A stretch of 64,000 nt of DNA. Origin: a virus. The stretch spans positions 10,859 through 74,858 of IMG/VR virus record IMGVR_UViG_3300023171_000011. The stretch is one strand, 5' to 3'. The notes below the pieces were generated by a model. It did no database searches. It saw only the letters and a list, made by a program, of their open reading frames with translations, and had not been told where the DNA came from. A program made the position numbers and the translations under genes. Numbering within the stretch: position 1 is the stretch's first letter; every line of letters begins with the position of its first letter. This document shows, one piece after another, positions 1 to 64,000 of this stretch.

Positions 1-112
1 TCAGCTTAAGAAACAATGGGGCTCAGAAGGGAAATTTAAAGGATACCTGTTTTGATTTTAACCTTCAATTCTTTGGTATTTGGTTCTCATACACTAATTG
101 GGACTACAACAG

Positions 113-586
113 ATGAAAAAGCAAACAATCGCCTTCGTTCGTGACGACTTGACTGGCTTGAGGATGTTGGATAAGCCATCATTCTTATCCTTTATAAGCG
201 ACTTTGGTGCAGGAACCAAGCTAAGACTAACAATTGAGAACTATAGTCCTCAGAGAAGCCTTGAATTGAATGGTGTCATCCACTGGTATTGCCATGATCT
301 TGCAGAAGAATGTGGTATGGATATGGAAGATTTCAAGATGATGATGAAGATTAAATTCTTGAAGAGGGATGCGCTGGATAAACAGGGTAACATCATGTAC
401 GATCAGGACACAGGCGAAGTGTTAACTTACATTGAAAAGACTAGCAAGTTATCTGATGCGGAAGGGGCCAAGTTTGTTGAACAGATCAGGGACTTCGGAA
501 TTAATTTCCTTGGGTATACCTTACCTCTTCCAGATAAAAACTACAAAATACATTTTTTAGAAGAACACAAAAAGACAATGAAATAA
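113..586 (+). CDS. ninB: NinB/YbcN-like recombination accessory protein
   Basis: RSLELNGVIHW and KTSKLS motifs typical of the NinB family; ATG at 113 preferred over TTG at 98. Confidence 0.6.
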   Translation: MKKQTIAFVRDDLTGLRMLDKPSFLSFISDFGAGTKLRLTIENYSPQRSLELNGVIHWYCHDLAEECGMDMEDFKMMMKIKFLKRDALDKQGNIMYDQDTGEVLTYIEKTSKLSDAEGAKFVEQIRDFGINFLGYTLPLPDKNYKIHFLEEHKKTMK

Positions 587-894
587 TGGAAGACCCTAAA
601 AAAGAAGCAAGAACCTGGCATTATATTCAAAAGCCTAATCACTTCGAGATTGTCTGTCCAAAATGTGGTAGCAATGAATGTGATTGGAGTGAATACGCTG
701 GACATATCTGGTGTTATAAATGCAAGTTAGATATTTGGGATTACGAATCTCCTATGAGCGGTCCCGTTCCTATTGGCATATCAAAAATACTAGGGATTGA
801 CTTGAGAATTTATAATATGGTCACAAAAGAAATTGAAGACCTTGAGGAGCATAAAGAAACACTTAAAAATGAAAGTAATAATAGCAGGAGGTAG
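586..894 (+). CDS. hypothetical zinc-ribbon protein
   Basis: CPKC...CYKC pairs; start overlaps upstream stop. Confidence 0.5.
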   Translation: MEDPKKEARTWHYIQKPNHFEIVCPKCGSNECDWSEYAGHIWCYKCKLDIWDYESPMSGPVPIGISKILGIDLRIYNMVTKEIEDLEEHKETLKNESNNSRR

Positions 895-1252
895 AGATTT
901 TAAGGACATTGATTTACTAATGGAGAGCTTAGATAAAATATTGTTCAATCAAGGTGAAGAAGTAGAGATAGTTTCAGGAGGACAAGTTACTGTAGATAAA
1001 GAAACAGGACAAAAGTATGGCGCTGACTATTTAGGTGAATGGTATGCAGCTACTGTCAGGCACTGCAAATTGACTATATTCCCTGCTGACTGGAATACGC
1101 ATGGTAAATCAGCAGGTCCCAAGCGGAATAAACAAATGGCAGAATACTCAGATGCTTTAATAGCATTTTGGGATGGTAAAAGTAAAGGAACAGCTAACAT
1201 GATTGAAGAAGCGAAAAAACAAAACTTAAAAATCAGAATAATTTATTATTAA
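869..1252 (+). CDS. SLOG-family (DUF2493/YspA-like) nucleotide-binding protein
   Basis: MKVIIAGGRDF, IVSGG, GAD, PADW, AGPKRN, AFWDGKSKGT motifs; ATG at 869. Confidence 0.8.
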   Translation: MKVIIAGGRDFKDIDLLMESLDKILFNQGEEVEIVSGGQVTVDKETGQKYGADYLGEWYAATVRHCKLTIFPADWNTHGKSAGPKRNKQMAEYSDALIAFWDGKSKGTANMIEEAKKQNLKIRIIYY

Positions 1253-1282
1253 TTTTACATTTCACATTTAAACACTAACATT

Positions 1283-1813
1283 TTGAAAACAAAATTCAAC
1301 AAAGTAAAGCTCGACAAGAGCGGACAGGCGGTAGTATTTGGAATCACCCAAACAAGCCCATTAGGTAGCTCAGATGTATTGACTTCCAAAGCTCCGGCAT
1401 TGACCATGGATAAGCCACCACATAAAGACTTATCAGACGCATTTGTAGACCTTATACCGCACTTACTCTTTAGTTCCGAGTTATTCCCTATCATGACGAC
1501 AAATAAGGACTGGTACGAAAGCAGAGAGTTCCTGGAAGAGAAAATCTTCACCGGCATTACGGTTCATGAGCTGCAGATTCTAAACCAAGAAGAGACGAAG
1601 ATCAAGTTGATCGGCAGCAAGACGACTACGCTTGGAGAGGTTGTTCCTTTGCAGTCGGTGATCATTGACATGGAAGCGGATGGACCAGACAAGTATCTTT
1701 TGATTACAGTACTGTCAGAGGTCGTAGAAAGAGTGATCTCTGAGGCGGGGCTATATTACTCCAATCAGAAGTATGGATCGTTTGTAGAGCAGCAAGCATT
1801 AGATTTGGTTTAA
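1283..1813 (+). CDS. hypothetical protein
   Basis: 176-aa ORF, co-oriented and tightly packed; TTG start. Confidence 0.6.
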   Translation: MKTKFNKVKLDKSGQAVVFGITQTSPLGSSDVLTSKAPALTMDKPPHKDLSDAFVDLIPHLLFSSELFPIMTTNKDWYESREFLEEKIFTGITVHELQILNQEETKIKLIGSKTTTLGEVVPLQSVIIDMEADGPDKYLLITVLSEVVERVISEAGLYYSNQKYGSFVEQQALDLV

Positions 1814-1814
1814 G

Positions 1815-2093
1815 ATGCCTAAATACAGAAGAATACCAAAAGAGTTTGACGCAGTTCAGTTTAGAGGAGGAGACTTTTCTACTGCTGTCATAGAAAAGTT
1901 TATGGGCGTTCAAGAATTAATGTGCAACAAAAATGGAACTAGTGAATGTCAGGAGTTAATTATTCCAACAGAAGAAGGGGAGTTAACAGCATCAGCCGGA
2001 GATTTCATAGTGAAAGGATACACAGAAGCTCTTGGATGGCATTATTGGCCCGTAAAGGAAGACTTCTTTAACGAGAACTACGAAAAAGTATAA
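1815..2093 (+). CDS. conserved phage protein (PGDYG-like)
   Basis: DAVQF, PTEEG, AGDFIVKG, YWPVKEDFF pattern. Confidence 0.6.
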   Translation: MPKYRRIPKEFDAVQFRGGDFSTAVIEKFMGVQELMCNKNGTSECQELIIPTEEGELTASAGDFIVKGYTEALGWHYWPVKEDFFNENYEKV

Positions 2094-2117
2094 CCCTGTC
2101 GAAATCGACACCTTTGG

Positions 2118-2151
2118 AAGCCCTGAGAGAAATCTTGGGGCTTTTGCTTTT
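2118..2151 (+). terminator. intrinsic terminator
   Basis: aagccctgaga-gaaa-tcttggggctt hairpin followed by T-rich run. Confidence 0.75.
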
Positions 2152-2162
2152 AAAAACTATAT

Positions 2163-2546
2163 TTGAGTATGAAATACATTTTACTAACCGCAGTGCTTTT
2201 ATTCTGCCACTACCTAGCTGACTACACACACTTAAGCCGACCATACATGCTTGCTGCAAAAAGATTTGGTAAACCACTATGGCCTATCTTTATCCACGCC
2301 TGTACTCATGGGACTTTAATGGGATGTGCTCTACTGCTTTTCAATGTCAAAACTGAAACAACGCTATGGTTAGTCTGCATGCAGGTCTTATCTCACTTCA
2401 TTATAGACGTTTTAAAGGGCCGAATTAATATTTGGATACCAATGGTCCAACAGCCGGCTAAAGTCTGGCATTGGGTCGTATTTGGTGCCGATCAGTACTT
2501 CCATCAGGTGATAATCCTTTGGATGGTTTTAATTGCTTTAAATTAA
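2163..2546 (+). CDS. DUF3307-like membrane protein
   Basis: HYLADY, HACTHG, SHFIID, GADQYFH motifs within hydrophobic helices. Confidence 0.75.
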   Translation: MSMKYILLTAVLLFCHYLADYTHLSRPYMLAAKRFGKPLWPIFIHACTHGTLMGCALLLFNVKTETTLWLVCMQVLSHFIIDVLKGRINIWIPMVQQPAKVWHWVVFGADQYFHQVIILWMVLIALN

Positions 2547-2574
2547 CGCTTGTTCGCAAATTAAAAACTTTTCG

Positions 2575-2582
2575 TATGTTTG
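2575..2582 (+). promoter_or_regulatory. Bacteroidota primary-sigma -7 box
   Basis: TATGTTTG matches TAnnTTTG, intergenic. Confidence 0.65.
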
Positions 2583-2583
2583 C

Positions 2584-2670
2584 GAGGTAAATGTTTCGGA
2601 CGTTCTGTCTGAGCTATTTCGTTAGTTTTGTTTTCATAGAAAGTCTGGACTGGTACTCCGGACTTTCACA
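2584..2670 (+). ncRNA. putative small RNA (hairpin, single-stranded seed, 3' hairpin)
   Basis: Promoter immediately upstream, no + strand ORF; 5' hairpin 2595-2613; 11-bp 3' hairpin 2639-2667. Confidence 0.45.
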
Positions 2671-2682
2671 TTTAAAAATAAA

Positions 2683-2715
2683 TTTGGCTGGATTAAAATA
2701 ATTGTCTTATACTTG
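2683..2715 (+). promoter_or_regulatory. promoter of leader peptide/tRNA operon
   Basis: TTTG (2683-2686), 21-nt spacer, TATACTTG (2708-2715; one mismatch to TAnnTTTG). Confidence 0.6.
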
Positions 2716-2719
2716 CATC

Positions 2720-2788
2720 ATGAAATTACTAAACATACATCAGTGGCCCAATCAATTTGACATTATTGTCGAGCGGTTTACTGTGTAG
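2720..2788 (+). CDS. putative attenuator leader peptide MKLLNIHQWPNQFDIIVERFTV (22 aa)
   Basis: ATG 5 nt after -7 box; ORF ends 20 nt before a terminator; 3' part complementary to the terminator 5' arm; not in ORF track. Confidence 0.65.
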   Translation: MKLLNIHQWPNQFDIIVERFTV

Positions 2789-2808
2789 TTTTAATTATAA
2801 AATTATTT

Positions 2809-2841
2809 AGGCCTCTTGACAAAAATCAAGGGGCTTTTTTT
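2809..2841 (+). terminator. attenuator terminator upstream of tRNA array
   Basis: aggcctcttga-caaaaa-tcaaggggctt 11-bp stem plus T7. Confidence 0.85.
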
Positions 2842-2847
2842 ATGCAC

Positions 2848-2918
2848 AAGGGTTTACGATAATGGTAGTCTACGGGTCTCCAAAACCTAGAGTAATGGTT
2901 CGAATCCATTAACCTTTG
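2848..2918 (+). tRNA. trnW: tRNA-Trp(CCA)
   Basis: aagggtt/aaccttt acceptor; loop ct-CCA-aa; aatgg-ttcgaat-ccatt T arm. Confidence 0.85.
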
Positions 2919-2923
2919 CAAAT

Positions 2924-2997
2924 AGTGCAATATATCAATTGGTTAGATTACCGCATTTGGGATGCGGAGGTTCCGAGTTCGAGTCTCGGTTGCGCTA
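2924..2997 (+). tRNA. trnP: tRNA-Pro(TGG)
   Basis: agtgcaa/ttgcgct acceptor; ccgca-tt-TGG-ga-tgcgg; ccgag-ttcgagt-ctcgg. Confidence 0.9.
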
Positions 2998-3001
2998 CGT
3001 A

Positions 3002-3066
3002 GTAGGAAGAGCGGTTCGAGTCCGCAGGATCTTTGATCTGATAGTGTATCTGGCTAGCACACCTGC
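3002..3066 (+). ncRNA. circularly permuted tRNA-like RNA (T arm, closed acceptor hairpin, D arm; no anticodon loop)
   Basis: gtagg(3002-6)/cctgc(3062-6) closing stem; gcgg-ttcgagt-ccgc T arm; ggatc-ttt-gatct hairpin; ta-gtgt-atctggcta-gcac D arm. Confidence 0.7.
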
Positions 3067-3073
3067 GTTATTT

Positions 3074-3145
3074 TACTGCCTAGTGTAATGGTAAGCACAA
3101 CAGACTTTGATTCTGTTAGTCGGAGTTCGAATCTCTGGGTGGTAA
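3074..3145 (+). tRNA. trnQ: tRNA-Gln(TTG)
   Basis: tactgcc/ggtggta acceptor; acaga-ct-TTG-at-tctgt; cggag-ttcgaat-ctctg. Confidence 0.9.
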
Positions 3146-3146
3146 C

Positions 3147-3219
3147 GGTGATTCTGTCCGTAATGTAACGGAGCCGGTCTGTGAAATCGGTTATCAGGGT
3201 TCAAGTCCCTGGTTTCACA
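3147..3219 (+). tRNA. trnH: tRNA-His(GTG), atypical
   Basis: ccggt-ct-GTG-aa-atcgg; caggg-ttcaagt-ccctg; G-1 present but A73, two T-T acceptor mismatches, D loop lacks GG. Confidence 0.7.
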
Positions 3220-3225
3220 CTAAAT

Positions 3226-3297
3226 ATTTCTGTACGTCAACGGATAGACTACGAAGCTACGAACTTCGGAATAAGGTTTCGAATCCTTTCAGAAATA
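3226..3297 (+). tRNA. trnR: tRNA-Arg(ACG)
   Basis: atttctg/cagaaat acceptor; cgaag-ct-ACG-aa-cttcg; slightly irregular T arm. Confidence 0.8.
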
Positions 3298-3302
3298 CAA
3301 AT

Positions 3303-3382
3303 GCCCTGCTGACTTATGCAAACTGGTACAGCTACAAGTCTTAGAAACTTGGTTTTTCTCGGTTCGAGTCCGAGGTGGGGTA
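3303..3382 (+). tRNA. trnL: tRNA-Leu(TAG), atypical (short variable loop, long D region)
   Basis: gccctgc/gtggggt acceptor; caagt-ct-TAG-aa-acttg; ctcgg-ttcgagt-ccgag. Confidence 0.75.
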
Positions 3383-3388
3383 CTAAAT

Positions 3389-3462
3389 ATGCTGTTAGCT
3401 CAGTCGGTTAGAGCGCCACTCTTATAAGGTGGAAGTCAAAGGTTCAAATCCTTTACGGCATA
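3389..3462 (+). tRNA. trnI: tRNA-Ile(TAT)
   Basis: atgctgt/acggcat acceptor; gctc/gagc D stem; ccact-ct-TAT-aa-ggtgg; aaagg-ttcaaat-ccttt. Confidence 0.9.
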
Positions 3463-3477
3463 CTTGTTAAATAGTCT

Positions 3478-3509
3478 GAGGCAGCAGTCGTGATGATAGC
3501 TGCCTTTTT
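3478..3509 (+). terminator. terminator of tRNA operon
   Basis: gaggcagc...gctgcctt stem plus T run. Confidence 0.75.
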
Positions 3510-3746
3510 ATTGTCGAAATAGATCGTAAATTATCCAAGAAATCCCTTATTCCTACCAAAACGTCAAAATAAGCCTGTTTTCAAAAGCTTAATTCGACGA
3601 AATCTTATTTGATGGTCATTTGATAGACCTAAGTATTAAAGTGTCTTATATCGCTTTAAAATCACTTAAATGGGTAATTTTTATTTGATTGGCATTCGGA
3701 AAGAAAAGAAAGTGAAAATAAATGTTGACAGTATGAAAATTAAATT

Positions 3747-3866
3747 TACATTTGTGATGTAATGGCAAGATATTTGGAAGTAGTGAGCTGAATATCGTAA
3801 AGTCAATAAAGGCATTAAGAAACTGCCCCTGGAGAAACTCACTACCTTCAGGGGTTTTTTATTTTT
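3747..3866 (+). promoter_or_regulatory. promoter plus structured leader (two hairpins with complementary loops, second is terminator-like) of the replication operon
   Basis: TACATTTG 3747-54; hairpin 3769-3796; hairpin 3825-3855 plus T tract; loops gtagtgag/ctcactac. Confidence 0.7.
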
Positions 3867-4154
3867 ATGGAAAATTTACAAGTAATCTGTCCAAAATGTA
3901 GTTCCTCTAATTATAGAGTTGAGCAAAGAGGTATTCACAAAACAGCATTCTGCCAGGAATGTGATGCTTACATCAAGAATCTCCCACAAGGCGTACCGAC
4001 AACACTTTTCTTTGGCAAGTACAAAGGCCGTACAATCGAATCTATGATGGAGAAGGATGAAGTGGGTTATCTTGTATGGTTGCTTACTAAGCCGGACTTA
4101 AAACCAAACTCCCTGCGTACAGCAATTGAGAAACATTTAATTAGCGGTAAGTAG
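3867..4154 (+). CDS. zinc-ribbon protein with C-terminal FGKYKG (DUF3820-like) module
   Basis: CPKC...CQEC; FFGKYKG...GYLVWL. Confidence 0.6.
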   Translation: MENLQVICPKCSSSNYRVEQRGIHKTAFCQECDAYIKNLPQGVPTTLFFGKYKGRTIESMMEKDEVGYLVWLLTKPDLKPNSLRTAIEKHLISGK

Positions 4155-4156
4155 TT

Positions 4157-4492
4157 ATGGCGGGTATACAAAAAAATAACGGATACATTTTCCCAAAATG
4201 GCTACCGCAAAAAATAAGTGCAAGCAGGATAAGATCAAGCATGGATAAAAAAGATGCACTAAAGTGCTTTAGAAATTCATCAAGCGGTTTTATTAAAAAA
4301 AATGATCTTCGGGTTTATTTATTTGAAAAGTTTAAAAATAAATGTGTTAAGTGCTCTTCAATGGATAAAATACAAATTGATCATATAATTTCGGTCAAGC
4401 GGTGTTTTGATAATCAATTATTCGATTTCTGCAATACTGAAGAAAATCTACAAGTTTTATGCATGAAGTGTAATACTACTAAATTACCCTGA
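4157..4492 (+). CDS. HNH endonuclease
   Basis: CVKC...IDHII...ENLQVLCMKCN. Confidence 0.85.
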   Translation: MAGIQKNNGYIFPKWLPQKISASRIRSSMDKKDALKCFRNSSSGFIKKNDLRVYLFEKFKNKCVKCSSMDKIQIDHIISVKRCFDNQLFDFCNTEENLQVLCMKCNTTKLP

Positions 4493-4493
4493 T

Positions 4494-5228
4494 ATGGCTA
4501 GGCAAGAAAGAAATAGCGTAGATTATTTTCCGCACACAGTTACTCACGGAAGAAAGATGTTTTATCTTAGGTCAAAGTATAAGAATGATGGTTATGCTGT
4601 ATGGTTTATGCTGATTGAACAATTAGGTAGAACAGAGTATCACTATCTTGATTTATCTGATGATATTCAACTTATGTATTTGTCAAGCGAATTTATGGTA
4701 AGCGAACAAGTGCTGAAAGATATTATTGATATACTTGTAAAATTTGGTGATTTTGATGATGATTTATGGAATAATCATAAGGTTATTTTTAACGAAAAAT
4801 TCAATCAAAGTATATCTGATGCTTACAAGAAAAGAAATAATGACTGCATTTCAAAAGAGAACCTTTATAAGCTATTAGGGTTCCCTAATGAAAGTAAAAA
4901 AACCCCTAATAAGCCATTAAGTACAAGTGAAGTATCCGGTAGTACACAAAGAAAAGAAAAGGATATAAAAGAAGATAATATATATAGATTTTTTGATCAT
5001 TTAAGTATAACTGTTGAGGAGGTTGAATCTCTGAAAAGTAAAGGTTATACTCAGATACAAATTGACGATATACTTGACGCAATCGAAAATAGTAAAAAAA
5101 ATAAAAATTATAAGTCACTTCCTAAAACTGCTTTGATTTGGCTAAAGCGAAACGGAGAGCCGGCACAACAAAATGATAAACCCTTAAATCCACACGATGC
5201 AATTCTTAAAACCTTTAACCAACGATAG
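4494..5228 (+). CDS. replication initiator (DUF4373/Lin1244-like N-terminus)
   Basis: MAR...VDYFPH, GYAVWFMLIE; low-complexity linker; directly upstream of primase-helicase. Confidence 0.7.
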   Translation: MARQERNSVDYFPHTVTHGRKMFYLRSKYKNDGYAVWFMLIEQLGRTEYHYLDLSDDIQLMYLSSEFMVSEQVLKDIIDILVKFGDFDDDLWNNHKVIFNEKFNQSISDAYKKRNNDCISKENLYKLLGFPNESKKTPNKPLSTSEVSGSTQRKEKDIKEDNIYRFFDHLSITVEEVESLKSKGYTQIQIDDILDAIENSKKNKNYKSLPKTALIWLKRNGEPAQQNDKPLNPHDAILKTFNQR

Positions 5229-7290
5229 CTCCTTACAGTTCATGCCAGTAATGGCTGACAAGAAACCAATTCATCTTGAGTGGCAACACACAAAGAAAAA
5301 CTATGATTTTTCTAGGGCCGAAGCTATCGGTTTAGTTTGTGGAAGCATCAGTGGTAACCTTGAGGCTATTGATTTGGATTTAAAATACGATCTAACCAAA
5401 ACACTTTACGAAGAATACAAAAGAGCTATTCATGAGATAAATCCAAAAATCCTTAAGAAGATAGTTGTTCAATCTACAGTAAGCGGAGGATATCATTTTA
5501 TTTACCGATGTGAATATATTGAGGGGAACAAGAAGCTAGCTGAAAGACATACCACTAAGAACGAGAGACAACAAACTTATGATAAAACTTATGCAAAGTT
5601 AATCAGTGGTGATAAGCCGGAAAATTTAACTCAAGATCAGTTTATTTCTTTTTGTGAAGAGAAAGCTGCCAGAAGTAGAGATAACGACAGGACAAGAGTT
5701 TTACTAGAAACACGAGGTGAAAAAGGTTATATAGCTTGTGCTCCAACGAAAGGATACGAACTTAAACATCTTGACTTTGATAAAATAGAAACCATCACTA
5801 AAGATGAGAGGGAAGTTTTAATTAATGTTGCCTATAGTTTCAACCAAGTTTTAAAGGAACCTCACCATGATCGCAAGATTGAAAGAAAAATTGTTAAAGG
5901 ACTCACATCTATTGAAGACTATAACAATCGAGGAGACGTAGTTTCCTTGCTTGAGAACCATGGTTGGGAGCGAGTTGGTAAAAAGGGTAGCAAAATATTA
6001 ATGAAGCGTCCTGGTGACACCAAAGCATCTCATTCAGGTAATTTTGACGAGGAAAAGAATTGGTTTAGTGTTTTCAGTACCTCAACAGAATTTGAATCAC
6101 AGACTCCTTATCAGCCTTATGCGGTTTACGCTATCCTTGAGTGTAACGGAAATTGGTCCGAGGTTCCTATAAAACTTTACGATCTAGGTTTTGGAGACAG
6201 AAGGGATGTTCTTGAGGCGAACACGATTGACGTTCCAACAAATATTGATGCTACCGCAGATGCTACAGATTTTCTTGCTTCAAATATTGATTATGACGCT
6301 TACCTTGAGAAATGGAGAAACGGAACCTGGGAGAAAGGATTAACAACCGGATCAAAATTATTGGATAATTATTTTTTGTTTAAAGAAGCGGATCTTGTTA
6401 TTATAAATGGGATTGACAACGTTGGTAAATCTACTGTGATATGGTATAAAGCAGTATTATCAGCAATGTATCACGATTGGAAATGGTTAATTTTTAGTTC
6501 TGAAAATAAGATTGGTGGTATTATCCGGAAGCTAATTGAATTTTATTGGTGCGAACCAATTGATAAAATGAGCTTAGAAAAATTCAAATATGCTAAGCAA
6601 TGGGTAAGGGAACATTTTGATATTATAAAATCAAATGAAAAACTATTCAATTACGAAGATATTTTGACAATTACTACTTTAGCAAAGACTAAAAAAGAAT
6701 ATAATGGTCTTTTGATAGACCCCTATAACTCTCTGAAAGTAGATAGCCCATCAAAAAATAAAGGTGCTGGAAATTACGATTATCACTATGAGGCGGCAAG
6801 TAAGATTAAGCTTTATGGATCTTTAAATAATTTGAGTATCTATATCAATACTCACGTAGGTACGGCTGCAGCAAAAAACAAAGACACGAAAACAGGATAT
6901 ACGAAAGCGCCTCAGAAAGAGGATAGTGAAATGGGAGTTATATTCGCAAATAAGGCTGATGAATTTATCACAATACACAGGGTAACTCAACATGAAACCG
7001 AGTCTATTTTCACAGAGATACATATCCGCAAAGTTAAAGAAACAGAGACAGGAGGAAATGTTACTAGGGCTAATGCGCCAATTATTATGCGGCCTAACGC
7101 TTTAGTTACCGGATTTGAAATATTACCTTATAAGTCTCATGCGGAGGTAGGAGAGAATCCTGTATTGATTTGGCATAACAAAATGCTAACAGAAAGTCAA
7201 CAGTCGATATTCTCAGAACAAGTTTACGACAAACCGTCCCCTGTTGTACCTGAATATTCTAACCAACCTACAGCAGACTTACCTTTCTAA
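5197..7290 (+). CDS. primase-polymerase (Prim-Pol) fused to SF4/DnaB-like helicase
   Basis: IGLVCG, AIDLD, STVSGGYH, ETRGEKGY in N-terminus; Walker A GIDNVGKS, LLIDPYN in C-terminus; DLPF tail. Confidence 0.85.
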   Translation: MQFLKPLTNDSSLQFMPVMADKKPIHLEWQHTKKNYDFSRAEAIGLVCGSISGNLEAIDLDLKYDLTKTLYEEYKRAIHEINPKILKKIVVQSTVSGGYHFIYRCEYIEGNKKLAERHTTKNERQQTYDKTYAKLISGDKPENLTQDQFISFCEEKAARSRDNDRTRVLLETRGEKGYIACAPTKGYELKHLDFDKIETITKDEREVLINVAYSFNQVLKEPHHDRKIERKIVKGLTSIEDYNNRGDVVSLLENHGWERVGKKGSKILMKRPGDTKASHSGNFDEEKNWFSVFSTSTEFESQTPYQPYAVYAILECNGNWSEVPIKLYDLGFGDRRDVLEANTIDVPTNIDATADATDFLASNIDYDAYLEKWRNGTWEKGLTTGSKLLDNYFLFKEADLVIINGIDNVGKSTVIWYKAVLSAMYHDWKWLIFSSENKIGGIIRKLIEFYWCEPIDKMSLEKFKYAKQWVREHFDIIKSNEKLFNYEDILTITTLAKTKKEYNGLLIDPYNSLKVDSPSKNKGAGNYDYHYEAASKIKLYGSLNNLSIYINTHVGTAAAKNKDTKTGYTKAPQKEDSEMGVIFANKADEFITIHRVTQHETESIFTEIHIRKVKETETGGNVTRANAPIIMRPNALVTGFEILPYKSHAEVGENPVLIWHNKMLTESQQSIFSEQVYDKPSPVVPEYSNQPTADLPF

Positions 7291-7292
7291 CC

Positions 7293-7640
7293 ATGGACGA
7301 GACATACGCAATAAAAGTTTTAAGAAGCCTGGATACGCTACCAATTGATCAGTGGTATCCTTTTAAAAGCAACAACCATGCAGCCGACAAGCTGATGGAG
7401 GTGATTAAACTCAGAATAGACCTGTCAGGCGATTATCTCATCTCAAACGACTATACACACTTCAAAAGGATTGAACTACCTGAGAAGGTACCAAAATCAG
7501 TCGAAATGACTTATAAAATCGAATGGAAGCCGAACTCATACGAATTAAACGAATTTGAAAGAAACCTTCCTGATTTTGCTCCTAAAAAACTAACCAAAGA
7601 ACAAGACAAAGCCTACCAAGCACGGAGGACAGATAAATAA
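7293..7640 (+). CDS. hypothetical protein
   Basis: ORF in operon. Confidence 0.55.
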   Translation: MDETYAIKVLRSLDTLPIDQWYPFKSNNHAADKLMEVIKLRIDLSGDYLISNDYTHFKRIELPEKVPKSVEMTYKIEWKPNSYELNEFERNLPDFAPKKLTKEQDKAYQARRTDK

Positions 7641-7658
7641 ACTTAAAAACAAAACAAG

Positions 7659-7937
7659 ATGAAGAACACAATTTACCAATTACACGACACAGATAGTGTA
7701 TTGGAACCAAACCCACACAAGATTGAATTTTATTGTTGCCAGACAAATGAAATAGAACCATTGAGAGATGTTATGGAACTAGGGATAGTAATAACAGGAA
7801 AGGATTCGACAGGAGAGCATCTTCAAATTGATTTTAGTGCCGACGAAGAGGAATTAGAAGAGTTGATGGAGTATCTTCGAAATTTACAACGTTACATTTC
7901 AAAATTTAATAAAGAAAGCAAACCTAAAGAACAATAA
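7659..7937 (+). CDS. hypothetical protein
   Basis: ORF in operon. Confidence 0.55.
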   Translation: MKNTIYQLHDTDSVLEPNPHKIEFYCCQTNEIEPLRDVMELGIVITGKDSTGEHLQIDFSADEEELEELMEYLRNLQRYISKFNKESKPKEQ

Positions 7938-7938
7938 C

Positions 7939-8274
7939 ATGAGAGATCAAAAATTTACAAAAGGACCATGGGAAATTAAACACTCTGAATCCAAAAATGC
8001 ATTTAACATCGTAGGCACAATTCCGGGCGGTAAATACAAAATAGCCCGACTGCCATATGAATCAGAGGAAAGATACAGCAAAATGATTAACGACATCTTC
8101 AAGAATGAATCGGAAGCCAATGCCAATCTTATATCTGCATCCCCTGAGCTTTTAGAAGCTCTACAAGGCATGATATTGGTCTGGGATAACCTAAGCGCCA
8201 CATTCCCATTATTAATCGATGAGAAGGCTTATATTCAAGCAAAAGAAGTTGTATCTAAAGCATTAGGAGAATAG
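7939..8274 (+). CDS. conserved phage protein (TKGPW...ANANLISASPELLEAL family)
   Basis: Recurrent phage motif; function unknown. Confidence 0.65.
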   Translation: MRDQKFTKGPWEIKHSESKNAFNIVGTIPGGKYKIARLPYESEERYSKMINDIFKNESEANANLISASPELLEALQGMILVWDNLSATFPLLIDEKAYIQAKEVVSKALGE

Positions 8275-8277
8275 GAC

Positions 8278-8715
8278 ATGGAACAAAGACAATTAATGTT
8301 CAGGGGCAAAAGCCTAGATACAGGAGAATGGGTTTATGGATATGGAATTGTACAATGTACAGAATATAGCGAAGCTAGGATATTCAATCAGACAGGAGGT
8401 AATATGATGCACTCTTGGGCTGTTGATATAAACACAATTGGACAATGGACGGGACTAGATGATAAAAATGGAACCAAAATATTTGAAGGTGATGTGGTTA
8501 AGTGGTCCACGACAAGATACCAAAGCTGCTATGAAGGTCACGATCCTGATAAAAAGAATGAACTGATAACAATTGAATGGAAGTCTCCGGTAGAGTGGGA
8601 TATGTGTTCTTTCTGTATTACAGAGTCATTTGATCTGTCTCAGAAAAACAACTCTTGTTTAACTGGTTCAGAAGACGGGTTATTAGTAATTGGCGATATT
8701 CACGAAGATAAATAG
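8278..8715 (+). CDS. YopX family protein
   Basis: FRGK..GEWVYG, GQWTGLDDKNGTKIFEGDVV, VIGDIHE. Confidence 0.85.
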   Translation: MEQRQLMFRGKSLDTGEWVYGYGIVQCTEYSEARIFNQTGGNMMHSWAVDINTIGQWTGLDDKNGTKIFEGDVVKWSTTRYQSCYEGHDPDKKNELITIEWKSPVEWDMCSFCITESFDLSQKNNSCLTGSEDGLLVIGDIHEDK

Positions 8716-8718
8716 GAG

Positions 8719-8889
8719 ATGACCTCTTTTGAAAAACATCTAGGTAGACCAATGAAACCAAACGAAGGAATACTTGAGAGAGAATACTATGTCTCCCTGG
8801 TTCTTAGTCCGGAGAAATTAAAAGCCAGATGGAAGTCCATGGGCCACCAACCAAAGCCCAAGCAGCTTGTTCTTTTTGAATCGGAATAA
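8719..8889 (+). CDS. small hypothetical protein (56 aa)
   Basis: MTSFEKHLGR... fills intergenic gap; below ORF-track cutoff. Confidence 0.45.
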   Translation: MTSFEKHLGRPMKPNEGILEREYYVSLVLSPEKLKARWKSMGHQPKPKQLVLFESE

Positions 8890-8930
8890 TATTTGTTAGA
8901 TTTGAATAGTTTAAACTAAAATTAAAAGTC

Positions 8931-9332
8931 ATGACAGCAACAAAAAAAGAAACAACTCCCCTAAAGGATGAAGCGGTATTGGATGCAAAAGCAGAAGCCT
9001 CTACTCAAGAAACTGAAAATCCAGAAGTAACTCCTTCAACACCGGAAGATTACAAGAATGAAGTCGATGTTGCGGTAGAGTCTGCAAAAGGCCAAGACAG
9101 CCACATTGAAGCGAAAGACTTTGACGACAGCAAAGAGTCTAAGAAAATCATCAAAGACGATAAAGCTTTCCGTGAAGACTTAGAATCTGGTGATGCGAAT
9201 ACTTCGGGTTTGTCAGCTACACAATTGAGTGAGGTAAACAAACCATTGGTTCCGGCACAAATTGGAGGTAAACCAGTATATGAGACTCAATCTCAATACC
9301 TATCTGCAATGGCAGCTCAAGGCAAGTTGTAA
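8931..9332 (+). CDS. acidic, probably disordered hypothetical protein
   Basis: Own -7 box TAGATTTG 8897-8904, A-rich initiation region, followed by terminator. Confidence 0.65.
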   Translation: MTATKKETTPLKDEAVLDAKAEASTQETENPEVTPSTPEDYKNEVDVAVESAKGQDSHIEAKDFDDSKESKKIIKDDKAFREDLESGDANTSGLSATQLSEVNKPLVPAQIGGKPVYETQSQYLSAMAAQGKL

Positions 9333-9347
9333 AAAGTTAACTGCATT

Positions 9348-9388
9348 AAAAAAGCCCTGTATCAATCGACGCAGGGCTTTTCTTGTTT
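9348..9388. terminator. bidirectional intrinsic terminator
   Basis: A6-gccctgt...gcagggc-T4 between convergent genes. Confidence 0.8.
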
Positions 9389-9661
9389 TTAGGCTAGCGG
9401 TGCATTACCGAGAGCAAGTATAGCCGCCTGAGTCTCGGTACAAACCAGCGTGACCTGCAGGGTGGCCTCGTTTATGGGGTAGTTATAAGTCACATCTGTG
9501 ATCCCTGTCGTTCTGTAGGCAGTAGGCCTTGTTTGAACAGCGATAATTCGACTGGTACTGATAACTAATGTTTTTGCTGCTGTTGGAGCAGCAGAGTCCG
9601 CTAGGCCTGTTTCTGCTTTAGCTGGATTTGTGAAGGTTGTAACTTGAATAAGGTTTCCCAT
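9389..9661 (-). CDS. Ala/Thr-rich 90-aa protein, possibly virion decoration
   Basis: Likely start MGNLIQVT at 9661; only - strand gene in left arm. Confidence 0.55.
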   Translation of the reverse strand: MGNLIQVTTFTNPAKAETGLADSAAPTAAKTLVISTSRIIAVQTRPTAYRTTGITDVTYNYPINEATLQVTLVCTETQAAILALGNAPLA

Positions 9662-9729
9662 TTCATAAAATTTTAAAGTATGGATTCTGTTAATTAACGG
9701 GAGTAAAAATAGGGAATAAAAAACCAACA

Positions 9730-9890
9730 TTTGCAAATCTACTTTTTTCACCATAGCTTTGATACAGCTTATACCCTTAGATGCAACATCAAAAAACAAG
9801 TAGAAACGTCATTTAAAATAATCTGAGGGGAGAAGTTTCTCTGGCTTTTGCTAGGGTATAAGCCACTTCAAACCTCAGTACTTTTTGGAT
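9730..9890 (+). promoter_or_regulatory. promoter plus structured leader of packaging/head operon
   Basis: TTTG 9730-33, 20 nt, TAGCTTTG 9754-61; gcttataccct (9767-77) complementary to agggtataagc (9853-63) in hairpin 9823-9878. Confidence 0.55.
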
Positions 9891-10031
9891 ATGAACGCAA
9901 AAAACGCAAGGAAGTTAAGGAAACACGCAGCCGAAGTAGCTGGGCCAAAAGATAGGGACCGGTGCTTAAAGGATTTAAAAATGTTGTGCAATAAGGGCCT
10001 GATTAAATTTAGCAATGGAAGCAATAAATAG
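9891..10031 (+). CDS. small basic hypothetical protein (46 aa)
   Basis: MNAKNARKLRKH...; first ATG after leader; overlaps next gene. Confidence 0.45.
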   Translation: MNAKNARKLRKHAAEVAGPKDRDRCLKDLKMLCNKGLIKFSNGSNK

Positions 10032-10623
10032 TAACATAGGCGTTGTCTTCGATGAAGAAGATAAAAGGTTCTTTGATCTTGGTAACGGGGTCACATTAGA
10101 GAGAGCCGAAGCTTGGCGCTTCAATGAGGGATCGGAAGAAAAAAACACAAGGGTAGAAACAAACGTGAATCATTTGGAGGTAAACCCTCAATTCGCACGA
10201 GTAGTCGTAGCCAATCCCAATTTACCTTACGAGGTTGGGGATATTTTATTTCTTCACTACCTGGCTTATGAAACATTTGAAGAGTTATTCGAATTGCAGG
10301 GAGAGGATAAGGTTTGCTTTATTGAAGAGTCGTACGTGCTATTTAAAATTAAGGATGGTCAATTTATTTTACCCAAAGGAGTTTACCTGGCAGAAGAAGT
10401 CTTAGAGGATGCTCCTAAAACAGCAAGCGGCATCTTTCTAACGCCTTTCACCCATACGAAGGATGATTTGGTCATCAGAATAAAACACTGCCCTGTAGAG
10501 GCCCCTATCTACGCTGAGGGAGACTTGGTAATAAGCCTTGATGTTCACAATTACCCTATAGAGGTTTATGATCAAAAATACTTTGTGATTAAAGAAGATG
10601 AGATTGTAGGAAAAAGAAAGTAA
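10015..10623 (+). CDS. groES: GroES-like co-chaperonin (probable tandem domain)
   Basis: KTASGIFL mobile loop, EGDLVI, YFVIKEDEIVG; similar EVGDILF in N-terminal half. Confidence 0.7.
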   Translation: MEAINSNIGVVFDEEDKRFFDLGNGVTLERAEAWRFNEGSEEKNTRVETNVNHLEVNPQFARVVVANPNLPYEVGDILFLHYLAYETFEELFELQGEDKVCFIEESYVLFKIKDGQFILPKGVYLAEEVLEDAPKTASGIFLTPFTHTKDDLVIRIKHCPVEAPIYAEGDLVISLDVHNYPIEVYDQKYFVIKEDEIVGKRK

Positions 10624-10624
10624 T

Positions 10625-11422
10625 ATGTTACCTAAGCGACAATTCTATGTTCCGGTTCCGGTTGTCAAAGAAGAACCGATTGTAAGGGCTAAACGGATAA
10701 CAGTGAAAGCTCCCGTTATCGTAAAAACTATTGCTTTAGAAAAAGCAGAAGAGATTAAAGAAACATCCCAAGAGTTAAGAAAGACGATCACCAAATTAAA
10801 AGTTGAACTTAAAAAAGCAAACCTAAAATTAGAAAAGCTCAAAGAGAAACCTTCTTACGTACAAGAAAACAGAACTAGGTTAGCTAACTTCAAAAAAAGG
10901 TTAGAAGCTCAGTTAAGAGCAGAGTGGTACATAAGGATAAAGTGGGCAATGTTTGACGATAGGAATTTTGGAAAAGCAAGTCTCATGGCAGCTTTTATGG
11001 TCACTTACACAAGGATGAAAAAAATGGACTTGATTGACTATGCGGTATTTCATATTTGTGATAGGTTTACTTATATGAATTATACTGATCTTCGGGTTTA
11101 CGGAATCTTAAAACTACAGGCAGAGAAATCCCTTAGAAACTTAGTTAAGAAAGGTTGGGTAACAAAAATAATGACAACCAATAAGGGCAAACAAAACAAA
11201 GCCGCTTTCTATGTTAGTGAGGAAGGAAAGAGTCAATACTTATTATTTCTTCGTGCTTACAAAAAACACCTTAAGGATAAGCACGAAGACATAGAGCCCG
11301 AAGTAATTAAAACTGGACTAGATGTCATTATTGGACAAAGAGCTGCAATAACAAGAGTTAAACGACAAATCATAAGACCTTATGTTAATTATAGACCAAA
11401 AAAAGAGAAGTGGGAACAGTGA
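10625..11422 (+). CDS. basic coiled-coil protein with possible C-terminal winged helix
   Basis: SLRNLVKKGWV...FYVSEEG pattern. Confidence 0.4.
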   Translation: MLPKRQFYVPVPVVKEEPIVRAKRITVKAPVIVKTIALEKAEEIKETSQELRKTITKLKVELKKANLKLEKLKEKPSYVQENRTRLANFKKRLEAQLRAEWYIRIKWAMFDDRNFGKASLMAAFMVTYTRMKKMDLIDYAVFHICDRFTYMNYTDLRVYGILKLQAEKSLRNLVKKGWVTKIMTTNKGKQNKAAFYVSEEGKSQYLLFLRAYKKHLKDKHEDIEPEVIKTGLDVIIGQRAAITRVKRQIIRPYVNYRPKKEKWEQ

Positions 11423-11807
11423 GGTAGATGAATACATCACAGAGTTAGAAAATTCATGGCTGACCTTTGAGGCAAGTAATATCAAAAAGTTGATTATATC
11501 TTGCGATCATGTAGCCGGCATATTGGCTGATGACATATTGTTGCTTCCAAAACTTGGCGACGATGAAGATGAAACAAAGTTACAGATGCTTGGTAGCAGA
11601 AAGAATAAACATTTCATAGCATTCAAGAATGTAATTGCCGATATAAAGCATTTTAAGACGATATCAGACCTCTTGGAAGAGATGAAGCCTAAATTGCATG
11701 TACCAGAGGCCAAAGTCCCTGAGAAAGCCTTAAAACAAGAAATAATTGAAGAGAAAACTACAATTAGAAAAAATATATCTGATATTGCATTAGGTAAAAA
11801 ACAATGA
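11382..11807 (+). CDS. putative terminase small subunit
   Basis: Position and size only, immediately upstream of TerL. Confidence 0.35.
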   Translation: MLIIDQKKRSGNSEVDEYITELENSWLTFEASNIKKLIISCDHVAGILADDILLLPKLGDDEDETKLQMLGSRKNKHFIAFKNVIADIKHFKTISDLLEEMKPKLHVPEAKVPEKALKQEIIEEKTTIRKNISDIALGKKQ

Positions 11808-13795
11808 GAGAAAGGGATGCACTTCATTTAGCGATTAAGAACTTTGAACGGGAGCGTATCATTGGCGAAATCATGGTGTATTTACCTAAGCCGCCAAACT
11901 TCACTAAAATAGCAAATTTCAATTTACGTATTGCTGACCAGAAGTTCCAGTATACTAAACAGCCCGACAAAGGAAAAGAACCAAGTGATGAGTTCTTGGC
12001 CCAAGAGTTTGATCGCTTCGAAAATGGTTATTGGTTTTTCAACAATGGAAATGTAGAATGGATTTCTCCCAATCATTATTTCTTTCTGAACTACTGGAAG
12101 GATAAAGGGAAAAACATGAAGTTCATTGACTCACAAAGAGAAGCATTCCTTTGGTGGTGGCAAATAGAGCGGATGGAGTACATGGCCGGTGGTAATTTAA
12201 TATCGAACCGGAGGTTTGGAAAAACTGTTTTTGGTACTTGTGTACTTTATTGGAGAAGTTCAACCAATGCTAATTTCAGGGGTGGTATCCAATCTAAGAC
12301 TAATCCAGATAGTAAACTGGTATTCAATAAACTGATTAAGTCCTGGCAGAAACTACCAGATTGGTTGAAGCCGGTGGATAGTGGAGAGACAAGGCCGGCA
12401 ACAGTACTCGACTTTACCGAACCACGTAGCTCAACTAAAAAGGGTAAAAAAGTTTACGAAGAGGTTCTTGACAGTTCGATAGATTTTCGATCATCTTCTG
12501 CAGATGCTTATGATGGTGATGAGCTTCATACGTACTACGAGGATGAGTTTGGTAAGTCGGTCGAGGTAAATACTGACGAAAGATGGGGTGTGGTCCAGTT
12601 CTGTTTATTGATAGGATCTGATTTAGTTGGTAAGGCGCTACGGACCACTACCGTCGAGGAAATGGAGAAGAAGGGTGGTAAACATGCTAAGAAGACTTGG
12701 GACGACAGCGCCATTAAAACGCTAAATCCTGAGACGGGTATGACCACTTCAATGCTAACTAATTTATTCATTCCTGCGGACTTTGGTTTTAAAGGTAGGC
12801 ACCCTGTAACTAAACAACCTTTTGTTGACGAATATGGTATTTCTAATAGAAAGCTCGCCACAGAATACATTGAGTCTTTATGGACCAATCTTGAGGGTAC
12901 AAAACTAGCAGCAGCACAGCGTAAAAACCCGTTAAAAATTAAACACGCATTTCAGCTTCAAAATTTTGACTCTGTATTTGATAATGAGCTTTTGGAAGAG
13001 CAGAAAGAATATCTGGAAAACGAGGCGCCAAAAACATTAAGACGTAGAGTAACTTTCGCTAAAGATGACGATGGACTTGTAAAATGGAGAGATGACCCAA
13101 GAGGTTATCATGAAATGGTTTGGGACTTTGAAAAACCTTCCGAATCAAACCGGAGGGTAGTGAATAGAGAAACCCAACTCTATATGCCAAATAACGTAGG
13201 TGGCTTTGCTGCTGGTGTCGATCCATTTGCCGCCACTATAACAACAGGACCTGGTTCAATGGGTGTTTGTTACATCTACAAAAAAGGAGACCCCTTAGAC
13301 CCTGAAAATAGCGGATTTTGCGTATTGAGGTATGCACAAAGAACAAGGTACAAAGCTGACTTCCATAAGAACGTGATGCTTCTTTGCCAGTATTACGGAT
13401 GTAAAGCCAATTACGAGAGTGATGTAGATGATTACTACGAGAAGTTCATTGAGAGTGGATTTAAGCATTACATCATGTGGAGGCCTAAATCTACGGTAGA
13501 TCCTCAGAGAAGAAACGTCAAGACAAAATACGGCACTCCTTCTAAAGATCCTTTCGCTTTACAAAAACACACTGAGGTAATTGATGAGTATATCAAACTT
13601 CACCACCATAAGATTTACTTCCCTGAGCTCATTGATCAGCTTATTGACTACGATGTAAATGACCGGACTAAGTTCGATGATGTGATCGCTTTTGGTATGT
13701 CTTTAATCGGAGGAATGGATGGTGCAGGTAAATCAAACGAACCAGTAAAAGTGAAGAAATTCTTAGAGTTAAGGAGGACTAAAAGATATGCGTAA
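11804..13795 (+). CDS. terL: terminase large subunit
   Basis: NRRFGKT Walker A, YYEDEFGK Walker B, nuclease GVDPF and DDVIAF; HYFFLNYW N-terminal motif. Confidence 0.9.
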   Translation: MRERDALHLAIKNFERERIIGEIMVYLPKPPNFTKIANFNLRIADQKFQYTKQPDKGKEPSDEFLAQEFDRFENGYWFFNNGNVEWISPNHYFFLNYWKDKGKNMKFIDSQREAFLWWWQIERMEYMAGGNLISNRRFGKTVFGTCVLYWRSSTNANFRGGIQSKTNPDSKLVFNKLIKSWQKLPDWLKPVDSGETRPATVLDFTEPRSSTKKGKKVYEEVLDSSIDFRSSSADAYDGDELHTYYEDEFGKSVEVNTDERWGVVQFCLLIGSDLVGKALRTTTVEEMEKKGGKHAKKTWDDSAIKTLNPETGMTTSMLTNLFIPADFGFKGRHPVTKQPFVDEYGISNRKLATEYIESLWTNLEGTKLAAAQRKNPLKIKHAFQLQNFDSVFDNELLEEQKEYLENEAPKTLRRRVTFAKDDDGLVKWRDDPRGYHEMVWDFEKPSESNRRVVNRETQLYMPNNVGGFAAGVDPFAATITTGPGSMGVCYIYKKGDPLDPENSGFCVLRYAQRTRYKADFHKNVMLLCQYYGCKANYESDVDDYYEKFIESGFKHYIMWRPKSTVDPQRRNVKTKYGTPSKDPFALQKHTEVIDEYIKLHHHKIYFPELIDQLIDYDVNDRTKFDDVIAFGMSLIGGMDGAGKSNEPVKVKKFLELRRTKRYA

Positions 13796-13830
13796 AAAAT
13801 ATCTATATATTTGTTTAAAATTCTTATAAC

Positions 13831-16302
13831 ATGACTAACGACAGTACGTATCCAAACCCACTAGCTTTAGATAGCGAAAAGAACTCTCCTGAATACGGAT
13901 TAAGGGTTATGAAAGCAGCTTACGACCATTGGAACGGGGGGAACGGGAAGGAATCTGCCAGTCAACGTAAACGTAGATTTGACTACAATAGAACGTATGC
14001 TTCTGGTCAACAGGATATGCAGGAGTTTAAAGATATTTTGGATTTGGACGGTGATATGTCAGTTGTTAACCTTGACTATTCTCCAATTCCTATTGCTCCG
14101 GCATTTCTCGAAAGAATGGACGACAGGTTCATGCAAAGGATTGAAAAAATACAGTGCAATACTATAGATCCGCTAAGTCAAACTAAAAGAGAGAAAGCCA
14201 AAGCTGATCAGAAATTCAAGCTTAAGGAAAAAGAAAGAATCATGGCGCTGCAGAATGAGTCAGGTGTCCAAGTAGAAGAGTTCAAAGAAGATGACCCTGC
14301 GGATGAAACGGAATTAGACCTTCGGTTTGGATTCACTTATAAGCAGCGTGAAGAGGTTATTATGGAACAGGGTATTGATCTTATCTTCTATGATAATAAT
14401 TGGCCCATGGTCATTAAAAAGCGTATATTCAAAGATTTAAAGGAATGTGGTGTAGCTCAAGTTAAGCCTTTCATTGATCAGAACGGAAGAATTAAAATCA
14501 GGTTCTCTAAACCAGAAAATATCATTGCTTCTTATACGGATTGGGATGACTTTAGGGATTGTCAAATACAAGGCGAAATCTATGATATGAGCATCATGGC
14601 GATCCGGATGCTTTATCCTAAAAAGATCACTGAGGAAAAGCTTTTCGAGCTTGCTAAGTCTAAACGGGGAATCAACGGGAACCCCAATTCAGAGTTTGGT
14701 GATTGGAACCCCAATTTTAATACAGCGATTGCAAGGCCTTATGATAACTTTAAAGTTCCTTGTGTAGAGTTAGACCTCAAAACAATTGCGAACCTCACCT
14801 ACGAGAGCAAAGAGGACTCTTTTGGTAAAGAGATATTAAAGAAAGTCCAAGTTAAAAAAGAAGGAAAGAAATATATTGACAAACCATACGAAGTAGATTA
14901 CACTGGTGTGTGGATTGTAGATACCGAATACTTGTTAGATTGGGGACTGTCAAAAAACATGATCAAGCCTAAAAATAATTTGACTGAGGTTAAGCTGCCA
15001 TGGGTTACGTATATGTACAACAACGAGAAGATGTCTAATAAGCCTCTTGTTGAAACCATGATACCTTCGATCAAAATGATGCAGTTGATTTCTTTGCAAG
15101 AGCAAAAGATTATTGCAGCAGCAGCACCAGATGGGTTTAAGGTTGATATTTCTTCAATGAGCGATATCAATTTAGGAGACGGTATGGAAGATGTTTCTCC
15201 TTTTGATCTTTACAAGATTTACAAACAGACTGGTGTCCAGTACTATAAAGGCATAGCTGACTCTGACGAACAAGGTATGAGTAGGCAAGAACCCATTCAG
15301 CCAATGAATGTTCCTTTCTCAGGAAAGCTTGAGCAATTGATGTCTAAATGGAACCAGGAGTATGATAAGTTGATGCGCATTATCGGGACTAACAATTTAG
15401 ATTCCGGAAACATCCAGAACCAAGCGGTAGGAAAAGGAGTATTACAAGAAGCCAGACAAACAGGAGAAAGTTCTACCAATTACCTTTACTTAGGGTACTT
15501 AAACATGATGGAGCGTACGGCTAAAATCTGCAAAGAGTTACTTTCTATTATTTTGTTCCATGGTAAGAAATATGGAATTGAATATTACGATGGATATCGC
15601 CATGCTTTAGATTCCGACAAAGTAGAGTACGTAAGAATTGAGGGTGATGAAGAATTAGAGAGAGCCGACTTTGATGTTAAAATTCAAGCAGTTGTTGACG
15701 ACAAAGAGGCTGAGTTCCTGGAAAGAAACATTGAAATTGCTTTAGACAGAGAAACAATAGATTTGGATGATGCAATCAGAGTGAGACAATTGGCCCGTAC
15801 AAATATCAAGTATGCGCTTTACGAGTTATCTTATGCTAAACGTAAAAGAAAACGTGACCGTATGGAAGAAGCTCAGGCTGCGAGTCAATCCAATACTGAG
15901 GCGGCAGTTGCGGCAGCTAACGCTAAAGCTGATGGAGATGCTAAATTGGAAGATCAGAAATTCCAGAATGCCATGGCGCTAATGAAAGAAGAAACTGAGG
16001 CCTTGAAAACAGAAGAGATAATAAAGTTTAACTCTATATTAAAAACAAAAGTTATCGAGGGTATGCTAACTCAAGGAGCAAACATACAGCAAATTCAAAC
16101 TTCTGCGCCATGGGTATTCGCTGGAATAGGCCTAGTTACGCAAACGACAGAAGAAATAATGCAAGAACAATTACAAGATATGCAAGAACAAGGACGGATT
16201 GAACAACAACAAGCACTCCAACAGCAGCAATTACAAGCCCAACAAGAAGAGCAAATGATGCAGCAGGGTAACTTACCCCAAGAACAAGAGATGGTCGCTT
16301 AA
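13831..16302 (+). CDS. portal protein
   Basis: 823 aa, follows TerL, Q-rich tail; promoter TATATTTG 13806-13. Confidence 0.8.
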   Translation: MTNDSTYPNPLALDSEKNSPEYGLRVMKAAYDHWNGGNGKESASQRKRRFDYNRTYASGQQDMQEFKDILDLDGDMSVVNLDYSPIPIAPAFLERMDDRFMQRIEKIQCNTIDPLSQTKREKAKADQKFKLKEKERIMALQNESGVQVEEFKEDDPADETELDLRFGFTYKQREEVIMEQGIDLIFYDNNWPMVIKKRIFKDLKECGVAQVKPFIDQNGRIKIRFSKPENIIASYTDWDDFRDCQIQGEIYDMSIMAIRMLYPKKITEEKLFELAKSKRGINGNPNSEFGDWNPNFNTAIARPYDNFKVPCVELDLKTIANLTYESKEDSFGKEILKKVQVKKEGKKYIDKPYEVDYTGVWIVDTEYLLDWGLSKNMIKPKNNLTEVKLPWVTYMYNNEKMSNKPLVETMIPSIKMMQLISLQEQKIIAAAAPDGFKVDISSMSDINLGDGMEDVSPFDLYKIYKQTGVQYYKGIADSDEQGMSRQEPIQPMNVPFSGKLEQLMSKWNQEYDKLMRIIGTNNLDSGNIQNQAVGKGVLQEARQTGESSTNYLYLGYLNMMERTAKICKELLSIILFHGKKYGIEYYDGYRHALDSDKVEYVRIEGDEELERADFDVKIQAVVDDKEAEFLERNIEIALDRETIDLDDAIRVRQLARTNIKYALYELSYAKRKRKRDRMEEAQAASQSNTEAAVAAANAKADGDAKLEDQKFQNAMALMKEETEALKTEEIIKFNSILKTKVIEGMLTQGANIQQIQTSAPWVFAGIGLVTQTTEEIMQEQLQDMQEQGRIEQQQALQQQQLQAQQEEQMMQQGNLPQEQEMVA

Positions 16303-16373
16303 AACGGCTTATTTTGCATTTAATTAAAAATTGATATACATTTGATTAACAAATAGAAAAAAGAAAAAACAAT

Positions 16374-17438
16374 ATGAGTACAGAAACTGAAACACCCGTT
16401 GCTAATGAGGCTCCTGTCTCAGACAACAATGCTGTAAATCCATGGGATAGTTCACCAGCACCAATAGAGACTCCTTCGCATGAACCGGAAGTAAACGGTG
16501 TGCCGATAAAAGATGTGACCGTAGAACCCGTTAAAACTACTGAGGTTAAAACATTTGAGTCTACTCCTGAGCCTGTAATCCAAGAAAAAGTAATTGAAAA
16601 AATTGTAGAGAAATACCCTGAGTTTAAAGACGAGTATTCTAAACAATTGTTCGATGCTATTCAAAACGGTAAAGAGAACGAGCTGTATGATTACCTGTCT
16701 CGCAAAAACAAAGACTACAATACAATGTCTGATGTTGATGTGGTTAAGGAAAATCTAAAAATCACTAACCCAAGCTGGACAGATAAAGATATTGCCAACG
16801 AAATTAAATTCAAATACGGCAACATTCCAGAAAAAAAAGACTTGAGTCTTATTGATCGAGAAGAAGACCCGGAAGGTTACGAAAAAGCAGAGCGGTTCAA
16901 TGATGACGTTGATCACAAAGAATTACTGTTAAGCAGAGATGCCAGGGATTCACGTATCGCTTTAGAGCAAACTAAAAAAACAATAGAGTTCCCCAAAATA
17001 GAAAATGTAAGCAATCAACCAGAAGGTCCTACGCAAGAACAGCTTGACGAAGAACAAAGGCAATGGGAGTTACAGGTTGATGCCGAGATGCCAAAACTAT
17101 CAGATTTTAAATTCAAAATAGGTGATGAGGAAATCACTTACAGGATTACAAACGAAGATAAGGCTGATCAAACTGCTTACATGAAAAGCTTTACTCCGCA
17201 GAAACTGGCGAGTGAGTTAGGTTGGGTTAATGAAGATGGAAGTTACAATATTTCAAAACTTGCCGAGGATGTGCTTAAGTTAAAAAATATTGATAAAATC
17301 ATTGCTTCATCAGCCACGCAAATGAAAACCTCAGCAACTAAAGAGGTAATTGCTGAGATTAAAAATGTAGACCTTACTCAAAAATCGACTTCACCTGAGT
17401 TAGCGCAAAAATCAATTGGGGAATTGCTTTGGACTTAA
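16374..17438 (+). CDS. capsid scaffolding protein
   Basis: Acidic, helical, between portal and MCP; promoter TACATTTG 16337-44. Confidence 0.65.
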   Translation: MSTETETPVANEAPVSDNNAVNPWDSSPAPIETPSHEPEVNGVPIKDVTVEPVKTTEVKTFESTPEPVIQEKVIEKIVEKYPEFKDEYSKQLFDAIQNGKENELYDYLSRKNKDYNTMSDVDVVKENLKITNPSWTDKDIANEIKFKYGNIPEKKDLSLIDREEDPEGYEKAERFNDDVDHKELLLSRDARDSRIALEQTKKTIEFPKIENVSNQPEGPTQEQLDEEQRQWELQVDAEMPKLSDFKFKIGDEEITYRITNEDKADQTAYMKSFTPQKLASELGWVNEDGSYNISKLAEDVLKLKNIDKIIASSATQMKTSATKEVIAEIKNVDLTQKSTSPELAQKSIGELLWT

Positions 17439-17467
17439 TCCTTAACCCAAATTAAAAACTTAAAATT

Positions 17468-18823
17468 ATGGCTATCACTATTCCAAATAGTACACCTGCA
17501 AATTATTCAGATCCATCGGTAACCCGTTACGGACTTATTTCAGGCCTAAACATCGTTAACATTCATGCTGCTAATACCTTCTATGACACTTACGGTTGGA
17601 CTCCTTACACTTCGCTATCTGAATTGATGGGTGACGATGAGAAGGCTGACAACAAAGAGTTCAGATGGTATCAATCACATGGACGTGTTATGGGCTTTGT
17701 TACTGCTTCGGCTGATGTTACTGTAGCGAACAACGCTGCTGCAACGATCACTGTAGGAACAGGTTCTTACTCACAAGCAGGAACAAAATCTTTACCGGCT
17801 TTAGGTCTTGTATTCCACAATGCTCGTACTGGCGTAGATTCAAGAGTATCTGCTGTTCCAAACAAAGCTACACCTAATGCGCACACGTTTGCAATGACTC
17901 CGGTTGTTACTGGACAAAATGCTTCGGTATTGGCAGGAGATGAGTTGTTGTCTCGTGGTTTCATTTATCTTGGTGAGCAATCTGATAAAACAGATACGAT
18001 CATCAGAAACATTGACCGTTACTCTAACTTCTGTACTGAGATTCGTGCGGATGATACCATTGGAGATTTGTCTGATGCAGAAAGAATCGAGTTTCAAATC
18101 AATGGAAACTATTCTTACACTTACAAGCAAACAAGGGACACCAACTTACGTTTAATGCGTGAGAAAGATTTCTTGATCTTTGAGGGTACTCAAACCACCA
18201 ACCTACCTTACGATGAGTCAGGTTCAAACGGTGTAATCAAACAAGTTCAGGCGAATGGTATCAATATGGACTATGCAACCTGGAACATTGCTGCTTGGGC
18301 TACTTTAAACAGAGGCTTAAACTCGGTGGGTGCTCCAAAAGAGTACGATGTGTTGTCTGACGATACTGCTGCTGTAGAGATGCAAAACTCTCTTTCAACA
18401 GAGTTCAACAACGGTGCAATCGTTTATTCGGCTGCTGCTGGTACAAGAGGTGGTATTGATCTTGAGCGTGACTTCCAGTCATTCAAAATCTACAAACGTA
18501 AATACAACTTCACCACTTACGGATTGTTCAATGAGCAAGAAGTATATGGTTCAAGCGGTTTAGGTACTCGTAACAGGTTCAGTTTGTTTATGCCTACAGG
18601 TAAAACATCTTCTGCTAAATCAAACGGTAGCACGATCACCATGCCTCGTTTCTCAGTGATGTACCAAACTCCATTCGGAGGTAACAAATGGCATGCAGCT
18701 CAGAACGGTTTGTTTGCTGACACTCCTACTTCGACTAAAGCTGAAAAAATCTTCACAACCATTGGTTACTTCGGTTCTAGGGTTATTGGAGCTCAACAAT
18801 ACGCAATCGTTAAAGGAAACTAA
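17468..18823 (+). CDS. major capsid protein
   Basis: 451 aa after scaffold, strongly biased codons, followed by terminator. Confidence 0.8.
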   Translation: MAITIPNSTPANYSDPSVTRYGLISGLNIVNIHAANTFYDTYGWTPYTSLSELMGDDEKADNKEFRWYQSHGRVMGFVTASADVTVANNAAATITVGTGSYSQAGTKSLPALGLVFHNARTGVDSRVSAVPNKATPNAHTFAMTPVVTGQNASVLAGDELLSRGFIYLGEQSDKTDTIIRNIDRYSNFCTEIRADDTIGDLSDAERIEFQINGNYSYTYKQTRDTNLRLMREKDFLIFEGTQTTNLPYDESGSNGVIKQVQANGINMDYATWNIAAWATLNRGLNSVGAPKEYDVLSDDTAAVEMQNSLSTEFNNGAIVYSAAAGTRGGIDLERDFQSFKIYKRKYNFTTYGLFNEQEVYGSSGLGTRNRFSLFMPTGKTSSAKSNGSTITMPRFSVMYQTPFGGNKWHAAQNGLFADTPTSTKAEKIFTTIGYFGSRVIGAQQYAIVKGN

Positions 18824-18827
18824 TACC

Positions 18828-18859
18828 AAAGCCCCTGTAGAAATATGGGGGCTTTATTT
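18828..18859 (+). terminator. terminator after MCP
   Basis: aaagcccctgta-gaaa-tatgggggcttt. Confidence 0.85.
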
Positions 18860-18882
18860 ACTTAACATATAGAAAAGAAAAA

Positions 18883-19782
18883 ATGACAGAAACAGTAGAA
18901 AAACCCAAAAGAAGGGGCAACCCCAATTTAGGAAAAAGAAAAGAAACAGTAAGCACTACGGGCCCAAAAAGAGGAATATATGTGTTTAAATTACTAAAGT
19001 CTCACGAGTCTCTTAAGCCAGTGAATAACATCACTCAGGAGATCGACGACAACCCGTATCCACATATGTATATCGCTGCCAATTCTGGTGTTGCATGGGA
19101 CGAAGAGCGGGGTGAGGAGCGCAGATGGAGATACCTTTACGGATACTCAAGCATTTGGGAAGAAGATCAGGTTAATCCTAAGCCGGATGTTAACCGGTTA
19201 ACGAATTCTGATGGTAAAAACGATATTGTGTTTTTGAAAGGATTCTTAAAAGTTAGAGCTGGTGATACTGCTAAACTTAAAGCGCTTCAAGTAAACGATG
19301 GTTTTGAAGGAAACACCAATAAAGTAAACAATATTCCAGACGTGTTCGAATTGGTAGATGCAGATAAAGCTAAAATGGCTATCCGTAACGCTGCCGACAG
19401 ATCGTTTGCTGCTGAGTCTGCTGCTCGTAAATTAGAGGGCGCTGAATTGCTTGGTGTTGCTTTGGCATTAGGTATTGATGTGAATGATCCTGATCTAATT
19501 GACGATGTAAGATCAGATGTTATCGCCAGGGCTAAGGCCGAAGCTGATAATTTCATGAAGATTGTCAACGACCCAAGACACAAAATTAAATACATGGCAT
19601 TAAGAGGCCTTAACGAAGGGCTTATCACTACGGTTGGCACTACGCTTTCCTACCAAGGAACGCCATGGTTGCAAATCAATCCTAACGTAGATGTTGCTCA
19701 TCAAATATCAAGTCAGGTGCTTGGTGGAGATAAAAAGGCAAAGGAATTGTACGACTCCTTATTGGAGTACTATAACGTATAG
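18883..19782 (+). CDS. conserved post-MCP structural/assembly protein
   Basis: Position; RWRY..SIWEEDQ..IVFLKGFLKV pattern resembles post-MCP genes of Bacteroidota podoviruses. Confidence 0.5.
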   Translation: MTETVEKPKRRGNPNLGKRKETVSTTGPKRGIYVFKLLKSHESLKPVNNITQEIDDNPYPHMYIAANSGVAWDEERGEERRWRYLYGYSSIWEEDQVNPKPDVNRLTNSDGKNDIVFLKGFLKVRAGDTAKLKALQVNDGFEGNTNKVNNIPDVFELVDADKAKMAIRNAADRSFAAESAARKLEGAELLGVALALGIDVNDPDLIDDVRSDVIARAKAEADNFMKIVNDPRHKIKYMALRGLNEGLITTVGTTLSYQGTPWLQINPNVDVAHQISSQVLGGDKKAKELYDSLLEYYNV

Positions 19783-19801
19783 TTCTTTTTTCTATATTGT
19801 T

Positions 19802-19834
19802 AGTCCCTGTATCAGAAATGGTCAGGGATTTTTT
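19802..19834 (+). terminator. intrinsic terminator
   Basis: agtccctg...cagggatt plus T run. Confidence 0.7.
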
Positions 19835-19872
19835 AATTTAATTTTTAATACATTTGACTAAATAATAAGCGA

Positions 19873-20514
19873 ATGGCAACTATTGATGAATGTTACAGGT
19901 TATTAAAGTACAGGGCTACTAAGAGTGGATTCAACGGCAATTTAAGTCCGGAAGATTTCAATTTGATTTGGAACAGAGCAGAACAGCGACACTTTAATAA
20001 CGAATATAAAAGGTACTTGATCAATCAGGAAAGTGCAGATAGCCTTATACCCTTCAAAACAGACCCTCTAGCGATATCAATTACTTCTGATGGCAAATAC
20101 ACCAAGCCGGCAGGAGTTCTTCATGTAGACGCTGTTAGAGCGCCTTATTTGACAACAGAGGTAGAAGTGGTCAGGGTGGAAGACGACAGACTTGCTAACC
20201 ACTTAAATTCGACTTATGATGCTCCAAACGCTGAGTTTCCGATATACACCGAATACAAGGCCTACATTCAATTTAATCCCAAGAACCTGGCAAATGCCTT
20301 GCTAGTTTATTTAAAGGCGCTGACACCTGCTAAATGGGCTTATACGCTTGTTAACAACAGACCTTTCTATGATAGCGATAATTCAGTTCAACCTTTATGG
20401 AGAGAGAATGATATTGATGAAATTATTTATATTGCAGGTTTGGACTTAGGCCTTAATTTAAGAGATCAGCAAACAATTCAGATGAGTGATAAACTAGCTA
20501 AAGAAAACGCATAA
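19873..20514 (+). CDS. head-tail adaptor/ring protein
   Basis: GNLSPEDFNL N-terminal motif; position; promoter TACATTTG 19849-56. Confidence 0.6.
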   Translation: MATIDECYRLLKYRATKSGFNGNLSPEDFNLIWNRAEQRHFNNEYKRYLINQESADSLIPFKTDPLAISITSDGKYTKPAGVLHVDAVRAPYLTTEVEVVRVEDDRLANHLNSTYDAPNAEFPIYTEYKAYIQFNPKNLANALLVYLKALTPAKWAYTLVNNRPFYDSDNSVQPLWRENDIDEIIYIAGLDLGLNLRDQQTIQMSDKLAKENA

Positions 20515-21149
20515 TGGCAACAACGTATAAAAAATTAGCTGAGCTTACTAGAAACTCATATTTCAAAGTAATTCCATCAGATGACGCTTCGTTATCACTC
20601 CGATTTTTCGCTGAACTAATCGCACAAGAAGTAGCTGAAATGGCTACAATGAATGCGTTTGAGAATTCCAATCAGGGTGAAAGTACCTATAGTAATGATG
20701 CTTTCATTTCGGTGTTTAGAAACCTTGCTCTTTTAGTCAGGTCCAATGGAGAAAAATACATTAAGTTACCAAGTACACCAACGGCACTCCCTAATAATCA
20801 GGAAATTTCGGAAGTAGAGATAAACGGCACTAAATGTTTGCCGGCTATTCCTGTTACCGGAAGACAGATGTTTGCTTTGAAGCTGATTAACAAGACACAA
20901 ACAGGCAGTTTATTGATGTTTAAGCGAGAAGGGAACGAAATTATATTTCAGGGGCCAACTACTTTGCTTGAGGGAACTGCAGATATTAAAATGATTGGTG
21001 CTGTAAGTGGAGACGATTTACTGACTGCAGATTTGAATATTCCTAAAAACTTTGAGAGTCGGATCATGAATAAAATATTAGGTAAGCTGTTGCCTTTGAA
21101 AAATCAGCCAATAGATTACGTTAACGATTCAATATCTAACCCTGGGTAA
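20514..21149 (+). CDS. tail ring protein
   Basis: Position and size in ring-gene triplet. Confidence 0.5.
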   Translation: MATTYKKLAELTRNSYFKVIPSDDASLSLRFFAELIAQEVAEMATMNAFENSNQGESTYSNDAFISVFRNLALLVRSNGEKYIKLPSTPTALPNNQEISEVEINGTKCLPAIPVTGRQMFALKLINKTQTGSLLMFKREGNEIIFQGPTTLLEGTADIKMIGAVSGDDLLTADLNIPKNFESRIMNKILGKLLPLKNQPIDYVNDSISNPG

Positions 21150-21151
21150 TT

Positions 21152-21901
21152 ATGGACATGACACTTAGAAAAATAGTTGGTCAGTTTTTAATGAGTGCAG
21201 ACCAATCTTCTCACCAATTCGTTAGGTTGTTTGAGATTGGTAAGTTCGGCTTAGAGACAGAGTTCAACCTAGATATTACTGGTACGTTTAAAACAGTCAT
21301 TTTAGACGTTATGGCTAATAAAAACGTAAAGCTGCCATGTGACTACATCTCTTATAAAAAGATTGGCCTACTGAACGCTAAAGGCGAGGTAGTGACACTG
21401 AAAAGGAACGATCAATTGAGTAAGTTACAAACCAACAACACAAGCGGAGTTAAAGTTACCGGAACAACTGAAGGGCTTTATTCGTACAATGACCTTTACT
21501 ACAATAACTATTTTTTGAATGGAACTTCTTGGAAACTATTTGGGGCCAATAGCGGTACACCAAACAGGGGCGAATATACTGTAGATAAAAGAAACGGGGT
21601 TATTCGGTTAGATGCTAATTTCCATGGTACACAATTAGTGTTAGAATATTTGTGTGATGGATATGAAGAGGGTGAAGATGATTACTTTGTAGACGTAAGG
21701 GCCGCTAAATGTATGATGGCTTATTTAAGATGGCAAGATGCAATTGATCAGAGAAAGAAATTCAGTGGTGGACAGGTAAATGCTTTCATGAAAGATTTCT
21801 ACAGAGAGAAACGTCTGGCTAAAGTAAGGTTAAATCCTTTTGTATTGAACGAAATGGCAATCGCTACGAGAATCGGGACAAAATTAGTGGCTAAAGCATA
21901 A
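21152..21901 (+). CDS. tail ring/tubular protein
   Basis: LPCDYISYKKIG, LVLEYLCDG, YYREKRLAK-like motifs; precedes stabilisation protein. Confidence 0.55.
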   Translation: MDMTLRKIVGQFLMSADQSSHQFVRLFEIGKFGLETEFNLDITGTFKTVILDVMANKNVKLPCDYISYKKIGLLNAKGEVVTLKRNDQLSKLQTNNTSGVKVTGTTEGLYSYNDLYYNNYFLNGTSWKLFGANSGTPNRGEYTVDKRNGVIRLDANFHGTQLVLEYLCDGYEEGEDDYFVDVRAAKCMMAYLRWQDAIDQRKKFSGGQVNAFMKDFYREKRLAKVRLNPFVLNEMAIATRIGTKLVAKA

Positions 21902-24900
21902 TGGAAGAACTAAAGAAATTTATCGGTGGAGGTATGGATTTTGAAACATCCTACTCAAAGATGGCTAGTAATGACTTTCCAGAGTCATTCAATTTAATTC
22001 TTAGTGGCGTAGAATTTAGCGAATTTGGTGACGGAACTAATCTCCCATCGAATCGTGAAATAACCGGCTACGCTTTACCTGCCGGAATAAATAAGTGTAT
22101 AGGGGCTGAGAAGTTCGAGAATGAAAGAATTATTCTGGCGTTCATTTATAACTCATTTGGGTTTCATCAGTTCTTTGAGTACAACTACGATACTGATGTA
22201 AAAACACTTTTATTCACCAATAAAACCGATTCAGGTGGAGTAGACATTTTACCCCTTACAGTAAACAACTACATTTCTGATATTAAACTAGCTAACAGTA
22301 CTGAGGTGATCTTCACTGACTCCAATATGGAGATCGGCTATATCAATAAAGAACGACTTAAATCTGGCGCTTTAGGGGTTGTTACTCAGGATGACGTTAG
22401 ATTGATTAAGGCTCAACCTTTAAAGCTCCCACAAGTGAGATATGGAGACGACGCAGGGCGTGTGGTGAACTTAATGAAGAACAAGTTATTCCAGTACCGT
22501 TATCAGTATGGGTATTTGGATAATGAACCAAGTGCTTACTCTTCTATTTCTAAACGACAAGTTCCAACTAAAGAAAGTACAACTGCTATTGGGGAGGATG
22601 TAACCAAAAACAACAACCAAATTATTTCGGTAGATGCCGGCACCAATAGGGTACTTGACATTAATATTGCAGCCCGTTATGACAACTTGGATTGGGAGAC
22701 GATTAAGAGCGTTAAGAGGGCTTATGTGATTGCTTTACCAAATACTGCCATAGATATACCCAACGAGGTATATGAGGCTTATAACCCCACTACAAACCAA
22801 TATTCATTTGTTCACTACAACGATGGACTTTATGTAAACATTGACCCAAGAGAAACTGATTCAGTATTTGATAACGTTCCAAGAAAAGCAGAGACTTTAG
22901 AATTATTGGAGTCTAACATTTTAGCTGTAGCTGGACTGACTGAGGGATATGAAAGACCGGCGATCGACGTAAGAATGACTGTTAATGACTACGACCCAAA
23001 ATTAGAAACAGCACCTTTAGACCCTAATCAGTTAAAGGTTACGAATATGTACAATAGTGACCCTCCTGGAAAAGTTCACAAAAGAAGGATTCATGTAAAC
23101 TTTTCTGGTATTGCAAAGACGGGTGATAAGATTACGATTGTGCTTAAGGACGTAAGGGAGGTTACAACTACCAAGACTTATTACTATGAGGTTGAGTCAA
23201 CTTACAACAATAACACTTTAGGAGCCCTACAGAAGTTCGCTACGAACATGGGTAACAGTGGAGGACCAGGTGGAGTAGGCGCTAGTGTGACTGCTATATC
23301 CGGAGGTTATCAACTTACCTGGATTGACTTTGAATACTATTGGGATGGTTACTCAGATGTAGAGAACTCTTCGGTTGGTTCTGGTCAACTAAGCTCTATT
23401 CATGCATTAAAATCAAATTCAGCTTATCAGGCTTGTATTATTCCTTTTGATCATTATGGAAGGCCACTTCCGGTGATTACAGGTAAAGACTTTATTTTCA
23501 AAACCAATTCCTACGCTCAAAGCAAGGGGCTTACTCCGAGGTTAAGTTGGCAGTTACTGAGTAATTTTCCGAAAGAAGTGGAGAGTTTTCAGTGGGGTCT
23601 ATCGTTAAACACCACCCACCAAGCTACACTTTATATCAACGGGGCTTACATGCGTACCGATGGACAGTATATTGTTTTAAACATCAATCCGCTAAAAACC
23701 TTCAACGAGAGAAATGCAAGCTCGATTTTAAATTACGAGTACTCTGAGGGAGATCGGGCGACATTTATGTACTACGACAATTCTGGGACTAAGGTTTACT
23801 TTGATAATCCGTTTATTGATGTCCAGGTTGCAGGATTTGATATCGTAGTAGACACTACACCTGATCCTGATACGACTACTTACGAATTAAAAGTTAAACT
23901 AAACAGCTCAATTGATACTGCGGCTATTTCTGGTAAAAACATTTACATTGAATTATACACCCCTAAGAAAAGAGTAACGGTAAGCGGTGGACAAACTACC
24001 TACTTAGAGAATTTATTCTTTGAGATTGGAGAGCAGTTTGATGTGGTTGATGGAGTCCCTCAAGTAACAAGCGGAACGATTACCGATGGAGACGTTTATT
24101 TTCAGACCAGAGATTATGTAAGTGCGGTAAACGACACCGACTATACTACTTACTTGGCTGAGGACTTCAACTTCTCTCCACTTTACAAATCGAACTACAC
24201 TTCTTACGGTAGGGGATTTCAATACAACGAGAGGGATGGGATTAAAATCAGAAAAGCTGGCATTAGGTACTCGGACAAATATGTGATCGACTCCAAACTT
24301 AATCTTTTGAATAGGTTTTATGCTGAAAGACTATATGGGGACAACGACGGAGAAAGTTCAAGTAACTTCGGATGGATTAGAAAGATCCGTCAACGAGACA
24401 ATTACTTAATCTGTATTCAGGAAGTAAAAGAAGGTCACATTCCTTTATTCCAATCTATCGTCGAGGATCAAGAGGCCCAAGCTCAGGCTTACCTTTCTGA
24501 TAAGTTGTTTAATAAAATCCGCTATTCTAATACTGGTTCTTATGGGATGGGTAATGCTCCGGAGAGTTATTCTGAGAGTCCAAATGGTTCAGTAGGTTTT
24601 GCAGATCCAAACAACTCTGTTCCGATGAGGGATGGGGCCAATGGGTTAACAGACATATCTGGTAAGATGAGTAAGTTTTTCAAACAGACTTTTCAAGCTG
24701 CTAAACAAGCCGGCAAATCGATTATCTCTTATTGGGACAACTACACACTTCAAAGGGTATTCAGTATCCAGGAAGACGAAGATACCGTATTTCAGGTTCC
24801 GGTAAATGAGAACAGTTTGGTTTACGAAGACCCGTACACTGTGAACCCAAGCGATATCACAATCACACAACAGCCTAGCAACGGTACAGTGACGTTTTCA

Positions 24901-26298
24901 GGGGGAAATTGGGTAGTTACCCCAAACACAGGCTTCACGGGCTCACAGACGTTTAAATTTAGTTTTACGGTAGCGGGTAATTTGATTGTGAAGAACGAAT
25001 GCTTTACGGTAATTGCAGGAGACTCGACACCTATTCCTTTCTTGTTTCAAGATTTGGTTGGTCAGGAATTAAATGTAGAGGTGACTTCAAATGTGATCGG
25101 GGTAGACGGAATAAATATCCCTTCACCAATCAGCATTACAGGAGGTACTTTCGCTAAGAACGGTGGTTCATTTGGTTCAGCACCATCTACGGTAGTTCAA
25201 GACGATACGGTAGTAGTAAAGTTGATTACTTCTAACGTGGCAAATACGACTACAAGTGCAACTTTGACTATTGGAGGGTACTCCGATACATTTAGTGCAA
25301 CGACTAAGACTGACGACACTCCTGATGCATTTACTTTTGAAACTTTAAATGGTGTTGATTTAGATACTGATTACGTTTCTGAGGTTATTTATATATCAGG
25401 GCTGAATGTGGTAGTTTCTATTTCGGTTGTTGGAGGGGAATACGCTAAAAATGGAGGTTTGTTTACTAATGTCGCAGGGACAGTGACTAACGGAGATGCG
25501 ATAGAATTACAATTACATAGCTCAGATATGGAACAAACATCTACTGACATGAGTGTGACTGTAGGAACATATACTACTACATTTACAGTCATAACAAAAG
25601 AATCGATTGGTAACGAAGAGAAACAAAGCACTTTTCAAAGAAATAATTGTGCTGCTGGCAGTAGTGGAACTTTTTATACCTATATCGTTCCTGCGGACAC
25701 TTACTTTGCAGGAACTTTAACTGAGGCTAATAACATGGCATTGGTAGATATAGCCGCCAATGGACAAACAGCAGCTAATACGAATGCTTCGTGTATACTT
25801 AATACAACTGTTTCTACTTTAGTTATCGACATAGACAACAATGCCGCTTTAAGTTCATTCTTATACATTGATACCCCTGGTATTTCAGAGTCAGGAACCA
25901 TAGTTAGAAGTGGACAGAATTTCTTCCCTTTTACCGAGCCACCTGAAAACAATTATATGTTGGCTTCTGATGTTATTTCAGGAACTACCAACTGGAGGTA
26001 TGAAACTAATATTGGAAAACTAATCAGTCTTTATCCTGACGCTACAGCTATACCAGAGTTTATTTATAGATTGAAAGGTAACTCAAGCATAGCCGGCACA
26101 CTAAATGGTAACTACGCTTTGAAATTCCCTAATCAGAAAATGATAATGAACGGAGATGAGGGAACATACGTACCGAGTGTTGACCCTCCTGGTGGACCTG
26201 CGGTAACTCCTTGGAGTGGAGTAGTAGCTACGGGCCCTGATGCGGTGATAGCTACCTTCACTTACAATAGGGCTTTAAATACAATAACAGTTTCTTAA
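21901..26298 (+). CDS. tail stabilisation (muzzle/nozzle) protein with C-terminal Ig-like repeats and DUF5977-like domain
   Basis: FQYRYQY.YLDNEPSAYS, IRYSDKY..NRF, YGMGNAPES; D(S/D)TP..F.F repeats; FQRNNC...ANGQTAAN..ASC. Confidence 0.7.
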   Translation: MEELKKFIGGGMDFETSYSKMASNDFPESFNLILSGVEFSEFGDGTNLPSNREITGYALPAGINKCIGAEKFENERIILAFIYNSFGFHQFFEYNYDTDVKTLLFTNKTDSGGVDILPLTVNNYISDIKLANSTEVIFTDSNMEIGYINKERLKSGALGVVTQDDVRLIKAQPLKLPQVRYGDDAGRVVNLMKNKLFQYRYQYGYLDNEPSAYSSISKRQVPTKESTTAIGEDVTKNNNQIISVDAGTNRVLDINIAARYDNLDWETIKSVKRAYVIALPNTAIDIPNEVYEAYNPTTNQYSFVHYNDGLYVNIDPRETDSVFDNVPRKAETLELLESNILAVAGLTEGYERPAIDVRMTVNDYDPKLETAPLDPNQLKVTNMYNSDPPGKVHKRRIHVNFSGIAKTGDKITIVLKDVREVTTTKTYYYEVESTYNNNTLGALQKFATNMGNSGGPGGVGASVTAISGGYQLTWIDFEYYWDGYSDVENSSVGSGQLSSIHALKSNSAYQACIIPFDHYGRPLPVITGKDFIFKTNSYAQSKGLTPRLSWQLLSNFPKEVESFQWGLSLNTTHQATLYINGAYMRTDGQYIVLNINPLKTFNERNASSILNYEYSEGDRATFMYYDNSGTKVYFDNPFIDVQVAGFDIVVDTTPDPDTTTYELKVKLNSSIDTAAISGKNIYIELYTPKKRVTVSGGQTTYLENLFFEIGEQFDVVDGVPQVTSGTITDGDVYFQTRDYVSAVNDTDYTTYLAEDFNFSPLYKSNYTSYGRGFQYNERDGIKIRKAGIRYSDKYVIDSKLNLLNRFYAERLYGDNDGESSSNFGWIRKIRQRDNYLICIQEVKEGHIPLFQSIVEDQEAQAQAYLSDKLFNKIRYSNTGSYGMGNAPESYSESPNGSVGFADPNNSVPMRDGANGLTDISGKMSKFFKQTFQAAKQAGKSIISYWDNYTLQRVFSIQEDEDTVFQVPVNENSLVYEDPYTVNPSDITITQQPSNGTVTFSGGNWVVTPNTGFTGSQTFKFSFTVAGNLIVKNECFTVIAGDSTPIPFLFQDLVGQELNVEVTSNVIGVDGINIPSPISITGGTFAKNGGSFGSAPSTVVQDDTVVVKLITSNVANTTTSATLTIGGYSDTFSATTKTDDTPDAFTFETLNGVDLDTDYVSEVIYISGLNVVVSISVVGGEYAKNGGLFTNVAGTVTNGDAIELQLHSSDMEQTSTDMSVTVGTYTTTFTVITKESIGNEEKQSTFQRNNCAAGSSGTFYTYIVPADTYFAGTLTEANNMALVDIAANGQTAANTNASCILNTTVSTLVIDIDNNAALSSFLYIDTPGISESGTIVRSGQNFFPFTEPPENNYMLASDVISGTTNWRYETNIGKLISLYPDATAIPEFIYRLKGNSSIAGTLNGNYALKFPNQKMIMNGDEGTYVPSVDPPGGPAVTPWSGVVATGPDAVIATFTYNRALNTITVS

Positions 26299-26307
26299 AT
26301 TAAACTT

Positions 26308-27240
26308 ATGAGCTTCACTATATTACAAAACACACCGACAATAATCCCACTGGCAGACTACGCTAAGACTACTGGATGGACACTGGAAGACGGGGTTGCC
26401 AAGCACGAAGCCTGTAACGATGGCGAAATCAACGTGAAGGGCTCTACGATCTCTCCTGTGAGTGGACAAAGCTATACGGTGGCATATGAGATCACCAACT
26501 TGTCCGGAGGCTCTATAAGGCTTAGAATTGGTACTACACAAGGAGTATTGAGAACAACCAATGGTCAGTACGTGGAGACGCTTGTAGCCGGAGGTTCAAA
26601 CCCTTTAGTGAGCTTCTTTGCTACAGGGGCCTTATGGCTAAGAACGATTGATGTAAAGTCTTCGGTTCCCAATGTAGCGACTAAAAAAAGAAACACGATT
26701 GTGTTCAGTGAGCAAACAGCCAAGTGGTCCACGTTCTTTTCATTCACCAGTGATTACGGTTTGTCGCTTTTCAAGGACTTATTTACTTTCAAGGCAGGGA
26801 AGATGTATAGGCATGATCCGAGTCTACCGACAAGGAATAATATTTATGGAGTTCAATATAAAACCATATTTAAGTTTGTTGCCAACGGTGGAGAAGGGAT
26901 ACCTAAAAGTTATATGGGGCTTTCGTATGAAGGGAATCAATTAATGGTGACAACAGCCAATGGGGTGGAGACTTCTTTAGGTCAGGTAAGCGAATTGATT
27001 GATCAGGACTTCTTAAAAGCATCACTAGATGATGGTATGGTACAAATTGACGTTTATTCCGTTGAAGGGATTTATAGCAGTTCTTTCTTAAGAGATATTT
27101 CAAATGGAGGCGATATAAATAACGGAGATGTATTGAAAGGCTCTTACATAACAGTTGAACTCATTCAGGTAAACAACGCTACTTTAAGGTTAAGTAATAT
27201 TAAAGTTCATTCAGAAAGCAGTCCAATTGGAAGTCGTTGA
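26308..27240 (+). CDS. tail protein resembling C-terminal part of stabilisation protein
   Basis: TIVFSE..KWSTFFSF, FTFKAGKMYRH, NNIYGVQY, EGIY, LKGSY. Confidence 0.55.
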   Translation: MSFTILQNTPTIIPLADYAKTTGWTLEDGVAKHEACNDGEINVKGSTISPVSGQSYTVAYEITNLSGGSIRLRIGTTQGVLRTTNGQYVETLVAGGSNPLVSFFATGALWLRTIDVKSSVPNVATKKRNTIVFSEQTAKWSTFFSFTSDYGLSLFKDLFTFKAGKMYRHDPSLPTRNNIYGVQYKTIFKFVANGGEGIPKSYMGLSYEGNQLMVTTANGVETSLGQVSELIDQDFLKASLDDGMVQIDVYSVEGIYSSSFLRDISNGGDINNGDVLKGSYITVELIQVNNATLRLSNIKVHSESSPIGSR

Positions 27241-27273
27241 TTTAATTGATACATTTGAATAAAATAAAACATA

Positions 27274-27738
27274 ATGGAACTCGCCGACAACCACAATACA
27301 TACCATGATTTAGTAGATCAGATTGAGGCTGTTATTGTGAATGAAGGTACACCTGTTGAGTGTCGGATTAAACACTTATTTACGAAGGGTGTTTATTGTA
27401 GGGAGATGTTTGTTCCCAAAGGGACGATACTTACCAGCAAACTGCATAATATGCAGCACCCGTTTGTTTTGTCTATGGGTGCAGTAGGTGTGTTGGAGAA
27501 CAATAAAGTGACAGAGGTGATGGAAGCCCCATATTTAGGAGTTACGGAACCTGGAACCAGAAGAGTGATTTATGCTTATGAGGATTCTATTTGGACCACA
27601 TTTCATCCAGTATCTATTTATCCGGAGTCCGATAGCGAAGAGGATCTGCTTATTGCAGTTCAAAAAGTAGAAGACTTGGTGATTGACAATTACGATAATA
27701 ATTTAATAACAGTTAAGAAAAAGGAGGAGTTAACATGA
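27274..27738 (+). CDS. cupin-like protein preceding ejection proteins
   Basis: HLFTKGVYCREMFVPKG..SKLH...H, PGTRRV..YEDSIWTTFH; promoter TACATTTG 27250-57. Confidence 0.6.
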   Translation: MELADNHNTYHDLVDQIEAVIVNEGTPVECRIKHLFTKGVYCREMFVPKGTILTSKLHNMQHPFVLSMGAVGVLENNKVTEVMEAPYLGVTEPGTRRVIYAYEDSIWTTFHPVSIYPESDSEEDLLIAVQKVEDLVIDNYDNNLITVKKKEELT

Positions 27739-28421
27739 GTTTTGTATTAGCAGCCGCAGCAGCCCCAAGTGTGATCAAAGGAATCGCTGGTGTCGTCGAC
27801 ATCTTTGGTGGCAAACGAAGAGCAAGAAATAACGTAAGACCTGTAGCCCAGGTAAACGAGAACTATCTAAAGAATGTTGCTTTGGCTGAAAGTATGGGCC
27901 GTACAGGGCTTCCTCAAGAGCAGTACAATCGCTCCTTTCAAAATATAGGCAGAAATCAGTCTGTGGCGCTTAATTCTCTTTCAAGGAGTGCAAACCCTGC
28001 GGCTGGACTTCAAGGTCTGCTACGGGCTTCTAATGACGCTACAATGGGACTTGATGCACAAGATGCTAATGCCCGTATGCAGAATCAAAGGTTTTCTTTT
28101 GGACAACGTGCAAACTTAGCTCAAGATCAGCAACGGGTATGGAATTGGAATAAAAGAGACAAGTATAATGAAGAAGCAAGTGCAGCAGCTCAACAGATTG
28201 GTAGCGGAAAATCCAATGCTTTCGGGGCATTAAGTGATTTGAGTCAATTGGGGCAAGTGGCGGCAGGTGCTGGTGTTTTTGGTAGTGGTGGAGGTCAGGG
28301 AGGGTTTAATCAACCTGGGTCTAATGGTTATATTAACAATTATCTTCCTAACGCTACAATGAATGCTCCTTCTCAATACGGTGTTCCTGCAAATAGGTTT
28401 TACAATAAATTTAAATTTTAG
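27735..28421 (+). CDS. internal virion (ejection) protein
   Basis: Gly/Ala-rich hydrophobic termini, Gln-rich helical core. Confidence 0.6.
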   Translation: MSFVLAAAAAPSVIKGIAGVVDIFGGKRRARNNVRPVAQVNENYLKNVALAESMGRTGLPQEQYNRSFQNIGRNQSVALNSLSRSANPAAGLQGLLRASNDATMGLDAQDANARMQNQRFSFGQRANLAQDQQRVWNWNKRDKYNEEASAAAQQIGSGKSNAFGALSDLSQLGQVAAGAGVFGSGGGQGGFNQPGSNGYINNYLPNATMNAPSQYGVPANRFYNKFKF

Positions 28422-28423
28422 GT

Positions 28424-29815
28424 ATGGCTATTTCGGGCGCAAATCTTAATGGAGCTTTCCCAATATACGATACCTCAAGGTCGGTTAATACCTATACTTC
28501 GAATTTAGCAAAGCAAGCGGCCCAACGTGCAGCAGAACAAAAAGCTTTGCAGGATGATCTTGGTAAGATTAAAATTGATGGATTAAGGGATGCTGATAAA
28601 GAAGATTATTTCAAAGGCTTTGAGGATTGGAGAAGTACAGCTCAGGCAGCAGCAAAAGAAAGAGACTTTAGAACCAAGGCTCAATTGCAGTCTGACTCTG
28701 ATCGAAAGTATTTGGAGTTACAATCCTTGGTTAATAAGTCGAAGGAATATGGCAAGATGCATCAAGATGTTTCCGGACGTTTCCTTGATAATAAATTCAG
28801 GGACCAATTTACTGATGATGCCGTAGAGGTTTGGCGAAAGTCAGGTCAATTGCCAATTTCAAGTAAGGATATTGTTTTAGACCCTACGGCTTTGAGTCGT
28901 CAATTGGATTTAAGTGGTATTCAAAAAAAGATCACTGATATTGATGAAGATTTACTAAAACAAGCCAAATATGCTAACCCTGTTACGAGAAGGGTAACTT
29001 CGAACAATAGGACAGGTACTGAGAGTATTTACAGCCGTTCTGTAGACCCCAAACAGCAAGCATTGGCTTATGGTATGGCTTACGACACAGACAGGGATTT
29101 GAGGGCTTATATGCATAAGCAATACGAGAATGAATTTGCTTCAATGCCAGAAGACCAAGCTAAAGCATTTGCTATTCAGGATATGGTTAAGCAACGTCCT
29201 GTAGCTAGACAAGATGCACCTAAAATGGATTGGGATCTAAAAGAGGATAACTGGAAAGAGAAAGCTTTATTTAATGATGCGCTTGCTAGGAAAAGAAAAG
29301 CTGATGGTTTGTCTGATGACGACATAGTTACTTATGACAGAAAAGATTGGGTAAAAGCAATCCTGAATAAAAAAGCAGGTAGCGGAGAGAGGTTAGGTGC
29401 TGTAGCTAAGGCTCGTGGTTATGACCACAACCTAAAGGTTAAATGGGAAGGGGATATTTTAACAATAGATGTACCGCCAATTACTAATGAAAAAACTACC
29501 GTAAATGGCGATAAAGTAAATGCAACAGCAAGCACTACTCCTACTAAGCGAATTAGAATAAACGCTAATGATCCAAATGCCGGCTCTCAGTTAAACACAA
29601 TTATTAACGAGATTACCGGAGATAAAATATCTGAGACTAAATTTAAGACCGGTAATGCTGCTGGTAAAATGAAAATAGGATCAACAGCACCTCAAACTAG
29701 GAAACAAGTACCACTGTCTAAAGTAAAAGGTCTTGTTGGTAAAAAAGGGTATGAGGGTTATACTGAAAAAGAACTAATTGACTATTACAAATCACAAGGA
29801 TACGACGTAAAATAA
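28424..29815 (+). CDS. internal virion (ejection) protein
   Basis: Position; helical composition. Confidence 0.5.
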   Translation: MAISGANLNGAFPIYDTSRSVNTYTSNLAKQAAQRAAEQKALQDDLGKIKIDGLRDADKEDYFKGFEDWRSTAQAAAKERDFRTKAQLQSDSDRKYLELQSLVNKSKEYGKMHQDVSGRFLDNKFRDQFTDDAVEVWRKSGQLPISSKDIVLDPTALSRQLDLSGIQKKITDIDEDLLKQAKYANPVTRRVTSNNRTGTESIYSRSVDPKQQALAYGMAYDTDRDLRAYMHKQYENEFASMPEDQAKAFAIQDMVKQRPVARQDAPKMDWDLKEDNWKEKALFNDALARKRKADGLSDDDIVTYDRKDWVKAILNKKAGSGERLGAVAKARGYDHNLKVKWEGDILTIDVPPITNEKTTVNGDKVNATASTTPTKRIRINANDPNAGSQLNTIINEITGDKISETKFKTGNAAGKMKIGSTAPQTRKQVPLSKVKGLVGKKGYEGYTEKELIDYYKSQGYDVK

Positions 29816-29817
29816 CT

Positions 29818-29982
29818 ATGGCAGAATATCAAGATTTAGAGGATGACTTATTGCCTCCTCCACCAAAGAAAAACACTTCAAAAAAACAAAGTTTAGGAGA
29901 TGATGGCTTACTGCCGCCACCTCCTTTAAAAAAATATACCCCTCTCTACATCTGGCACAAATTCCTCAACTGGTTTAGATAA
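29818..29982 (+). CDS. 54-aa ORF, probable true N-terminus of giant ejection protein via +1 frameshift
   Basis: MAEYQDLEDDLLPPPPKK...DDGLLPPPPLKK; TTTAAAAAAA at 29925-34 where next frame opens. Confidence 0.6.
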   Translation: MAEYQDLEDDLLPPPPKKNTSKKQSLGDDGLLPPPPLKKYTPLYIWHKFLNWFR

Positions 29983-30079
29983 AGAACCAACTTACGAAAC
30001 AGGCCAACTTGAAGAAGTAAATATAACTGCAAGAAGAAATCCATTAGACCCTAATAGACCACAAGATCAGCCGTTTAAT

Positions 30080-33000
30080 ATGGCTGATAACCAGCCTAAG
30101 ACACGTTCTGGTTTTGATGAATGGAAAGCCTCGTTACCAAAAAGACTTCGTTACGAAGGGGATTATGACCTTAAAGGTTACTACAATAAATATGGTGCTT
30201 CCAAAGTAAAAGGTGAGGCGCATTTAACGGATGAGTTTAAGTTACCAAACCATCCTACGTTTTCTACGGAAAGTAAATACTTCAATGAAAATACTAAAAT
30301 GCAGGGTGGAGAATGGGATGGAGATAGCTATGTGCCTTTTGATCCATCTAAACCTATTTTTGATGAAAAGAATAATAAGTACCTTCCTAACACTAGAAGA
30401 GCGCCACAAGGTCAGGATTACGCTCAAAATGAAAATCCATTAGGTATGATGGTGCCTGAGCAGACTCCTTTTAACTTTGCTCAATCAAGTAATCCTGAAC
30501 TATATAATGCTACGGTATCAAAACAACCTAACGTTCCAGAAGTAGAAACATCCAGGTTAAATAATTTAGGTAAAGGATTAAGTTCTTTATACGAGGGTCT
30601 TCTTAAAATACCTAGATATGCTTATGATGTAGCTGCAGCTCCGCAAAATGCTTTATCTAAACTTTTGGACAATCCCAATATAGCAACCGACTACGATTCA
30701 TTCCTTAAACAAACAAGTATTGATGGATTACCTTCGAGTCCACTTACTATGTTAGATCAGTTGGGTGACTACTATAAAGGTGAGGCTAAAAACTACGAGG
30801 CTAAAACCAAGAAGTACGATGACAATATCGTTGGTAGTATAGGTAAGGGTAAATGGGGTGAAGCAGGTAGTCAGGTTTTAGATCAGATTACAGAGAGCGC
30901 ACCAAGTATCGCTACGATGGCTATGACTGCAGGTGCCGGACAGATTGCTAATGCAGGACAAGTAACTTCTACTCTGGCGAACGCTTTGCCTTTTATGAGT
31001 CAGAAGAACGCTCAACTACAAGATAGAACTGATGTACCGGAATGGTTAAAGCCTGTCAACGCTACATTAAACGGATTGAGTGAAGTAATATTTGACCAAA
31101 AGTTTGGTACACAGGCGGCTATTCAGGGTATTGTTAACCGGTTCACCAATGAGGGAAGGGAAGTCGCTGTAGATGCTGCTAAAGAGTTTGCTAAGTCCTT
31201 TGTGAATAAAGCTATGAATGGCGCTAAAGTGATTAAGCCTTTCGCTACCGGAGCTATTGAAGAGGGTACAACACAATTGGCACAGAACATTGTAGACAAG
31301 TATACGACTGATCCGGACAAAGACTTGATGGAGGGTGTAGCAGACGCTATGATCGTGGGTAGTGCAATGACTGGTCCTATTGAGACTCTTGGGAAGATAG
31401 TTCAACCTAAAGCCCGTAAACAAGTCACAGAACTTCAAACTCAACAACAAAGTTTACTTAATGAATTAGGAAATCCTAACATCACTGAGGATGCAAGGAA
31501 AGGCGTTGAACAGTTATTGGAGAACAATCAAAATTCAATTGAGAGTATTGCTAAGGAAACCCAGGATGCAATTGCTAAGTTAAACCCTACACAGAAGAAA
31601 GAGGTAGAAGCGATAGGTGAAAAGATCACCACAGCCGAATCTATTGTCAATGACCCTAATGCAAGTGAAGAAGTCAAGAAAGTTGCAGAAGCCCAAATAG
31701 ATCAATTGGGTAAAGAGATTGACGCAATCAAACCTGAACCAGTTAGTGCAAAAAATGCACAGACTGATAAGTCGGAGATTATACCTGTTAAAAAAGGAAC
31801 TGATGTGGCTGTGGACGACACAGTTGAATTGGTCAACGGGAAGACAGGTAAGGTAACTAATATTGAAGGTGACCAAATCACCATGACGATGGAAGATGGC
31901 GCTACGTTTATGGCTACACCTGACTTGGTGGAGATGAGCGTTGTGAAGCCAAAAGAAGCCGTACAAGAGACTCAAACTCCTGTAGAGGTAAAAGAGCCAG
32001 TCAAAGAAAAAGAAGTGATTGTAGAACCTAAAATAGAGTCTAATGAAACTAAACTACCTGTACCTGAGAAAGAGAATGTGGTTACGGAGACTGTACCACA
32101 AGAAAAACCTAAAGAAGTAATTGAACCTACTCCTATTGAGGTAGTGAATGAAGCGGTTAAGGAGCCCACTGAACTACCTAAAAAGGAAACCACTACGTTC
32201 GATGACCTTGCTAACAAAAGACTACCCAATAAAGAAGTTCGAGATACCAAGAGTAATGTTGAGCGAGAAACAGGAGACACCCTTACTTCGGACATTAAAG
32301 AGTTTGACTCTGTAGATTTCAAACAAAGTATGCTCCATGGTGAAGATGTGGTAGAAGCGGCCAAAAAAGAGTTTGGCGACAATTATGTTACTGGAACTTT
32401 GGATTACGTAAAAGAGTCTAAGATGCCGTTCGAGAATAAGGCGGTGATCTTAGTTTCCCTGGAAAACAACTTACGTAAACAACTGCTTGAAGATCCGAAG
32501 AACAAGCAATTAAGAAAACAGATTGCGGCTGCTACTGCGGCTTCGGTTGCTCACTTGAGAAGTGGGGCCACGGCTGCGGCTACTGGTATATTCAGACAAG
32601 CGGCAAGAACAGCCTACGATACTAAGTTGGCTTTAGAGGCTATTTTCAGCCCTAAACAACTGGAAGAGAGGGCGAAGGTCGAGGGTGCTGTTGCCGCTAC
32701 CTCAGAGGACATACAAGAGTCTTATGAAGCAAGTCAGGCTGATATTCAGGATGCAATAGATAAAGGTGTAGAGGAGCGTGTAAACGAGATTTACGAGAGT
32801 ATGCCTACTGCCAGAAGACAACGTGCAGACAAAGCTATTGCGGCCCTTGACAGGATTCAAAAGAAACTTAGGGGTAAAACCTACGATGCTTCCATTGGAG
32901 TTCCTATTGCGATCATTGACGCTGGTATCACAACGATTAAAGCGGCTATTCGTGCAGGGGTGGATATTGCTGATGCAATTGAATTGGGGATTAAAAAAAT

Positions 33001-35347
33001 CAGGGAACAGCATGGTAAGAATTGGGAGGAAGATGCTTTCCGTCAAGACATGCTTAATGGTTTTAGTGAGGAAGGAGTTAAAACCACAACTGTAGAGGCT
33101 TCATTAAAACAGGAACTGATTGACGCAGGGTATGGCAAAGAAATCAATGTAAAAACCAAAAACGGTAAGGAGAAAAGAAATGTACTGGATTGGAGGAAGC
33201 TAACAGGTATTGAGGGAAGTTTTGATACGATGAAGGAAAACCTGAACCGTTCATTCAAAGGCAAGGGGTATTCTCAGGCAGAGATTGATGGGTTTGAAAA
33301 ACAACTCCAAGAAGATTACAACGATATCCACGCTGGTATAATTGAGAAGTCAATTAACGAGTTGAACCGAAGAAATACGATCAGGGGTAACCAAACTAAA
33401 CCTTTGGCGAGAAGACTTGCTGAGCTTTATAATTTGGGATTGTACGACAGTGACCCTGCTACGTATGAGAATATCCTGAACAACGCTTTAGGTATCAACC
33501 AAATCAGTCAGGATGCGTTCAACGAGATTAAAGCCTTAAACAAGTCTTTAGCGCAACTGATGGATACGAGGAAGCCTGATGGCACCCGACTGTCTGATGT
33601 AGCTTTAGCTGCTCTTGAAACCGATATTAAAAACAGGATATCCGGAGTGATCAGAAAGGTTCAGTTTGCAGAGGGTAATATGTTCTTTAAAACCTCTGAT
33701 GTACTTAAGAATCTGTTTAGTGCCATGCAGCGAATGATGTTGGTTAAAATGAGTCAACTTATAGAGAACCCGTTTTCCGGGAAGGTCAATGACCTTCAAG
33801 TTCAGTTGCAGGACGCTTTCAAAAAAGGCAAGTGGGATACGAAAGAATTGGCCCAAAGAAGATCACAAATATCTAAGATTATTTATCAGGACATTACTTT
33901 GAGAGGTGGTGATGAATATGGTGGTGTTGGTAATCCGTTCACCAGTAAGAACACCGTTGAAGATTTTGTAAATGGTCTTTCTAAGAAACCTTTATACACT
34001 TTAGCTACAGCCGTACTGAGCGGTAGGATTTACCTGGATGCAGCCGATTCATTCTTTAAGATCAAAAGGACTGAAAAAGAGTTCACTCACAACCTTCTCA
34101 GGATACTTACTGACCCAAGCAACCCTAATGGTTCAATGACTCAAGAGAATGCCTTACAGTACGTGTCAGAAGCCTTGACAGGGCAGTCGTTTGAAGAGAG
34201 TAAAAAGGTAGCCAGACAAATCATAGAAGACGTGAATAAAGCAGGTGGCAAAGAGTTAATCCGTTCTACGGAGTCAAACGTTTTAAGGGTGGCTAATGAC
34301 ATTGTGAAAGACAATTTGGTAAATGGTGGTGCTATGGATGCAAAGACCATGGAGGCTGCTTTTAAAGCCGGCTACCACACCGCAGGTAAAAGTATCGGTC
34401 ACGAGTCTAACAACATCATTACAGACGGTGTGGGTAAGATCAATGAGCTCATTCAAGTCAGGCTTCAAGAGGCACTTAAACGCAAAGACTACAGCACTGC
34501 AGCTATCCTTAATTTAACAAGTATTCTTTCTAAAAACATTGTCAATCCTTTTGTTGGAGGGGGAACGAATTGGACTATCCTTGGACTTCAAAAAATCGGA
34601 TTACCTACAGAATTTTTAAGAAGTGATGTTGGGGTATCTAAGAAACCAATCGACCTATCTACCAAAGAGGGGTTGAAAGATTTACAAAAGAACCTGGCTG
34701 CGAATGCAGAAAGAAGCAGGATGTATGGAAGGATGGCTATAGGGACGTTTGCAGGACTTTCAGCGTTACTAGCATTAAAAGCTATAGATGATGACGATGA
34801 TTACCTTAAATGGCTTAAAAAGCATCCAGAAGCCCGTAAATTGATCAACAAACTACAACCTGTTCCGATCACGCTTGCTTTGGCTGCTGATGAAAGTGGA
34901 AAGGACTTGGTTAAAGCGGTGTTTGAGGTATTTGGTAGCAGACAGAACTTTGACGCTTTAAAAGTGAAGACTGCAGCACAGAACTTCTACGAAGGATATG
35001 CGGAGGACAATGAGGCTGACAAAAAGAAGGCTTGGGGTGCTATGGGAGAATTGATTGGTAGAAGAACAAACGTTCCTTACATATCTGCGCTATCAAACTT
35101 TGGTCAACAAGAACAGAAGCTAAAGAACGACTTTATTCAGAACCCAAGCAAAGCAGACTTCAAGGCTTCCAAAGGATTTATTAATGGTTACTATAAAGGT
35201 GGCTTTGCTGATTGGTTGCTAGGTGCTACAGGGGTTAAAGAAGAAGGGACTCCTTTTATTGGTGATGAGAACCTTTCTCCGGCCGACATTAAAAAGGCGA
35301 TCAAAAAAGCACAAGAAGATTTGAGGAAAAAAAGAAATTCAAAATAA
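30080..35347 (+). CDS. giant internal virion/ejection protein
   Basis: 1755 aa, helical, last of ejection cluster; frame open from 29930; no RNAP DxDxD motif noticed. Confidence 0.65.
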   Translation: MADNQPKTRSGFDEWKASLPKRLRYEGDYDLKGYYNKYGASKVKGEAHLTDEFKLPNHPTFSTESKYFNENTKMQGGEWDGDSYVPFDPSKPIFDEKNNKYLPNTRRAPQGQDYAQNENPLGMMVPEQTPFNFAQSSNPELYNATVSKQPNVPEVETSRLNNLGKGLSSLYEGLLKIPRYAYDVAAAPQNALSKLLDNPNIATDYDSFLKQTSIDGLPSSPLTMLDQLGDYYKGEAKNYEAKTKKYDDNIVGSIGKGKWGEAGSQVLDQITESAPSIATMAMTAGAGQIANAGQVTSTLANALPFMSQKNAQLQDRTDVPEWLKPVNATLNGLSEVIFDQKFGTQAAIQGIVNRFTNEGREVAVDAAKEFAKSFVNKAMNGAKVIKPFATGAIEEGTTQLAQNIVDKYTTDPDKDLMEGVADAMIVGSAMTGPIETLGKIVQPKARKQVTELQTQQQSLLNELGNPNITEDARKGVEQLLENNQNSIESIAKETQDAIAKLNPTQKKEVEAIGEKITTAESIVNDPNASEEVKKVAEAQIDQLGKEIDAIKPEPVSAKNAQTDKSEIIPVKKGTDVAVDDTVELVNGKTGKVTNIEGDQITMTMEDGATFMATPDLVEMSVVKPKEAVQETQTPVEVKEPVKEKEVIVEPKIESNETKLPVPEKENVVTETVPQEKPKEVIEPTPIEVVNEAVKEPTELPKKETTTFDDLANKRLPNKEVRDTKSNVERETGDTLTSDIKEFDSVDFKQSMLHGEDVVEAAKKEFGDNYVTGTLDYVKESKMPFENKAVILVSLENNLRKQLLEDPKNKQLRKQIAAATAASVAHLRSGATAAATGIFRQAARTAYDTKLALEAIFSPKQLEERAKVEGAVAATSEDIQESYEASQADIQDAIDKGVEERVNEIYESMPTARRQRADKAIAALDRIQKKLRGKTYDASIGVPIAIIDAGITTIKAAIRAGVDIADAIELGIKKIREQHGKNWEEDAFRQDMLNGFSEEGVKTTTVEASLKQELIDAGYGKEINVKTKNGKEKRNVLDWRKLTGIEGSFDTMKENLNRSFKGKGYSQAEIDGFEKQLQEDYNDIHAGIIEKSINELNRRNTIRGNQTKPLARRLAELYNLGLYDSDPATYENILNNALGINQISQDAFNEIKALNKSLAQLMDTRKPDGTRLSDVALAALETDIKNRISGVIRKVQFAEGNMFFKTSDVLKNLFSAMQRMMLVKMSQLIENPFSGKVNDLQVQLQDAFKKGKWDTKELAQRRSQISKIIYQDITLRGGDEYGGVGNPFTSKNTVEDFVNGLSKKPLYTLATAVLSGRIYLDAADSFFKIKRTEKEFTHNLLRILTDPSNPNGSMTQENALQYVSEALTGQSFEESKKVARQIIEDVNKAGGKELIRSTESNVLRVANDIVKDNLVNGGAMDAKTMEAAFKAGYHTAGKSIGHESNNIITDGVGKINELIQVRLQEALKRKDYSTAAILNLTSILSKNIVNPFVGGGTNWTILGLQKIGLPTEFLRSDVGVSKKPIDLSTKEGLKDLQKNLAANAERSRMYGRMAIGTFAGLSALLALKAIDDDDDYLKWLKKHPEARKLINKLQPVPITLALAADESGKDLVKAVFEVFGSRQNFDALKVKTAAQNFYEGYAEDNEADKKKAWGAMGELIGRRTNVPYISALSNFGQQEQKLKNDFIQNPSKADFKASKGFINGYYKGGFADWLLGATGVKEEGTPFIGDENLSPADIKKAIKKAQEDLRKKRNSK

Positions 35348-35491
35348 AGTAGTGGGAATTTAAAAATAGTTCCTATGTTTGAAGTGTAAGTAAAACATTG
35401 TGGGGTGAGAGACACAATTAAAAACATTAATAGGGCTTACTCGGCATCTGGACTCTCACCTCCTTTTGTCGGGTAAGCCTTAATCATTTTT
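35345..35491 (+). promoter_or_regulatory. promoter plus structured leader with complementary loops
   Basis: TATGTTTG 35374-81; hairpin 35397-35418; 15-bp hairpin 35432-35481; loops ggtgagag/ctctcacc. Confidence 0.65.
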
Positions 35492-36103
35492 ATGAAAAAA
35501 TTCATTTTATCTACATTATTGCATTATGCCAATAGGTCTGTGCCGTATCCAAAGGATGACTTTTATGCTTTAAAAAGCATGTTATTAGAAAGGTATGGTG
35601 ATCGTGTAGATGACGACTATCAACACATAACAAAAAGCTGTTATACTTGTGATGGTACGGGTAAGTATTATGGATATAGAGGGATAGATATTTGTTGGCA
35701 TTGCTGTGGAACTGGAATATATTCTAATTTCTATGTGATACTTAAAAAGTACCAATTCGGCAAATATCAGTTTCATACTCCCAGTGAAAGAAAATACATT
35801 TATTCAGATAAAGATTTACCTAAAGTAAATTTTATACAAGGATATATCACCCATAAAACGCCTAAATATTACTTAGCCACTGAATGTGGTTTGTGGTTGA
35901 TGTTATTTTATAATCGAAGGGTTTTTATGAAGATGATGAGATCATCGTGTGCTTGTGGGCCAATAATGACACCACTAGTTTTTATCCAAAAAATAGTCTG
36001 GTTTTTTAAATGGAAAGAGTACAGAAAATGGTTTATTAAAAAGCCAACTAAAACTATATACAAAAATCAAGATCACCAAGATATACATGAATTACCATTT
36101 TAA
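35492..36103 (+). CDS. hypothetical protein with DnaJ-type zinc finger
   Basis: CYTCDGTG and CWHCCGTG; ELPF tail. Confidence 0.6.
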   Translation: MKKFILSTLLHYANRSVPYPKDDFYALKSMLLERYGDRVDDDYQHITKSCYTCDGTGKYYGYRGIDICWHCCGTGIYSNFYVILKKYQFGKYQFHTPSERKYIYSDKDLPKVNFIQGYITHKTPKYYLATECGLWLMLFYNRRVFMKMMRSSCACGPIMTPLVFIQKIVWFFKWKEYRKWFIKKPTKTIYKNQDHQDIHELPF

Positions 36104-36117
36104 ACAAAACTAGTACC

Positions 36118-36360
36118 ATGACAAAAGAAGAAAAATTAAAATTAGAAGCCGAAAAATGCTTGGAATATTTTGTTGATAGTCTACCTGCTTGGACTGAGAA
36201 AAGAAAAGAAGCCGTATTAAAAGCAATACTCTCCTTCGGTGAGAATTACAAAACTATATTGGCTACTATACCTTGTGAGTGTAAATATTCAATTAAAGAT
36301 AAAAATTATAATCGTTGCTCTTCTTGCGGTGGTAATTGGAAAAACAGAATAAATAAATAG
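36118..36360 (+). CDS. hypothetical protein
   Basis: ORF in operon; CEC...CSSC. Confidence 0.5.
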   Translation: MTKEEKLKLEAEKCLEYFVDSLPAWTEKRKEAVLKAILSFGENYKTILATIPCECKYSIKDKNYNRCSSCGGNWKNRINK

Positions 36361-36361
36361 C

Positions 36362-39300
36362 ATGAGCTTATACGACAAATTACTCCAAAAAACATCCAAG
36401 TCAATTTACCTCAATCAAAAAAGAACAAGCGATCAGGCTTATGTGGTGGATAAAGAAACAGGTAATTGGATTCCGATAGAAAAGACTTATGAAGCGGACT
36501 TGGGACTCAAAGGCGACTTCTACGTACACTTAGCTTTAAAAGGCAATGGATGGGTTGTAAGCGAGGGAATGAGCGGGAGCAGTCTTAGTACCGGAACAAC
36601 GATGGAAGTGGCTGTAATGGCTGCAAAATCGAAAGTACAGGGCTATATCAAGAAGCATAGCGAAGAATTATTTTATGACCTCTTGTTAAAGGCTAAAGAA
36701 AAGCTAACCAAAAAGAACCCAAGATACATTCCTACGCTTGAGAAGTTGGAAGAGGTGGTGCCTGAACCTGTAATCGAACCTATACCTGGTGTCGGTAATC
36801 ACGACGTTAGCCCCGAACCAATCACTTTAAAGTCAGTCGTCCGAGATTGCTTGAATTACAAGAACACCATTGATGTTGACTACATATCAGAAGCTTTAGG
36901 ATTAGATTCAGAGGAAGTGGAGAACCAATTGCTTGCTGAGGAGTTAGTCTTCTACAACCCTGAAAACAACGTGTTAGAAGCACCTGATGAATACCTGTCA
37001 GGTAATGTAAGAGTCAAGTTGATTAAAGCCGAAGAAGCGGCTATAAACAATCCTATGTTCCTTAGAAATGTAGAGAAGCTTAAAGAAGTTCAACCCGAAC
37101 AGATACCCTCTGCTTTCATTCAATATTCACTTGGTGCAGCATGGATTCCAAAAGAGGTGTTTGAGAAGTTCGCTACAGATATGTTCAAGACCAAAGTCAA
37201 GATTCAGTATTTGGAGTTGACAGGCAAATATTCAGCTACAGCTTACTTTAGTGGTGGACCACAAATTAAAATGACCTATGCAGCCGGAGGAAAGAACGGA
37301 CTTGAAATTCTAAACGCTACTTTAAACAACCAGCAAATAACGATCAGCGAGACTAAGAGCGGAAAGACAACCAAGAACCTCGATAAGACTGCAGCAGCTC
37401 AGGGAATGCAAGAGCAAATGCAAGATGAATTCCAGGCTTTTATTCGAGCCAACAGGGATATTGAAGAGAGCACCGAGAAAGAGTACAACGAGATATTTAA
37501 TTCCAGAGTCACCCGTAATTTTGTGATTCCAGATTTGGTTCATTATCCAGGTGCTTCAACTCACATCTATTTACTCAAACATCAAAAGGCAGCAGTCATC
37601 AGAGGGTTAAATCACAGCACTTTATTTGCGCATGTTGTTGGTTCTGGAAAAACTCTAGTTATTATTACAACGGCAATGGAACTGCGTAGATTGGGCAAAG
37701 CGACCAAACCAATGATCGTAGTCCAAAACAAGACACGTGGACAATTTATAGCCTCGTTCATGGATTTATACCCTGACGCAAATATCCTCGCTCCTACAGG
37801 CTTAGAATTGACTACAGCGTACAGGGCAGAGCTCTATTACAAGATACGTGATCAGGATTGGGATGCAATCATTTTACCTGCCTCTCAGTTTGATATGATA
37901 CCTGATGACTTGGACAGACAAAAGAAAATACTTGCCGATCAGATTAATGAAGTGCAGGAAGTTCTTTATAATATCGATAAGAGGGTAATGCCTCAAGAGT
38001 ACGCTTCGGTCAACAGGCAGTTGCGTGGATTAAGAAAAGACTTAGGTGATATTGAGATAAATGAAGAACAGAGAAGAAATGCTAGAGAATTAGCTTCACA
38101 AGTTGACGGAAGCAAACCTTTATTGAACTTTGAAGACCTTGGTGTAGATGCTCTTTTAATTGACGAATTTCACCGTTATAAACGTTTAGGCGGAATTTAT
38201 ACCGCATTAGCAAACGTAAAGGGGATTGACGTACAGAAGAGTAATCGGAGTCAATCTACACTCCTAAAAATGCGTTGGGTACAGCAACATAATGAGGGAA
38301 GAAACACACTTGTCTATACAGGCACCCCAATCAGTAATACGATGGCAGAGGCATGGACCATGATCAGATATGTTCGTCCTGATATTTTAAAGAAAATTGG
38401 TATTCAACACTTCGATCAATTCGCTAAGACATTCGGACAAGTGATACCTTCTTTAGAACAAACAGGTGGTGGTACGTTTAAAATTCAGAACAGGTTTGCT
38501 AAATTCCAGAACTTACCTGAGTTTATCGCAGCTTTTAGGGAATGTACAGACGTAGTATTGAAAGAGGATATAGCTGAGTTCCATTTGAATGATATGATTC
38601 CTAAATTACATGGGGGCCAGATCAAACAAGAGATTATTAAACAGTCAGAAGAGCTACGTTTACAAATTAAGGAGTTTAGAGAGCTTTTAGAGTGGTATGA
38701 CGAACTGGAAGGTATGGATAGAAGAAAGTATAGCTACATTCCTTTGGTGGTCTTTGGAAGGGCTAAACAGGCCTCTATTGACTTACGGTTACTCAGTCCT
38801 GCAAACAAAGACGTTCCGAATAGTAAAGTCAACCAAGTAATCAGACACGCATTGAGGATTTACCATGAGACAGGACTTGTTCAAATGATATTCTCCGACC
38901 TTTACCAATCTCCGGAACCAAAAGAACCTTTTATAGACGAAGATTGCCAAATACCCAACCCTGCGTATGGAATGCCAAGGTTCAACCTATTCAATGATAT
39001 CAAACAAAAACTCATAGCACAGGGAGTAAAGCCTCACGAGATCGCTATACTAACGGAACCTAAATACGACAAAGCCGAAAAAGCAGAACAATTATTTGCT
39101 GATGCCAACGCTGCCAGGATAAAGTTCTTACTTGGGAGCACAGAAAGAATGGGAGTGGGGGTGAATGCTCAAAAAAGATTGATTGGTCTTCACCATGTAG
39201 ACGCACCGAACAGACCTATGGATTTCGAGCAACGTAACGGTCGTATAGAGCGTCAGGGAAACTTAAACAAAGAGATACACATATTTGCCTACGGAGTGGA

Positions 39301-40180
39301 GAAAACCCTTGACAGCGCAGCATTTCAACGTCTTGCAACCAAACAAAGGTTCATTAACCAAATTATGAAAGGTGAGGGAGTAGATAGGGTTATGGAAGAT
39401 GCTGCTGACGAAGCTCAAATGACTTTCGATGAGATGATGGCCCACTTATCTGATAGTCCTCATGCCATGACTAAATTGATGCTTGACAATCGCTTGAAAT
39501 CTGAGCGCATGAAAAGAGACAACCACTTCGCAAAACAAGTTCAAACCCAAAGACAACTGAATTATGCTTTAGAAGACATTGGTAAATTAGAAATAGAACT
39601 TGCTGAACAACAAAAATATTCCTCAGTAGTGAAAGAGTTCTTCCCCAATAGGTTTGTCTTCATGCAAGCCGGCAAAGAAAAGTACGCAGAACAGTTTGGT
39701 ACAGCTTGCGACACCTACGTTGACTCTTTGATGGAGCTTTATATCAACAGCCCAACAGGAGTCGTGATGGGTTCGTTTCTGATCAACGATGTGAAAGTAA
39801 ACGTAAAGATCCACACAGCAGAAAAGTACAGCAAGAAAACAAAAGGCATGATTCCATATCCGGTATTGAGCTATACTTGTCCGGAGATCGGTATCTTTGA
39901 AAACATCCATGGTAGCGGAAGACAAGTGAACACCAATCAGGGAATGAGCATGATCAACGACATTCAATGGCAACTTGATTTGATTAAAGATGAACCCGAT
40001 CAATTGAAAGACAAAATAAGACGCATTAGAGTCACTACAAGCGAACTTGAGCGCACAATGGATAAAGTATTCGATGAGACACGTTTGAATGGCTTAGAAG
40101 AAGAGATTGAGGTATTGAAAGGCAAGATGCTTGCGGAGAAGAATAAAGTGGTAGAACAAGATGAATTAATAATAGAATGA
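36362..40180 (+). CDS. DarB-like SNF2/SF2 helicase lacking methyltransferase domain
   Basis: DEYLSGNVRVKL, LGAAWIP, HVVGSGKT, IDEFH, TGTPISNT, MGVGVNAQ, EQRNGRIERQGN. Confidence 0.8.
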   Translation: MSLYDKLLQKTSKSIYLNQKRTSDQAYVVDKETGNWIPIEKTYEADLGLKGDFYVHLALKGNGWVVSEGMSGSSLSTGTTMEVAVMAAKSKVQGYIKKHSEELFYDLLLKAKEKLTKKNPRYIPTLEKLEEVVPEPVIEPIPGVGNHDVSPEPITLKSVVRDCLNYKNTIDVDYISEALGLDSEEVENQLLAEELVFYNPENNVLEAPDEYLSGNVRVKLIKAEEAAINNPMFLRNVEKLKEVQPEQIPSAFIQYSLGAAWIPKEVFEKFATDMFKTKVKIQYLELTGKYSATAYFSGGPQIKMTYAAGGKNGLEILNATLNNQQITISETKSGKTTKNLDKTAAAQGMQEQMQDEFQAFIRANRDIEESTEKEYNEIFNSRVTRNFVIPDLVHYPGASTHIYLLKHQKAAVIRGLNHSTLFAHVVGSGKTLVIITTAMELRRLGKATKPMIVVQNKTRGQFIASFMDLYPDANILAPTGLELTTAYRAELYYKIRDQDWDAIILPASQFDMIPDDLDRQKKILADQINEVQEVLYNIDKRVMPQEYASVNRQLRGLRKDLGDIEINEEQRRNARELASQVDGSKPLLNFEDLGVDALLIDEFHRYKRLGGIYTALANVKGIDVQKSNRSQSTLLKMRWVQQHNEGRNTLVYTGTPISNTMAEAWTMIRYVRPDILKKIGIQHFDQFAKTFGQVIPSLEQTGGGTFKIQNRFAKFQNLPEFIAAFRECTDVVLKEDIAEFHLNDMIPKLHGGQIKQEIIKQSEELRLQIKEFRELLEWYDELEGMDRRKYSYIPLVVFGRAKQASIDLRLLSPANKDVPNSKVNQVIRHALRIYHETGLVQMIFSDLYQSPEPKEPFIDEDCQIPNPAYGMPRFNLFNDIKQKLIAQGVKPHEIAILTEPKYDKAEKAEQLFADANAARIKFLLGSTERMGVGVNAQKRLIGLHHVDAPNRPMDFEQRNGRIERQGNLNKEIHIFAYGVEKTLDSAAFQRLATKQRFINQIMKGEGVDRVMEDAADEAQMTFDEMMAHLSDSPHAMTKLMLDNRLKSERMKRDNHFAKQVQTQRQLNYALEDIGKLEIELAEQQKYSSVVKEFFPNRFVFMQAGKEKYAEQFGTACDTYVDSLMELYINSPTGVVMGSFLINDVKVNVKIHTAEKYSKKTKGMIPYPVLSYTCPEIGIFENIHGSGRQVNTNQGMSMINDIQWQLDLIKDEPDQLKDKIRRIRVTTSELERTMDKVFDETRLNGLEEEIEVLKGKMLAEKNKVVEQDELIIE

Positions 40181-40181
40181 T

Positions 40182-40565
40182 ATGAAAACTAACGAATTGA
40201 AAACCGGAAACCTTTTATTTAAAAATAACGAGGTAGTTACAGTGATGAATATATTTGGTCCAAGTGGGCTTGTTCAGTTTAAAGAAGAACCTTTTCAGCG
40301 TATCCCTTTATTGGTAGCTGAGATTGAAGGTATACCATTAACCGAGGAATGGTTATTAAAATTTGATTTTGTACTCACAGATGTAACTTTAAAAAAACAC
40401 TTAGATGTACCGACATATAATAACAGATGGCATGGTGTATTTTTAGAATACCACCTTTTAGGATGGTACATGGTAAAGCCGCATATAATAAACGAGATTC
40501 AGTGGGTACATCAACTACAAAACATTTATTTCGACGTAACAAGGGAGGAGTTAGTTTTGAAATAA
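40182..40565 (+). CDS. conserved Bacteroidota phage protein
   Basis: ELKTGN, IPLTEEWLLKFDF, VHQLQNIYF motifs. Confidence 0.65.
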   Translation: MKTNELKTGNLLFKNNEVVTVMNIFGPSGLVQFKEEPFQRIPLLVAEIEGIPLTEEWLLKFDFVLTDVTLKKHLDVPTYNNRWHGVFLEYHLLGWYMVKPHIINEIQWVHQLQNIYFDVTREELVLK

Positions 40566-40604
40566 AATTTCTACATTTACTGAAACTTTAATAATTCAGC
40601 TAAT

Positions 40605-40856
40605 ATGGCAACATACCCATCCTACACCTTTGATTCGTCAACTAACTACGCTCAGGTTCGTGAGACGGTAATGGTTATGCTAAGCGACTTGATCAATCAA
40701 TACGGTTGTTGTAAACCTAAATACGTAGAAGAGGCTATTAACGAAGCATTGCCTTTTATTCAGTGCTTTGATTACGATGAGGCGACAAACACCGAAAGGT
40801 ACAAGTCAGATGTAGAAACGAGTTACAAACTTTTATTTAATATAGCAAATGGCTGA
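40605..40856 (+). CDS. hypothetical protein
   Basis: ORF after near-consensus promoter TACATTTA 40572-79. Confidence 0.5.
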   Translation: MATYPSYTFDSSTNYAQVRETVMVMLSDLINQYGCCKPKYVEEAINEALPFIQCFDYDEATNTERYKSDVETSYKLLFNIANG

Positions 40857-41718
40857 GTTTCCTAGTGACGTTTTGTTGCAGGTACAGGCCGGCAATGAAT
40901 ATTTCAGCAATCTAGCTGATGAAAAGCTGAATGACTTAAAGCGAGGTTGCATAGATTGTGAGCCTCGCTCTTATCGTTGTCTTCAAACACTTATGATAGC
41001 AATCAACCATAAAGTGTTTATTGATTCTTATGATGATGCTGCAAAAGGAAATGTAGAACAGATGTTAACGATTATTGGGGACTACACGGTTAAAATTCCC
41101 CCCACAGTTAGCGCAGGAGCAGACCAAGTCGTAGAAGTCGGAACACCTGCAGTATTCACCGCAAACATCACCCTTGGTTCCGGAACACTTGTCTCCGTTC
41201 TTTGGGAAAAGATCAGTGGTGGTTCAGCCAACCTATCGGGAGCCAATACAGCCGTTCTAACGGTATCAAATTTCTCAGACGGACAAATTAACCTCAAAGT
41301 CACTGTAGTGGATTCTAATGGGCTTACAGCCTCTGATACGGTTATGCTAACAGGCACTCAAGATACAGCTAGAGTTGCTTACTGGTCAAGTGGCCCTGAT
41401 TTTACTATTCCTTCTTACGCAACAATAACCGGAACCTGGAATCAAGTTGCTTTTCTTCCTAATGGTCAAATTAATTTTCCTTTTTTGGTAAACTCTTTAG
41501 CTATTTTGAAAGTTGCCTATCCGAGTGATGAACCGATTAAAAACAGGTGGAGTGATATTGCGGACTTGAGTTTGTTTGGGCCTATTGGAACAGATGAGGA
41601 TACTTGGGGAGCAGGGACAGTAGTCAGTGGCGCTATTCCTTTAAGAGTGCATACGACTAATTTTCTTACAACCTATAATAAAGCACAACCATCAGGTATT
41701 AGATTTCAAACAGTTTAA
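40849..41718 (+). CDS. virion protein with PKD/Ig-like domain
   Basis: PPTVSAGADQ...WEKISG...LKVTVVDSNGLTASDTV. Confidence 0.65.
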   Translation: MAEFPSDVLLQVQAGNEYFSNLADEKLNDLKRGCIDCEPRSYRCLQTLMIAINHKVFIDSYDDAAKGNVEQMLTIIGDYTVKIPPTVSAGADQVVEVGTPAVFTANITLGSGTLVSVLWEKISGGSANLSGANTAVLTVSNFSDGQINLKVTVVDSNGLTASDTVMLTGTQDTARVAYWSSGPDFTIPSYATITGTWNQVAFLPNGQINFPFLVNSLAILKVAYPSDEPIKNRWSDIADLSLFGPIGTDEDTWGAGTVVSGAIPLRVHTTNFLTTYNKAQPSGIRFQTV

Positions 41719-41744
41719 TTTATAACCCTTTAATACAGTGTACC

Positions 41745-43355
41745 TTGGCCCTTTCACCTTACAATGACAATCTCCAAATAAATTCTCCGAAGCCTGTCGA
41801 TAATCGATGGGGCCGCTTTGTAGTCGCTACTGGCGGTTGGCGACCATACCTAGATATGTCAGAGTTTATGACTGTCCAGGCTTTTGGTGCTAGATATGAA
41901 ACGATGGTAGTTTTTGTCCGAAGCACCACTAACGCTGATAGATCAGATATTTTTATTTTAGATAAGAATAAAGACCCTTATTTGTTGGTGCCTGAAGTTG
42001 ATCTATCAAACTATTACGATAAGGATGATATAAATGGATTCAACGCTGACCTACTTACTTTGATAAACACAGCTCAGTCAAGTGCAAATTCAGCTTTAAG
42101 CCAAGTATTAGATGTTAATGAGGCCTTACAAGATTTAGATCAAAGCCTGGCTGTTGTGGCTAAGACAGGTAGTTACAATGACCTTTCAGATAAACCCACC
42201 ATACCGCCTACAGCTCCCGTACAGAGTGTAAACGGAAGAGTTGGCGCAGTAACAGGGTTAGCAGAACAAAGTAGCTTAGATGCCACTAATACGGCTGTAA
42301 GTCAGAAAGCTAATACAAGTGGTCAGGCGTTTACAGGAAATATATCAGCACCAAATCTTTCAGGAACAAACACAGGAGATCAAACAAAGTCTTCTTTAGG
42401 CTTAGGAAACGTTGACAACACATCTGACGCTGATAAGCCCATAAGTACAGCCCAAAATACAGCATTAGGACTAAAAGCACCACTAGCATCTCCTAACTTT
42501 CAGGGTTCACCAACAGCGCCAACACCAGCAAGTGGAGATAATAGTCAAAGGATAGCCACTACTGCATTTGTAATCGAAGCCACAAGTACGGACATTACGC
42601 CTGATGCATCCACTGTAGTAAAAGGTAAAGTAAAGTTAGCAGGAGATTTATCTGGTACAGCCGATTTACCCACAGTTCCAGGATTAGCGAACAAGTCCAA
42701 CATTAACGGACAGGTATTCACAGGAAACATATCTGCTCCTAATTTGAGTGGGGTGAATACCGGAGATCAGGACTTAAGTTCTTTAGCGACCAAACTTGAG
42801 CTTCAAACAGAAAGAGAGACTCGTTCCAACAGGGATGAGAATTTAGACGATAAAATAGATTTAGAGATCACAAATCGTCAAGCAGACACCACTTACACTC
42901 AGAACCAAATCAACCTGAATGACAGTAAACTCACAAATCAAGTTATAACCGCATCCGGAAGCTTTACAGTCACTTTAACACAATTGATAGGTCAATACAC
43001 CAAAACGTTTTTTAAAGACGGTGTAGCGTATAGAATTAGCGGAGTGGCTGATGAGGCAACAAGAAAGGTAAGTTTAGATACGATAACAGGAGTGGTCACT
43101 TCTTCTGTTCCTTTTTATGGAGAAACTGTTTGGGGAGAATATCAGGGGATATCTGGTGGAGTAGCATTCAGTGACTCTCCAATAGTTCAAAATTATTCAG
43201 ACATAGTTACTCATCCAACATGGGGTGGAAATAGGGTTATTACCTATTACGTATTAACAGATAATCAGAATATGGGTGGTAAAAAAGGTGCATATAGATA
43301 TGTTCCTACATTTACACCTACACCTGCACAATTAGCAATTAACTTTAATGATTAA
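41745..43355 (+). CDS. tail fibre protein
   Basis: TGSYNDLSDKP, VQSVNGRVGAV, GLGNVDNTSDADKPIS, APLASP..PTAPT, DASTVVKGKVKL fibre motifs. Confidence 0.8.
   Translation: MALSPYNDNLQINSPKPVDNRWGRFVVATGGWRPYLDMSEFMTVQAFGARYETMVVFVRSTTNADRSDIFILDKNKDPYLLVPEVDLSNYYDKDDINGFNADLLTLINTAQSSANSALSQVLDVNEALQDLDQSLAVVAKTGSYNDLSDKPTIPPTAPVQSVNGRVGAVTGLAEQSSLDATNTAVSQKANTSGQAFTGNISAPNLSGTNTGDQTKSSLGLGNVDNTSDADKPISTAQNTALGLKAPLASPNFQGSPTAPTPASGDNSQRIATTAFVIEATSTDITPDASTVVKGKVKLAGDLSGTADLPTVPGLANKSNINGQVFTGNISAPNLSGVNTGDQDLSSLATKLELQTERETRSNRDENLDDKIDLEITNRQADTTYTQNQINLNDSKLTNQVITASGSFTVTLTQLIGQYTKTFFKDGVAYRISGVADEATRKVSLDTITGVVTSSVPFYGETVWGEYQGISGGVAFSDSPIVQNYSDIVTHPTWGGNRVITYYVLTDNQNMGGKKGAYRYVPTFTPTPAQLAINFND
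42321..42770 (+). repeat. internal 21-aa repeat (42321-42383 and 42708-42770)
   Basis: GQAFTGNISAPNLSGTNTGDQ versus GQVFTGNISAPNLSGVNTGDQ. Confidence 0.85.
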
Positions 43356-43358
43356 AAT

Positions 43359-44522
43359 ATGAGTTTTCCAGTAGACATAACAAAAACGGGTTTCACTGAA
43401 ATCCAACTTTTAAAAGAATCAAATCCAGCGGCATTTGAACCTGCCACATATGATTTCGTTTATAATCCAGCCGGTACTCGTCCTACAATTACTAGGGGTA
43501 CTATAATTTTTCAGTCGTTAAACGACCTAGGCACAGCAGGCGTTTCAAATCTAAGCCCATTTAAAACTTTATATAAAGGAAAAGTTATAGTTTCAGTTTC
43601 ATCTGAGTGCATTATAACTGGTTTCTTTTCATCGTCATGGGGAGCTAATGCGGGTGCAACAACAGCTCAAAACGGGGGCTTATTTAAGTATTCTATGTTT
43701 TTAACAGCAGGTGAACATACTATCGATTTACCTGATTTTCTTTACGAAAGAGCTGCTTATCAATGGCAATTTACAGCAACAGTTGATGGTGTAGCGCCTA
43801 TCTGTACTTTTAGAATCATAGGTGCCAATATTACTTCTGATTTTGATTTTGATGCCACCACTAATGTACTTTTGATGACCGACAGTACCGGTTGGTATGC
43901 AATGGGTACTGACCCTGATGGAAATCCATATACTAGTTGGTGGTTATGGGAGAGAGCTTTAAAGCGATTGTTAGAAAACAACGGAGTTAAAGCTAGAATG
44001 ATAAATAAGGGCTTAGGTGGCACAAATACAAATTCATTATTAAGAAATATTCGTACAGGTTATTATGACACTAATAATGTTGATTGCATAATTGTTTCTT
44101 ATGGGATGAATGATGCTGATACTGCTCAAGGGGCTATTCCGTTAGCTACTTTTACATCTAATCTTTTAGATGTAATAAGATATCGCAATTACAGATATAG
44201 GGGCGCCTCTTTAGTGTTTTTAGCTCCCTCTGTTTCTGATACTCCAGGAAGAGTTTCAACACTTCAAAGTTATAGAGATGCGATTCAAGCTGTAGCAAAT
44301 GATGCAACACTTGGCGGTACGAGTAGAAGAGTTTATTTTTATGACCAATCTCAAGCCTTTTCATTAAGTGCTACCCCAACTACAGATATTAATTTTGCTA
44401 ATACAGAAAGGTCAGCAGGCAATAGATTACATCCATCAGGTAGCGCAAGGACTAACCTTATTGCACCACAATTATTTTCAATTATTCAAACCACAAACTT
44501 CTACCAGACTAAAACTCCATAA
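43359..44522 (+). CDS. SGNH/GDSL-like esterase, tail-associated
   Basis: Block I MTDST, block II NKGLGG, block III YGMND, block V RLHP. Confidence 0.7.
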   Translation: MSFPVDITKTGFTEIQLLKESNPAAFEPATYDFVYNPAGTRPTITRGTIIFQSLNDLGTAGVSNLSPFKTLYKGKVIVSVSSECIITGFFSSSWGANAGATTAQNGGLFKYSMFLTAGEHTIDLPDFLYERAAYQWQFTATVDGVAPICTFRIIGANITSDFDFDATTNVLLMTDSTGWYAMGTDPDGNPYTSWWLWERALKRLLENNGVKARMINKGLGGTNTNSLLRNIRTGYYDTNNVDCIIVSYGMNDADTAQGAIPLATFTSNLLDVIRYRNYRYRGASLVFLAPSVSDTPGRVSTLQSYRDAIQAVANDATLGGTSRRVYFYDQSQAFSLSATPTTDINFANTERSAGNRLHPSGSARTNLIAPQLFSIIQTTNFYQTKTP

Positions 44523-44524
44523 TT

Positions 44525-44719
44525 ATGAAAAAATACAATGTACAAGAGTTAAATCATGAAACTCTATTGGAATTAAAAAATGGCGATACTATTTTTAATA
44601 ATGAAACAAAAGGGGGGCGTATTTCTGAACACATACAAGAGAGCGTTGATTTTGGAACTTGGGGTATTAGGCATGTTTTTATTTTGAATAATAATAAAAA
44701 AATAATAGTAGAAAGATGA
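44525..44719 (+). CDS. hypothetical protein
   Basis: 64-aa AT-rich ORF. Confidence 0.35.
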   Translation: MKKYNVQELNHETLLELKNGDTIFNNETKGGRISEHIQESVDFGTWGIRHVFILNNNKKIIVER

Positions 44720-45762
44720 AAAATAAAACACTCATATTCCTTTTACTCTTTTCAATAGGAGTTCAAGCACAGACGCCTAATAATACGCCTACAGATTTTG
44801 TTAACGGCATAAGAGTTCCTCGTAAAGACGTTCCGGCTGCTGTACAGAATACTTCTGGTAATCTTGACTATTTCCCTACTACAAATAAGTTAGGGGTTCA
44901 CAACGGTACAGCATACCAATTAATCGCAACTGAGCCTTGGGTTCTTGGTAACTACGCACCTTTGTCGAGAACATTAACTATAAATGGGGTTACATTTGAT
45001 TTAAGTGCAAACAGAACTTGGACAATTGCTACAGGAGTCACTTCCTTTGGAAAGGTTGATGGCTATGGTATTACCTCTAGTGTTGCGAACCCAACGACGA
45101 CTCCTGTTCATACGGTTGCTGTGGATACTACCCAAGTAAGATCAGTGTTAAACAGCTATACAAAAGCCCAAGTAGATGCAAAAACAGTGGGTGCATTTGT
45201 AGACCTTACAAGTGCTCAATCGGTATCGGGTAATAAATCATGGAACGGAACGAGTCTATTCACTAATCTTGTTAACATAAACACGAGTTCTTCATCATCA
45301 GTTGCTTTTTCTAGTAATAACGGAACAGGGACCTCAATGGAGTTTAGTAATACCTCTAATACGAATACGAGTCCTGTTGTTGTTCTTTCTCATTCTAATG
45401 CTTCCGCCCCTTTCTTAAGGTATTTCGGAGGCGCTAATAGTCTAAGCTTTAAGGCAGCTACAATAACAACTCCAAGGATACAGACTTTTCAAGATAAAGA
45501 CGGTATAGTCGCTCTCACATCAGATTTTTACTCTTTTGAAAACTACGCTGCTTCTGGTAATGGCTCATCTACGACTATATCTATTGCTCATGGAAAAACA
45601 GGTATATCGTCGGTAAGTGCATGTATTGTTCAAGCGAGAAATGCTGCAAGTGCGGGCATAAGCTATGTCACTACGGATGCTACAAATGTGAATATTTTCT
45701 ACACTGTTGCACCTGCATCAGGATTAACAAATCTATTATACTCTATACAATTAAGACCATAA
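44716..45762 (+). CDS. tail-fibre-like protein with N-terminal signal peptide
   Basis: MKNKTLIFLLLFSIGVQAQ; RTLTINGVTFDLSANRTW, YTKAQVD, QSVSGNKSW, FQDKDGIVALTSD. Confidence 0.65.
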   Translation: MKNKTLIFLLLFSIGVQAQTPNNTPTDFVNGIRVPRKDVPAAVQNTSGNLDYFPTTNKLGVHNGTAYQLIATEPWVLGNYAPLSRTLTINGVTFDLSANRTWTIATGVTSFGKVDGYGITSSVANPTTTPVHTVAVDTTQVRSVLNSYTKAQVDAKTVGAFVDLTSAQSVSGNKSWNGTSLFTNLVNINTSSSSSVAFSSNNGTGTSMEFSNTSNTNTSPVVVLSHSNASAPFLRYFGGANSLSFKAATITTPRIQTFQDKDGIVALTSDFYSFENYAASGNGSSTTISIAHGKTGISSVSACIVQARNAASAGISYVTTDATNVNIFYTVAPASGLTNLLYSIQLRP

Positions 45763-45766
45763 AATC

Positions 45767-46282
45767 ATGAAAAAATTACTCTTCTCATTTTTATTATTCT
45801 TCCCTATTCTAGTAAATGCTCAAGTAACAGATGTTGCAAGCAAATCATTTGGTACACTAACTGATCTAAGGGCTATGGGTGGCAGTTCTAATGTCCAGGT
45901 ACTACTCCAAGGCTTGACTGCTGTTGGAGATGGGAATGGTGGTTTATATTACTGGAACTCGACAAGTACTGATGCTGATGATTCGTTCATTACTATTAAG
46001 GTTACAAATATTACAACGGGGCGTTGGAAAAGGGCAGCTAACAGCAATACTATTAAGGGTACAATCACGTTCAGCGCATTGACACTTACCACAGCATACA
46101 ACATAAATCATGGGTTACCTTTTACTCCATCACAAGTTTACATACAAGCTAGGTCTCCAAACGCTGCTGTGCCAAGTTGGGTATCTACGATTGATGGTAC
46201 TAAATTTACAGTCAACTTTGCAAGCGTTCCATTGTTGGGTACTTTGAACTTAACTATAGATTATCTGATTATAAAATTATAA
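45767..46282 (+). CDS. fibre/spike-like protein with signal peptide
   Basis: MKKLLFSFLLFFPILVNAQ; GDGNGGLYYW..GRWKR; NHGLPFTP. Confidence 0.6.
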   Translation: MKKLLFSFLLFFPILVNAQVTDVASKSFGTLTDLRAMGGSSNVQVLLQGLTAVGDGNGGLYYWNSTSTDADDSFITIKVTNITTGRWKRAANSNTIKGTITFSALTLTTAYNINHGLPFTPSQVYIQARSPNAAVPSWVSTIDGTKFTVNFASVPLLGTLNLTIDYLIIKL

Positions 46283-46301
46283 AATACTCCGTCAGATTGT
46301 G

Positions 46302-46336
46302 GAGGTTCTATGGCTTAGGTTGTAGAACCTCTTTTT
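46302..46336 (+). terminator. terminator ending tail operon
   Basis: gaggttcta...tagaacctc plus T5. Confidence 0.8.
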
Positions 46337-46383
46337 ATTTATATCTTTATTTCTATATTTGGTAAACTTTAAAACAAATAGCT

Positions 46384-46518
46384 ATGTGTGTCACTAATAA
46401 CGACTGCCCCCAAGGATTTAATTGTAATTCAGAGTCAGGACAATGTGTCCCAAAGCCAGTGATCAAAGATCCAATCAAACCAGAACCCGTATCGGTAGTT
46501 AAATCTGAGGAAGACTAG
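46384..46518 (+). CDS. 44-aa Cys-rich peptide
   Basis: MCVTNNDCPQGFNCNSESGQCVPKP...; first ORF after promoter TATATTTG 46354-61; stop overlaps next start. Confidence 0.6.
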   Translation: MCVTNNDCPQGFNCNSESGQCVPKPVIKDPIKPEPVSVVKSEED

Positions 46519-46874
46519 TGAGGACTGCGGCTTGCTTTGCCTATGTTCTATTGACAATCTTGTATTGCCTTTATACAGGGGATATGAGCTTGTTTATGTA
46601 TGGAGTTGGGCAAATGACTATCCTAGTGTTTATTGTCGCTCTATGCCTCTTTATATTAGTTCCTAAGCCAATGACAGAGATAGAGAGGTTATTCCTTCAA
46701 TATTGTTGTTTAATGACTGCAGGAAGAGCTGTATACACGCTGTATTGCGTCTGGATGGAAAAGCCATGGATTGTATATAATACTGATTTGTTTGGAGGAA
46801 TTACAGCGATCACATTTTCGGTATTCTTATTGTACTCGGCATATCAATTAACTTTCTCACAACCTAACAAATGA
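46518..46874 (+). CDS. multi-pass membrane protein
   Basis: About 4 hydrophobic segments. Confidence 0.6.
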   Translation: MRTAACFAYVLLTILYCLYTGDMSLFMYGVGQMTILVFIVALCLFILVPKPMTEIERLFLQYCCLMTAGRAVYTLYCVWMEKPWIVYNTDLFGGITAITFSVFLLYSAYQLTFSQPNK

Positions 46875-47278
46875 ACATCGTGGTGAAATTATGCTATTCT
46901 ATTGCGAACTTCTTAATCCTTAATGCACTATTTACTTTTTCTGACGCAAAGGATATTAGATTTTATATTGGTTCAGGTTTGGCTGTTTTAATGGGTTTGT
47001 TGCTACGAATAGCGATAGAGTGGAACAATGATACCCTTACATGGAAAAGATCGATTGTAGGGGCCCTATTTAGCTTGGGTTTATGCTATTTAAGTGTGCT
47101 TGTTTGGAGAGACTACACACCTCATGTAAAGTTAGAGTACTATTTATTTTTTTGTTCTTTGTTTAGTGTATTCATAGTTGGTTTGCTTGAGAAGGTATTT
47201 AAAATGGGGTTGAGTGGTTACGCACGATTGTTGATACAAAGGGTTATTGCCGAGGACACAAAACCAAAGGAGGACTAA
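46871..47278 (+). CDS. holin-like membrane protein
   Basis: 3-4 TM segments, charged C-terminus, upstream of endolysin. Confidence 0.5.
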   Translation: MNIVVKLCYSIANFLILNALFTFSDAKDIRFYIGSGLAVLMGLLLRIAIEWNNDTLTWKRSIVGALFSLGLCYLSVLVWRDYTPHVKLEYYLFFCSLFSVFIVGLLEKVFKMGLSGYARLLIQRVIAEDTKPKED

Positions 47279-47279
47279 T

Positions 47280-47630
47280 ATGACACTTTTAATCTGGCTA
47301 CATATAATTAATATTACGGTTATCATGCTATTGATATTGCATTTGATGATTAGAATTAAAAGAATGAAGTACGGAATTTATTGGAGTTTTGCCAGGTTAG
47401 CGTTCCATAAAGACTACAGGGGTATCAGGTGGTTAAAATCAAATCCTGTTTATTTTCTTTACATACTTTTGGTTTTAGTTCTGTTTTTTATCAACATCAC
47501 ACTTATAGGACAGCTTATGCGAAATTCAATATTCAATAGGCCAATATTTCTTTTAATGTTGAGCCCTTTGGCTTGGAGTATGGTTCTTGCTTACTTCCGG
47601 TACACTGATAAAAAAATGAAAGAAGCTTAA
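47280..47630 (+). CDS. membrane protein
   Basis: 3 hydrophobic segments; ATG at 47280. Confidence 0.5.
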   Translation: MTLLIWLHIINITVIMLLILHLMIRIKRMKYGIYWSFARLAFHKDYRGIRWLKSNPVYFLYILLVLVLFFINITLIGQLMRNSIFNRPIFLLMLSPLAWSMVLAYFRYTDKKMKEA

Positions 47631-47659
47631 TATGGAACTATAATTTGTACTTTTATGGT

Positions 47660-48001
47660 ATGAAAATAAAACTTACCGTAACCGAAGTAAAACACAAGAC
47701 ACTACTTGCATCCTTTAAAAAGAGCAAAAGGAAAGTAAAATCTCCACCCGTAAAGAGAGAATATAAAGATTATAATGCATTTCTAAAAAGCAATTACTGG
47801 AAATCTGTTCGCAAATTGGTATTAATTAGAGATGGGTTTAGGTGTAGGGTTTGCTCTTCTATAGATAAACTCCATATACACCACGACACCTATATTCACC
47901 ACACTAGGGAGCATGAACACTTAGGTGATTTACGGACGCTATGTGAGTCCTGTCATAACAAATGGCATACAGGGAAGAAAAGAAACAAAAAACATAAATA
48001 A
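47660..48001 (+). CDS. HNH endonuclease
   Basis: WKSVRKLVLIRDGFRCRVC...HIHH...LRTLCESCH. Confidence 0.85.
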   Translation: MKIKLTVTEVKHKTLLASFKKSKRKVKSPPVKREYKDYNAFLKSNYWKSVRKLVLIRDGFRCRVCSSIDKLHIHHDTYIHHTREHEHLGDLRTLCESCHNKWHTGKKRNKKHK

Positions 48002-48002
48002 T

Positions 48003-48452
48003 ATGGCAACACTAGGGCAAGCATCCTTAAAGAAACTTCAAGGCGTACATCCTGATCTGGTAAAAGTAATTAAGGAGGCGATCAAGGAGACTCCCGTGGA
48101 CTTTTCAATAGTTTACGGAGTACGGACCACACAAGAACAAAAAGACCTATATGCATTGGGCAGGACGAAAGTTAATCCTGATGGTAAGAGTACAAATAAA
48201 CCTCTTGGAAATATAGTTACTCAAAAAAACGGAACAACCAACAAAAGTAATCACCAGGTTAAAGCAGATGGATACGGCCACGCAATAGACTTTGTACCGT
48301 ATATTAATGGAAAGATAGACTGGAATGCCACCAATGAATTTAAAGTGATTGTAGCGCATATAATGGCTACTGCGAAGTGTTTAAACGTTCCGGTAGTTGC
48401 TGGCCTCTATTGGAAGACATTTCAGGACGCACCACACATCGAATTAGCTTAA
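48003..48452 (+). CDS. endolysin, M15 family (L-Ala-D-Glu) peptidase
   Basis: GVHPDL, GVRT..Q..LY..GRT, SNH....AID, DAPHIEL. Confidence 0.9.
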   Translation: MATLGQASLKKLQGVHPDLVKVIKEAIKETPVDFSIVYGVRTTQEQKDLYALGRTKVNPDGKSTNKPLGNIVTQKNGTTNKSNHQVKADGYGHAIDFVPYINGKIDWNATNEFKVIVAHIMATAKCLNVPVVAGLYWKTFQDAPHIELA

Positions 48453-48464
48453 AAAATATATACC

Positions 48465-48773
48465 ATGAACTTTAACAACGAAAACCTAACACCTCGTGCT
48501 ATACTAGCGTACTTTTGGAGTGTTGTGACTGCTTTTCTTATTTATTACATTCTACGGAATTGGGGTGCAGAGAAAGAAATACTTACTCTCATTATTGGTT
48601 TGATTGGCGGTACTATACTTGGCGGCATATTTGGAGTTTACTTTGCAGGATCTCACAAGCTGCCACTCAATGATCAAAAGACAACGACAGAGGTAAGTCC
48701 TGATGGTTCCGCTACTGTTACGACTGAGCCGGTTACTTCACCAACTAAACCCACAGAAGATGCAAGTAAATAG
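48465..48773 (+). CDS. holin-like 2-TM protein
   Basis: Two TM segments, YFAGS motif, hydrophilic tail. Confidence 0.55.
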   Translation: MNFNNENLTPRAILAYFWSVVTAFLIYYILRNWGAEKEILTLIIGLIGGTILGGIFGVYFAGSHKLPLNDQKTTTEVSPDGSATVTTEPVTSPTKPTEDASK

Positions 48774-49305
48774 AAACGTCTACATTGTTTGGATACTTTT
48801 ATCTGGACTTGCTTTAGCTACGGCTTTTAGCTCTTGTGGGACACGAAAATCTAATCTTGCGACCACTTACTCCAAAGAGAAAGAAAAGTCCTCTACAGAG
48901 GCTAATATTGCGTCAAATGAAGAGTATAAAGGCGGAGAGGACAGTAAGGAAACTAGTGAGCAACACAATGACGTGACCACTACGGAGTCGGTGAAGAAAT
49001 ATGGGCCTGACGGGAAGCTATTTGAAGACCGGACAACGACTACAGTTGACAAGAGCAAGAAGTCAAGCACATCGAATAAAAAGACTTGGTGGAGTTACAA
49101 GATCAAAACCCGGCTAGATATCCGGACGACTACTTATGAACTTAAAATTGTGAAGACCAAGAGTAAATTAGTGGATGCAGATAAGACGGTGGCTAAAAAC
49201 CTTGGATCAAAATGGATTCTCGCAGGGCTTTTATGTTTAGCTATTATCTTGGCTTATGTGTATTGGAGTCGAAAGAATATTCGATCAGCGGATAGTAAGT
49301 TTTAA
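48760..49305 (+). CDS. putative unimolecular spanin
   Basis: Lipobox AFSS-C at N-terminus and C-terminal TM helix; last gene of lysis cassette. Confidence 0.6.
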   Translation: MQVNRNVYIVWILLSGLALATAFSSCGTRKSNLATTYSKEKEKSSTEANIASNEEYKGGEDSKETSEQHNDVTTTESVKKYGPDGKLFEDRTTTTVDKSKKSSTSNKKTWWSYKIKTRLDIRTTTYELKIVKTKSKLVDADKTVAKNLGSKWILAGLLCLAIILAYVYWSRKNIRSADSKF

Positions 49306-49308
49306 ATT

Positions 49309-49338
49309 AGGGAGGTTTTAGGCCTCCTTTTTTATTTT
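49309..49338. terminator. terminator at convergence of the two genome arms
   Basis: agggagg...cctcctt plus T run. Confidence 0.65.
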
Positions 49339-49724
49339 ACAGAGTAACCAAGCTTTTTGAGTATTGATAAGCTTTTCTTGTCATTTGGTTTTACTTCTAG
49401 CTTAAGGATTAACTTTTTGTACAGATCGATTGTGGCTCTTTCCTTGTCTATCTGCTTTAACAAACATCTGATGGTATTTAAGGAGTCATTTATTGTGGTA
49501 TCATTCACGGCTTTACCGTTTCTTTCAACAGTAATAGTCATATATGCTTTATTAAACCGGTATTCTGTACCACGAGGCGTTTTAAGTGTATCTATCTTTT
49601 GGTATGTGTGTTTATGGGTTTCTGTCCATGATCCAATTATTTTAAAGTTAGAACTAACTTGTGTTTGACTTTGGGCTTTAGCGCATAATACTAGGATTAC
49701 GCATATAAGAATTATCTTTTTCAT
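49332..49724 (-). CDS. secreted hypothetical protein
   Basis: Signal peptide MKKIILICVILVLCAKAQSQ. Confidence 0.55.
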   Translation of the reverse strand: MKKIILICVILVLCAKAQSQTQVSSNFKIIGSWTETHKHTYQKIDTLKTPRGTEYRFNKAYMTITVERNGKAVNDTTINDSLNTIRCLLKQIDKERATIDLYKKLILKLEVKPNDKKSLSILKKLGYSVK

Positions 49725-49903
49725 GATTTGAATAAATTATAAATAGTGATTATAGCTATGGTCATCATCAATGAAATGAATACTAGCGTTTCGTGTCCTC
49801 TCATTAGATTTACCATATCCTCAAGGAAGTAAATAAACAACAGCATAAAAATTGGATAGGATACAATTATGCCTTTATCTACTATGTCTTTACTTAGCTT
49901 CAT
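49721..49903 (-). CDS. small membrane protein
   Basis: Two hydrophobic segments; overlaps next start. Confidence 0.4.
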   Translation of the reverse strand: MKLSKDIVDKGIIVSYPIFMLLFIYFLEDMVNLMRGHETLVFISLMMTIAIITIYNLFKS

Positions 49904-50050
49904 ATGGCTTTAAATTGGTGGTAATAATATTCTATATATGAATTTGAGGACTTGCCTATATAATTCATACGCAAGTGAAATAGATATTTTATTGACATAT
50001 TCCTACTTAGCGACTTTGCTCTTTTTATGTTATTAAATTTCATAGTAATA

Positions 50051-50290
50051 TTACTTATTATCTAGTGTATTTAAATGAATAAATCTTAGGTTCGCTATCT
50101 CTGAGTCTTTCATTTTACTGTGGGTTATAGCAAAGTTATAAGCAGCGTTAGAGGTGGCTATAAGATCGCATATCTGTTGATACTTGTTCCTGTCGTTTTC
50201 ATCACTGTTCATAACTGCATATTGAGCGATATCCTCTGGCTGTACAGTTAACGGGTTGTCCATCATTTCTTGATAATCCCTATGCTTCAT
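50051..50290 (-). CDS. hypothetical protein
   Basis: ORF in - strand run. Confidence 0.5.
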   Translation of the reverse strand: MKHRDYQEMMDNPLTVQPEDIAQYAVMNSDENDRNKYQQICDLIATSNAAYNFAITHSKMKDSEIANLRFIHLNTLDNK

Positions 50291-50391
50291 TTCATTTTTC
50301 TTTTAAAGAGCCCCCACTATGGAGAGCTCTCTGGTTTATAGCCTATTTCGCAGTAGTCTATGATGATTAACTTATTTGCCTACTACTTTTG

Positions 50392-50565
50392 TTACTTTGA
50401 GTTCTTAGCCTCCGTTACCTGGGTTCTGATCAACTGAGCTAGAACCTTTACTTCTTGAAGGGACTTACGAATCCGGGTTCCTGCAGCTTTGTTTCCTTCT
50501 GAAAACTTTAATACATCCGCTTGCATAGAAGCTACTTTGTCTTTTAATTCCGTGAATTTTTCCAT
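50392..50565 (-). CDS. histone H1-like (Hc1-family) nucleoid protein, 57 aa
   Basis: MEKFTELK...GNKAAGTRIRKSLQEVKVLAQLIR; missed by ORF track. Confidence 0.85.
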   Translation of the reverse strand: MEKFTELKDKVASMQADVLKFSEGNKAAGTRIRKSLQEVKVLAQLIRTQVTEAKNSK

Positions 50566-50597
50566 TGTTTTTGATTTAATTGTTATGATTGAATTGA

Positions 50598-50987
50598 TTA
50601 ATACTTGTTACCACCGTCTTTATCACGGTTTTCTTTTTTGTGATCGGCCCTTTGTTGATTGTATTTTAGTTTTTCAATCAAGGCACCACCTAAATCGTAA
50701 CCTTCTATGCCGGCCAAGTCACACACCCGTATGATTACATCAGCAAGCTCTACTTCGGCCATTGGCCTGTTGGGTAGGTGATCGTCCATAAGTCCCTTAC
50801 GGTGTCCTTCTAGGGCTTCTGATGCTTCGCTATGGATAAGTGCTATCCTTGTCCCGAACTCTACAGGCTTATCGTGCCAACCTGAGTCTTTTGATAGACC
50901 TGAGCAGAGTCTTACTAGGGTATTTAACTGATCGGCCATATAGGTCCCTAATACTCTTAACTCTTGCTGATTGTTTGTTTCTTCCAT
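50598..50987 (-). CDS. MazG-like nucleotide pyrophosphohydrolase
   Basis: IALIHSEASEALE...EVELADVIIR; start MEET at 50987. Confidence 0.8.
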   Translation of the reverse strand: MEETNNQQELRVLGTYMADQLNTLVRLCSGLSKDSGWHDKPVEFGTRIALIHSEASEALEGHRKGLMDDHLPNRPMAEVELADVIIRVCDLAGIEGYDLGGALIEKLKYNQQRADHKKENRDKDGGNKY

Positions 50988-50988
50988 G

Positions 50989-51264
50989 TTATTTGATTTT
51001 AAGTAAATTTTGATACTTGGCGACCGAATCAGAAAACCTCTTTCTATCTGATTTATGTCCATTCTGACTACTGTCTATATATACTTCCATAAAAGCCGTA
51101 TAAGCGGCTAATTGTTCGTAAGTGAGGCAACGGCATGGTTCGGGTTGTTGGGTGGCTTGTGAGGGCTTAAAACGATGTGTTATATCCCACGCTGTACAGA
51201 ATACAAAGTGACAAACCAATATTATGAGGACTGTATCCTTTATTGGAGGTGAATAGTATTTCAT
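50989..51264 (-). CDS. hypothetical protein with N-terminal hydrophobic segment
   Basis: ORF in operon. Confidence 0.45.
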   Translation of the reverse strand: MKYYSPPIKDTVLIILVCHFVFCTAWDITHRFKPSQATQQPEPCRCLTYEQLAAYTAFMEVYIDSSQNGHKSDRKRFSDSVAKYQNLLKIK

Positions 51265-51473
51265 ATTTTGTTTTTAAGCATTAATGTAGAGGTAAGTGAA
51301 TTTAAATATTCGACCAAAGATTTTGTGGACTTCACGAATGGTAAGCATCCCTTAAATCTGATCATAGCATATTTATCTTCTACAGCCATAACCGTAAGTA
51401 TCACGTTATTTTCCGACTGACGCACCAAAAACTTCTGACCTTTTTTAAATTCAAAATCTTTAGTTATCATCAC
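51261..51473 (-). CDS. hypothetical protein
   Basis: Overlapping ORF chain. Confidence 0.45.
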   Translation of the reverse strand: MMITKDFEFKKGQKFLVRQSENNVILTVMAVEDKYAMIRFKGCLPFVKSTKSLVEYLNSLTSTLMLKNKI

Positions 51474-51693
51474 TCAATAGTTTAGTAATATCAGTCATCA
51501 CCTCGGAGTCGTCTTCAATATAGTAGTCTCCGTGTTTCTCTACATTCAGCTTGATCTCTCTGAGAATGTCGGTTGCTTGCTTGAGTTTGGATTCAAGTTG
51601 ATTGTTTCGAAGACTCAGATCATTGTTCTGATTCTTTACGCTGTCGTAGCCTAATACCTTAAGCTGATCGGTTGAGTTGTTTTGGTCTTTCAT
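51460..51693 (-). CDS. hypothetical coiled-coil protein
   Basis: Overlapping ORF chain. Confidence 0.45.
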   Translation of the reverse strand: MKDQNNSTDQLKVLGYDSVKNQNNDLSLRNNQLESKLKQATDILREIKLNVEKHGDYYIEDDSEVMTDITKLLSDDN

Positions 51694-51893
51694 ATATAGA
51701 TTATTTGCCCTGTTTTAATCATTGAATTAATATGCTTAGGATTTTTGTGAGGATTAATTGATGTCGGGTAGTGTTTTGCTAAAATTACATATTGGTCAGA
51801 CCTCATCAACTTTAGCTTACCACGTATAGATATTTTTCTAATAATATTTTTCATTTTGCTATCTAAGTTTATGATCGATTTGATCGAGTTCAA
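51690..51893 (-). CDS. hypothetical protein
   Basis: Overlapping ORF chain; start uncertain. Confidence 0.35.
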   Translation of the reverse strand: MNSIKSIINLDSKMKNIIRKISIRGKLKLMRSDQYVILAKHYPTSINPHKNPKHINSMIKTGQIIYI

Positions 51894-52047
51894 AAAGTAG
51901 TGTGTCTAATTGCGATAAATAAAGAGTTGGCACGTTAGTCATTCCCCTTATATCTTCCTCTGATTCTTTTACAACTTTTGATGCCATTTCTACTATCTGG
52001 TCTTTTTTTAGCTGATGCTCTGCTTGTAATAATAATTTTTCTTGCAT
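51859..52047 (-). CDS. hypothetical protein
   Basis: ORF in operon. Confidence 0.45.
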   Translation of the reverse strand: MQEKLLLQAEHQLKKDQIVEMASKVVKESEEDIRGMTNVPTLYLSQLDTLLFELDQIDHKLR

Positions 52048-52050
52048 GGT

Positions 52051-52554
52051 TTATAAGATTATGATTTTTGATTTCAATGTATCAGGCACAGTGGACCATC
52101 CAAGTTTACCATGCCACGCAAAAGGTTCTATAGCCTGTACCTCTCCATATTCATGGCACCACAATTGTTTTTTAGTAGTTCCTTTTGCTCCTTCTTTATA
52201 CCATGGACTTACGTACTGTACAAAACAATTCTCAGAGTCATTACTGTTCATTGGTTGGCTATTTATAAGCTTACCGATGGCTATAGCGACTCCGGTTGGT
52301 TGAGTTGACCAATTAGAAGTATCGCCTTGAAAGGTGTCATATATCCTCTTAAATTGAGCGTCACCTGATATTTCTCTTAATTGCTTACTTGAGTAAGGTG
52401 CTTTGCTTGCGCAGATAAGAACCCAACCTAAATATTTTGAGCCCCATACCCTTGTTTCTACTTTTCCATGCAACATAAGTGATGCAAATGGTTGTTTCCA
52501 ACTCAAAGCCTTTAAGGTTTCGTTTGGATACTTGTCGGTAAATGTTGTTTTCAT
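52051..52554 (-). CDS. ASCH domain protein
   Basis: KALSWKQPFASL..GKVETR, VLICAS, HGKLGW; start 52554. Confidence 0.8.
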   Translation of the reverse strand: MKTTFTDKYPNETLKALSWKQPFASLMLHGKVETRVWGSKYLGWVLICASKAPYSSKQLREISGDAQFKRIYDTFQGDTSNWSTQPTGVAIAIGKLINSQPMNSNDSENCFVQYVSPWYKEGAKGTTKKQLWCHEYGEVQAIEPFAWHGKLGWSTVPDTLKSKIIIL

Positions 52555-52556
52555 AT

Positions 52557-52949
52557 TTATACTTTTGATTTTAATGTGATTACTTCTGTTGTTTCGCTTT
52601 GTTTCTTTGGGAGGATGTGTTTGGTTATCCATTGGGTAATTGTGTAGACTGAAACATTGTGTCTGTCTCCGATAACCGTCATAGGGTCAAATGTAGTGCA
52701 GTAGTCTTCCATGACCTCAGCAACCTTAGCGTTGGAGTGTTGGTTAGACTGAAACTTTCTTGGTGGACTGTAGGGCTTCATTCCGTAGTCCCTGAGCTTC
52801 ATATAGATTAAGAAGATACTAAAACCCAATGCTTTTGCCATATGGATTGTAGTACAGGTTTTATGGTGCATCACAAGATATTCTAGGTCCTGTTGAGAGA
52901 ACATCTTTCTGGTGGTGTTTTTTACACGTGTTTCCTTTAAGGTTAGCAT
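52557..52949 (-). CDS. putative HTH DNA-binding protein
   Basis: MAKALG and IGDRHNVSVYTITQW helix-turn-helix patterns; promoter TACATTTG at 52985-52978. Confidence 0.5.
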   Translation of the reverse strand: MLTLKETRVKNTTRKMFSQQDLEYLVMHHKTCTTIHMAKALGFSIFLIYMKLRDYGMKPYSPPRKFQSNQHSNAKVAEVMEDYCTTFDPMTVIGDRHNVSVYTITQWITKHILPKKQSETTEVITLKSKV

Positions 52950-53022
52950 TGGTTGGTGGTAATTTTGTTTTCTTAATCAAATGTAAACGTCGTGTCTTTT
53001 AAAACCTAGAGAAAGTTGATAT

Positions 53023-53565
53023 TTATTTTCTACTCCTTTCGGACTTACTCTTTATTTTGTGGCAATCAACGCACATAAAGGTGAAATTAGATAGCCAACA
53101 AGCACCTCCACCTTGATGAACCGGAAGTGTGTGCTCTAAATGAATAGGTGTGCAAATCATTCCGTATTGACTAGGTTTTGCAGGGATGTCGTCTGAACAC
53201 TTTCCGCATTTACAGCACCTATAATCGTAAACCTCATTTAAAGCTACCTTTATAAAGTCTGCCTTACCGATCAAAATACACAAAACTTGTCTACCGAAAA
53301 TTGAACACTCCTCTGTGGCCCACGAACTTCGTCTACCCTCACATTTGGCACCACAACCGCACCTACATATTTTTTCTTCGTTAGAGGGGAATACCCATTC
53401 CATCGGCACATAGTTATTGCGCTGGTAGGCATTTATCTTATCAGATATAGCTTCATATACCGGAGTTGGGTCAAATTGAAATAACCGACGGAAGCGTGGG
53501 TTGATCTCCGATAGGTCGTCAATGATTAACATTTGTCTAGCTTGCTGTATTAAATCTAAGGCCAT
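53023..53565 (-). CDS. HNH endonuclease with N-terminal CRCGCG zinc site
   Basis: CCKC...LEHTLPVHQGGG...NF..MCVDCH. Confidence 0.75.
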   Translation of the reverse strand: MALDLIQQARQMLIIDDLSEINPRFRRLFQFDPTPVYEAISDKINAYQRNNYVPMEWVFPSNEEKICRCGCGAKCEGRRSSWATEECSIFGRQVLCILIGKADFIKVALNEVYDYRCCKCGKCSDDIPAKPSQYGMICTPIHLEHTLPVHQGGGACWLSNFTFMCVDCHKIKSKSERSRK

Positions 53566-53568
53566 GAT

Positions 53569-53850
53569 TTATACTTTTAAGTCATTGAGGTGTTTAATAA
53601 GGTAAAGTCGCCCAAAACACTTGAATTGAAACACTACATTTTCCATATTGATACGAGCACCGATGTTGTTTATGGTTTCGCTTGCTTCTTCTCTTGTGAC
53701 TTCGTACTCTGTGTATTGGGCTACAAAATGATCTACTGAGATGGTCCCTATTATCACTATTCTAAACCCAATAAAAATAGCTGTACCGGTATAGTTGTTA
53801 ACTATTTCTTGAGCCTCATTTAAGTTCTTTATCATTGCTAATTTATCCAT
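53569..53850 (-). CDS. hypothetical protein
   Basis: ORF in operon. Confidence 0.45.
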   Translation of the reverse strand: MDKLAMIKNLNEAQEIVNNYTGTAIFIGFRIVIIGTISVDHFVAQYTEYEVTREEASETINNIGARINMENVVFQFKCFGRLYLIKHLNDLKV

Positions 53851-54424
53851 GATCTTTATATTTTTTTATGATATCCAAATAATCCTGTTTACTCATTTTA
53901 AATGCTTGACCGTACTTGAATGACTCCAGCCATAAAACCTTTTCTAATCCTATCTTTTCAATAAGGTTGACTCTGTATCCGATTAGGTGGTTAGGGTCGT
54001 TACGATTGCAATTTTCACATTCCGAGTTAGCGTTAAGTTCATTGAATTTTAACTCAAGGATAGTCCCTGGGCGATAGTGTCCGCAATCACAAACATCAAT
54101 GTGCTGATAGACTCCGCAACTAATACATTTGAACTGACTACCCTCAGCATCACGTTTACGTATGAAGCGATTAAAGAGTATTGTAGCGAGTTTCTTTAGC
54201 GCACTAAGGCTAAGTTCCTTTGTTTTCTTTTTAGTCGCTGTAATCGGCTTATTTGGCTTCGTTTCGGTTGACTTTGCTATTGGTTTCCTTATGGTGTGAC
54301 ACTGAAATGAGTTGTGCTTATTTATTGCTCCACAATGTTTGCACGTAACCGTTTTATTCTCTTTCACGTTTCCTCCTCCTCCTTGGTTTACCTCTTTCTG
54401 ATAAATATTCAATAGCGTTATCAA
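53843..54424 (-). CDS. ninG: NinG/Rap-like recombination endonuclease
   Basis: FNRFIRKRD, CISCG, DCGHY, FNELNANSECENCN; true start may be GTG 54367. Confidence 0.8.
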   Translation of the reverse strand: MITLLNIYQKEVNQGGGGNVKENKTVTCKHCGAINKHNSFQCHTIRKPIAKSTETKPNKPITATKKKTKELSLSALKKLATILFNRFIRKRDAEGSQFKCISCGVYQHIDVCDCGHYRPGTILELKFNELNANSECENCNRNDPNHLIGYRVNLIEKIGLEKVLWLESFKYGQAFKMSKQDYLDIIKKYKDHG

Positions 54425-54653
54425 CCATCATCATGTCCCAAGTATATCTGCGTTTGAAATTCCTACTGTATGAGTAATTTTGCATTGAATCCCACTGTTC
54501 TTTTGTGTACTGTTGTGCTGCTTTGCCGTTTACAGTCCAATAGTGAGTATAATAATACCATGGGTCTTTACATCTTTCCATTTCAGCTAACCAAAATTCT
54601 TTAGTTGGTTCTGCTGTATGAATGGTTTCTGGTATGAAGTTAAATTGTTCCAT
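54354..54653 (-). CDS. hypothetical protein resembling a terminase N-terminal segment
   Basis: EFWLAEMERCKDPWYYYTHYW. Confidence 0.4.
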   Translation of the reverse strand: MEQFNFIPETIHTAEPTKEFWLAEMERCKDPWYYYTHYWTVNGKAAQQYTKEQWDSMQNYSYSRNFKRRYTWDMMMVDNAIEYLSERGKPRRRRKRERE

Positions 54654-54693
54654 AGCTAATCAATTAAAGTTCTTTTTTTGGCAACAGGACTTT

Positions 54694-55014
54694 TTATTTT
54701 TCATAATCATAATTAAATGTGGTTGTGTAGTTGAATTTATCTTCTAGCCAAAACATAGCAATTTGAGACATCCGATGCATTAAAGCCTTGGATTTCATAT
54801 TTAACTTAATTATACCACTTTCTACAAGTATACCATTATTCCTTAATACAGCTAGGCATTGGTCTTCCGCTGCCATATGAAGCTCTACAGAAGAATGTAC
54901 CTTACCCTCAGCATACTTCTCAAGAAGTCCGGCTAGAAACTCATCATTCTGATCAAAGCGTGGAGGGAGCTTCGATTGGTTAGCCATCTCCTCTAAAAAT
55001 TCTTTTCCTGTCAT
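54694..55014 (-). CDS. hypothetical protein
   Basis: ORF in operon. Confidence 0.5.
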   Translation of the reverse strand: MTGKEFLEEMANQSKLPPRFDQNDEFLAGLLEKYAEGKVHSSVELHMAAEDQCLAVLRNNGILVESGIIKLNMKSKALMHRMSQIAMFWLEDKFNYTTTFNYDYEK

Positions 55015-55025
55015 AATTATTAATT

Positions 55026-55817
55026 TTAATTACTATCAATATCTTCTAAGGCTTTTTTATAAGACTCTAAGTTTTTATTAGCGGACTCAATATTTTTGAT
55101 ATACGATTGACGCTTATTTTCTTTGTAAGCCGATAATTTGTCTGGGTCTAATGTTATACCGTATTCTTTTGCTTGTAGTATAGTATCGTCTGAAATATTT
55201 TTTGCAACTAGAAGTTCTTTAAATTTGTCTAATGCCAATTCATAATTTTTAAATGGATGGAAAGAAGCCCTATTACCGCCTGACCCATCCGAATACTGTC
55301 CTTGCTTAAATGTTAACGTACCATCATCATTTCCATAAATAGAAATTAATCTTAAGTTGCTCTTATCCCAATATCCATCGTAGCTTTCTGACTGTTGAAA
55401 TTTATCTATGTCTATCAACTCAGTTTTGTACCCTTCCACCACGATATATTTTATGTTACCGCATAGATAGTCAGTAATTAAATTGAAGCTCTCCTCAGAT
55501 ACATTTTTCAATGCCTTAGCCACATAACATAGTTTAGCTGATAATTCCTCTCTAGTTCTCCTTAACCCCTTGTTCAACTCATCCATTCTCTTATCATGAG
55601 CTTTTCTTTCTCTTTCATAAAGAGCATCTAACTTTTTTATCTCAGATTCTTTCCATGATACAGCCGGAGCATCATGCAATGATTTAACGACAAAGTTCTC
55701 TCCACTAGGAACCTCAATATTGTTTACTAAAAAAATCTCTTGCACTATTTTCTCTTGTGCGTTAAGGTTGCCGATAACTACTACTTTCTTACCGTCTGTT
55801 GTAAATTTAATTTCCAT
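55026..55817 (-). CDS. conserved phage coiled-coil protein
   Basis: TTDGKKVVVIG..IVQEIF..GENFVVKSL pattern. Confidence 0.55.
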   Translation of the reverse strand: MEIKFTTDGKKVVVIGNLNAQEKIVQEIFLVNNIEVPSGENFVVKSLHDAPAVSWKESEIKKLDALYERERKAHDKRMDELNKGLRRTREELSAKLCYVAKALKNVSEESFNLITDYLCGNIKYIVVEGYKTELIDIDKFQQSESYDGYWDKSNLRLISIYGNDDGTLTFKQGQYSDGSGGNRASFHPFKNYELALDKFKELLVAKNISDDTILQAKEYGITLDPDKLSAYKENKRQSYIKNIESANKNLESYKKALEDIDSN

Positions 55818-55853
55818 CTTTTTTAGGTTTTATATATGATTTTTACTGTCAAA

Positions 55854-56669
55854 TTATTGGGATACTACTTTATTCATCAGCCTACTCGGCCTTGAAGCAA
55901 TTATTTCAATCTTATTTGGGAGGCATCTAAACACGAGTCCTGTCTTATTGGAATGCTGGTATTTATTACTGATGTAACGTTCTCTAAATTCTCTGTAAGG
56001 GATAGCAAAAGGTTCAACTATTTTAAAGTTCCGTTGTGATCGGATAAGTTTAAGTTTGTTGAATTTCTTTTGCAGTCTTAGTCCTGTTGATTGAGATTGA
56101 TTGAATGTTGCTCCTATATTTCTGTTACTTAAAATAAAATCGTCGTTGATGGAAGTTTCTAGCTGTGTGTTGGTAAGTTTTAGCTTTTGTTGGGCCTTTA
56201 AAAGTTTTTTGGTTCCTTTAGGGTCGCTACGCTTGCTGTGATGAATCTTTATAATGTCCTTCTTTAACTTGGTGATTTTATATTGAGTGTTGAGTTTGTT
56301 TTTTATGAGTATAAATTTAACGAGAGTCTTTTGGTCTGCTATTTTGTTGATTACTCTAATGGCACATTCTGCTCCTGGAAATAGCAATAATAATTTTGCT
56401 CTGCCGGTACACAAAAGGTTTCCGTTATTATAGCTGATTAAGCCGTTTGTAGCCATTATCTCTAAATGCTTAGATAATGTGCTAGGTGAACAGTTGATCG
56501 CTCTTGAAAGGCTTCTTAATGTAAAGTTATAAATAACCCCTTTTTTATGTAACCCCCTTATTTGAGTAAAATAACTTATTGAGTTTAGCCAACCTTTTTC
56601 ATTCGCTGTTCTGACTAATCCTACGGGAAGCCAAACTTTGTGTGAATAATTGGATTGGATGTATTTCAA
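55854..56669 (-). CDS. basic winged-HTH DNA-binding protein
   Basis: LRSLSRAINCSPSTLSKHL...GLI; second HTH-like LSNRNIGATFNQSQSTG; TTG start. Confidence 0.55.
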   Translation of the reverse strand: MKYIQSNYSHKVWLPVGLVRTANEKGWLNSISYFTQIRGLHKKGVIYNFTLRSLSRAINCSPSTLSKHLEIMATNGLISYNNGNLLCTGRAKLLLLFPGAECAIRVINKIADQKTLVKFILIKNKLNTQYKITKLKKDIIKIHHSKRSDPKGTKKLLKAQQKLKLTNTQLETSINDDFILSNRNIGATFNQSQSTGLRLQKKFNKLKLIRSQRNFKIVEPFAIPYREFRERYISNKYQHSNKTGLVFRCLPNKIEIIASRPSRLMNKVVSQ

Positions 56670-56849
56670 AATAAAAGGGTTAGTAATGTCAACATTGTAC
56701 TTTGATTCGGACCCTGGCAGGACTTGTAGTACATCTGTTTTATTACTAACCCTTCTAATGTATCATTGGGGTTATTGTGTGATCGTCTGCGCCTGCCAGG
56801 GTCGCTCTGATCAATACCCAAAGATAGTGTGGTTTTTCGTTATTCCAAA
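56668..56849 (-). promoter_or_regulatory. promoter plus structured leader with 12-bp loop complementarity and terminator-like hairpin
   Basis: TTTG (56849-46), 19 nt, TATCTTTG (56826-19); 56792-56803 complementary to 56710-56721; 13-bp stem 56675-87/56742-54 plus T tract. Confidence 0.7.
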
Positions 56850-57325
56850 TAAAGTCGTGTCTTTTTTTCTAAAATATTTTCACCACATCATTTAAAGCTG
56901 CTAAAGCGAGTATAAAAAGAACTATTGCTTCAAAGACAACGAGTACTTTAATCGCTGTGTGGTTTTTGAAGGACTGGTTCGGTTGCGTTGTCATAGCTCT
57001 ACAAATTTAATAATTATCTCTTTAACTACTCTTGAAGCCGAATGAGAGATATATTCACCTCTCTTATATTTTTCGTATTGTTCCATTATACCCTCTACAG
57101 ACCAATCATAACCTTGCTCTCTGATAAAGAAATCTATTTTTTCGTGTAAAGTTTCTGCTTTATTCATTTTGTTTCCAGGTTAATTAAATCCTTCATTGTT
57201 AATTGATCGCCTTTCTCTTTAATGAGCTCATAGGTCTTAATGAACTTCTCTATATTGGTTGTGGTGATGGAGATGTTCTGCATTCTCATGGCTATCTCCA
57301 TTAGTTTTACTTCTTCGGTCATGGA

Positions 57326-57517
57326 TTAAATAATTCGGTATTCACCTTTAAGTTGTTTAATTACGTGCTCTGTTGTAGCTGTAAGACTCCCGTAGGCCAT
57401 TGCAGAGGCACCGTAGTGATCTTTATTAAACGTATCCTTAGACAGCTTTAATCCTTTTTCTAAAGTGCCTATTAATTTCTCTACGTCTTTTGCTGGTATT
57501 GATTTTATTTTGCTCAT
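57326..57517 (-). CDS. hypothetical protein
   Basis: ORF in operon. Confidence 0.45.
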   Translation of the reverse strand: MSKIKSIPAKDVEKLIGTLEKGLKLSKDTFNKDHYGASAMAYGSLTATTEHVIKQLKGEYRII

Positions 57518-57519
57518 AA

Positions 57520-59040
57520 TTATAAATTTTTACGTCTTCCATACTCAGCTAAACACACAGCATCTGTGATGCCATCCCAATCATTTTTAGACCTTGTAGT
57601 AGCTCTAAAGTCTGCGTTTGGATATAATCTATGTGCAGCTTTCATTGAGGTCAGCTTAGTGTCTACAGAGGCTTTCTTTTGCTCAGGTTTAATTGGTTTG
57701 TATTCCATGTCGTTATTCTCCCAGATTTCCTTCTGCCATGTTTTTGGGGCTACACGAGATAGTTTAATCTTGCTTACAGCTATGATACCGTCAAGGATTC
57801 CTAAAGTATGCCCCATGGAGAAGTTAGTCGATGCACTCATCCCGAACAAACTATGTACGTCCTCTAAAATAAGGGTAGGATTATGCTTTTCTTTAAGTCC
57901 ATTTAAGATGATCCAAATACCTTCTGCATCGACGTTATCACCGATCAATGGTATAACCCATTTACCGACTATGCCTTGATTTGATATAGCAACAATTCCA
58001 CCTTTTTTGCCTGGATCTACGCCAATCCACATTGGTTGTTTCTCTCCCCATAAAGCCTTATCAAATGCTTTGTTTATTAAGGCTGGTGTAATTTCAATTT
58101 CTTCTGCCGGATTAGGATATCCGTATGCTTGTTCAAATGTTCCGTTATCAATATTGTCTTGAGCTGACTCTGCAATAGCAACCATTGCTTGATCTACTTC
58201 TTCTTTGCTCATCTCAAACAGATCGGGTTGTCCCGTGTCTTCTATGCCAGTGGTATATTTAGGGTCAACTGAAACTCTATTGCCATCTATAGTCTCCCAC
58301 ATACCGCCTTTATCTAATTTGTATTGATCTTGGAGAACATCATAGTCCACAACCTGCCAGCCGTCCTCTTTTCCATCAGTAATAACCCAAGTTCCCAAAG
58401 GCAGAATATCAGTTTTATTTATTGATTGAGGCACATCAATGTCCTGCGGCTTCCTACTTGCTTGATACCTGTCTTGTGCTTCACGTAATCCAGGAGGTAG
58501 ACCGTCTCTGTAATTTTTCACTGCTTTATCGACCTCCTTAATCACGGAAGCTATTGGCTCTACCACTTGGCCTATCTTAGCTTTTGAAGGGCTTACAACC
58601 TCTGTAAACGCTTCTGCCAACGGGTCTTGTTCCATTGCCATCCAATCCCTGAAAGAAGTGTAACCATCTGGTCTTGCACGACGATACTGATAGTATGCTT
58701 CATTGCGTTCCTGATGGGTTGGAATGTCAGCGTTTGTTTTGAACTCTCCTGCATTTAGCTTTTCAGTGAACACACTATCCATTGCTTGAAGGGTAGCTAG
58801 GTCTTGTTCGTCTTCTGGCTTAATTTCAGGTTCTTTTCTAGCAAATATACCCTTGCTCTCATTAAAGTCCTCAGTGATGTCTACCATAGTAAACTCAGGT
58901 TCTGTTTTAGGCTTCATTTCAGGGGCTACAGGCTCATCAAATAGTTTACTCGGCTGAATGGCTGACTGAATTGGTTCTTGCTCTTGTCTCTCCTCTATTG
59001 GCTTTGTTTTCGATTGGAAAACTTTATCATATAGTCCCAT
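57520..59040 (-). CDS. ruvC: RuvC-like Holliday junction resolvase with long acidic N-terminal extension
   Basis: IGVDPGKKGG, LILEDV, FSMG, VAPKTWQK, DGITDAVCLAEYG from about residue 337. Confidence 0.8.
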   Translation of the reverse strand: MGLYDKVFQSKTKPIEERQEQEPIQSAIQPSKLFDEPVAPEMKPKTEPEFTMVDITEDFNESKGIFARKEPEIKPEDEQDLATLQAMDSVFTEKLNAGEFKTNADIPTHQERNEAYYQYRRARPDGYTSFRDWMAMEQDPLAEAFTEVVSPSKAKIGQVVEPIASVIKEVDKAVKNYRDGLPPGLREAQDRYQASRKPQDIDVPQSINKTDILPLGTWVITDGKEDGWQVVDYDVLQDQYKLDKGGMWETIDGNRVSVDPKYTTGIEDTGQPDLFEMSKEEVDQAMVAIAESAQDNIDNGTFEQAYGYPNPAEEIEITPALINKAFDKALWGEKQPMWIGVDPGKKGGIVAISNQGIVGKWVIPLIGDNVDAEGIWIILNGLKEKHNPTLILEDVHSLFGMSASTNFSMGHTLGILDGIIAVSKIKLSRVAPKTWQKEIWENNDMEYKPIKPEQKKASVDTKLTSMKAAHRLYPNADFRATTRSKNDWDGITDAVCLAEYGRRKNL

Positions 59041-59043
59041 GTA

Positions 59044-59472
59044 TTATTTGCTTAAACCATACTCGTTAAAGTACTTGTTGTAAATTTTATTATTGTGAAC
59101 CTCTAATTTTTTGTAATAGATATCATTCCATTTATCGTTAGCTGAAATCTCTTTGGGATATTTATCTACATTCTGTGCCCACCAAATTATCCCCATACGG
59201 CTGTATTCTGGATATGGTGGCTCACCAATTTCATCTATGATTTCTTTAACATAATCTAATCCACTTGTTTCATTGAAATATGCTTCCTTAATTTCCTCTG
59301 GAACGCTATCCCATCTTTTACGGTACTCTACCTCTTCTTTAAAATATTCTGGATGTTCTGTTATTGCTTTTTCAAATGCTTCCGTTCCTACGGGTATACT
59401 ATCATAAGACATACCCCAAACGTAAAGAACTAATGGTGGCACATTATTAATGTCAAATTCTTTTGCTTTCAT
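59044..59472 (-). CDS. hypothetical protein
   Basis: ORF in operon. Confidence 0.5.
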   Translation of the reverse strand: MKAKEFDINNVPPLVLYVWGMSYDSIPVGTEAFEKAITEHPEYFKEEVEYRKRWDSVPEEIKEAYFNETSGLDYVKEIIDEIGEPPYPEYSRMGIIWWAQNVDKYPKEISANDKWNDIYYKKLEVHNNKIYNKYFNEYGLSK

Positions 59473-59660
59473 TTCCCTGTTTTTAAACTATCAATACCTT
59501 TATCAATTACCAGCCTCCATACAGCAGCGTCTTTAATCTTTTTACCTCTGATGGTTTTGTCTCTTTTGGCTTCCATCTTGGTTGCTATCTTGGATACTTC
59601 TTTAATTTGATCCTCGAATATATCAAGAGACTTTGATTTTATTTTTCTTTCTTCTTCCAT
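59469..59660 (-). CDS. small basic protein, possibly ribbon-helix-helix
   Basis: KSKSLDIF strand followed by helices. Confidence 0.35.
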   Translation of the reverse strand: MEEERKIKSKSLDIFEDQIKEVSKIATKMEAKRDKTIRGKKIKDAAVWRLVIDKGIDSLKTGK

Positions 59661-59677
59661 TGTGATTTAAGTTTGTG

Positions 59678-59750
59678 GAATGAAGGGCAGATTCGAACTG
59701 CCGACCTGTGGTTTAGTCACCACTGCTCTAGCCTCTGAGCTACTCCATTC
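59678..59750 (-). tRNA. tRNA-like gene with 6-nt anticodon loop (undetermined)
   Basis: gaatggag/cttcattc 8-bp acceptor; gctc/gagc D stem; gtggt-GACTAA-accac; ggcag-ttcgaat-ctgcc. Confidence 0.75.
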
Positions 59751-59766
59751 TTTTGGGATGCAAATA

Positions 59767-61020
59767 TTATTCAAATAAAACGTAAGACAATTGATCGTTA
59801 ATGTCGCCTGTTTCCACCTCTCCTTTTATGTCTGAGGTAGCAACATCCAATTTCTCTTTGATCGCTATCCTCATTTGAAGCTTTCCAAAAGGAAACTGAA
59901 TAAAAGGTTTTAATTTAGTGAACACAAGACTACGGGTAAGTACATTCTCTTCAATAGCTGAGGGTTCAATGACTTGGACTGTTTCTTTTGCTGGTTGAGA
60001 AATAATAACTGAACCAAATGAAGCTGATGGAATAGTCATGCTTTCCCTCTCAGGTTCAATATCAACTGGTTCTTTGAAGTCATCAGCAATAGAAGCGAAT
60101 GAAGTTTGTTGTTGAACTTCCGGCTCAGGAGCAACAACTGGTACCGGCACAAACAATGCTTTCCAACCTGCAGCATCTAAAGTTAAGATTTGCTCTTCTG
60201 TGATACCTTCTCCATCTCCTTTAAACCACACGTCATTGATAGTTTCACCTAAAGCGTAACCCTTCATCTCTAGTTGCTCTTTACGGAACTCTGTACGCTC
60301 TGCATTTAAATCTTGGAGCTGAGCCTTAAGTTTATTCTGCTCCGCTTCCTCAGCGTCTTTAATTGCTTGCAGACGATCAGTCTCTTCTTTCCATGCAAGT
60401 TCAATATCAACGGTAGCCTTTTTGTAGTCTTCCTCATTTAAAGCACGTAGATCAGAAGCGAGGATAAAAATTCCTCCATCGTGTTCAAAATTGTAAGTAC
60501 CGTTTTTAAGCACACCACCCATGGCAACAATTTCCTCCGCACGTACAGCAGCAACCCTATCTTTTTCCTGTTCTGCTAATAACCTTTGTTCCTCAATGTA
60601 GTTGTCAATCGGAGCGATAATGTCTTCAAGATGTTTCTCTCCTTTCTTACACAATTCAGCGGCTTCGTCAATAGGCTTTTTAAGGTCTTTACCGAACTTT
60701 AACACCGGAGCCATAACTTTCTTCCTCCAAGCCTCAGAAGTCGTTCTTAGCTTAGATATGGACTTCAATTTAGCGACTGCTTTATCGTACCCTTCTTTGT
60801 CGGTAACTCCAGCTATTGCCATCTTCTCTACTTCTGCGATCTCACTGGTTAGAATAGCGATATTCAATTCAACTCCATTGATATTTAGAGTTTCCGGAAT
60901 GACAGGAAGATTTACTTTATCTTCGATTCTCGCAAGTCCTTTGTTTTCTGAAACATCGATAGCACCTTGTGCTGCGGTTTCTGTAGTTTCCTCTACTTCT
61001 GTTATTTCTTCGTTTTGCAT
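59767..61020 (-). CDS. coiled-coil protein in recombination module
   Basis: Long heptad-rich region downstream of nuclease/RecT. Confidence 0.5.
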   Translation of the reverse strand: MQNEEITEVEETTETAAQGAIDVSENKGLARIEDKVNLPVIPETLNINGVELNIAILTSEIAEVEKMAIAGVTDKEGYDKAVAKLKSISKLRTTSEAWRKKVMAPVLKFGKDLKKPIDEAAELCKKGEKHLEDIIAPIDNYIEEQRLLAEQEKDRVAAVRAEEIVAMGGVLKNGTYNFEHDGGIFILASDLRALNEEDYKKATVDIELAWKEETDRLQAIKDAEEAEQNKLKAQLQDLNAERTEFRKEQLEMKGYALGETINDVWFKGDGEGITEEQILTLDAAGWKALFVPVPVVAPEPEVQQQTSFASIADDFKEPVDIEPERESMTIPSASFGSVIISQPAKETVQVIEPSAIEENVLTRSLVFTKLKPFIQFPFGKLQMRIAIKEKLDVATSDIKGEVETGDINDQLSYVLFE

Positions 61021-61031
61021 TTTAGTTCGTT

Positions 61032-61838
61032 TTATAATTCAACAATATCGTATTCAGGTATTACCCTTTCAAATTTGCATTTAGCTTTACATTTACTACA
61101 ATTGGCATAAGTATTTTTAGGTGTCCAATCATCCATTGCAATCGCTAAACTGATTTCATTGTAGACTTGTGATAGTCTTTCAATGTGCATAAAAACCGAG
61201 TAGTCAGTTATGACTCTTGTTCCGTTTGGTAATTCAGCCCCTACTTTGATCAATTTGCTTTTCAGGTCTTTCTTGGAGTCGAATACCCAATACTCCGTTC
61301 CAGGCATATCAGTTTTGTATTTGATTTTATAAAGCAGCGCATAGTGGATGATTTGAGACATATCCAATCTGCTAGGATCTTTCCAAGCATAAGGGCCAAA
61401 ATCATTATCGGTATCGGTAGTGAATTTCAAGTCAATTACAATCATTCTACCATCTTTCATGAAGTATACAATATCAAGGGTTCCCTCGATTGGTATAAGC
61501 TGTCCTGAGCTATCTTCTACTTGAACTGATATATATTCTTGTCTTGATTTTATCTTACCTCCTAGAGACTTTAGCCATGCTTTACATTTAAATGATTGTT
61601 CCTGTACTCGTTCGTAGAAAACTGACTTCTTCATTTTGGCACCACCTTCTACGGTATCAATATCAAAAGCTCCGTTAATACCGCCACCAATTACAAGGGT
61701 TTCAAATAAGTTTCCCCATTGCATAGGTTCGGTAGTAGCCCACTCAACTGTTTTGTCAATGTGAACGGCTTTAAACTCTACAGGGCACATAGTTTCCCAA
61801 GCTCTCATCTTACTATTCGATAACTTAAAGTTTTCCAT
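61032..61838 (-). CDS. PD-(D/E)XK exonuclease (RecE-like partner of RecT)
   Basis: LSNSK, IEGTLDIV, VIDLKFT, QIIHY, C-terminal CxxC. Confidence 0.8.
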   Translation of the reverse strand: MENFKLSNSKMRAWETMCPVEFKAVHIDKTVEWATTEPMQWGNLFETLVIGGGINGAFDIDTVEGGAKMKKSVFYERVQEQSFKCKAWLKSLGGKIKSRQEYISVQVEDSSGQLIPIEGTLDIVYFMKDGRMIVIDLKFTTDTDNDFGPYAWKDPSRLDMSQIIHYALLYKIKYKTDMPGTEYWVFDSKKDLKSKLIKVGAELPNGTRVITDYSVFMHIERLSQVYNEISLAIAMDDWTPKNTYANCSKCKAKCKFERVIPEYDIVEL

Positions 61839-61925
61839 TGCGTTTTCTCCTAGTTATAAAATCCATTGATACGCCTGTTACTAAGAACAGGATGAGCGTA
61901 AACCATATTTGAAACTCCGTTAACA

Positions 61926-62930
61926 TTATTCTGCAGGTGTGGTTTCTTCTGTGATTTTCTCTTTAGCAAATAAAATCTCTGCTTCTAAAAGCTTGATATA
62001 CTCTTCTGCTTTTGATTTCTCCATCTTACCGCTTAACTGGCTTTTTTCTAATCCTGTTTTTAATTGTGATACCAATACGGTAGGTAGGTAATGAAGATTG
62101 GTCATTTTAGTGAAGCATTCTTCTTCAAGCAACTCAAACATTTTTTTGAAGTCATCGTCTGTAGCAAGAGCAGGAGCAGCAGGTGTTGCATTCTCCTGAG
62201 ATCCATCTGTTTTCTTAGCATCCAAATCTTGTTTTTCTTTGTCGAAGTCAATACCATTGTTCTCATCATCCATTGCGATAATATTTGCGGCCATGATTGC
62301 GCGATCAGATTTAGGTAAGAATTTCCAGTGACGTTTAATGACTGTCTTACGTATCATCTCGTCTTCGTCGGTTAACCACGGTGTAGCTTTACCCGCTTTA
62401 ACTCCTTCTGAACGATTTTTAATAGCGATAAGCTGTTCTTCATACATCCATTCCACATGATCGCTACCATCGTTTAAAACAGCTATACTGTAAGCTCCTA
62501 TTCTTTCACCTTTCTTTCCATCCTTGCAGATACCATGCTTAACAAAACCATTAGAACCTTGCTCAATCTCAAACGGTTCATTTGAGTAAACAGGTTTGGC
62601 TTTGATTGATTTAACTGATCCAGTGTCTGTGATGATCTTGATAAGACCCATATAGCTGGGATCTAAGCAACACTTACCCTTACGTGGTACTAGGTATGCC
62701 ATTTTCATTACCGGACTCAATGTAAGACCTGACAAGGCCACATTAACTAAGCAATTCTTAACACTGCCTTGCTCCATACCCAATAGGTAGGTGTTGTTTT
62801 GGAAAGCCTGAACAGCAAACTCCATTTCTTTAGCGAAGTCAACCTTATTCAGATTCATTTCATCAAAGCTAGGTCTGGTAGCTGCGAGGTCTTTTTTAAG
62901 TTCGTCTATTTTTGCGAGTGTGTACGCCAT
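61926..62930 (-). CDS. recT: RecT-family single-strand annealing protein
   Basis: GLTLSP..AYLVP..SYMGL, IGAYS, PWLTD.DEM.RKTVIKR..KFLP. Confidence 0.9.
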   Translation of the reverse strand: MAYTLAKIDELKKDLAATRPSFDEMNLNKVDFAKEMEFAVQAFQNNTYLLGMEQGSVKNCLVNVALSGLTLSPVMKMAYLVPRKGKCCLDPSYMGLIKIITDTGSVKSIKAKPVYSNEPFEIEQGSNGFVKHGICKDGKKGERIGAYSIAVLNDGSDHVEWMYEEQLIAIKNRSEGVKAGKATPWLTDEDEMIRKTVIKRHWKFLPKSDRAIMAANIIAMDDENNGIDFDKEKQDLDAKKTDGSQENATPAAPALATDDDFKKMFELLEEECFTKMTNLHYLPTVLVSQLKTGLEKSQLSGKMEKSKAEEYIKLLEAEILFAKEKITEETTPAE

Positions 62931-62932
62931 GA

Positions 62933-63310
62933 TTACAATAATTTTTCTAAGTGATTCAATATTACAAGTTGACTGCGATACGTAATGTCCGCTACCCTGA
63001 TCATTTTGTCGGAGTAAAGCAATTCAAATACATGACCGATTGATTGAATGCTAATACCATCAATATAAACCACCACTGAGCTATCGTTCTTAATTTCAAT
63101 AGGAGTGGTTCTTAGCGAGTGTATAAGCTCATCAAACTGATTTAATGGTAAAAGGTTAAGGCTTCGGGTTAAGTCGTCTTGTAGCCCTTGTTTCCATGCT
63201 TTTAAAGCGACAACATGCGCATCATGCAATGGAGTTTCTTTTTTAATTCGGGAGATTGGTGTAAAGAACTCAGGTTTCAGGTCGTTCTTTAGTTGGTCGA
63301 GTAAATTCAT
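62933..63310 (-). CDS. hypothetical protein
   Basis: ORF downstream of promoter at 63344-37. Confidence 0.5.
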   Translation of the reverse strand: MNLLDQLKNDLKPEFFTPISRIKKETPLHDAHVVALKAWKQGLQDDLTRSLNLLPLNQFDELIHSLRTTPIEIKNDSSVVVYIDGISIQSIGHVFELLYSDKMIRVADITYRSQLVILNHLEKLL

Positions 63311-63606
63311 TTTTGGTACGTGTTAGTTTTGTTATTCAAAAGTAGTGTCTTTTTATTAATTCCCACTACTTTAGCTCCGCATACAGCGTAATCAGTGCAG
63401 GGCGTAGGGCAAATGACACCTATTTTTTCAATTGTTTCTCCGTGCATTTTAGCTACTAAATCCATATCGGATAAAAACCCCTTGTAATCCCAAGTAAGTA
63501 TATCTATACCTAGCTTTATGTCAACCTGCTTTACGAACCAACCATTTTTTCTGTATGGGCTCGACTGATTGCCGGAGTGATCGTACAACGACAGTAATAT
63601 TTTCAT
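63307..63606 (-). pseudogene. 3'-truncated C5-cytosine DNA methyltransferase-like gene
   Basis: ILLSLYDHSG (motif I-like) and PTPCTDY (catalytic PC) but only 99 aa; tail reads through promoter. Confidence 0.55.
63337..63373 (-). promoter_or_regulatory. promoter sharing 16-bp upstream element with the promoter at 35345
   Basis: TAAAGTAGTGGGAATT-N13-TACTTTTG. Confidence 0.65.
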
Positions 63607-64000
63607 GATTCGTTTTCTATTTGATAAATATCAATTTGAACTACTTCCGGCAACACGTATGAGTTTTTATACCCTGATTCATTTTTACTAAACATACTTC
63701 TAATTAACGCATCTATATAACTTTCATCAGCATTAGTGTCTATTTCTAGTTCGACTATTATTTTCTTTCTCATCTTAACTACTAACTACAGGTAACCACT
63801 GTCCAATTTGATCGACCAAAGATTCATACTCTTCAATCTCATCGTCACTCATTTCTCTACCGCTTTCTTTTAACTTGTAAAGCTCGCTTAGTCTTTCAAG
63901 TTCTTGTGTGTATACGAATATCCAGTCTATTTTCATGATTTCAGTGATTTAAGGTAGTTAACAACTCTTTCTTTTGGTGTCTCTCCATATTTTTCTGCAC

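Follow-up and report, generated by a model that had tools for sequence, protein, structure and literature searches.

Leader-peptide attenuators of amino-acid operons include trpL, hisL, pheL and leuL, as well as the multivalent leaders thrL and ilvGMEDA. In late control of the lambda type (pR'–tR' with Q), a promoter and a strong terminator lie within ~100–200 nt of each other, ahead of the controlled genes. The tRNA genes of phages, in turn, are usually seen as constitutive codon-usage helpers or as spares against tRNA-cleaving defences, and to our knowledge their regulation is largely unknown.

The nearest published system to the locus described here is trn of Anabaena PCC 7120, a silent tRNA operon induced under translational stress (PMC8421152), whose repressor, TrcR, occupies direct repeats that cover the -10 box and the start site (PMC10272220). 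No paper describing tRNA genes under leader-peptide control, or the leaders of phage phiCbK discussed below, was found in the literature searched.

The locus comprises a promoter, a 22-codon ORF, an intrinsic terminator and, 6 nt further on, an array of tRNA genes. It has in common with the trp/his-type attenuators the promoter-proximal short ORF, the intrinsic terminator and a mutually exclusive antiterminator, the 5' strand of which lies in the 3' part of the ORF and is sequestered by an upstream hairpin, so that the position of the ribosome would pick the fold; the thrL and ilvGMEDA leaders likewise read several amino acids. Unlike the leaders of amino-acid operons, it stands before tRNAs and not biosynthetic enzymes, has a single codon per amino acid, is predicted to act as a leaderless mRNA, is phage-borne and matches no Rfam leader family. 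With the Anabaena trn operon the proposed switch would share an accessory tRNA array that is off until translation is impaired, but trn is cellular and controlled by a repressor, whereas here a leader ORF and a terminator of a phage would do the work. The several promoter–terminator modules in the early region of the window make a lambda-like layout, in which, however, the ORF and the antiterminator have no role; neither a factor resembling Q, N or NusG nor a nut-, put- or qut-like site was identified. T-box riboswitches are also tRNA-responsive terminator/antiterminator switches; sensing in the present locus, if any, would proceed via the ribosome. A T-box as such was rejected, there being no Rfam match and no specifier or T-box elements in a leader that, at ~120 nt, is too short.

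The reading favoured here, to which a probability of roughly 40% is assigned, is that the locus is a ribosome-coupled leader-peptide transcription attenuator gating the phage tRNA operon.

Setting of the locus

The window, i.e., the 64,000 nucleotides of DNA that were analysed, is part of a 74,858-bp IMG/VR virus record and has a G+C content of 38%. The probable source sample is a leaf-litter metagenome, the only one in a search of sequencing runs whose reads contain the stretch; runs with a small share of it cover parts of the tRNAs and positions 3759–3900, and the search listed no RNA run that contains it. A Shine–Dalgarno-like core is found in 6 of the 63 genes of the window and is absent in 57, and many genes are preceded by TAnnTTTG, the -7 box of Bacteroidota sigma-A (PMC6847099, PMC9723704). 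Judged by these signals, the phage appears to have a Bacteroidota-type host.

The locus sits in the early and replication region of the phage, where the neighbouring genes code for a NinB-like protein, a SLOG protein, a DUF3307 membrane protein, an HNH endonuclease, a replication initiator and a primase-helicase. All features of this region given below are on the + strand. The early region has, within 1.8 kb, four strong terminators on the same strand, with T runs at ~2142, 2835, 3505 and 3855. The one at 2118–2169 has a 13-bp stem of -18.3 kcal/mol, a stability reached by 0 of 200 shuffles, and is followed by TAtaTTTG 3 nt before the ATG at 2169 of the DUF3307 gene, which thus has an apparently leaderless start directly behind a terminator. 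Just 5' of the promoter of the locus there is an 11-bp hairpin (2639–2667; fold -15.8 kcal/mol, z -2.3). At this site the relatives have a terminator with a T run, so the hairpin probably represents a degenerate terminus of the transcription unit before it. Elsewhere in the window, ARAGORN calls a tRNA at 59677–59749 (- strand), its identity not given, with the two-base anticodon 'ct'.

Promoter and start site

The early promoter (2676–2715) comprises AAATAAATTTG as the -33 region (2676–2686), a spacer of 21 nt and a TAtaCTTG -7 box (2708–2715). The Bacteroidota-type reading is TTTG (2683–2686)–N21–TAtaCTTG (2708–2715), and the same promoter can be read as a sigma-70-like site, TTGGCT–18–TATACT, with a score of 9/12. 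The -7 box departs from the consensus by a C at the nearly invariant T(-8). The promoter belongs to the AAATAAATTTG...TAnnTTnG family, which drives the conserved leader of a 95-aa gene in four relatives (L005, L013, L014 and L015).

For Flavobacterium, the published start site lies 4–5 nt beyond the -7 box, which itself occupies -12 to -5 (PMC6847099). The ATG at 2720 is placed 4 nt past the -7 box, matching the published spacing, and the start site predicted from promoter geometry is A2720 or T2721, so that the leader mRNA would be leaderless. Leaderless mRNAs constitute ~5% of flavobacterial mRNAs, and leader-peptide attenuation has been reported in Flavobacterium (PMC9723704). An identical CATCATG layout begins a real gene, coding for an HTH protein, in the relative L010.

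No other promoter is seen for the tRNA array: the distance from the T run to tRNA-Trp is only 6 nt, and the upstream unit ends in its own hairpins. A candidate promoter within the terminator (TTGACA, 2816–2821) was rejected; its -10 is poor and its start site would land inside tRNA-Trp.

The leader ORF and its codons

The predicted leaderless leader ORF (2720–2788) codes for the 22-codon peptide MKLLNIHQWPNQFDIIVERFTV, has no Shine–Dalgarno sequence and ends with the stop TAG at 2786–2788. It lies between the promoter and the array, and promoter, ORF, terminator and the beginning of the array are all inside 170 nt. The earlier note on this DNA had proposed this succession of promoter, 22-codon ORF, terminator and array 6 nt on, and every element was found where it had been placed.

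The putative sensing codons are codons 4–10 (2729–2749), CTA AAC ATA CAT CAG TGG CCC, for Leu, Asn, Ile, His, Gln, Trp and Pro, and codon 12 is CAA, a second Gln codon. That six amino acids of the array fall in seven consecutive codons, as had been noticed, is correct, and such clustering is infrequent. As controls, all 423 ATG-started ORFs of 15–40 codons in the six frames of the genome were used. Of these, 0.9% contain six distinct array amino acids within seven codons and 0.7% contain five distinct codons that are strictly cognate, whereas six codons with extended wobble are reached by 0.2%, this being the leader itself; among ORFs drawn from the codon usage of the phage, the cluster is reached by 7e-4 to 3e-5. 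All seven array amino acids are present in the leader peptide (p 0.012–0.021), while the share of array amino acids over the whole ORF is ordinary (0.52 vs 0.40, p 0.16). All these chance statistics were chosen post hoc, on a pattern picked from many flagged in the genome.

The sensing codons are single, with no tandem runs, and the Asn codon breaks the series. As had been conceded from the outset, CCC is not cognate to Pro(UGG) and CGG is not cognate to Arg(ACG). The Arg codon is, moreover, codon 19, a position where, according to the masked folds described below, stalling would favour termination.

Terminator, antiterminator and RNA folds

The intrinsic terminator (2808–2841) consists of a stem-loop at 2809–2836 with 11 pairs (5 of them G-C) and a 6-nt loop, followed by T7 at 2835–2841, and has an energy of -14.8 kcal/mol. 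Its 5' arm, 2808–2822, is at the same time the 3' strand of the antiterminator, whose 5' strand (2766–2780) lies in the last third of the ORF. The two strands form a duplex of -17.0 kcal/mol with 11 Watson–Crick pairs, 3 G-U pairs and 1 mismatch. The pairing at 14 of 15 positions including G-U, which had been read from the letters, is thereby confirmed, and it exceeds chance: for the duplex of the upstream 84 nt with the terminator 5' arm, 0.27% of shuffles attain -17.0 kcal/mol, as do 1.3% of genomic segments. An antiterminator-like partner is absent at seven other terminators of the genome.

The small hairpin that had been proposed as a competitor is present, but with slightly different borders, 2756–2762/2767–2773 (feature 2756–2773; 7 bp, 2 of them G-U) in place of 2757–2762/2767–2772. 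It forms the top of a long 5' hairpin (2724–2796) that sequesters the antiterminator strand and, from this position, would act as an anti-antiterminator. The free full-length RNA folds into this 5' hairpin and the terminator, with -32.2 kcal/mol and z -3.2. When the full fold is considered, engaging the terminator arm brings an ordinary net gain in energy, one that 47% of shuffles reach, because the antiterminator strand is itself held in the 5' hairpin. Since an attenuator needs a sequestered antiterminator strand, this ordinary gain speaks neither for nor against the model.

The effect of a translating ribosome was modelled by masked folds, in which the nascent RNA 2720–2826, representing the decision point, was folded with a ribosome footprint at each codon; the calculation is purely thermodynamic. 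With the A site at codons 2–12, the structure of lowest energy is an antiterminator of 11 pairs, which begins to erode at codon 13 and has disappeared for codon 16 to the stop. Codons 4–10 and the CAA codon 12 are all inside the stall zone that would permit read-through. The ribosome-free fold at the decision point also favours the antiterminator, so the default state would depend on the order and kinetics of folding.

A search of Rfam 15 with the leader gave no family at the gathering score, the best match being the trpB motif (28.4 bits vs 59). The weak matches (trpB, VrrA, ncr1575) align only to the hairpin, the AU-rich linker and the terminator. Repeats that would connect the leader with the array were not found. 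A kissing-loop topology of the kind seen in the leader before the 95-aa gene was considered and discarded, the terminator loop CAAAAA being without a partner.

The tRNA array

The tRNA operon (2848–3463) comprises Trp(CCA), Pro(UGG), a spacer, Gln(UUG), His(GUG), Arg(ACG), a UAG element and Ile(UAU), and tRNA-Trp starts at 2848, 6 nt past the T run. Seven tRNAs had been listed originally. ARAGORN and Rfam call six, Trp, Pro, Gln, His, Arg and Ile-UAU, all canonical, whereas the seventh, 'Leu(TAG)', is a non-canonical tRNA-like element at ~3303–3382 that scores below threshold (21.9 bits vs a cut-off of 29). It has good D, anticodon and T arms but lacks a clean acceptor stem: three G-U pairs and what looks like a 5-nt insertion make the stem irregular. 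A diverged copy of the UAG-anticodon element, with 12 differences, occurs in sequencing run X2. The 75-nt spacer between tRNA-Pro and tRNA-Gln (2999–3073) contains a T-arm-like GGTTCGAGTCC and gives no tRNA call. The operon ends with its own terminator (3478–3512; -16.4 kcal/mol, z -2.7).

Related phages and origin of the cassette

Some 80 relatives were found via the primase and the downstream 95-aa gene, and only one of them, L015, carries an array at this site. L015 (OFRB01000707.1, positions 1–960), which comes from a metagenome, is truncated 176 nt upstream of its array; this array occupies the same hotspot but comprises tRNAs for Trp, Phe, Cys, Ser and Tyr. Its tRNA-Trp is abutted by a 15-bp hairpin of -21 kcal/mol that resembles the hairpin of the window, with the tail UUUCUCAUUU and not a clean U run. 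In the 176 nt present upstream, there is no segment complementary to the hairpin arm (p 0.12), and the sole mini-ORF, MNTTMTIYLSSK, has no Trp, Phe or Cys and matches the array with p 0.48. The expectation that leader codons would co-vary with array content in related phages was thus not borne out by this single case, limited to 176 nt upstream, in which neither a codon match nor an antiterminator is seen. The segment 415–507 of L015 resembles an extra tRNA-Ser(GCU) missed by both ARAGORN and Rfam.

Wider searches returned little. A blastn search of GenBank phages gave no homologue of the leader, only matches to tRNAs. A scan of IMG/VR for the terminator gave 0 matches, as did scans for a degenerate peptide-level pattern of codons 1–10 and for the L015 hairpin, and a scan of genome contigs gave three MAG contigs, none with an array. 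A pattern for the tRNA-Trp family retrieved two unrelated single-tRNA loci, L090 and L091. The latter, an unrelated viral contig, has at 1165–1330 (- strand) a TAtaTTTG promoter, a ~55-nt leader, a 9-bp hairpin and a single tRNA-Trp, with no U run.

A contig of run X2 is identical to the window over 3759–3900; upstream of this part, a promoter of the same type, ...GATTAAAATAAAACCTTATACTTGCAGA, is joined straight to 3759 without 2720–3758. This indicates that 2720–3758, with the leader ORF, the first terminator, the tRNAs, the second terminator and a new promoter, was inserted as a cassette. From this junction, the left edge of the cassette appears to coincide with the start site, and the leader ORF is a part of the cassette and not of the ancestral promoter.

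Other promoter–leader–terminator modules

The next unit (3725–3866), which marks the right end of the inserted cassette, has the promoter TAcaTTTG (3747–3754), a conserved leader of ~105 nt and, 8 nt before the ATG at 3867 of the 95-aa gene, a hairpin with a T run that resembles a terminator (3823–3862). The leader extends over 3755–3866 in the window, 1640–1730 in L005, 3000–3095 in L013, 875–965 in L014 and 835–928 in L015. This module is conserved in five relatives without tRNAs, while its mini-ORFs are not conserved, which argues that this phage group uses gates independent of a leader peptide. The leader forms two hairpins, the second of which carries the T run; their loops read GTAGTGAG/CTCACTAC in the window vs GTAAGGC/GCCTTAC in the relatives, with complementarity kept. 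Changes on both sides suggest a functional loop–loop contact. Moreover, L005 carries at 1450–1545 a further promoter–short RNA–terminator unit with no gene directly behind it.

Search for codon-matched leaders in phiCbK and other phages

Caulobacter phage phiCbK (JX100813.1) has tRNA arrays at 47.8–52.6 kb, and its segment 47000–53000 was analysed. Two leader ORFs, of 45 and 32 codons, lie at 2541–2678 and 4342–4440 of this segment. In the 45-codon ORF, 15 of the best 16 codons are for Pro, Lys, Leu, Ala or Ser; behind it are a terminator, ~13 nt and then tRNA-Pro, Pro, Lys, Lys, Leu, Leu, Leu, Ala, Ser and Ser. The 32-codon ORF (MSKTYRQFVRQIQVVRNIR...) reaches 10/16 codons and is followed by a terminator and the tRNAs Tyr, Phe, Val, Ile, Ile, Val, Gln, Gln and Ile. 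The scores of these leaders are reached by 0 of 377 small ORFs of the phage, and cross-pairings of leaders and blocks are ordinary. Two further observations were made in phiCbK: a 92-aa ORF before the Trp/Gly/Gly/Glu/Asp block ends with DEAEAEAEDDGWRD, and a tRNA-Tyr at ~4545–4629 of the segment was missed by ARAGORN.

The window and phiCbK have in common a tRNA block closely preceded by a small ORF, which uses the amino acids of that block, and by an intrinsic terminator behind the ORF; in the window and in block 2 of phiCbK, no more than ~13 nt lie between this terminator and the first tRNA. The codon-matched leader architecture is thus real in at least one public phage, phiCbK, and is shared in outline by the window. 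The two differ in that the phiCbK leaders repeat each amino acid many times, whereas the window has single codons in an ORF whose overall composition is ordinary. The sequences are not similar, and the host phylum and the promoter type are different. Of the proposed class of tRNA-leader attenuators, phiCbK is the stronger example.

Five unselected phages with 22 tRNA blocks were surveyed (DAC19, AhP_Mru1, AM24, Peregrin and vB_Edu_21C1). None of the 22 blocks has a codon-matched leader (mean rank 0.55, p 0.39) or a strong terminator abutting the first tRNA, and in DAC19 there is no hairpin or ORF before its three tRNAs. A crude leader-versus-array matrix of 29 blocks in eight loci gave no general signal outside phiCbK. 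The null result in the five phages, taken together with the positive one in phiCbK, indicates that the architecture is rare and lineage-specific.

Proposed switch and alternative explanations

In the proposed attenuator, a transcript would start from the early promoter on the A of the ATG at 2720, judging by promoter geometry, and a 70S ribosome would presumably translate the leaderless ORF. When the ribosome, in step with RNA polymerase, is at codons 16–22 or the stop, it would cover 2766–2780, the hairpin 2809–2836 with its U7 would form, and transcription would stop 6 nt before tRNA-Trp. A ribosome held in codons 2–12, by a stall that we infer, would leave 2766–2780 free. The codons of this zone are one each for Leu, Ile, His, Gln, Trp and Pro, plus the second Gln. 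The free strand would pair with the terminator 5' arm and the polymerase would read into the tRNA genes, so that slow decoding would lead to more phage tRNA.

The comparison with trp/his-type attenuators drawn in the earlier note is supported in part, by the layout, by a codon cluster and an antiterminator that both exceed chance, and by the logic of the masked folds, and is weakened by the lack of a homologous leader in the searches described above. Its further proposal, that the leader senses the very tRNAs it controls, is plausible and thinly supported: the codon cluster agrees with it, while the codons are single, two are non-cognate, and comparison of relatives lends no support, L015 being unmatched. 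A connection with host defences that deplete or cleave tRNAs is something we purely infer. It is improbable that the leader is a multi-input sensor in which any one codon suffices, so that any tRNA cut by a defence would cause a stall and the production of replacement tRNAs, and that the locus is an inducible mobile counter-defence cassette, one of a wider undescribed class.

Among the alternatives, a conditional or leaky terminator that acts independently of the ORF is somewhat less likely than the attenuator. Read-through would then depend on an antitermination factor of the phage or host or on RNA structure alone, or be a fixed leak keeping tRNA output low, and the codons of the ORF would be a coincidence. 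The four strong terminators within 1.8 kb agree with such a view, as do the extra short unit of L005 and the hairpin before tRNA-Trp in L015, which stands there without ORF logic. The conserved module before the ATG at 3867, with its complementary loops and unconserved mini-ORFs, agrees as well, and the tRNA leader could be read through by the same mechanism as these peptide-independent gates. This explanation, however, leaves aside the codon cluster, the antiterminator complement, which is specific to the terminator at 2809–2841, and the coincidence of an ATG at the predicted start site with an ORF end over the antiterminator strand; nor was an antiterminator protein recognised among ten neighbouring genes.

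The insertion history raises the question whether the arrangement is a mere by-product, with no regulatory role, of an insertion of 2720–3758 that parted the leader of the 95-aa gene from an ancestral early promoter, with the hairpin as a left insulator and the rest due to chance. The run X2 relative, which joins the same promoter type to 3759 without the cassette, the ~80 relatives without arrays at this site and the different array of L015 at the same hotspot all fit this account, but an insertion is compatible with function, and the codon cluster and the antiterminator, both beyond chance, would be left unexplained; we regard it as improbable. Quite improbable, too, is a separate short gene, for a 122-nt small RNA or for the 22-residue peptide itself, with the tRNAs transcribed by incidental read-through or from an unrecognised promoter. 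Small RNA genes typically consist of a promoter, ~120 nt and an intrinsic terminator, the fold is stabler than that of shuffles (z -3.2), and L005 has a similar short unit at 1450–1545 with no gene directly behind. Yet the 6 nt before tRNA-Trp are too little for a promoter, none is seen within the leader, and neither an Rfam family nor a homologue of the RNA or the peptide was found.

Implications

If the ribosome-coupled attenuator is real, its ribosome-sensing terminator would provide direct feedback from decoding speed to tRNA supply. Such feedback logic is known for amino-acid and synthetase genes, and none was found for tRNA genes in the literature searched. The locus is a compact test object of ~170 nt and, together with phiCbK, makes the idea testable in Bacteroidota and alphaproteobacterial systems.

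Follow-up and report, generated by a model that had tools for sequence, protein, structure and literature searches.

A two-hairpin leader with complementary loops ahead of the replication operon of a phage, a candidate kissing-loop attenuator

The leader of the replication operon and its setting

The stretch of DNA that we analysed (the window, 64,000 nucleotides) corresponds to bases 10859-74858 of a single-contig virus record of 74,858 bp, which was rated complete by CheckV and probably originates from a leaf-litter DNA metagenome. Its genes are arranged in the order tRNA array, replication module, morphogenesis block (with a terminase, a portal and a 1755-aa protein), a separate block marked by a DarB-like helicase-methylase, and leftward genes for recombination and regulators. 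The replication module encodes a 95-aa zinc-ribbon protein, an HNH nuclease, a replication initiator and a primase-polymerase. A blastn search of the phage collection gave no match for this phage. Among isolates, Cellulophaga phages came closest, with a primase about 29% identical, and the first 40 kb of one of them, phi38:1, contained no two-hairpin leaders of the type described here. The promoters of the phage genome match the Bacteroidota-type motif TAnnTTTG.

Two adjacent hairpins are found between a promoter-like site and the zinc-ribbon gene (leader 1, Table 1). The promoter-like site scored 10/12 in a consensus scan that does not cover Bacteroidota-type promoters, and its distance to hairpin 1 is the same in two relatives, L024 (TTGACA-N16-TACTTT) and L002 (TGTAGA-N16-TAAATT). 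The best explanation for this layout appears to be a leader of about 105 nt for the replication operon, spanning from a promoter-proximal start to the first codon. The 9-bp stem of hairpin 1 comprises 7 Watson-Crick and 2 G-U pairs and closes a 10-nt loop. Hairpin 2 has a GC-rich 10-bp stem with 6 G-C pairs, an 11-nt loop and a predicted free energy of -15.9 kcal/mol. The minimum-energy fold computed with RNAfold contained both hairpins. An earlier note on this DNA had placed the leader, its hairpins and the exact complementarity of the two loops, and every one of its positions proved exact.

Table 1. Coordinates of the leaders and associated features (window positions unless a genome is named)
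Feature	Position	Strand	Sequence and remarks
Leader 1, promoter-like site	3725-3754	+	TTGACA-N16-TACATT; TTGACA at 3725-30; overlaps TACATTTG (3747-3754); Bacteroidota -7 consensus TAnnTTTG matched
Leader 1, hairpin 1	3769-3796	+	arms GATATTTGG / CTGAATATC, loop AAGTAGTGAG; RNAfold
Leader 1, X	3780-3787	+	GTAGTGAG; kissing partner within hairpin 1 loop; exact complement of X'
Leader 1, linker	3797-3824	+	A-rich, 28 nt, conserved AAACTGCC at its end; comparison with relatives
Leader 1, hairpin 2	3825-3855	+	arms GCCCCTGGAG / CTTCAGGGGT, loop AAACTCACTAC; terminator-like; RNAfold
Leader 1, X'	3838-3845	+	CTCACTAC; in hairpin 2 loop; exact complement of X
Leader 1, T tract	3856-3866	+	TTTTTATTTTT; 11 bases (T5-A-T5); abuts ATG 3867
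Zinc-ribbon protein gene	3867-4154	+	95 aa; DUF3820 family according to one source; first in replication module
Leader 2	35374-35491	+	TATGTTTG; hairpins 35397-35418 and 35431-35482; ATG 35492
Leader 2, loop complement (8 nt)	35404-11 / 35453-60	+	GGTGAGAG / CTCTCACC
Leader 3	56667-56826	-	TATCTTTG; hairpin 56813-56780; long hairpin 56754-56675; TTG start 56669
Leader 3, loop complement (12 nt)	56803-792 / 56721-10	-	GACCCTGGCAGG / CCTGCCAGGGTC
Loose variant at 9.8 kb	9754-9888	+	TAGCTTTG; GCTTATACCCT (9767-77); terminator-like hairpin 9823-9878 holding AGGGTATAAGC (9853-63)
Positional relative of leader 3, G001	69474-69524		CCGTGACAGG / CCTGTCACGG
Positional relative of leader 3, G004	4928-4845		CTCTGGCAGGGGA / TCCCCTGCCAGAG

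Hairpin 2 has the sequence hallmark of an intrinsic terminator, a GC-rich stem directly followed by a U tract. A U-rich tail after hairpin 2 was present in nearly all of the ten leader types described below, the tract being weak in the subgroup L136/L137. At the start sites of this genome, which are A-rich, positions -12 to -1 contain on average 5.6 A and 3.2 T. Among 99 predicted genes, those that follow leaders 1 and 2 rank first and second in T content over these positions (11 and 8 T, respectively). Because the T tract is atypical among A-rich start regions, it does not appear to serve translation, and it fits an intrinsic terminator. Ordinary gene-end terminators of this genome have loops of 3-6 nt; the large loops of the leader hairpins therefore look purpose-built to display X'. 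Hairpin 2, with every sequence mark present, is thus a predicted terminator located between the promoter and the ATG.

A 9-codon open reading frame (ATG...TGA, 3763-3792) begins a few bases past the likely transcription start and crosses hairpin 1 and X. L002 and L024 have an ATG at the same place, with a different frame and length. We considered leader-peptide attenuation and rejected it, as neither the frame nor the length of this reading frame is kept and it is missing from the wider family.

In most cases, the leaders behind other intergenic TAnnTTTG promoters on the plus strand (window positions 16337, 19849, 2158 and others) are A-rich, lack structure and measure only about 20-30 nt. Long leaders with a structure are exceptional among those driven by TAnnTTTG and are placed at operon heads. 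About 5.2 kb before the start of the window, in the leader of another operon (G000:C1:5604-5665, minus strand, locus L102), we found a match to the type-P1 twister ribozyme (RF03160) over the full length of the model, with a score of 46 bits (E = 9e-8) compared with a gathering score of 67.2. A tRNA-like gene on the minus strand (window 59677-59749) scored 49 bits with the Rfam tRNA model, and ARAGORN gave it an irregular anticodon loop.

Complementarity and covariation of the two loops

When X and X' were forced to pair as a nested helix, the resulting fold was 6-13 kcal/mol worse than the two hairpins in leader 1, its relatives and leader 2. A classical nested antiterminator helix was rejected for these leaders on account of this cost, and the complementarity would therefore be meaningful in them solely as a kissing helix. 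The kissing duplex alone amounted to -8 to -12.5 kcal/mol in the four leaders for which it was computed. The loops leave 1-3 unpaired nucleotides 5' of each paired segment and 0-1 nucleotide 3' of it, a geometry that fits a kissing helix formed upon both hairpins. In leader 3 and its relatives, the complementarity extends to 10-13 GC-rich pairs (-18 to -27 kcal/mol), and a mutually exclusive nested fold is, according to the energy model, possible as well.

A loose count in this genome found 4 terminator-like hairpins with an upstream complement of at least 8 nt against 1.4 expected, which is weakly significant (P = 0.04). Generic hairpin pairs were not enriched in complementary loops, and at loose settings the direct-repeat controls were commoner. 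We also used a strict definition: the first stem had to have 6 bp or more and a loop of no more than 14 nt, the second stem 8 bp or more and a loop of up to 22 nt, the gap could not exceed 60 nt, and the loop-loop complement had to reach 7 nt with at least 3 G or C. In six related genomes, 152 neighbouring hairpin pairs were eligible, and 3 of them were complementary against 0.22 expected (P = 0.0018). All 3 were leaders of this family, and none of the direct-repeat controls matched.

Further evidence came from orthologous leaders in close relatives, which were reached by searches with the primase and the zinc-ribbon protein. They share the promoter spacing, the hairpin 1 stem and the motif AAAYTGCC at the foot of hairpin 2. 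As a MAFFT alignment of the leaders was inconsistent with the structure, the pair tables were made by script. Kissing positions 1-8 read GC TA AT GC TA GC AT GC in this phage, GC TA AT AT GC GC CG GA in the L002 group and GC TA AT GC AT GC TG TA in L024. Positions 4 (G-C/A-T/G-C), 5 (T-A/G-C/A-T) and 7 (A-T/C-G/T-G) have thus changed on both sides among the three orthologues, with no broken pair at positions 1-7. The stems behaved in the same manner: those of hairpin 2 consist of wholly different letters in the close relatives with the pairing kept, and the 3' arm of hairpin 1 shows five differences between this phage and its relatives, all of them transitions, with the pairing kept through G-U. 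In four sequences we counted 11 G-U pairs, each of which would turn into an A-C mismatch if the opposite strand were the paired one; this indicates that the paired molecule is the sense-strand RNA.

We then extended the comparison to a wider family. Scanning IMG/VR contigs with an alignment of ten zinc-ribbon proteins gave 60 loci with about 45 full-length relatives, and in about 38 of these 45 contigs a two-hairpin leader stood directly upstream of the zinc-ribbon gene. Ten different loop addresses were found, which read, in the hairpin 1 segment, GTAGTGAG, GTAAGGC, GTAGAG, TTAGGGA, TAAGGG, ATAAGGA, AAGTAAGGA, TAAGTGATGCT, ACTGGAAAG and GTGGAAG. In a 10 x 10 table of loops, cognate pairs had 6-11 complementary nucleotides and non-cognate pairs 3.7 on average. 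The cognate sum of 77 (permuted mean 41.3) was reached in none of 200,000 permutations; the parser that picked the loops favours cognate complementarity, a small bias compared with the far larger effect. Comparative analysis shows that the apical loops of the two hairpins form, as deduced from their covariation, a conserved Watson-Crick kissing helix of 6-11 bp. Other searches did not enlarge the family: the zinc-ribbon protein retrieved only near-copies of L002 from metagenomes, a DNA pattern search with leader 1 retrieved only members already known, and neither the neighbouring 203-aa and 506-aa proteins used as queries nor a scan of the genome-contig collection gave any match.

Chance, or an element acting at the DNA level such as a cruciform, an origin or a protein-binding site, is an extremely improbable explanation. 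An inverted repeat looks identical on both strands and replication genes adjoin leader 1, as might be expected for such an element, and the loose count in this genome alone is only weakly significant. Against both stand the ten co-varying addresses. A DNA element would in addition not account for the confinement of G-U pairs to the sense strand, for the sense fold of leader 2 being far more stable than its antisense fold, for the orientation of the T tract, or for the occurrence of the same design before genes unrelated to replication.

The leader had no counterpart in Rfam release 15: the window contained no match that reached a gathering score, and the three leaders gave none when the limit was relaxed to E <= 5. 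The earlier note, which could not assign the motif to a named family, was right on this point. Its argument that independent sequences preserving one pairing scheme speak against chance was borne out as well, the decisive evidence being the covariation in relatives. It had also postulated a recurring class of cis-acting leader RNAs, in which a 5' hairpin is joined to a terminator-like hairpin through a loop-loop pseudoknot before the first gene of an operon; this is supported by the ten co-varying loop pairs, the co-varying stems, the conserved T tract and the lack of an Rfam match. The note further took the element for a switch in which the pseudoknot controls termination or initiation; this may be so, and no trigger was found. 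As judged from the comparative data, the leader is a real, uncatalogued element, with a predicted role in control.

Further copies in this phage and in its relatives

At least two more operons of the phage begin with a kissing leader of this design, each with letters of its own (leaders 2 and 3, Table 1), and in both of these leaders the minimum-energy fold consists of the two hairpins. The same layout had been said to recur with unrelated sequences at 35.4 kb, 56.7 kb and, more loosely, 9.8 kb. This was correct for the first two sites and overstated for the third, where the 11-nt partner GCTTATACCCT directly follows the TAnnTTTG motif and lies outside any hairpin loop. The X' segment at 9.8 kb overlaps the inner helix of a 56-nt terminator-like hairpin. 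We looked for an orthologous leader with which this variant could be tested and found none.

The hairpin 2 loop of leader 2 reads TCACCTCCTTT at window positions 35456-35466, which presumably is identical to the anti-Shine-Dalgarno region at the 3' end of 16S rRNA, and its partner GGGGTGAGAG is Shine-Dalgarno-like. This likeness may be a coincidence of purine-rich and pyrimidine-rich loops.

The positional relatives of leader 3 in G001 and G004 share a core with compensated flanks. They are followed by more than 100-280 nt devoid of open reading frames (G001:C1:69474-69800 and G004:C1:4845-4600, minus strand), and they may be stand-alone small RNAs or parts of longer leaders. A looser sister design was observed at G001 62190-62241 (+), G004 62193-62246 (+), G005 57038-57108 (+) and G003 3042-2980 (-) / G001 46141-46082 (-). 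These are terminator-like hairpins whose interior is complementary over 7-17 nt to a segment just past a TAnnTTTG motif. As in the 9.8 kb case, the partner is at the RNA 5' end or in a stem rather than in a loop.

Possible roles of the kissing leader

We propose that the leader is a promoter-proximal transcription attenuator with a terminator modulated by the kissing helix, a reading that in our judgement has an even chance of being right. Only RNA polymerase that passes hairpin 2 would yield operon mRNA, and the kissing helix would modulate the hairpin 2 terminator, in our preferred view as a built-in antiterminator. During transcription, X' would appear before hairpin 2 could be completed by its 3' arm, and it could be caught by the loop of hairpin 1, which would have formed already. 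In several relatives with short linkers, stacking both hairpins fully on the kissing helix would strain the bottom pairs of the terminator; linkers of 12-15 nt are found beside stacks of about 30 bp in L144, L142 and L002. We lean only weakly towards this direction, because of the short linkers in relatives, the early emergence of X' and the absence of a known antiterminator protein. The complete 74,858-bp genome has no member of the Q-type and NusG-type families PF06530, PF03589 and PF02357, which is weak evidence since most phage genes have no assigned function. No phage RNA polymerase was found among the proteins scanned.

Several points count against this mechanism. The 28-nt linker of leader 1 imposes no strain, and the helix might equally stabilise the large-loop terminator or not affect termination. 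Kissing complexes with fully paired loops of 7-8 nt can coexist with closed stems. A strong constitutive antiterminator beside a terminator would have no obvious purpose unless X is masked, and we found no factor masking X. Leader 2 and the L136/L137 relatives, moreover, have weak U tracts.

The converse, which we consider unlikely, is that the kissing helix strengthens the terminator by closing its large loop, giving a tight stop and a compact, stable terminated leader RNA that may act in trans on its own nascent leader in the manner of P4 CI RNA or P1 c4 RNA, with read-through depending on a further factor. The loop geometry is compatible with both stems being closed. Small RNA genes commonly consist of a promoter, two hairpins and a terminator, and the ORF-less stretches of more than 100 nt after the leader 3 relatives in G001 and G004 agree with this reading, as do the private letters of each leader. 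However, no antiterminator of the Q-type and NusG-like families was found in the complete genome, no third copy of X or X' occurs in a meaningful place in the genome, and pairing inside one molecule should outcompete pairing in trans. Extra copies of AAGTAGTG were considered as trans targets and rejected, as they fall in unrelated coding contexts.

A wider scheme, which we regard as quite unlikely, combines these elements into an RNA-only, address-coded gating of operons across a wide set of related phages. Each major operon would have a self-kissing terminator leader with private letters. The leader RNAs that end at the terminator would be abundant and would act back in trans solely on new transcripts of the same leader, thus timing the operons without an antiterminator protein.

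A post-transcriptional role of the leader is rather unlikely. The two hairpins, stacked through the kissing helix, would then form a rigid 5' domain that protects the mRNA, insulates an unstructured start region, or provides a double-strand-like processing site for RNase III, an enzyme that cleaves loop-loop complexes in Staphylococcus aureus. This would suit the position of hairpin 1 at or near the RNA 5' end, the fact that hairpin 2 ends 5-12 nt ahead of the start codon in every copy of this genome, and leader 2, whose U tract is weak and which is flanked by a late-type gene block on either side. It would not require the canonical U tract that is conserved right after the stem despite the A-richness of start regions, which counts against it.

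The known RNA that the leader resembles most is the guanidine-IV riboswitch (mepA motif), which likewise consists of a 5' hairpin, a linker and a terminator hairpin with kissing loops. In this riboswitch, the terminator stem is hampered in closing fully by the kissing loop that P1 forms with the terminator hairpin, and this linker-dependent competition decides on read-through (PMC11611296). A strain on the terminator like that considered above has been proposed for it. Guanidine-IV has conserved loop letters and a short contact that needs guanidine, whereas each copy of the leader has a private Watson-Crick pair of 6-13 nt and no evident ligand pocket. The genes behind guanidine-IV are exporters, and those behind the leaders belong to phage operons (for leader 1, zinc-ribbon protein, HNH nuclease, replication initiator and primase-polymerase). 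The leader thus neither matches the covariance model nor has the conserved loop nucleotides, and its gene context shows no association with exporters. By analogy, the leader would work most like guanidine-IV, yet it fails the tests of membership in that class. A ligand-sensing riboswitch of this type is very improbable despite the common topology, since each copy has loop letters of its own and long helices; with 6-11 Watson-Crick pairs, the kissing helix is long enough for a ligand not to be needed. The lack of an Rfam match even at E <= 5 and the presence of phage replication genes downstream also argue against it.

Other known systems share parts of the design of the attenuator proposed here. 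In the CI RNA of phage P4 (seqB with seqA/seqC) and the c4 RNA of P1/P7, a phage operon has complementary segments in its leader, and whether transcription ends prematurely depends on RNA-RNA pairing. The leader has complementary segments at the same kind of place, but CI and c4 RNA are processed and act in trans on two targets, whereas the leader carries its two partners within one molecule, in the apical loops of neighbouring hairpins. The leader did not match the corresponding Rfam family (C4), and no further copy of a target was found in the genome. The lambda unit of PR', 6S RNA and tR', which is released by Q, also has a promoter immediately followed by a terminator that gates a whole operon. 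That unit needs a protein antiterminator loaded at the promoter and has no loop-loop pairing, and no Q-type or NusG-like protein was found in the present phage.

In the antisense-RNA attenuators of pT181, pIP501 and RnaG/icsA, kissing loops decide whether the leader terminator forms, and in this respect they resemble the attenuator proposed here. Their kissing partner is a separate countertranscript, whereas the leader holds both partners in one molecule; the consensus scan, from which Bacteroidota-type promoters are absent, listed no minus-strand promoter-like site in the region 3700-3900. The put RNA of phage HK022 consists of two adjacent stem-loops just after a phage promoter, as in the leader, and has a cis effect on termination that requires no phage protein. 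Put RNA, however, attaches to RNA polymerase and influences terminators that lie further downstream. Its second stem does not itself serve as a terminator, and no pairing takes place between its loops.

A full-text literature search, which included guanidine-IV, gave no description of an intramolecular kissing leader of a hairpin and a terminator in phages. RNA-RNA pairing that governs leader terminators is known; what appears to be new is a covariation-supported kissing leader that is not catalogued in Rfam. The number of family members suffices for a curated RNA model. Should termination be set by the kissing loop, the leaders would constitute a family of transcription gates that are compact, need no ligand and are orthogonal by nature, with at least ten letter sets on a common scaffold. 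This would explain how phages without an RNA polymerase of their own or a known antiterminator stage their operons, and it would extend to phage gene control the principle of a kissing loop acting against a terminator, so far described for one riboswitch class.

Just upstream of leader 1 in one of the relatives (G003, L002:1450-1545), we observed a unit without an open reading frame, which comprises TATATTTG together with a small hairpin and a terminator whose loop of 14 nt reads TGAAGTAGTGTGCG. This unit may be a small RNA gene, and its loop resembles X of the present window.

Follow-up and report, generated by a model that had tools for sequence, protein, structure and literature searches.

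The lambda PR'-6S RNA-tR' unit, which is released by Q, and the put RNAs of HK022 are promoter-proximal terminator units of phages. The put RNA consists of two hairpins directly after the promoter and acts in cis, through a conserved sequence that binds RNA polymerase; Q works by way of a DNA site and a pause. The leader described here stands on the minus strand of a virus genome, within the window analysed, which makes up the final 64 kb of an IMG/VR virus record of 74,858 bp that is rated complete. With its candidate promoter and terminator-like hairpin, it shares with lambda and HK022 the order of promoter, short structured RNA, terminator and operon, but neither of those systems uses loop-loop complementarity, and no antiterminator was found for the present leader. 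In the CI RNA immunity of phage P4, seqB pairs with seqA and seqC in the leader transcript, and this pairing controls premature termination. Complementary segments inside a single phage leader transcript are found here as well. P4, however, employs a processed RNA that acts in trans with one shared sequence, whereas the pairing partners considered here are private to each leader, and the leader has no Rfam match of any kind.

Judged by analogy, the nearest tested precedent for gating by a kissing loop is the guanidine-IV riboswitch (mepA motif), where the first hairpin kisses the loop of the terminator hairpin, which impedes the completion of the terminator stem and leads to read-through (PMC11611296). 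In both cases two hairpins lie in a 5' leader, and the loop of the first is complementary to the loop of the second, a terminator hairpin there and a terminator-like one here, over 12 bp in the window and over 14 bp in two related phages (G002 and G003 below). The riboswitch differs in having conserved loop nucleotides and a short kissing loop that needs guanidine, whereas the loop letters of the phage leaders vary freely, their helix of 12-14 bp (about -25 kcal/mol) would need no ligand, and the second hairpin covers the start region as well. I do not count the leader as a member of the guanidine-IV class: no covariance model matched at E ≤ 1 (a result that presupposes a mepA model in Rfam 15), and there are no conserved loop nucleotides.

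In the IncI1 and IncB plasmids, a 5' stem-loop in the leader of repZ/repA pairs with a distal leader site, and the resulting pseudoknot is required for translation initiation (PMC8053102). There too the loop of a 5' stem-loop pairs distally within the leader of a tightly controlled gene for a DNA-binding protein. The plasmids need a translated leader peptide and an antisense RNA, whereas here the upstream ORF is not conserved and no convincing antisense promoter was found; having no conserved leader peptide, the leader was not assigned to this class either.

A scan with the models of Rfam 15 at E ≤ 1 returned only a tRNA in positions 50000-64000 of the window and nothing in the three orthologous loci, and a limited full-text search of the literature found no published description of such phage leaders. 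I take the leader to be a real RNA element absent from Rfam. By analogy, it would act most like a ligand-free kissing-loop terminator switch in the position of a promoter-proximal terminator.

The phage and the gene behind the leader

Shine-Dalgarno-like cores are rare in this phage, preceding 11% of the long ORFs in the window (the overall range given is 11-18% of ORFs). The regions upstream of the window's genes are rich in A (46%), and 59% of these genes have A at -3 (range given, 48-59%). Few Shine-Dalgarno cores, A-rich upstream regions and frequent A at -3 together form the pattern of Flavobacterium johnsoniae and other Bacteroidetes (PMC6847099). The same paper names the promoter motif of Bacteroidota sigma-A, TTTG at -33 and TAnnTTTG at -7 (PMC6847099), and a strict motif scan for TTTG-N17-21-TAnnTTTG found promoter-like sites upstream of several operons in the window. 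From these promoter-like sites and from translation signals poor in Shine-Dalgarno cores and rich in A, I infer that the host is most likely a member of Bacteroidota.

The leader lies inside a long leftward module that also encodes a PD-(D/E)XK exonuclease and a resolvase-like fusion protein. A 506-aa protein is encoded on the minus strand at 57520-59040; over its last ~170 residues it resembles a Holliday-junction resolvase family (PHROG 1770), and its N-terminal ~335 residues have no match. A lone tRNA-like gene (59678-59749, minus strand; Rfam tRNA, 49 bits) also sits inside the leftward early module.

Directly behind the leader is the gene of a 271-aa protein (55854-56669, minus strand, TTG start), whose N-terminal domain is of the winged-helix DNA-binding type and whose C-terminal domain is conserved and without assigned function. 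The earlier note had called it a winged-HTH gene, and the support for that is moderate. The AF2 model does have a winged-helix N-domain (it is poor beyond residue about 105), but Pfam HTH matches fall below threshold and Foldseek gives CRP/MarR-type matches only at E of 0.01 or more. Only six relatives were found in a large protein collection (seven proteins in all), and the protein has no match to a PHROG family and no sequence match in the PDB.

Architecture of the leader

I read the approximately 160 bases 5' of this gene as encoding a folded leader RNA in which the tips of two hairpins pair with one another, an RNA that probably limits expression of the gene downstream. All of the features lie on the minus strand. 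The candidate promoter consists of a -33 box TTTG (56846-56849), picked by the strict TTTG-N17-21-TAnnTTTG scan, and, separated from it by 19 nt, a -7 box TATCTTTG (56819-56826; consensus TAnnTTTG). Thus TTTG-N19-TATCTTTG has the TTTG at -33 and the TAnnTTTG at -7 that such a promoter requires, at a spacing within the required 17-23 nt. Transcription would start near 56815.

The predicted RNA opens with a 5'-terminal hairpin, HP1 (56780-56813), evident from both folds and sequence. It has an outer stem TGATC/GATCA (56813-56809/56784-56780) and an inner stem gcg/cgc (56805-56803/56791-56789), and its loop carries L1, GACCCTGGCAGG (56792-56803), which forms the 5' strand of the loop-loop helix. 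A linker of 22 nt (56758-56779), A/C-rich, poor in G and unpaired in all folds, leads to HP2 (56672-56757), which folds as an 86-nt hairpin of three tiers. Its basal stem of 16 bp (56757-56742/56687-56672) is made of a perfect 13-bp core (56754-56742/56687-56675) and an extension with one G.U pair. Above it are a middle stem of 4 bp (56739-56736/56694-56691), an upper stem of 6 bp (56733-56728/56701-56696) and an apical loop of 26 nt (56727-56702). In the middle of that loop is L2, CCTGCCAGGGTC (56710-56721), the perfect 12-nt reverse complement of L1.

HP2 is followed by a U tract, UUUUAUUUUG (56667-56676), that continues into the TTG start codon (56669-56667), with A at -3; the basal stem with its U tract ends 2 nt upstream of the TTG. 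In its A tract, GGG/CCC clamp and U tract the basal stem resembles an intrinsic terminator. A check of the letters bore out all the coordinates in the earlier note, from the -7 box through HP1, L1, the 13-bp stem base and L2 to the U tract running into the TTG. Two ORFs overlap the leader, one of 51 aa at 56666-56821 (minus strand) and one of 81 aa at 56650-56895 (plus strand), both most likely spurious, since neither frame is kept in the relatives.

Folding energy, chance and strand

The minimum free energy of the leader is -40 to -48 kcal/mol (z = -4.3 to -4.7), and none of 200 shuffles folds as well. By computation, the L1:L2 duplex contributes -25.5 kcal/mol, and HP1 and HP2 with free loops -28 to -31 kcal/mol. 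The loop-loop helix and the helices of the hairpins have no nucleotides in common and follow one another in the order a-b-a'-b', so that both can form together, and the summed energy of the coexisting helices is lower than that of either nested alternative. Because they use separate nucleotides, the kissing, pseudoknotted fold with both in place should be the ground state.

How surprising is the complementarity? The earlier note considered a perfect GC-rich 12-mer unlikely by chance, and it is the GC content that makes it so. A bare 12-mer is unremarkable: some inverted pair of that length within 20-160 nt turned up in 154 of 300 surrogates of the window made with a first-order Markov model. 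A pair with at least 9 G/C appeared in none of the 300. In the real window, the same distance test found inverted pairs of 12 nt or more only at L1/L2 and at the base of the HP2 stem, interleaved within 130 nt.

There are few G.U pairs, and these do not distinguish the sense from the antisense strand, the energies of which are about equal. That the acting molecule is the sense RNA is indicated by where the start codon lies and by the candidate promoter immediately upstream. On the plus strand, no good TTTG-N19-21-TAnnTTTG antisense promoter was found in 56340-56700; one candidate with two mismatches, read by eye, lies opposite the linker and is not conserved.

Comparison with related phages

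The window was compared with three related phage genomes of 70-74 kb (G001; G002, which is L003; and G003, which is L005) and with one variant that is ~95% identical. The three related genomes found came from a viral contig collection. Two scans of metagenome contigs gave nothing new with a leader, two scans of genome contigs gave no match, and a collection of phages from GenBank gave no DNA match.

The leaders of G002 and G003 have the same parts in the same order, written in other letters: a box (nnnCTTTG at the position of the -7 box, vs the full TAnnTTTG in the window), a short 5' hairpin, a G-poor linker and a long three-tier hairpin. The linker measures about 29-30 nt in the orthologs, compared with 22 nt in the window, and has a similar composition. 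The long hairpin ends 2-3 nt before the start codon or, in G003, over it. Loop-loop complementarity is present in both, TTTGGACGGC / GCCGTCCAAA, extended to 14 bp compared with the 12 bp of the window. The stem of HP1 and the inner stems of HP2 are rebuilt from unrelated letters, the HP1 stem being AAUAUC/GAUAUU in G002 and, by reading of the sequence only, GCGC/GCGC in G003, where a constrained fold did not draw it. The U tract after the GGG/CCC-clamped stem is UUUUAUUUU in the window, UUUUACUUU in G002 and a weaker UUUAGAUUG in G003. All four orthologs (window, G001, G002 and G003) retain a TTG start codon and an A at -3.

Covariation, a check that the earlier note had proposed, is present. 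Of the 12 L1:L2 pairs, six are the same in the window and in G002, and the other six have both letters replaced yet remain complementary; no pair is broken. Five more compensatory pairs, likewise with no broken one, lie in the HP2 basal stem. These pairs were counted in a register-anchored comparison, since L1 and L2 fell out of register when the leaders were aligned with MAFFT; RNAalifold recovers the HP2 basal stem even from a rough alignment. With HP1, HP2 and the loop-loop helix kept in two related phages through compensatory changes, the two-hairpin leader with complementary loops that the note described is real and under selection.

The relative with ~95% identity, which comes from a sequencing run of 2024, differs from the window by 49 substitutions over 55858-56994. 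None of the 40 whose positions are listed falls in 56635-56892, and that interval contains one 1-nt insertion, in the internal loop of HP1. As the positions of the other nine of the 49 are not shown, the case for purifying selection on the leader is suggestive rather than exact. The same relative has 168 nt of 56994-57163 replaced by 388 other letters, and it lacks a 195-nt stretch in 57324-57520 that includes a 63-aa ORF (57326-57517); the small ORFs upstream are thus variable, whereas the leader is not. Taking the architecture of the orthologs with its compensatory pairs together with a leader free of listed substitutions, the comparison shows selection on pairing within a single strand and not on a sequence bound by protein.

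This bears on the idea that the inverted repeats act as DNA, either as paired operators for the winged-helix protein or as a replication origin or recombination sites. The repeat CCTGGCAGG is nearly palindromic, the adjoining gene encodes a DNA-binding protein, and the energies on the two strands are nearly equal. However, repeats interleaved as a-b-a'-b', with compensatory changes spread over three separate helices, agree with pairing in a single strand and not with protein sites, and the repeats in the orthologs are not palindromic. The spacing from centre to centre varies (82, 87 and 81 bp) and so does not preserve the helical phase. A separate replication initiator and a polymerase/primase are encoded elsewhere in the phage; a segment of 70 bp would be too short to invert, and all the relatives have one orientation. 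I regard a DNA element as very improbable.

The relatives also bear on coupling to a leader peptide, as in the rep genes of IncI1/IncB plasmids, where translation of an upstream ORF would open HP2 and allow reinitiation. The window does have an ORF of 21 codons in HP2, running from the ATG at 56734 to a TGA at 56668-56666 that overlaps the TTG, and TTGA is found at the start in all four orthologs. But the frame is open for one codon in G001, for 23 codons without a start codon in G002 and for six codons in G003. The ORF exists only in the window, and I reject the model as scarcely credible.

Other leaders in these genomes

The earlier note presented this leader as the fourth of a family. Copy 1 (3747-3866) heads the replication operon, copy 2 (9754-9890) the terminase/portal operon and copy 3 (35374-35491) the operon with a DarB-like gene. 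G003 provides a further kissing-loop leader (L019; 58895-59011, plus strand), composed of a TACATTTG box, the loop GCCTTCGAA, a 14-bp hairpin holding TTCGAAGGC and then TTGTTATTTT and an ATG. It has a loop pair of 9 nt and a stem of 14 bp, and 10 nt separate its U tract from the start codon of the gene, which encodes a 182-aa HNH-like protein. The layout is alike in all copies, and in the non-orthologous members the hairpin ends with regularity 10-12 nt before the start codon.

Across the four phage genomes, loop complementarity of 8 nt or more is no higher genome-wide than in shuffles or in reverse, complement or same-strand controls, and other candidate pairs in the relatives are plain hairpins. 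Cognate loop pairs of 8, 11, 8, 12, 9 and 14 nt compare with a cross-leader mean of 5.8 and maximum of 8, a comparison that is descriptive only, the leaders having been picked for complementarity. Of the proposed family, then, the cases with 11-14 nt are secure, but the 8-nt pairs in copies 1 and 3 do not exceed control matches in length; that these two belong is plausible but unproven.

Several observations concern the surroundings of these copies. An array of six tRNAs (2848-3462, plus strand) lies upstream of copy 1. Copy 3 is followed by a 203-aa gene without a family match and then by the gene of a 1272-aa protein (36362-40180, plus strand), which contains methyltransferase and helicase parts and matches a DarB-like antirestriction family (PHROG 10089, E 5e-237). 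The 9-mer TTATACCCT occurs six times in the window (9769, 9853 on the minus strand, 20045, 37766, 57086 and 63667) where 0.63 would be expected, a number reached by none of 100 shuffles. The sites have no longer context in common, and two of them are the L1/L2 pair of copy 2.

In G001, the leader of the gene for the winged-helix protein is built differently. It has a TACTTTTG box, an 11-nt 5' segment, a canonical terminator with eight U, a second hairpin and an exact complement of the 5' segment, so that the 5' end pairs over 11 bp with a site downstream. This second type of leader, on the minus strand of G001 at about 6250-6450 (L002 2838-3003), combines the box with an AAGCCA...TGGCTT terminator plus 6-8 U. 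A homologous leader, on the minus strand of G002 at about 61300-61425, precedes another gene and has the pair TGCAAGTTATCC / GGATAACTTGCA. The 5' segment is 11-12 nt in this type, and the pair covaries between the phages, TGCGAATTACC in G001 vs TGCAAGTTATCC in G002. Long-range pairing of the 5' end together with a leader terminator is therefore a recurring combination. Judged from its layout, the second type could be a small RNA of roughly 58 nt with a free 5' seed.

Could the leader in the window likewise be a small-RNA gene, its product a terminated RNA of roughly 150 nt that acts in trans on nascent leaders through L1/L2, as does the CI RNA of phage P4? Its candidate promoter and terminator-like end bracket about 150 nt, and the second-type leaders of G001 and G002 resemble such an RNA, with their free 5' seed, canonical terminator and seed complement downstream. 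But a search for another target of L1 or L2 found none with up to three mismatches in the window and no notable 9-mer match in the whole 74.9-kb genome, which gives no support to a partner in trans, and pairing within the molecule should outcompete pairing between molecules. I think a small-RNA gene decidedly unlikely.

A model for control by the leader

I propose that the leader acts in cis to gate termination, initiation or both, with HP2 both resembling a terminator in its action and covering the start site, and with the loop-loop helix serving as the gate. I hold this model with slightly more belief than doubt. The leader RNA of the winged-helix gene would be made from its own promoter of the Bacteroidota type. 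The 16-bp basal stem of HP2 and the U tract may then behave like an intrinsic terminator. The same stem would pair positions -3 to -18, and thus occlude initiation over the ~18 nt directly before a weak TTG start. In Flavobacterium johnsoniae, secondary structure within -20 to +20 tunes initiation (PMC6847099). As initiation in Bacteroidota needs an unstructured start region, the basal stem should depress translation, and burying the start region would keep expression low in a host lineage that does not use Shine-Dalgarno pairing.

The gate would depend on the order of transcription. L2 would be transcribed about 22 nt ahead of the 3' arm of the basal stem and about 38 nt ahead of the complete stem; therefore the loop-loop helix can form first. 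An early L1:L2 helix would set how easily the basal stem closes, and in this way it would gate both read-through and access to the start site, by opening the stem or by locking it. The structure by itself does not force a switch, as no nucleotide is claimed by both L1:L2 and the basal stem. The two can coexist because the linkers are long (22-30 nt, plus loop flanks of 6-8 nt).

Some findings go against parts of this model. At 86 nt, HP2 greatly exceeds the usual length of intrinsic terminators, and G003 has a weak U tract; a scan with an intrinsic terminator consensus did not list HP2, a hairpin of 86 nt being beyond the range of the scan. As to gating, the long-range partner in G001 lies 3' of the terminator and is transcribed after it, so that its pairing cannot affect that terminator. 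For this reason both the small-RNA reading and a reading as a stabiliser stay alive.

According to the latter, the pseudoknot of HP1 and HP2 is a static fold, a constitutive stabiliser or insulator at the 5' end of the mRNA that would guard against decay dependent on the 5' end and hold the surroundings of the start site constant, without any switching. It agrees with the start of HP1 only 2-3 nt after the likely 5' end, with the compatibility of the two helices and their favourable summed energy, and with the leader of G001, in which a distal site pairs with the very 5' end. Still, a simple 5' hairpin would suffice for protection. Nothing in a static fold explains the need for a loop-loop helix of 12-14 bp, nor why the basal stem and U tract abut the start codon in every ortholog. 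I consider it doubtful.

The cis-acting gate may be extended to a class. In each operon the terminator or start-site hairpin would be opened or locked only by the 5' hairpin of the same leader, by way of a loop-loop helix private to it and without a ligand, the loops serving as addresses. The operons would be timed together by a factor from phage or host that reads the shape of the kissing complex and not its sequence, as Rop does with RNA I/II of ColE1. This wider scheme I put forward as unlikely, and as speculation.

Significance

The control of gene expression in phages of Bacteroidota is almost unexplored, and their hosts do not rely on initiation based on Shine-Dalgarno sequences. If the proposed model is true, then a conserved leader of fixed shape and free sequence, with one hairpin tip paired to that of a terminator-like hairpin, would be a new and simple regulatory device, with no ligand pocket and with its specificity residing only in complementary loops. 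Recognition of such leaders would help in annotating the starts of operons in uncultured phages, and the leaders themselves could provide mutually independent RNA gates for the engineering of Bacteroidota.
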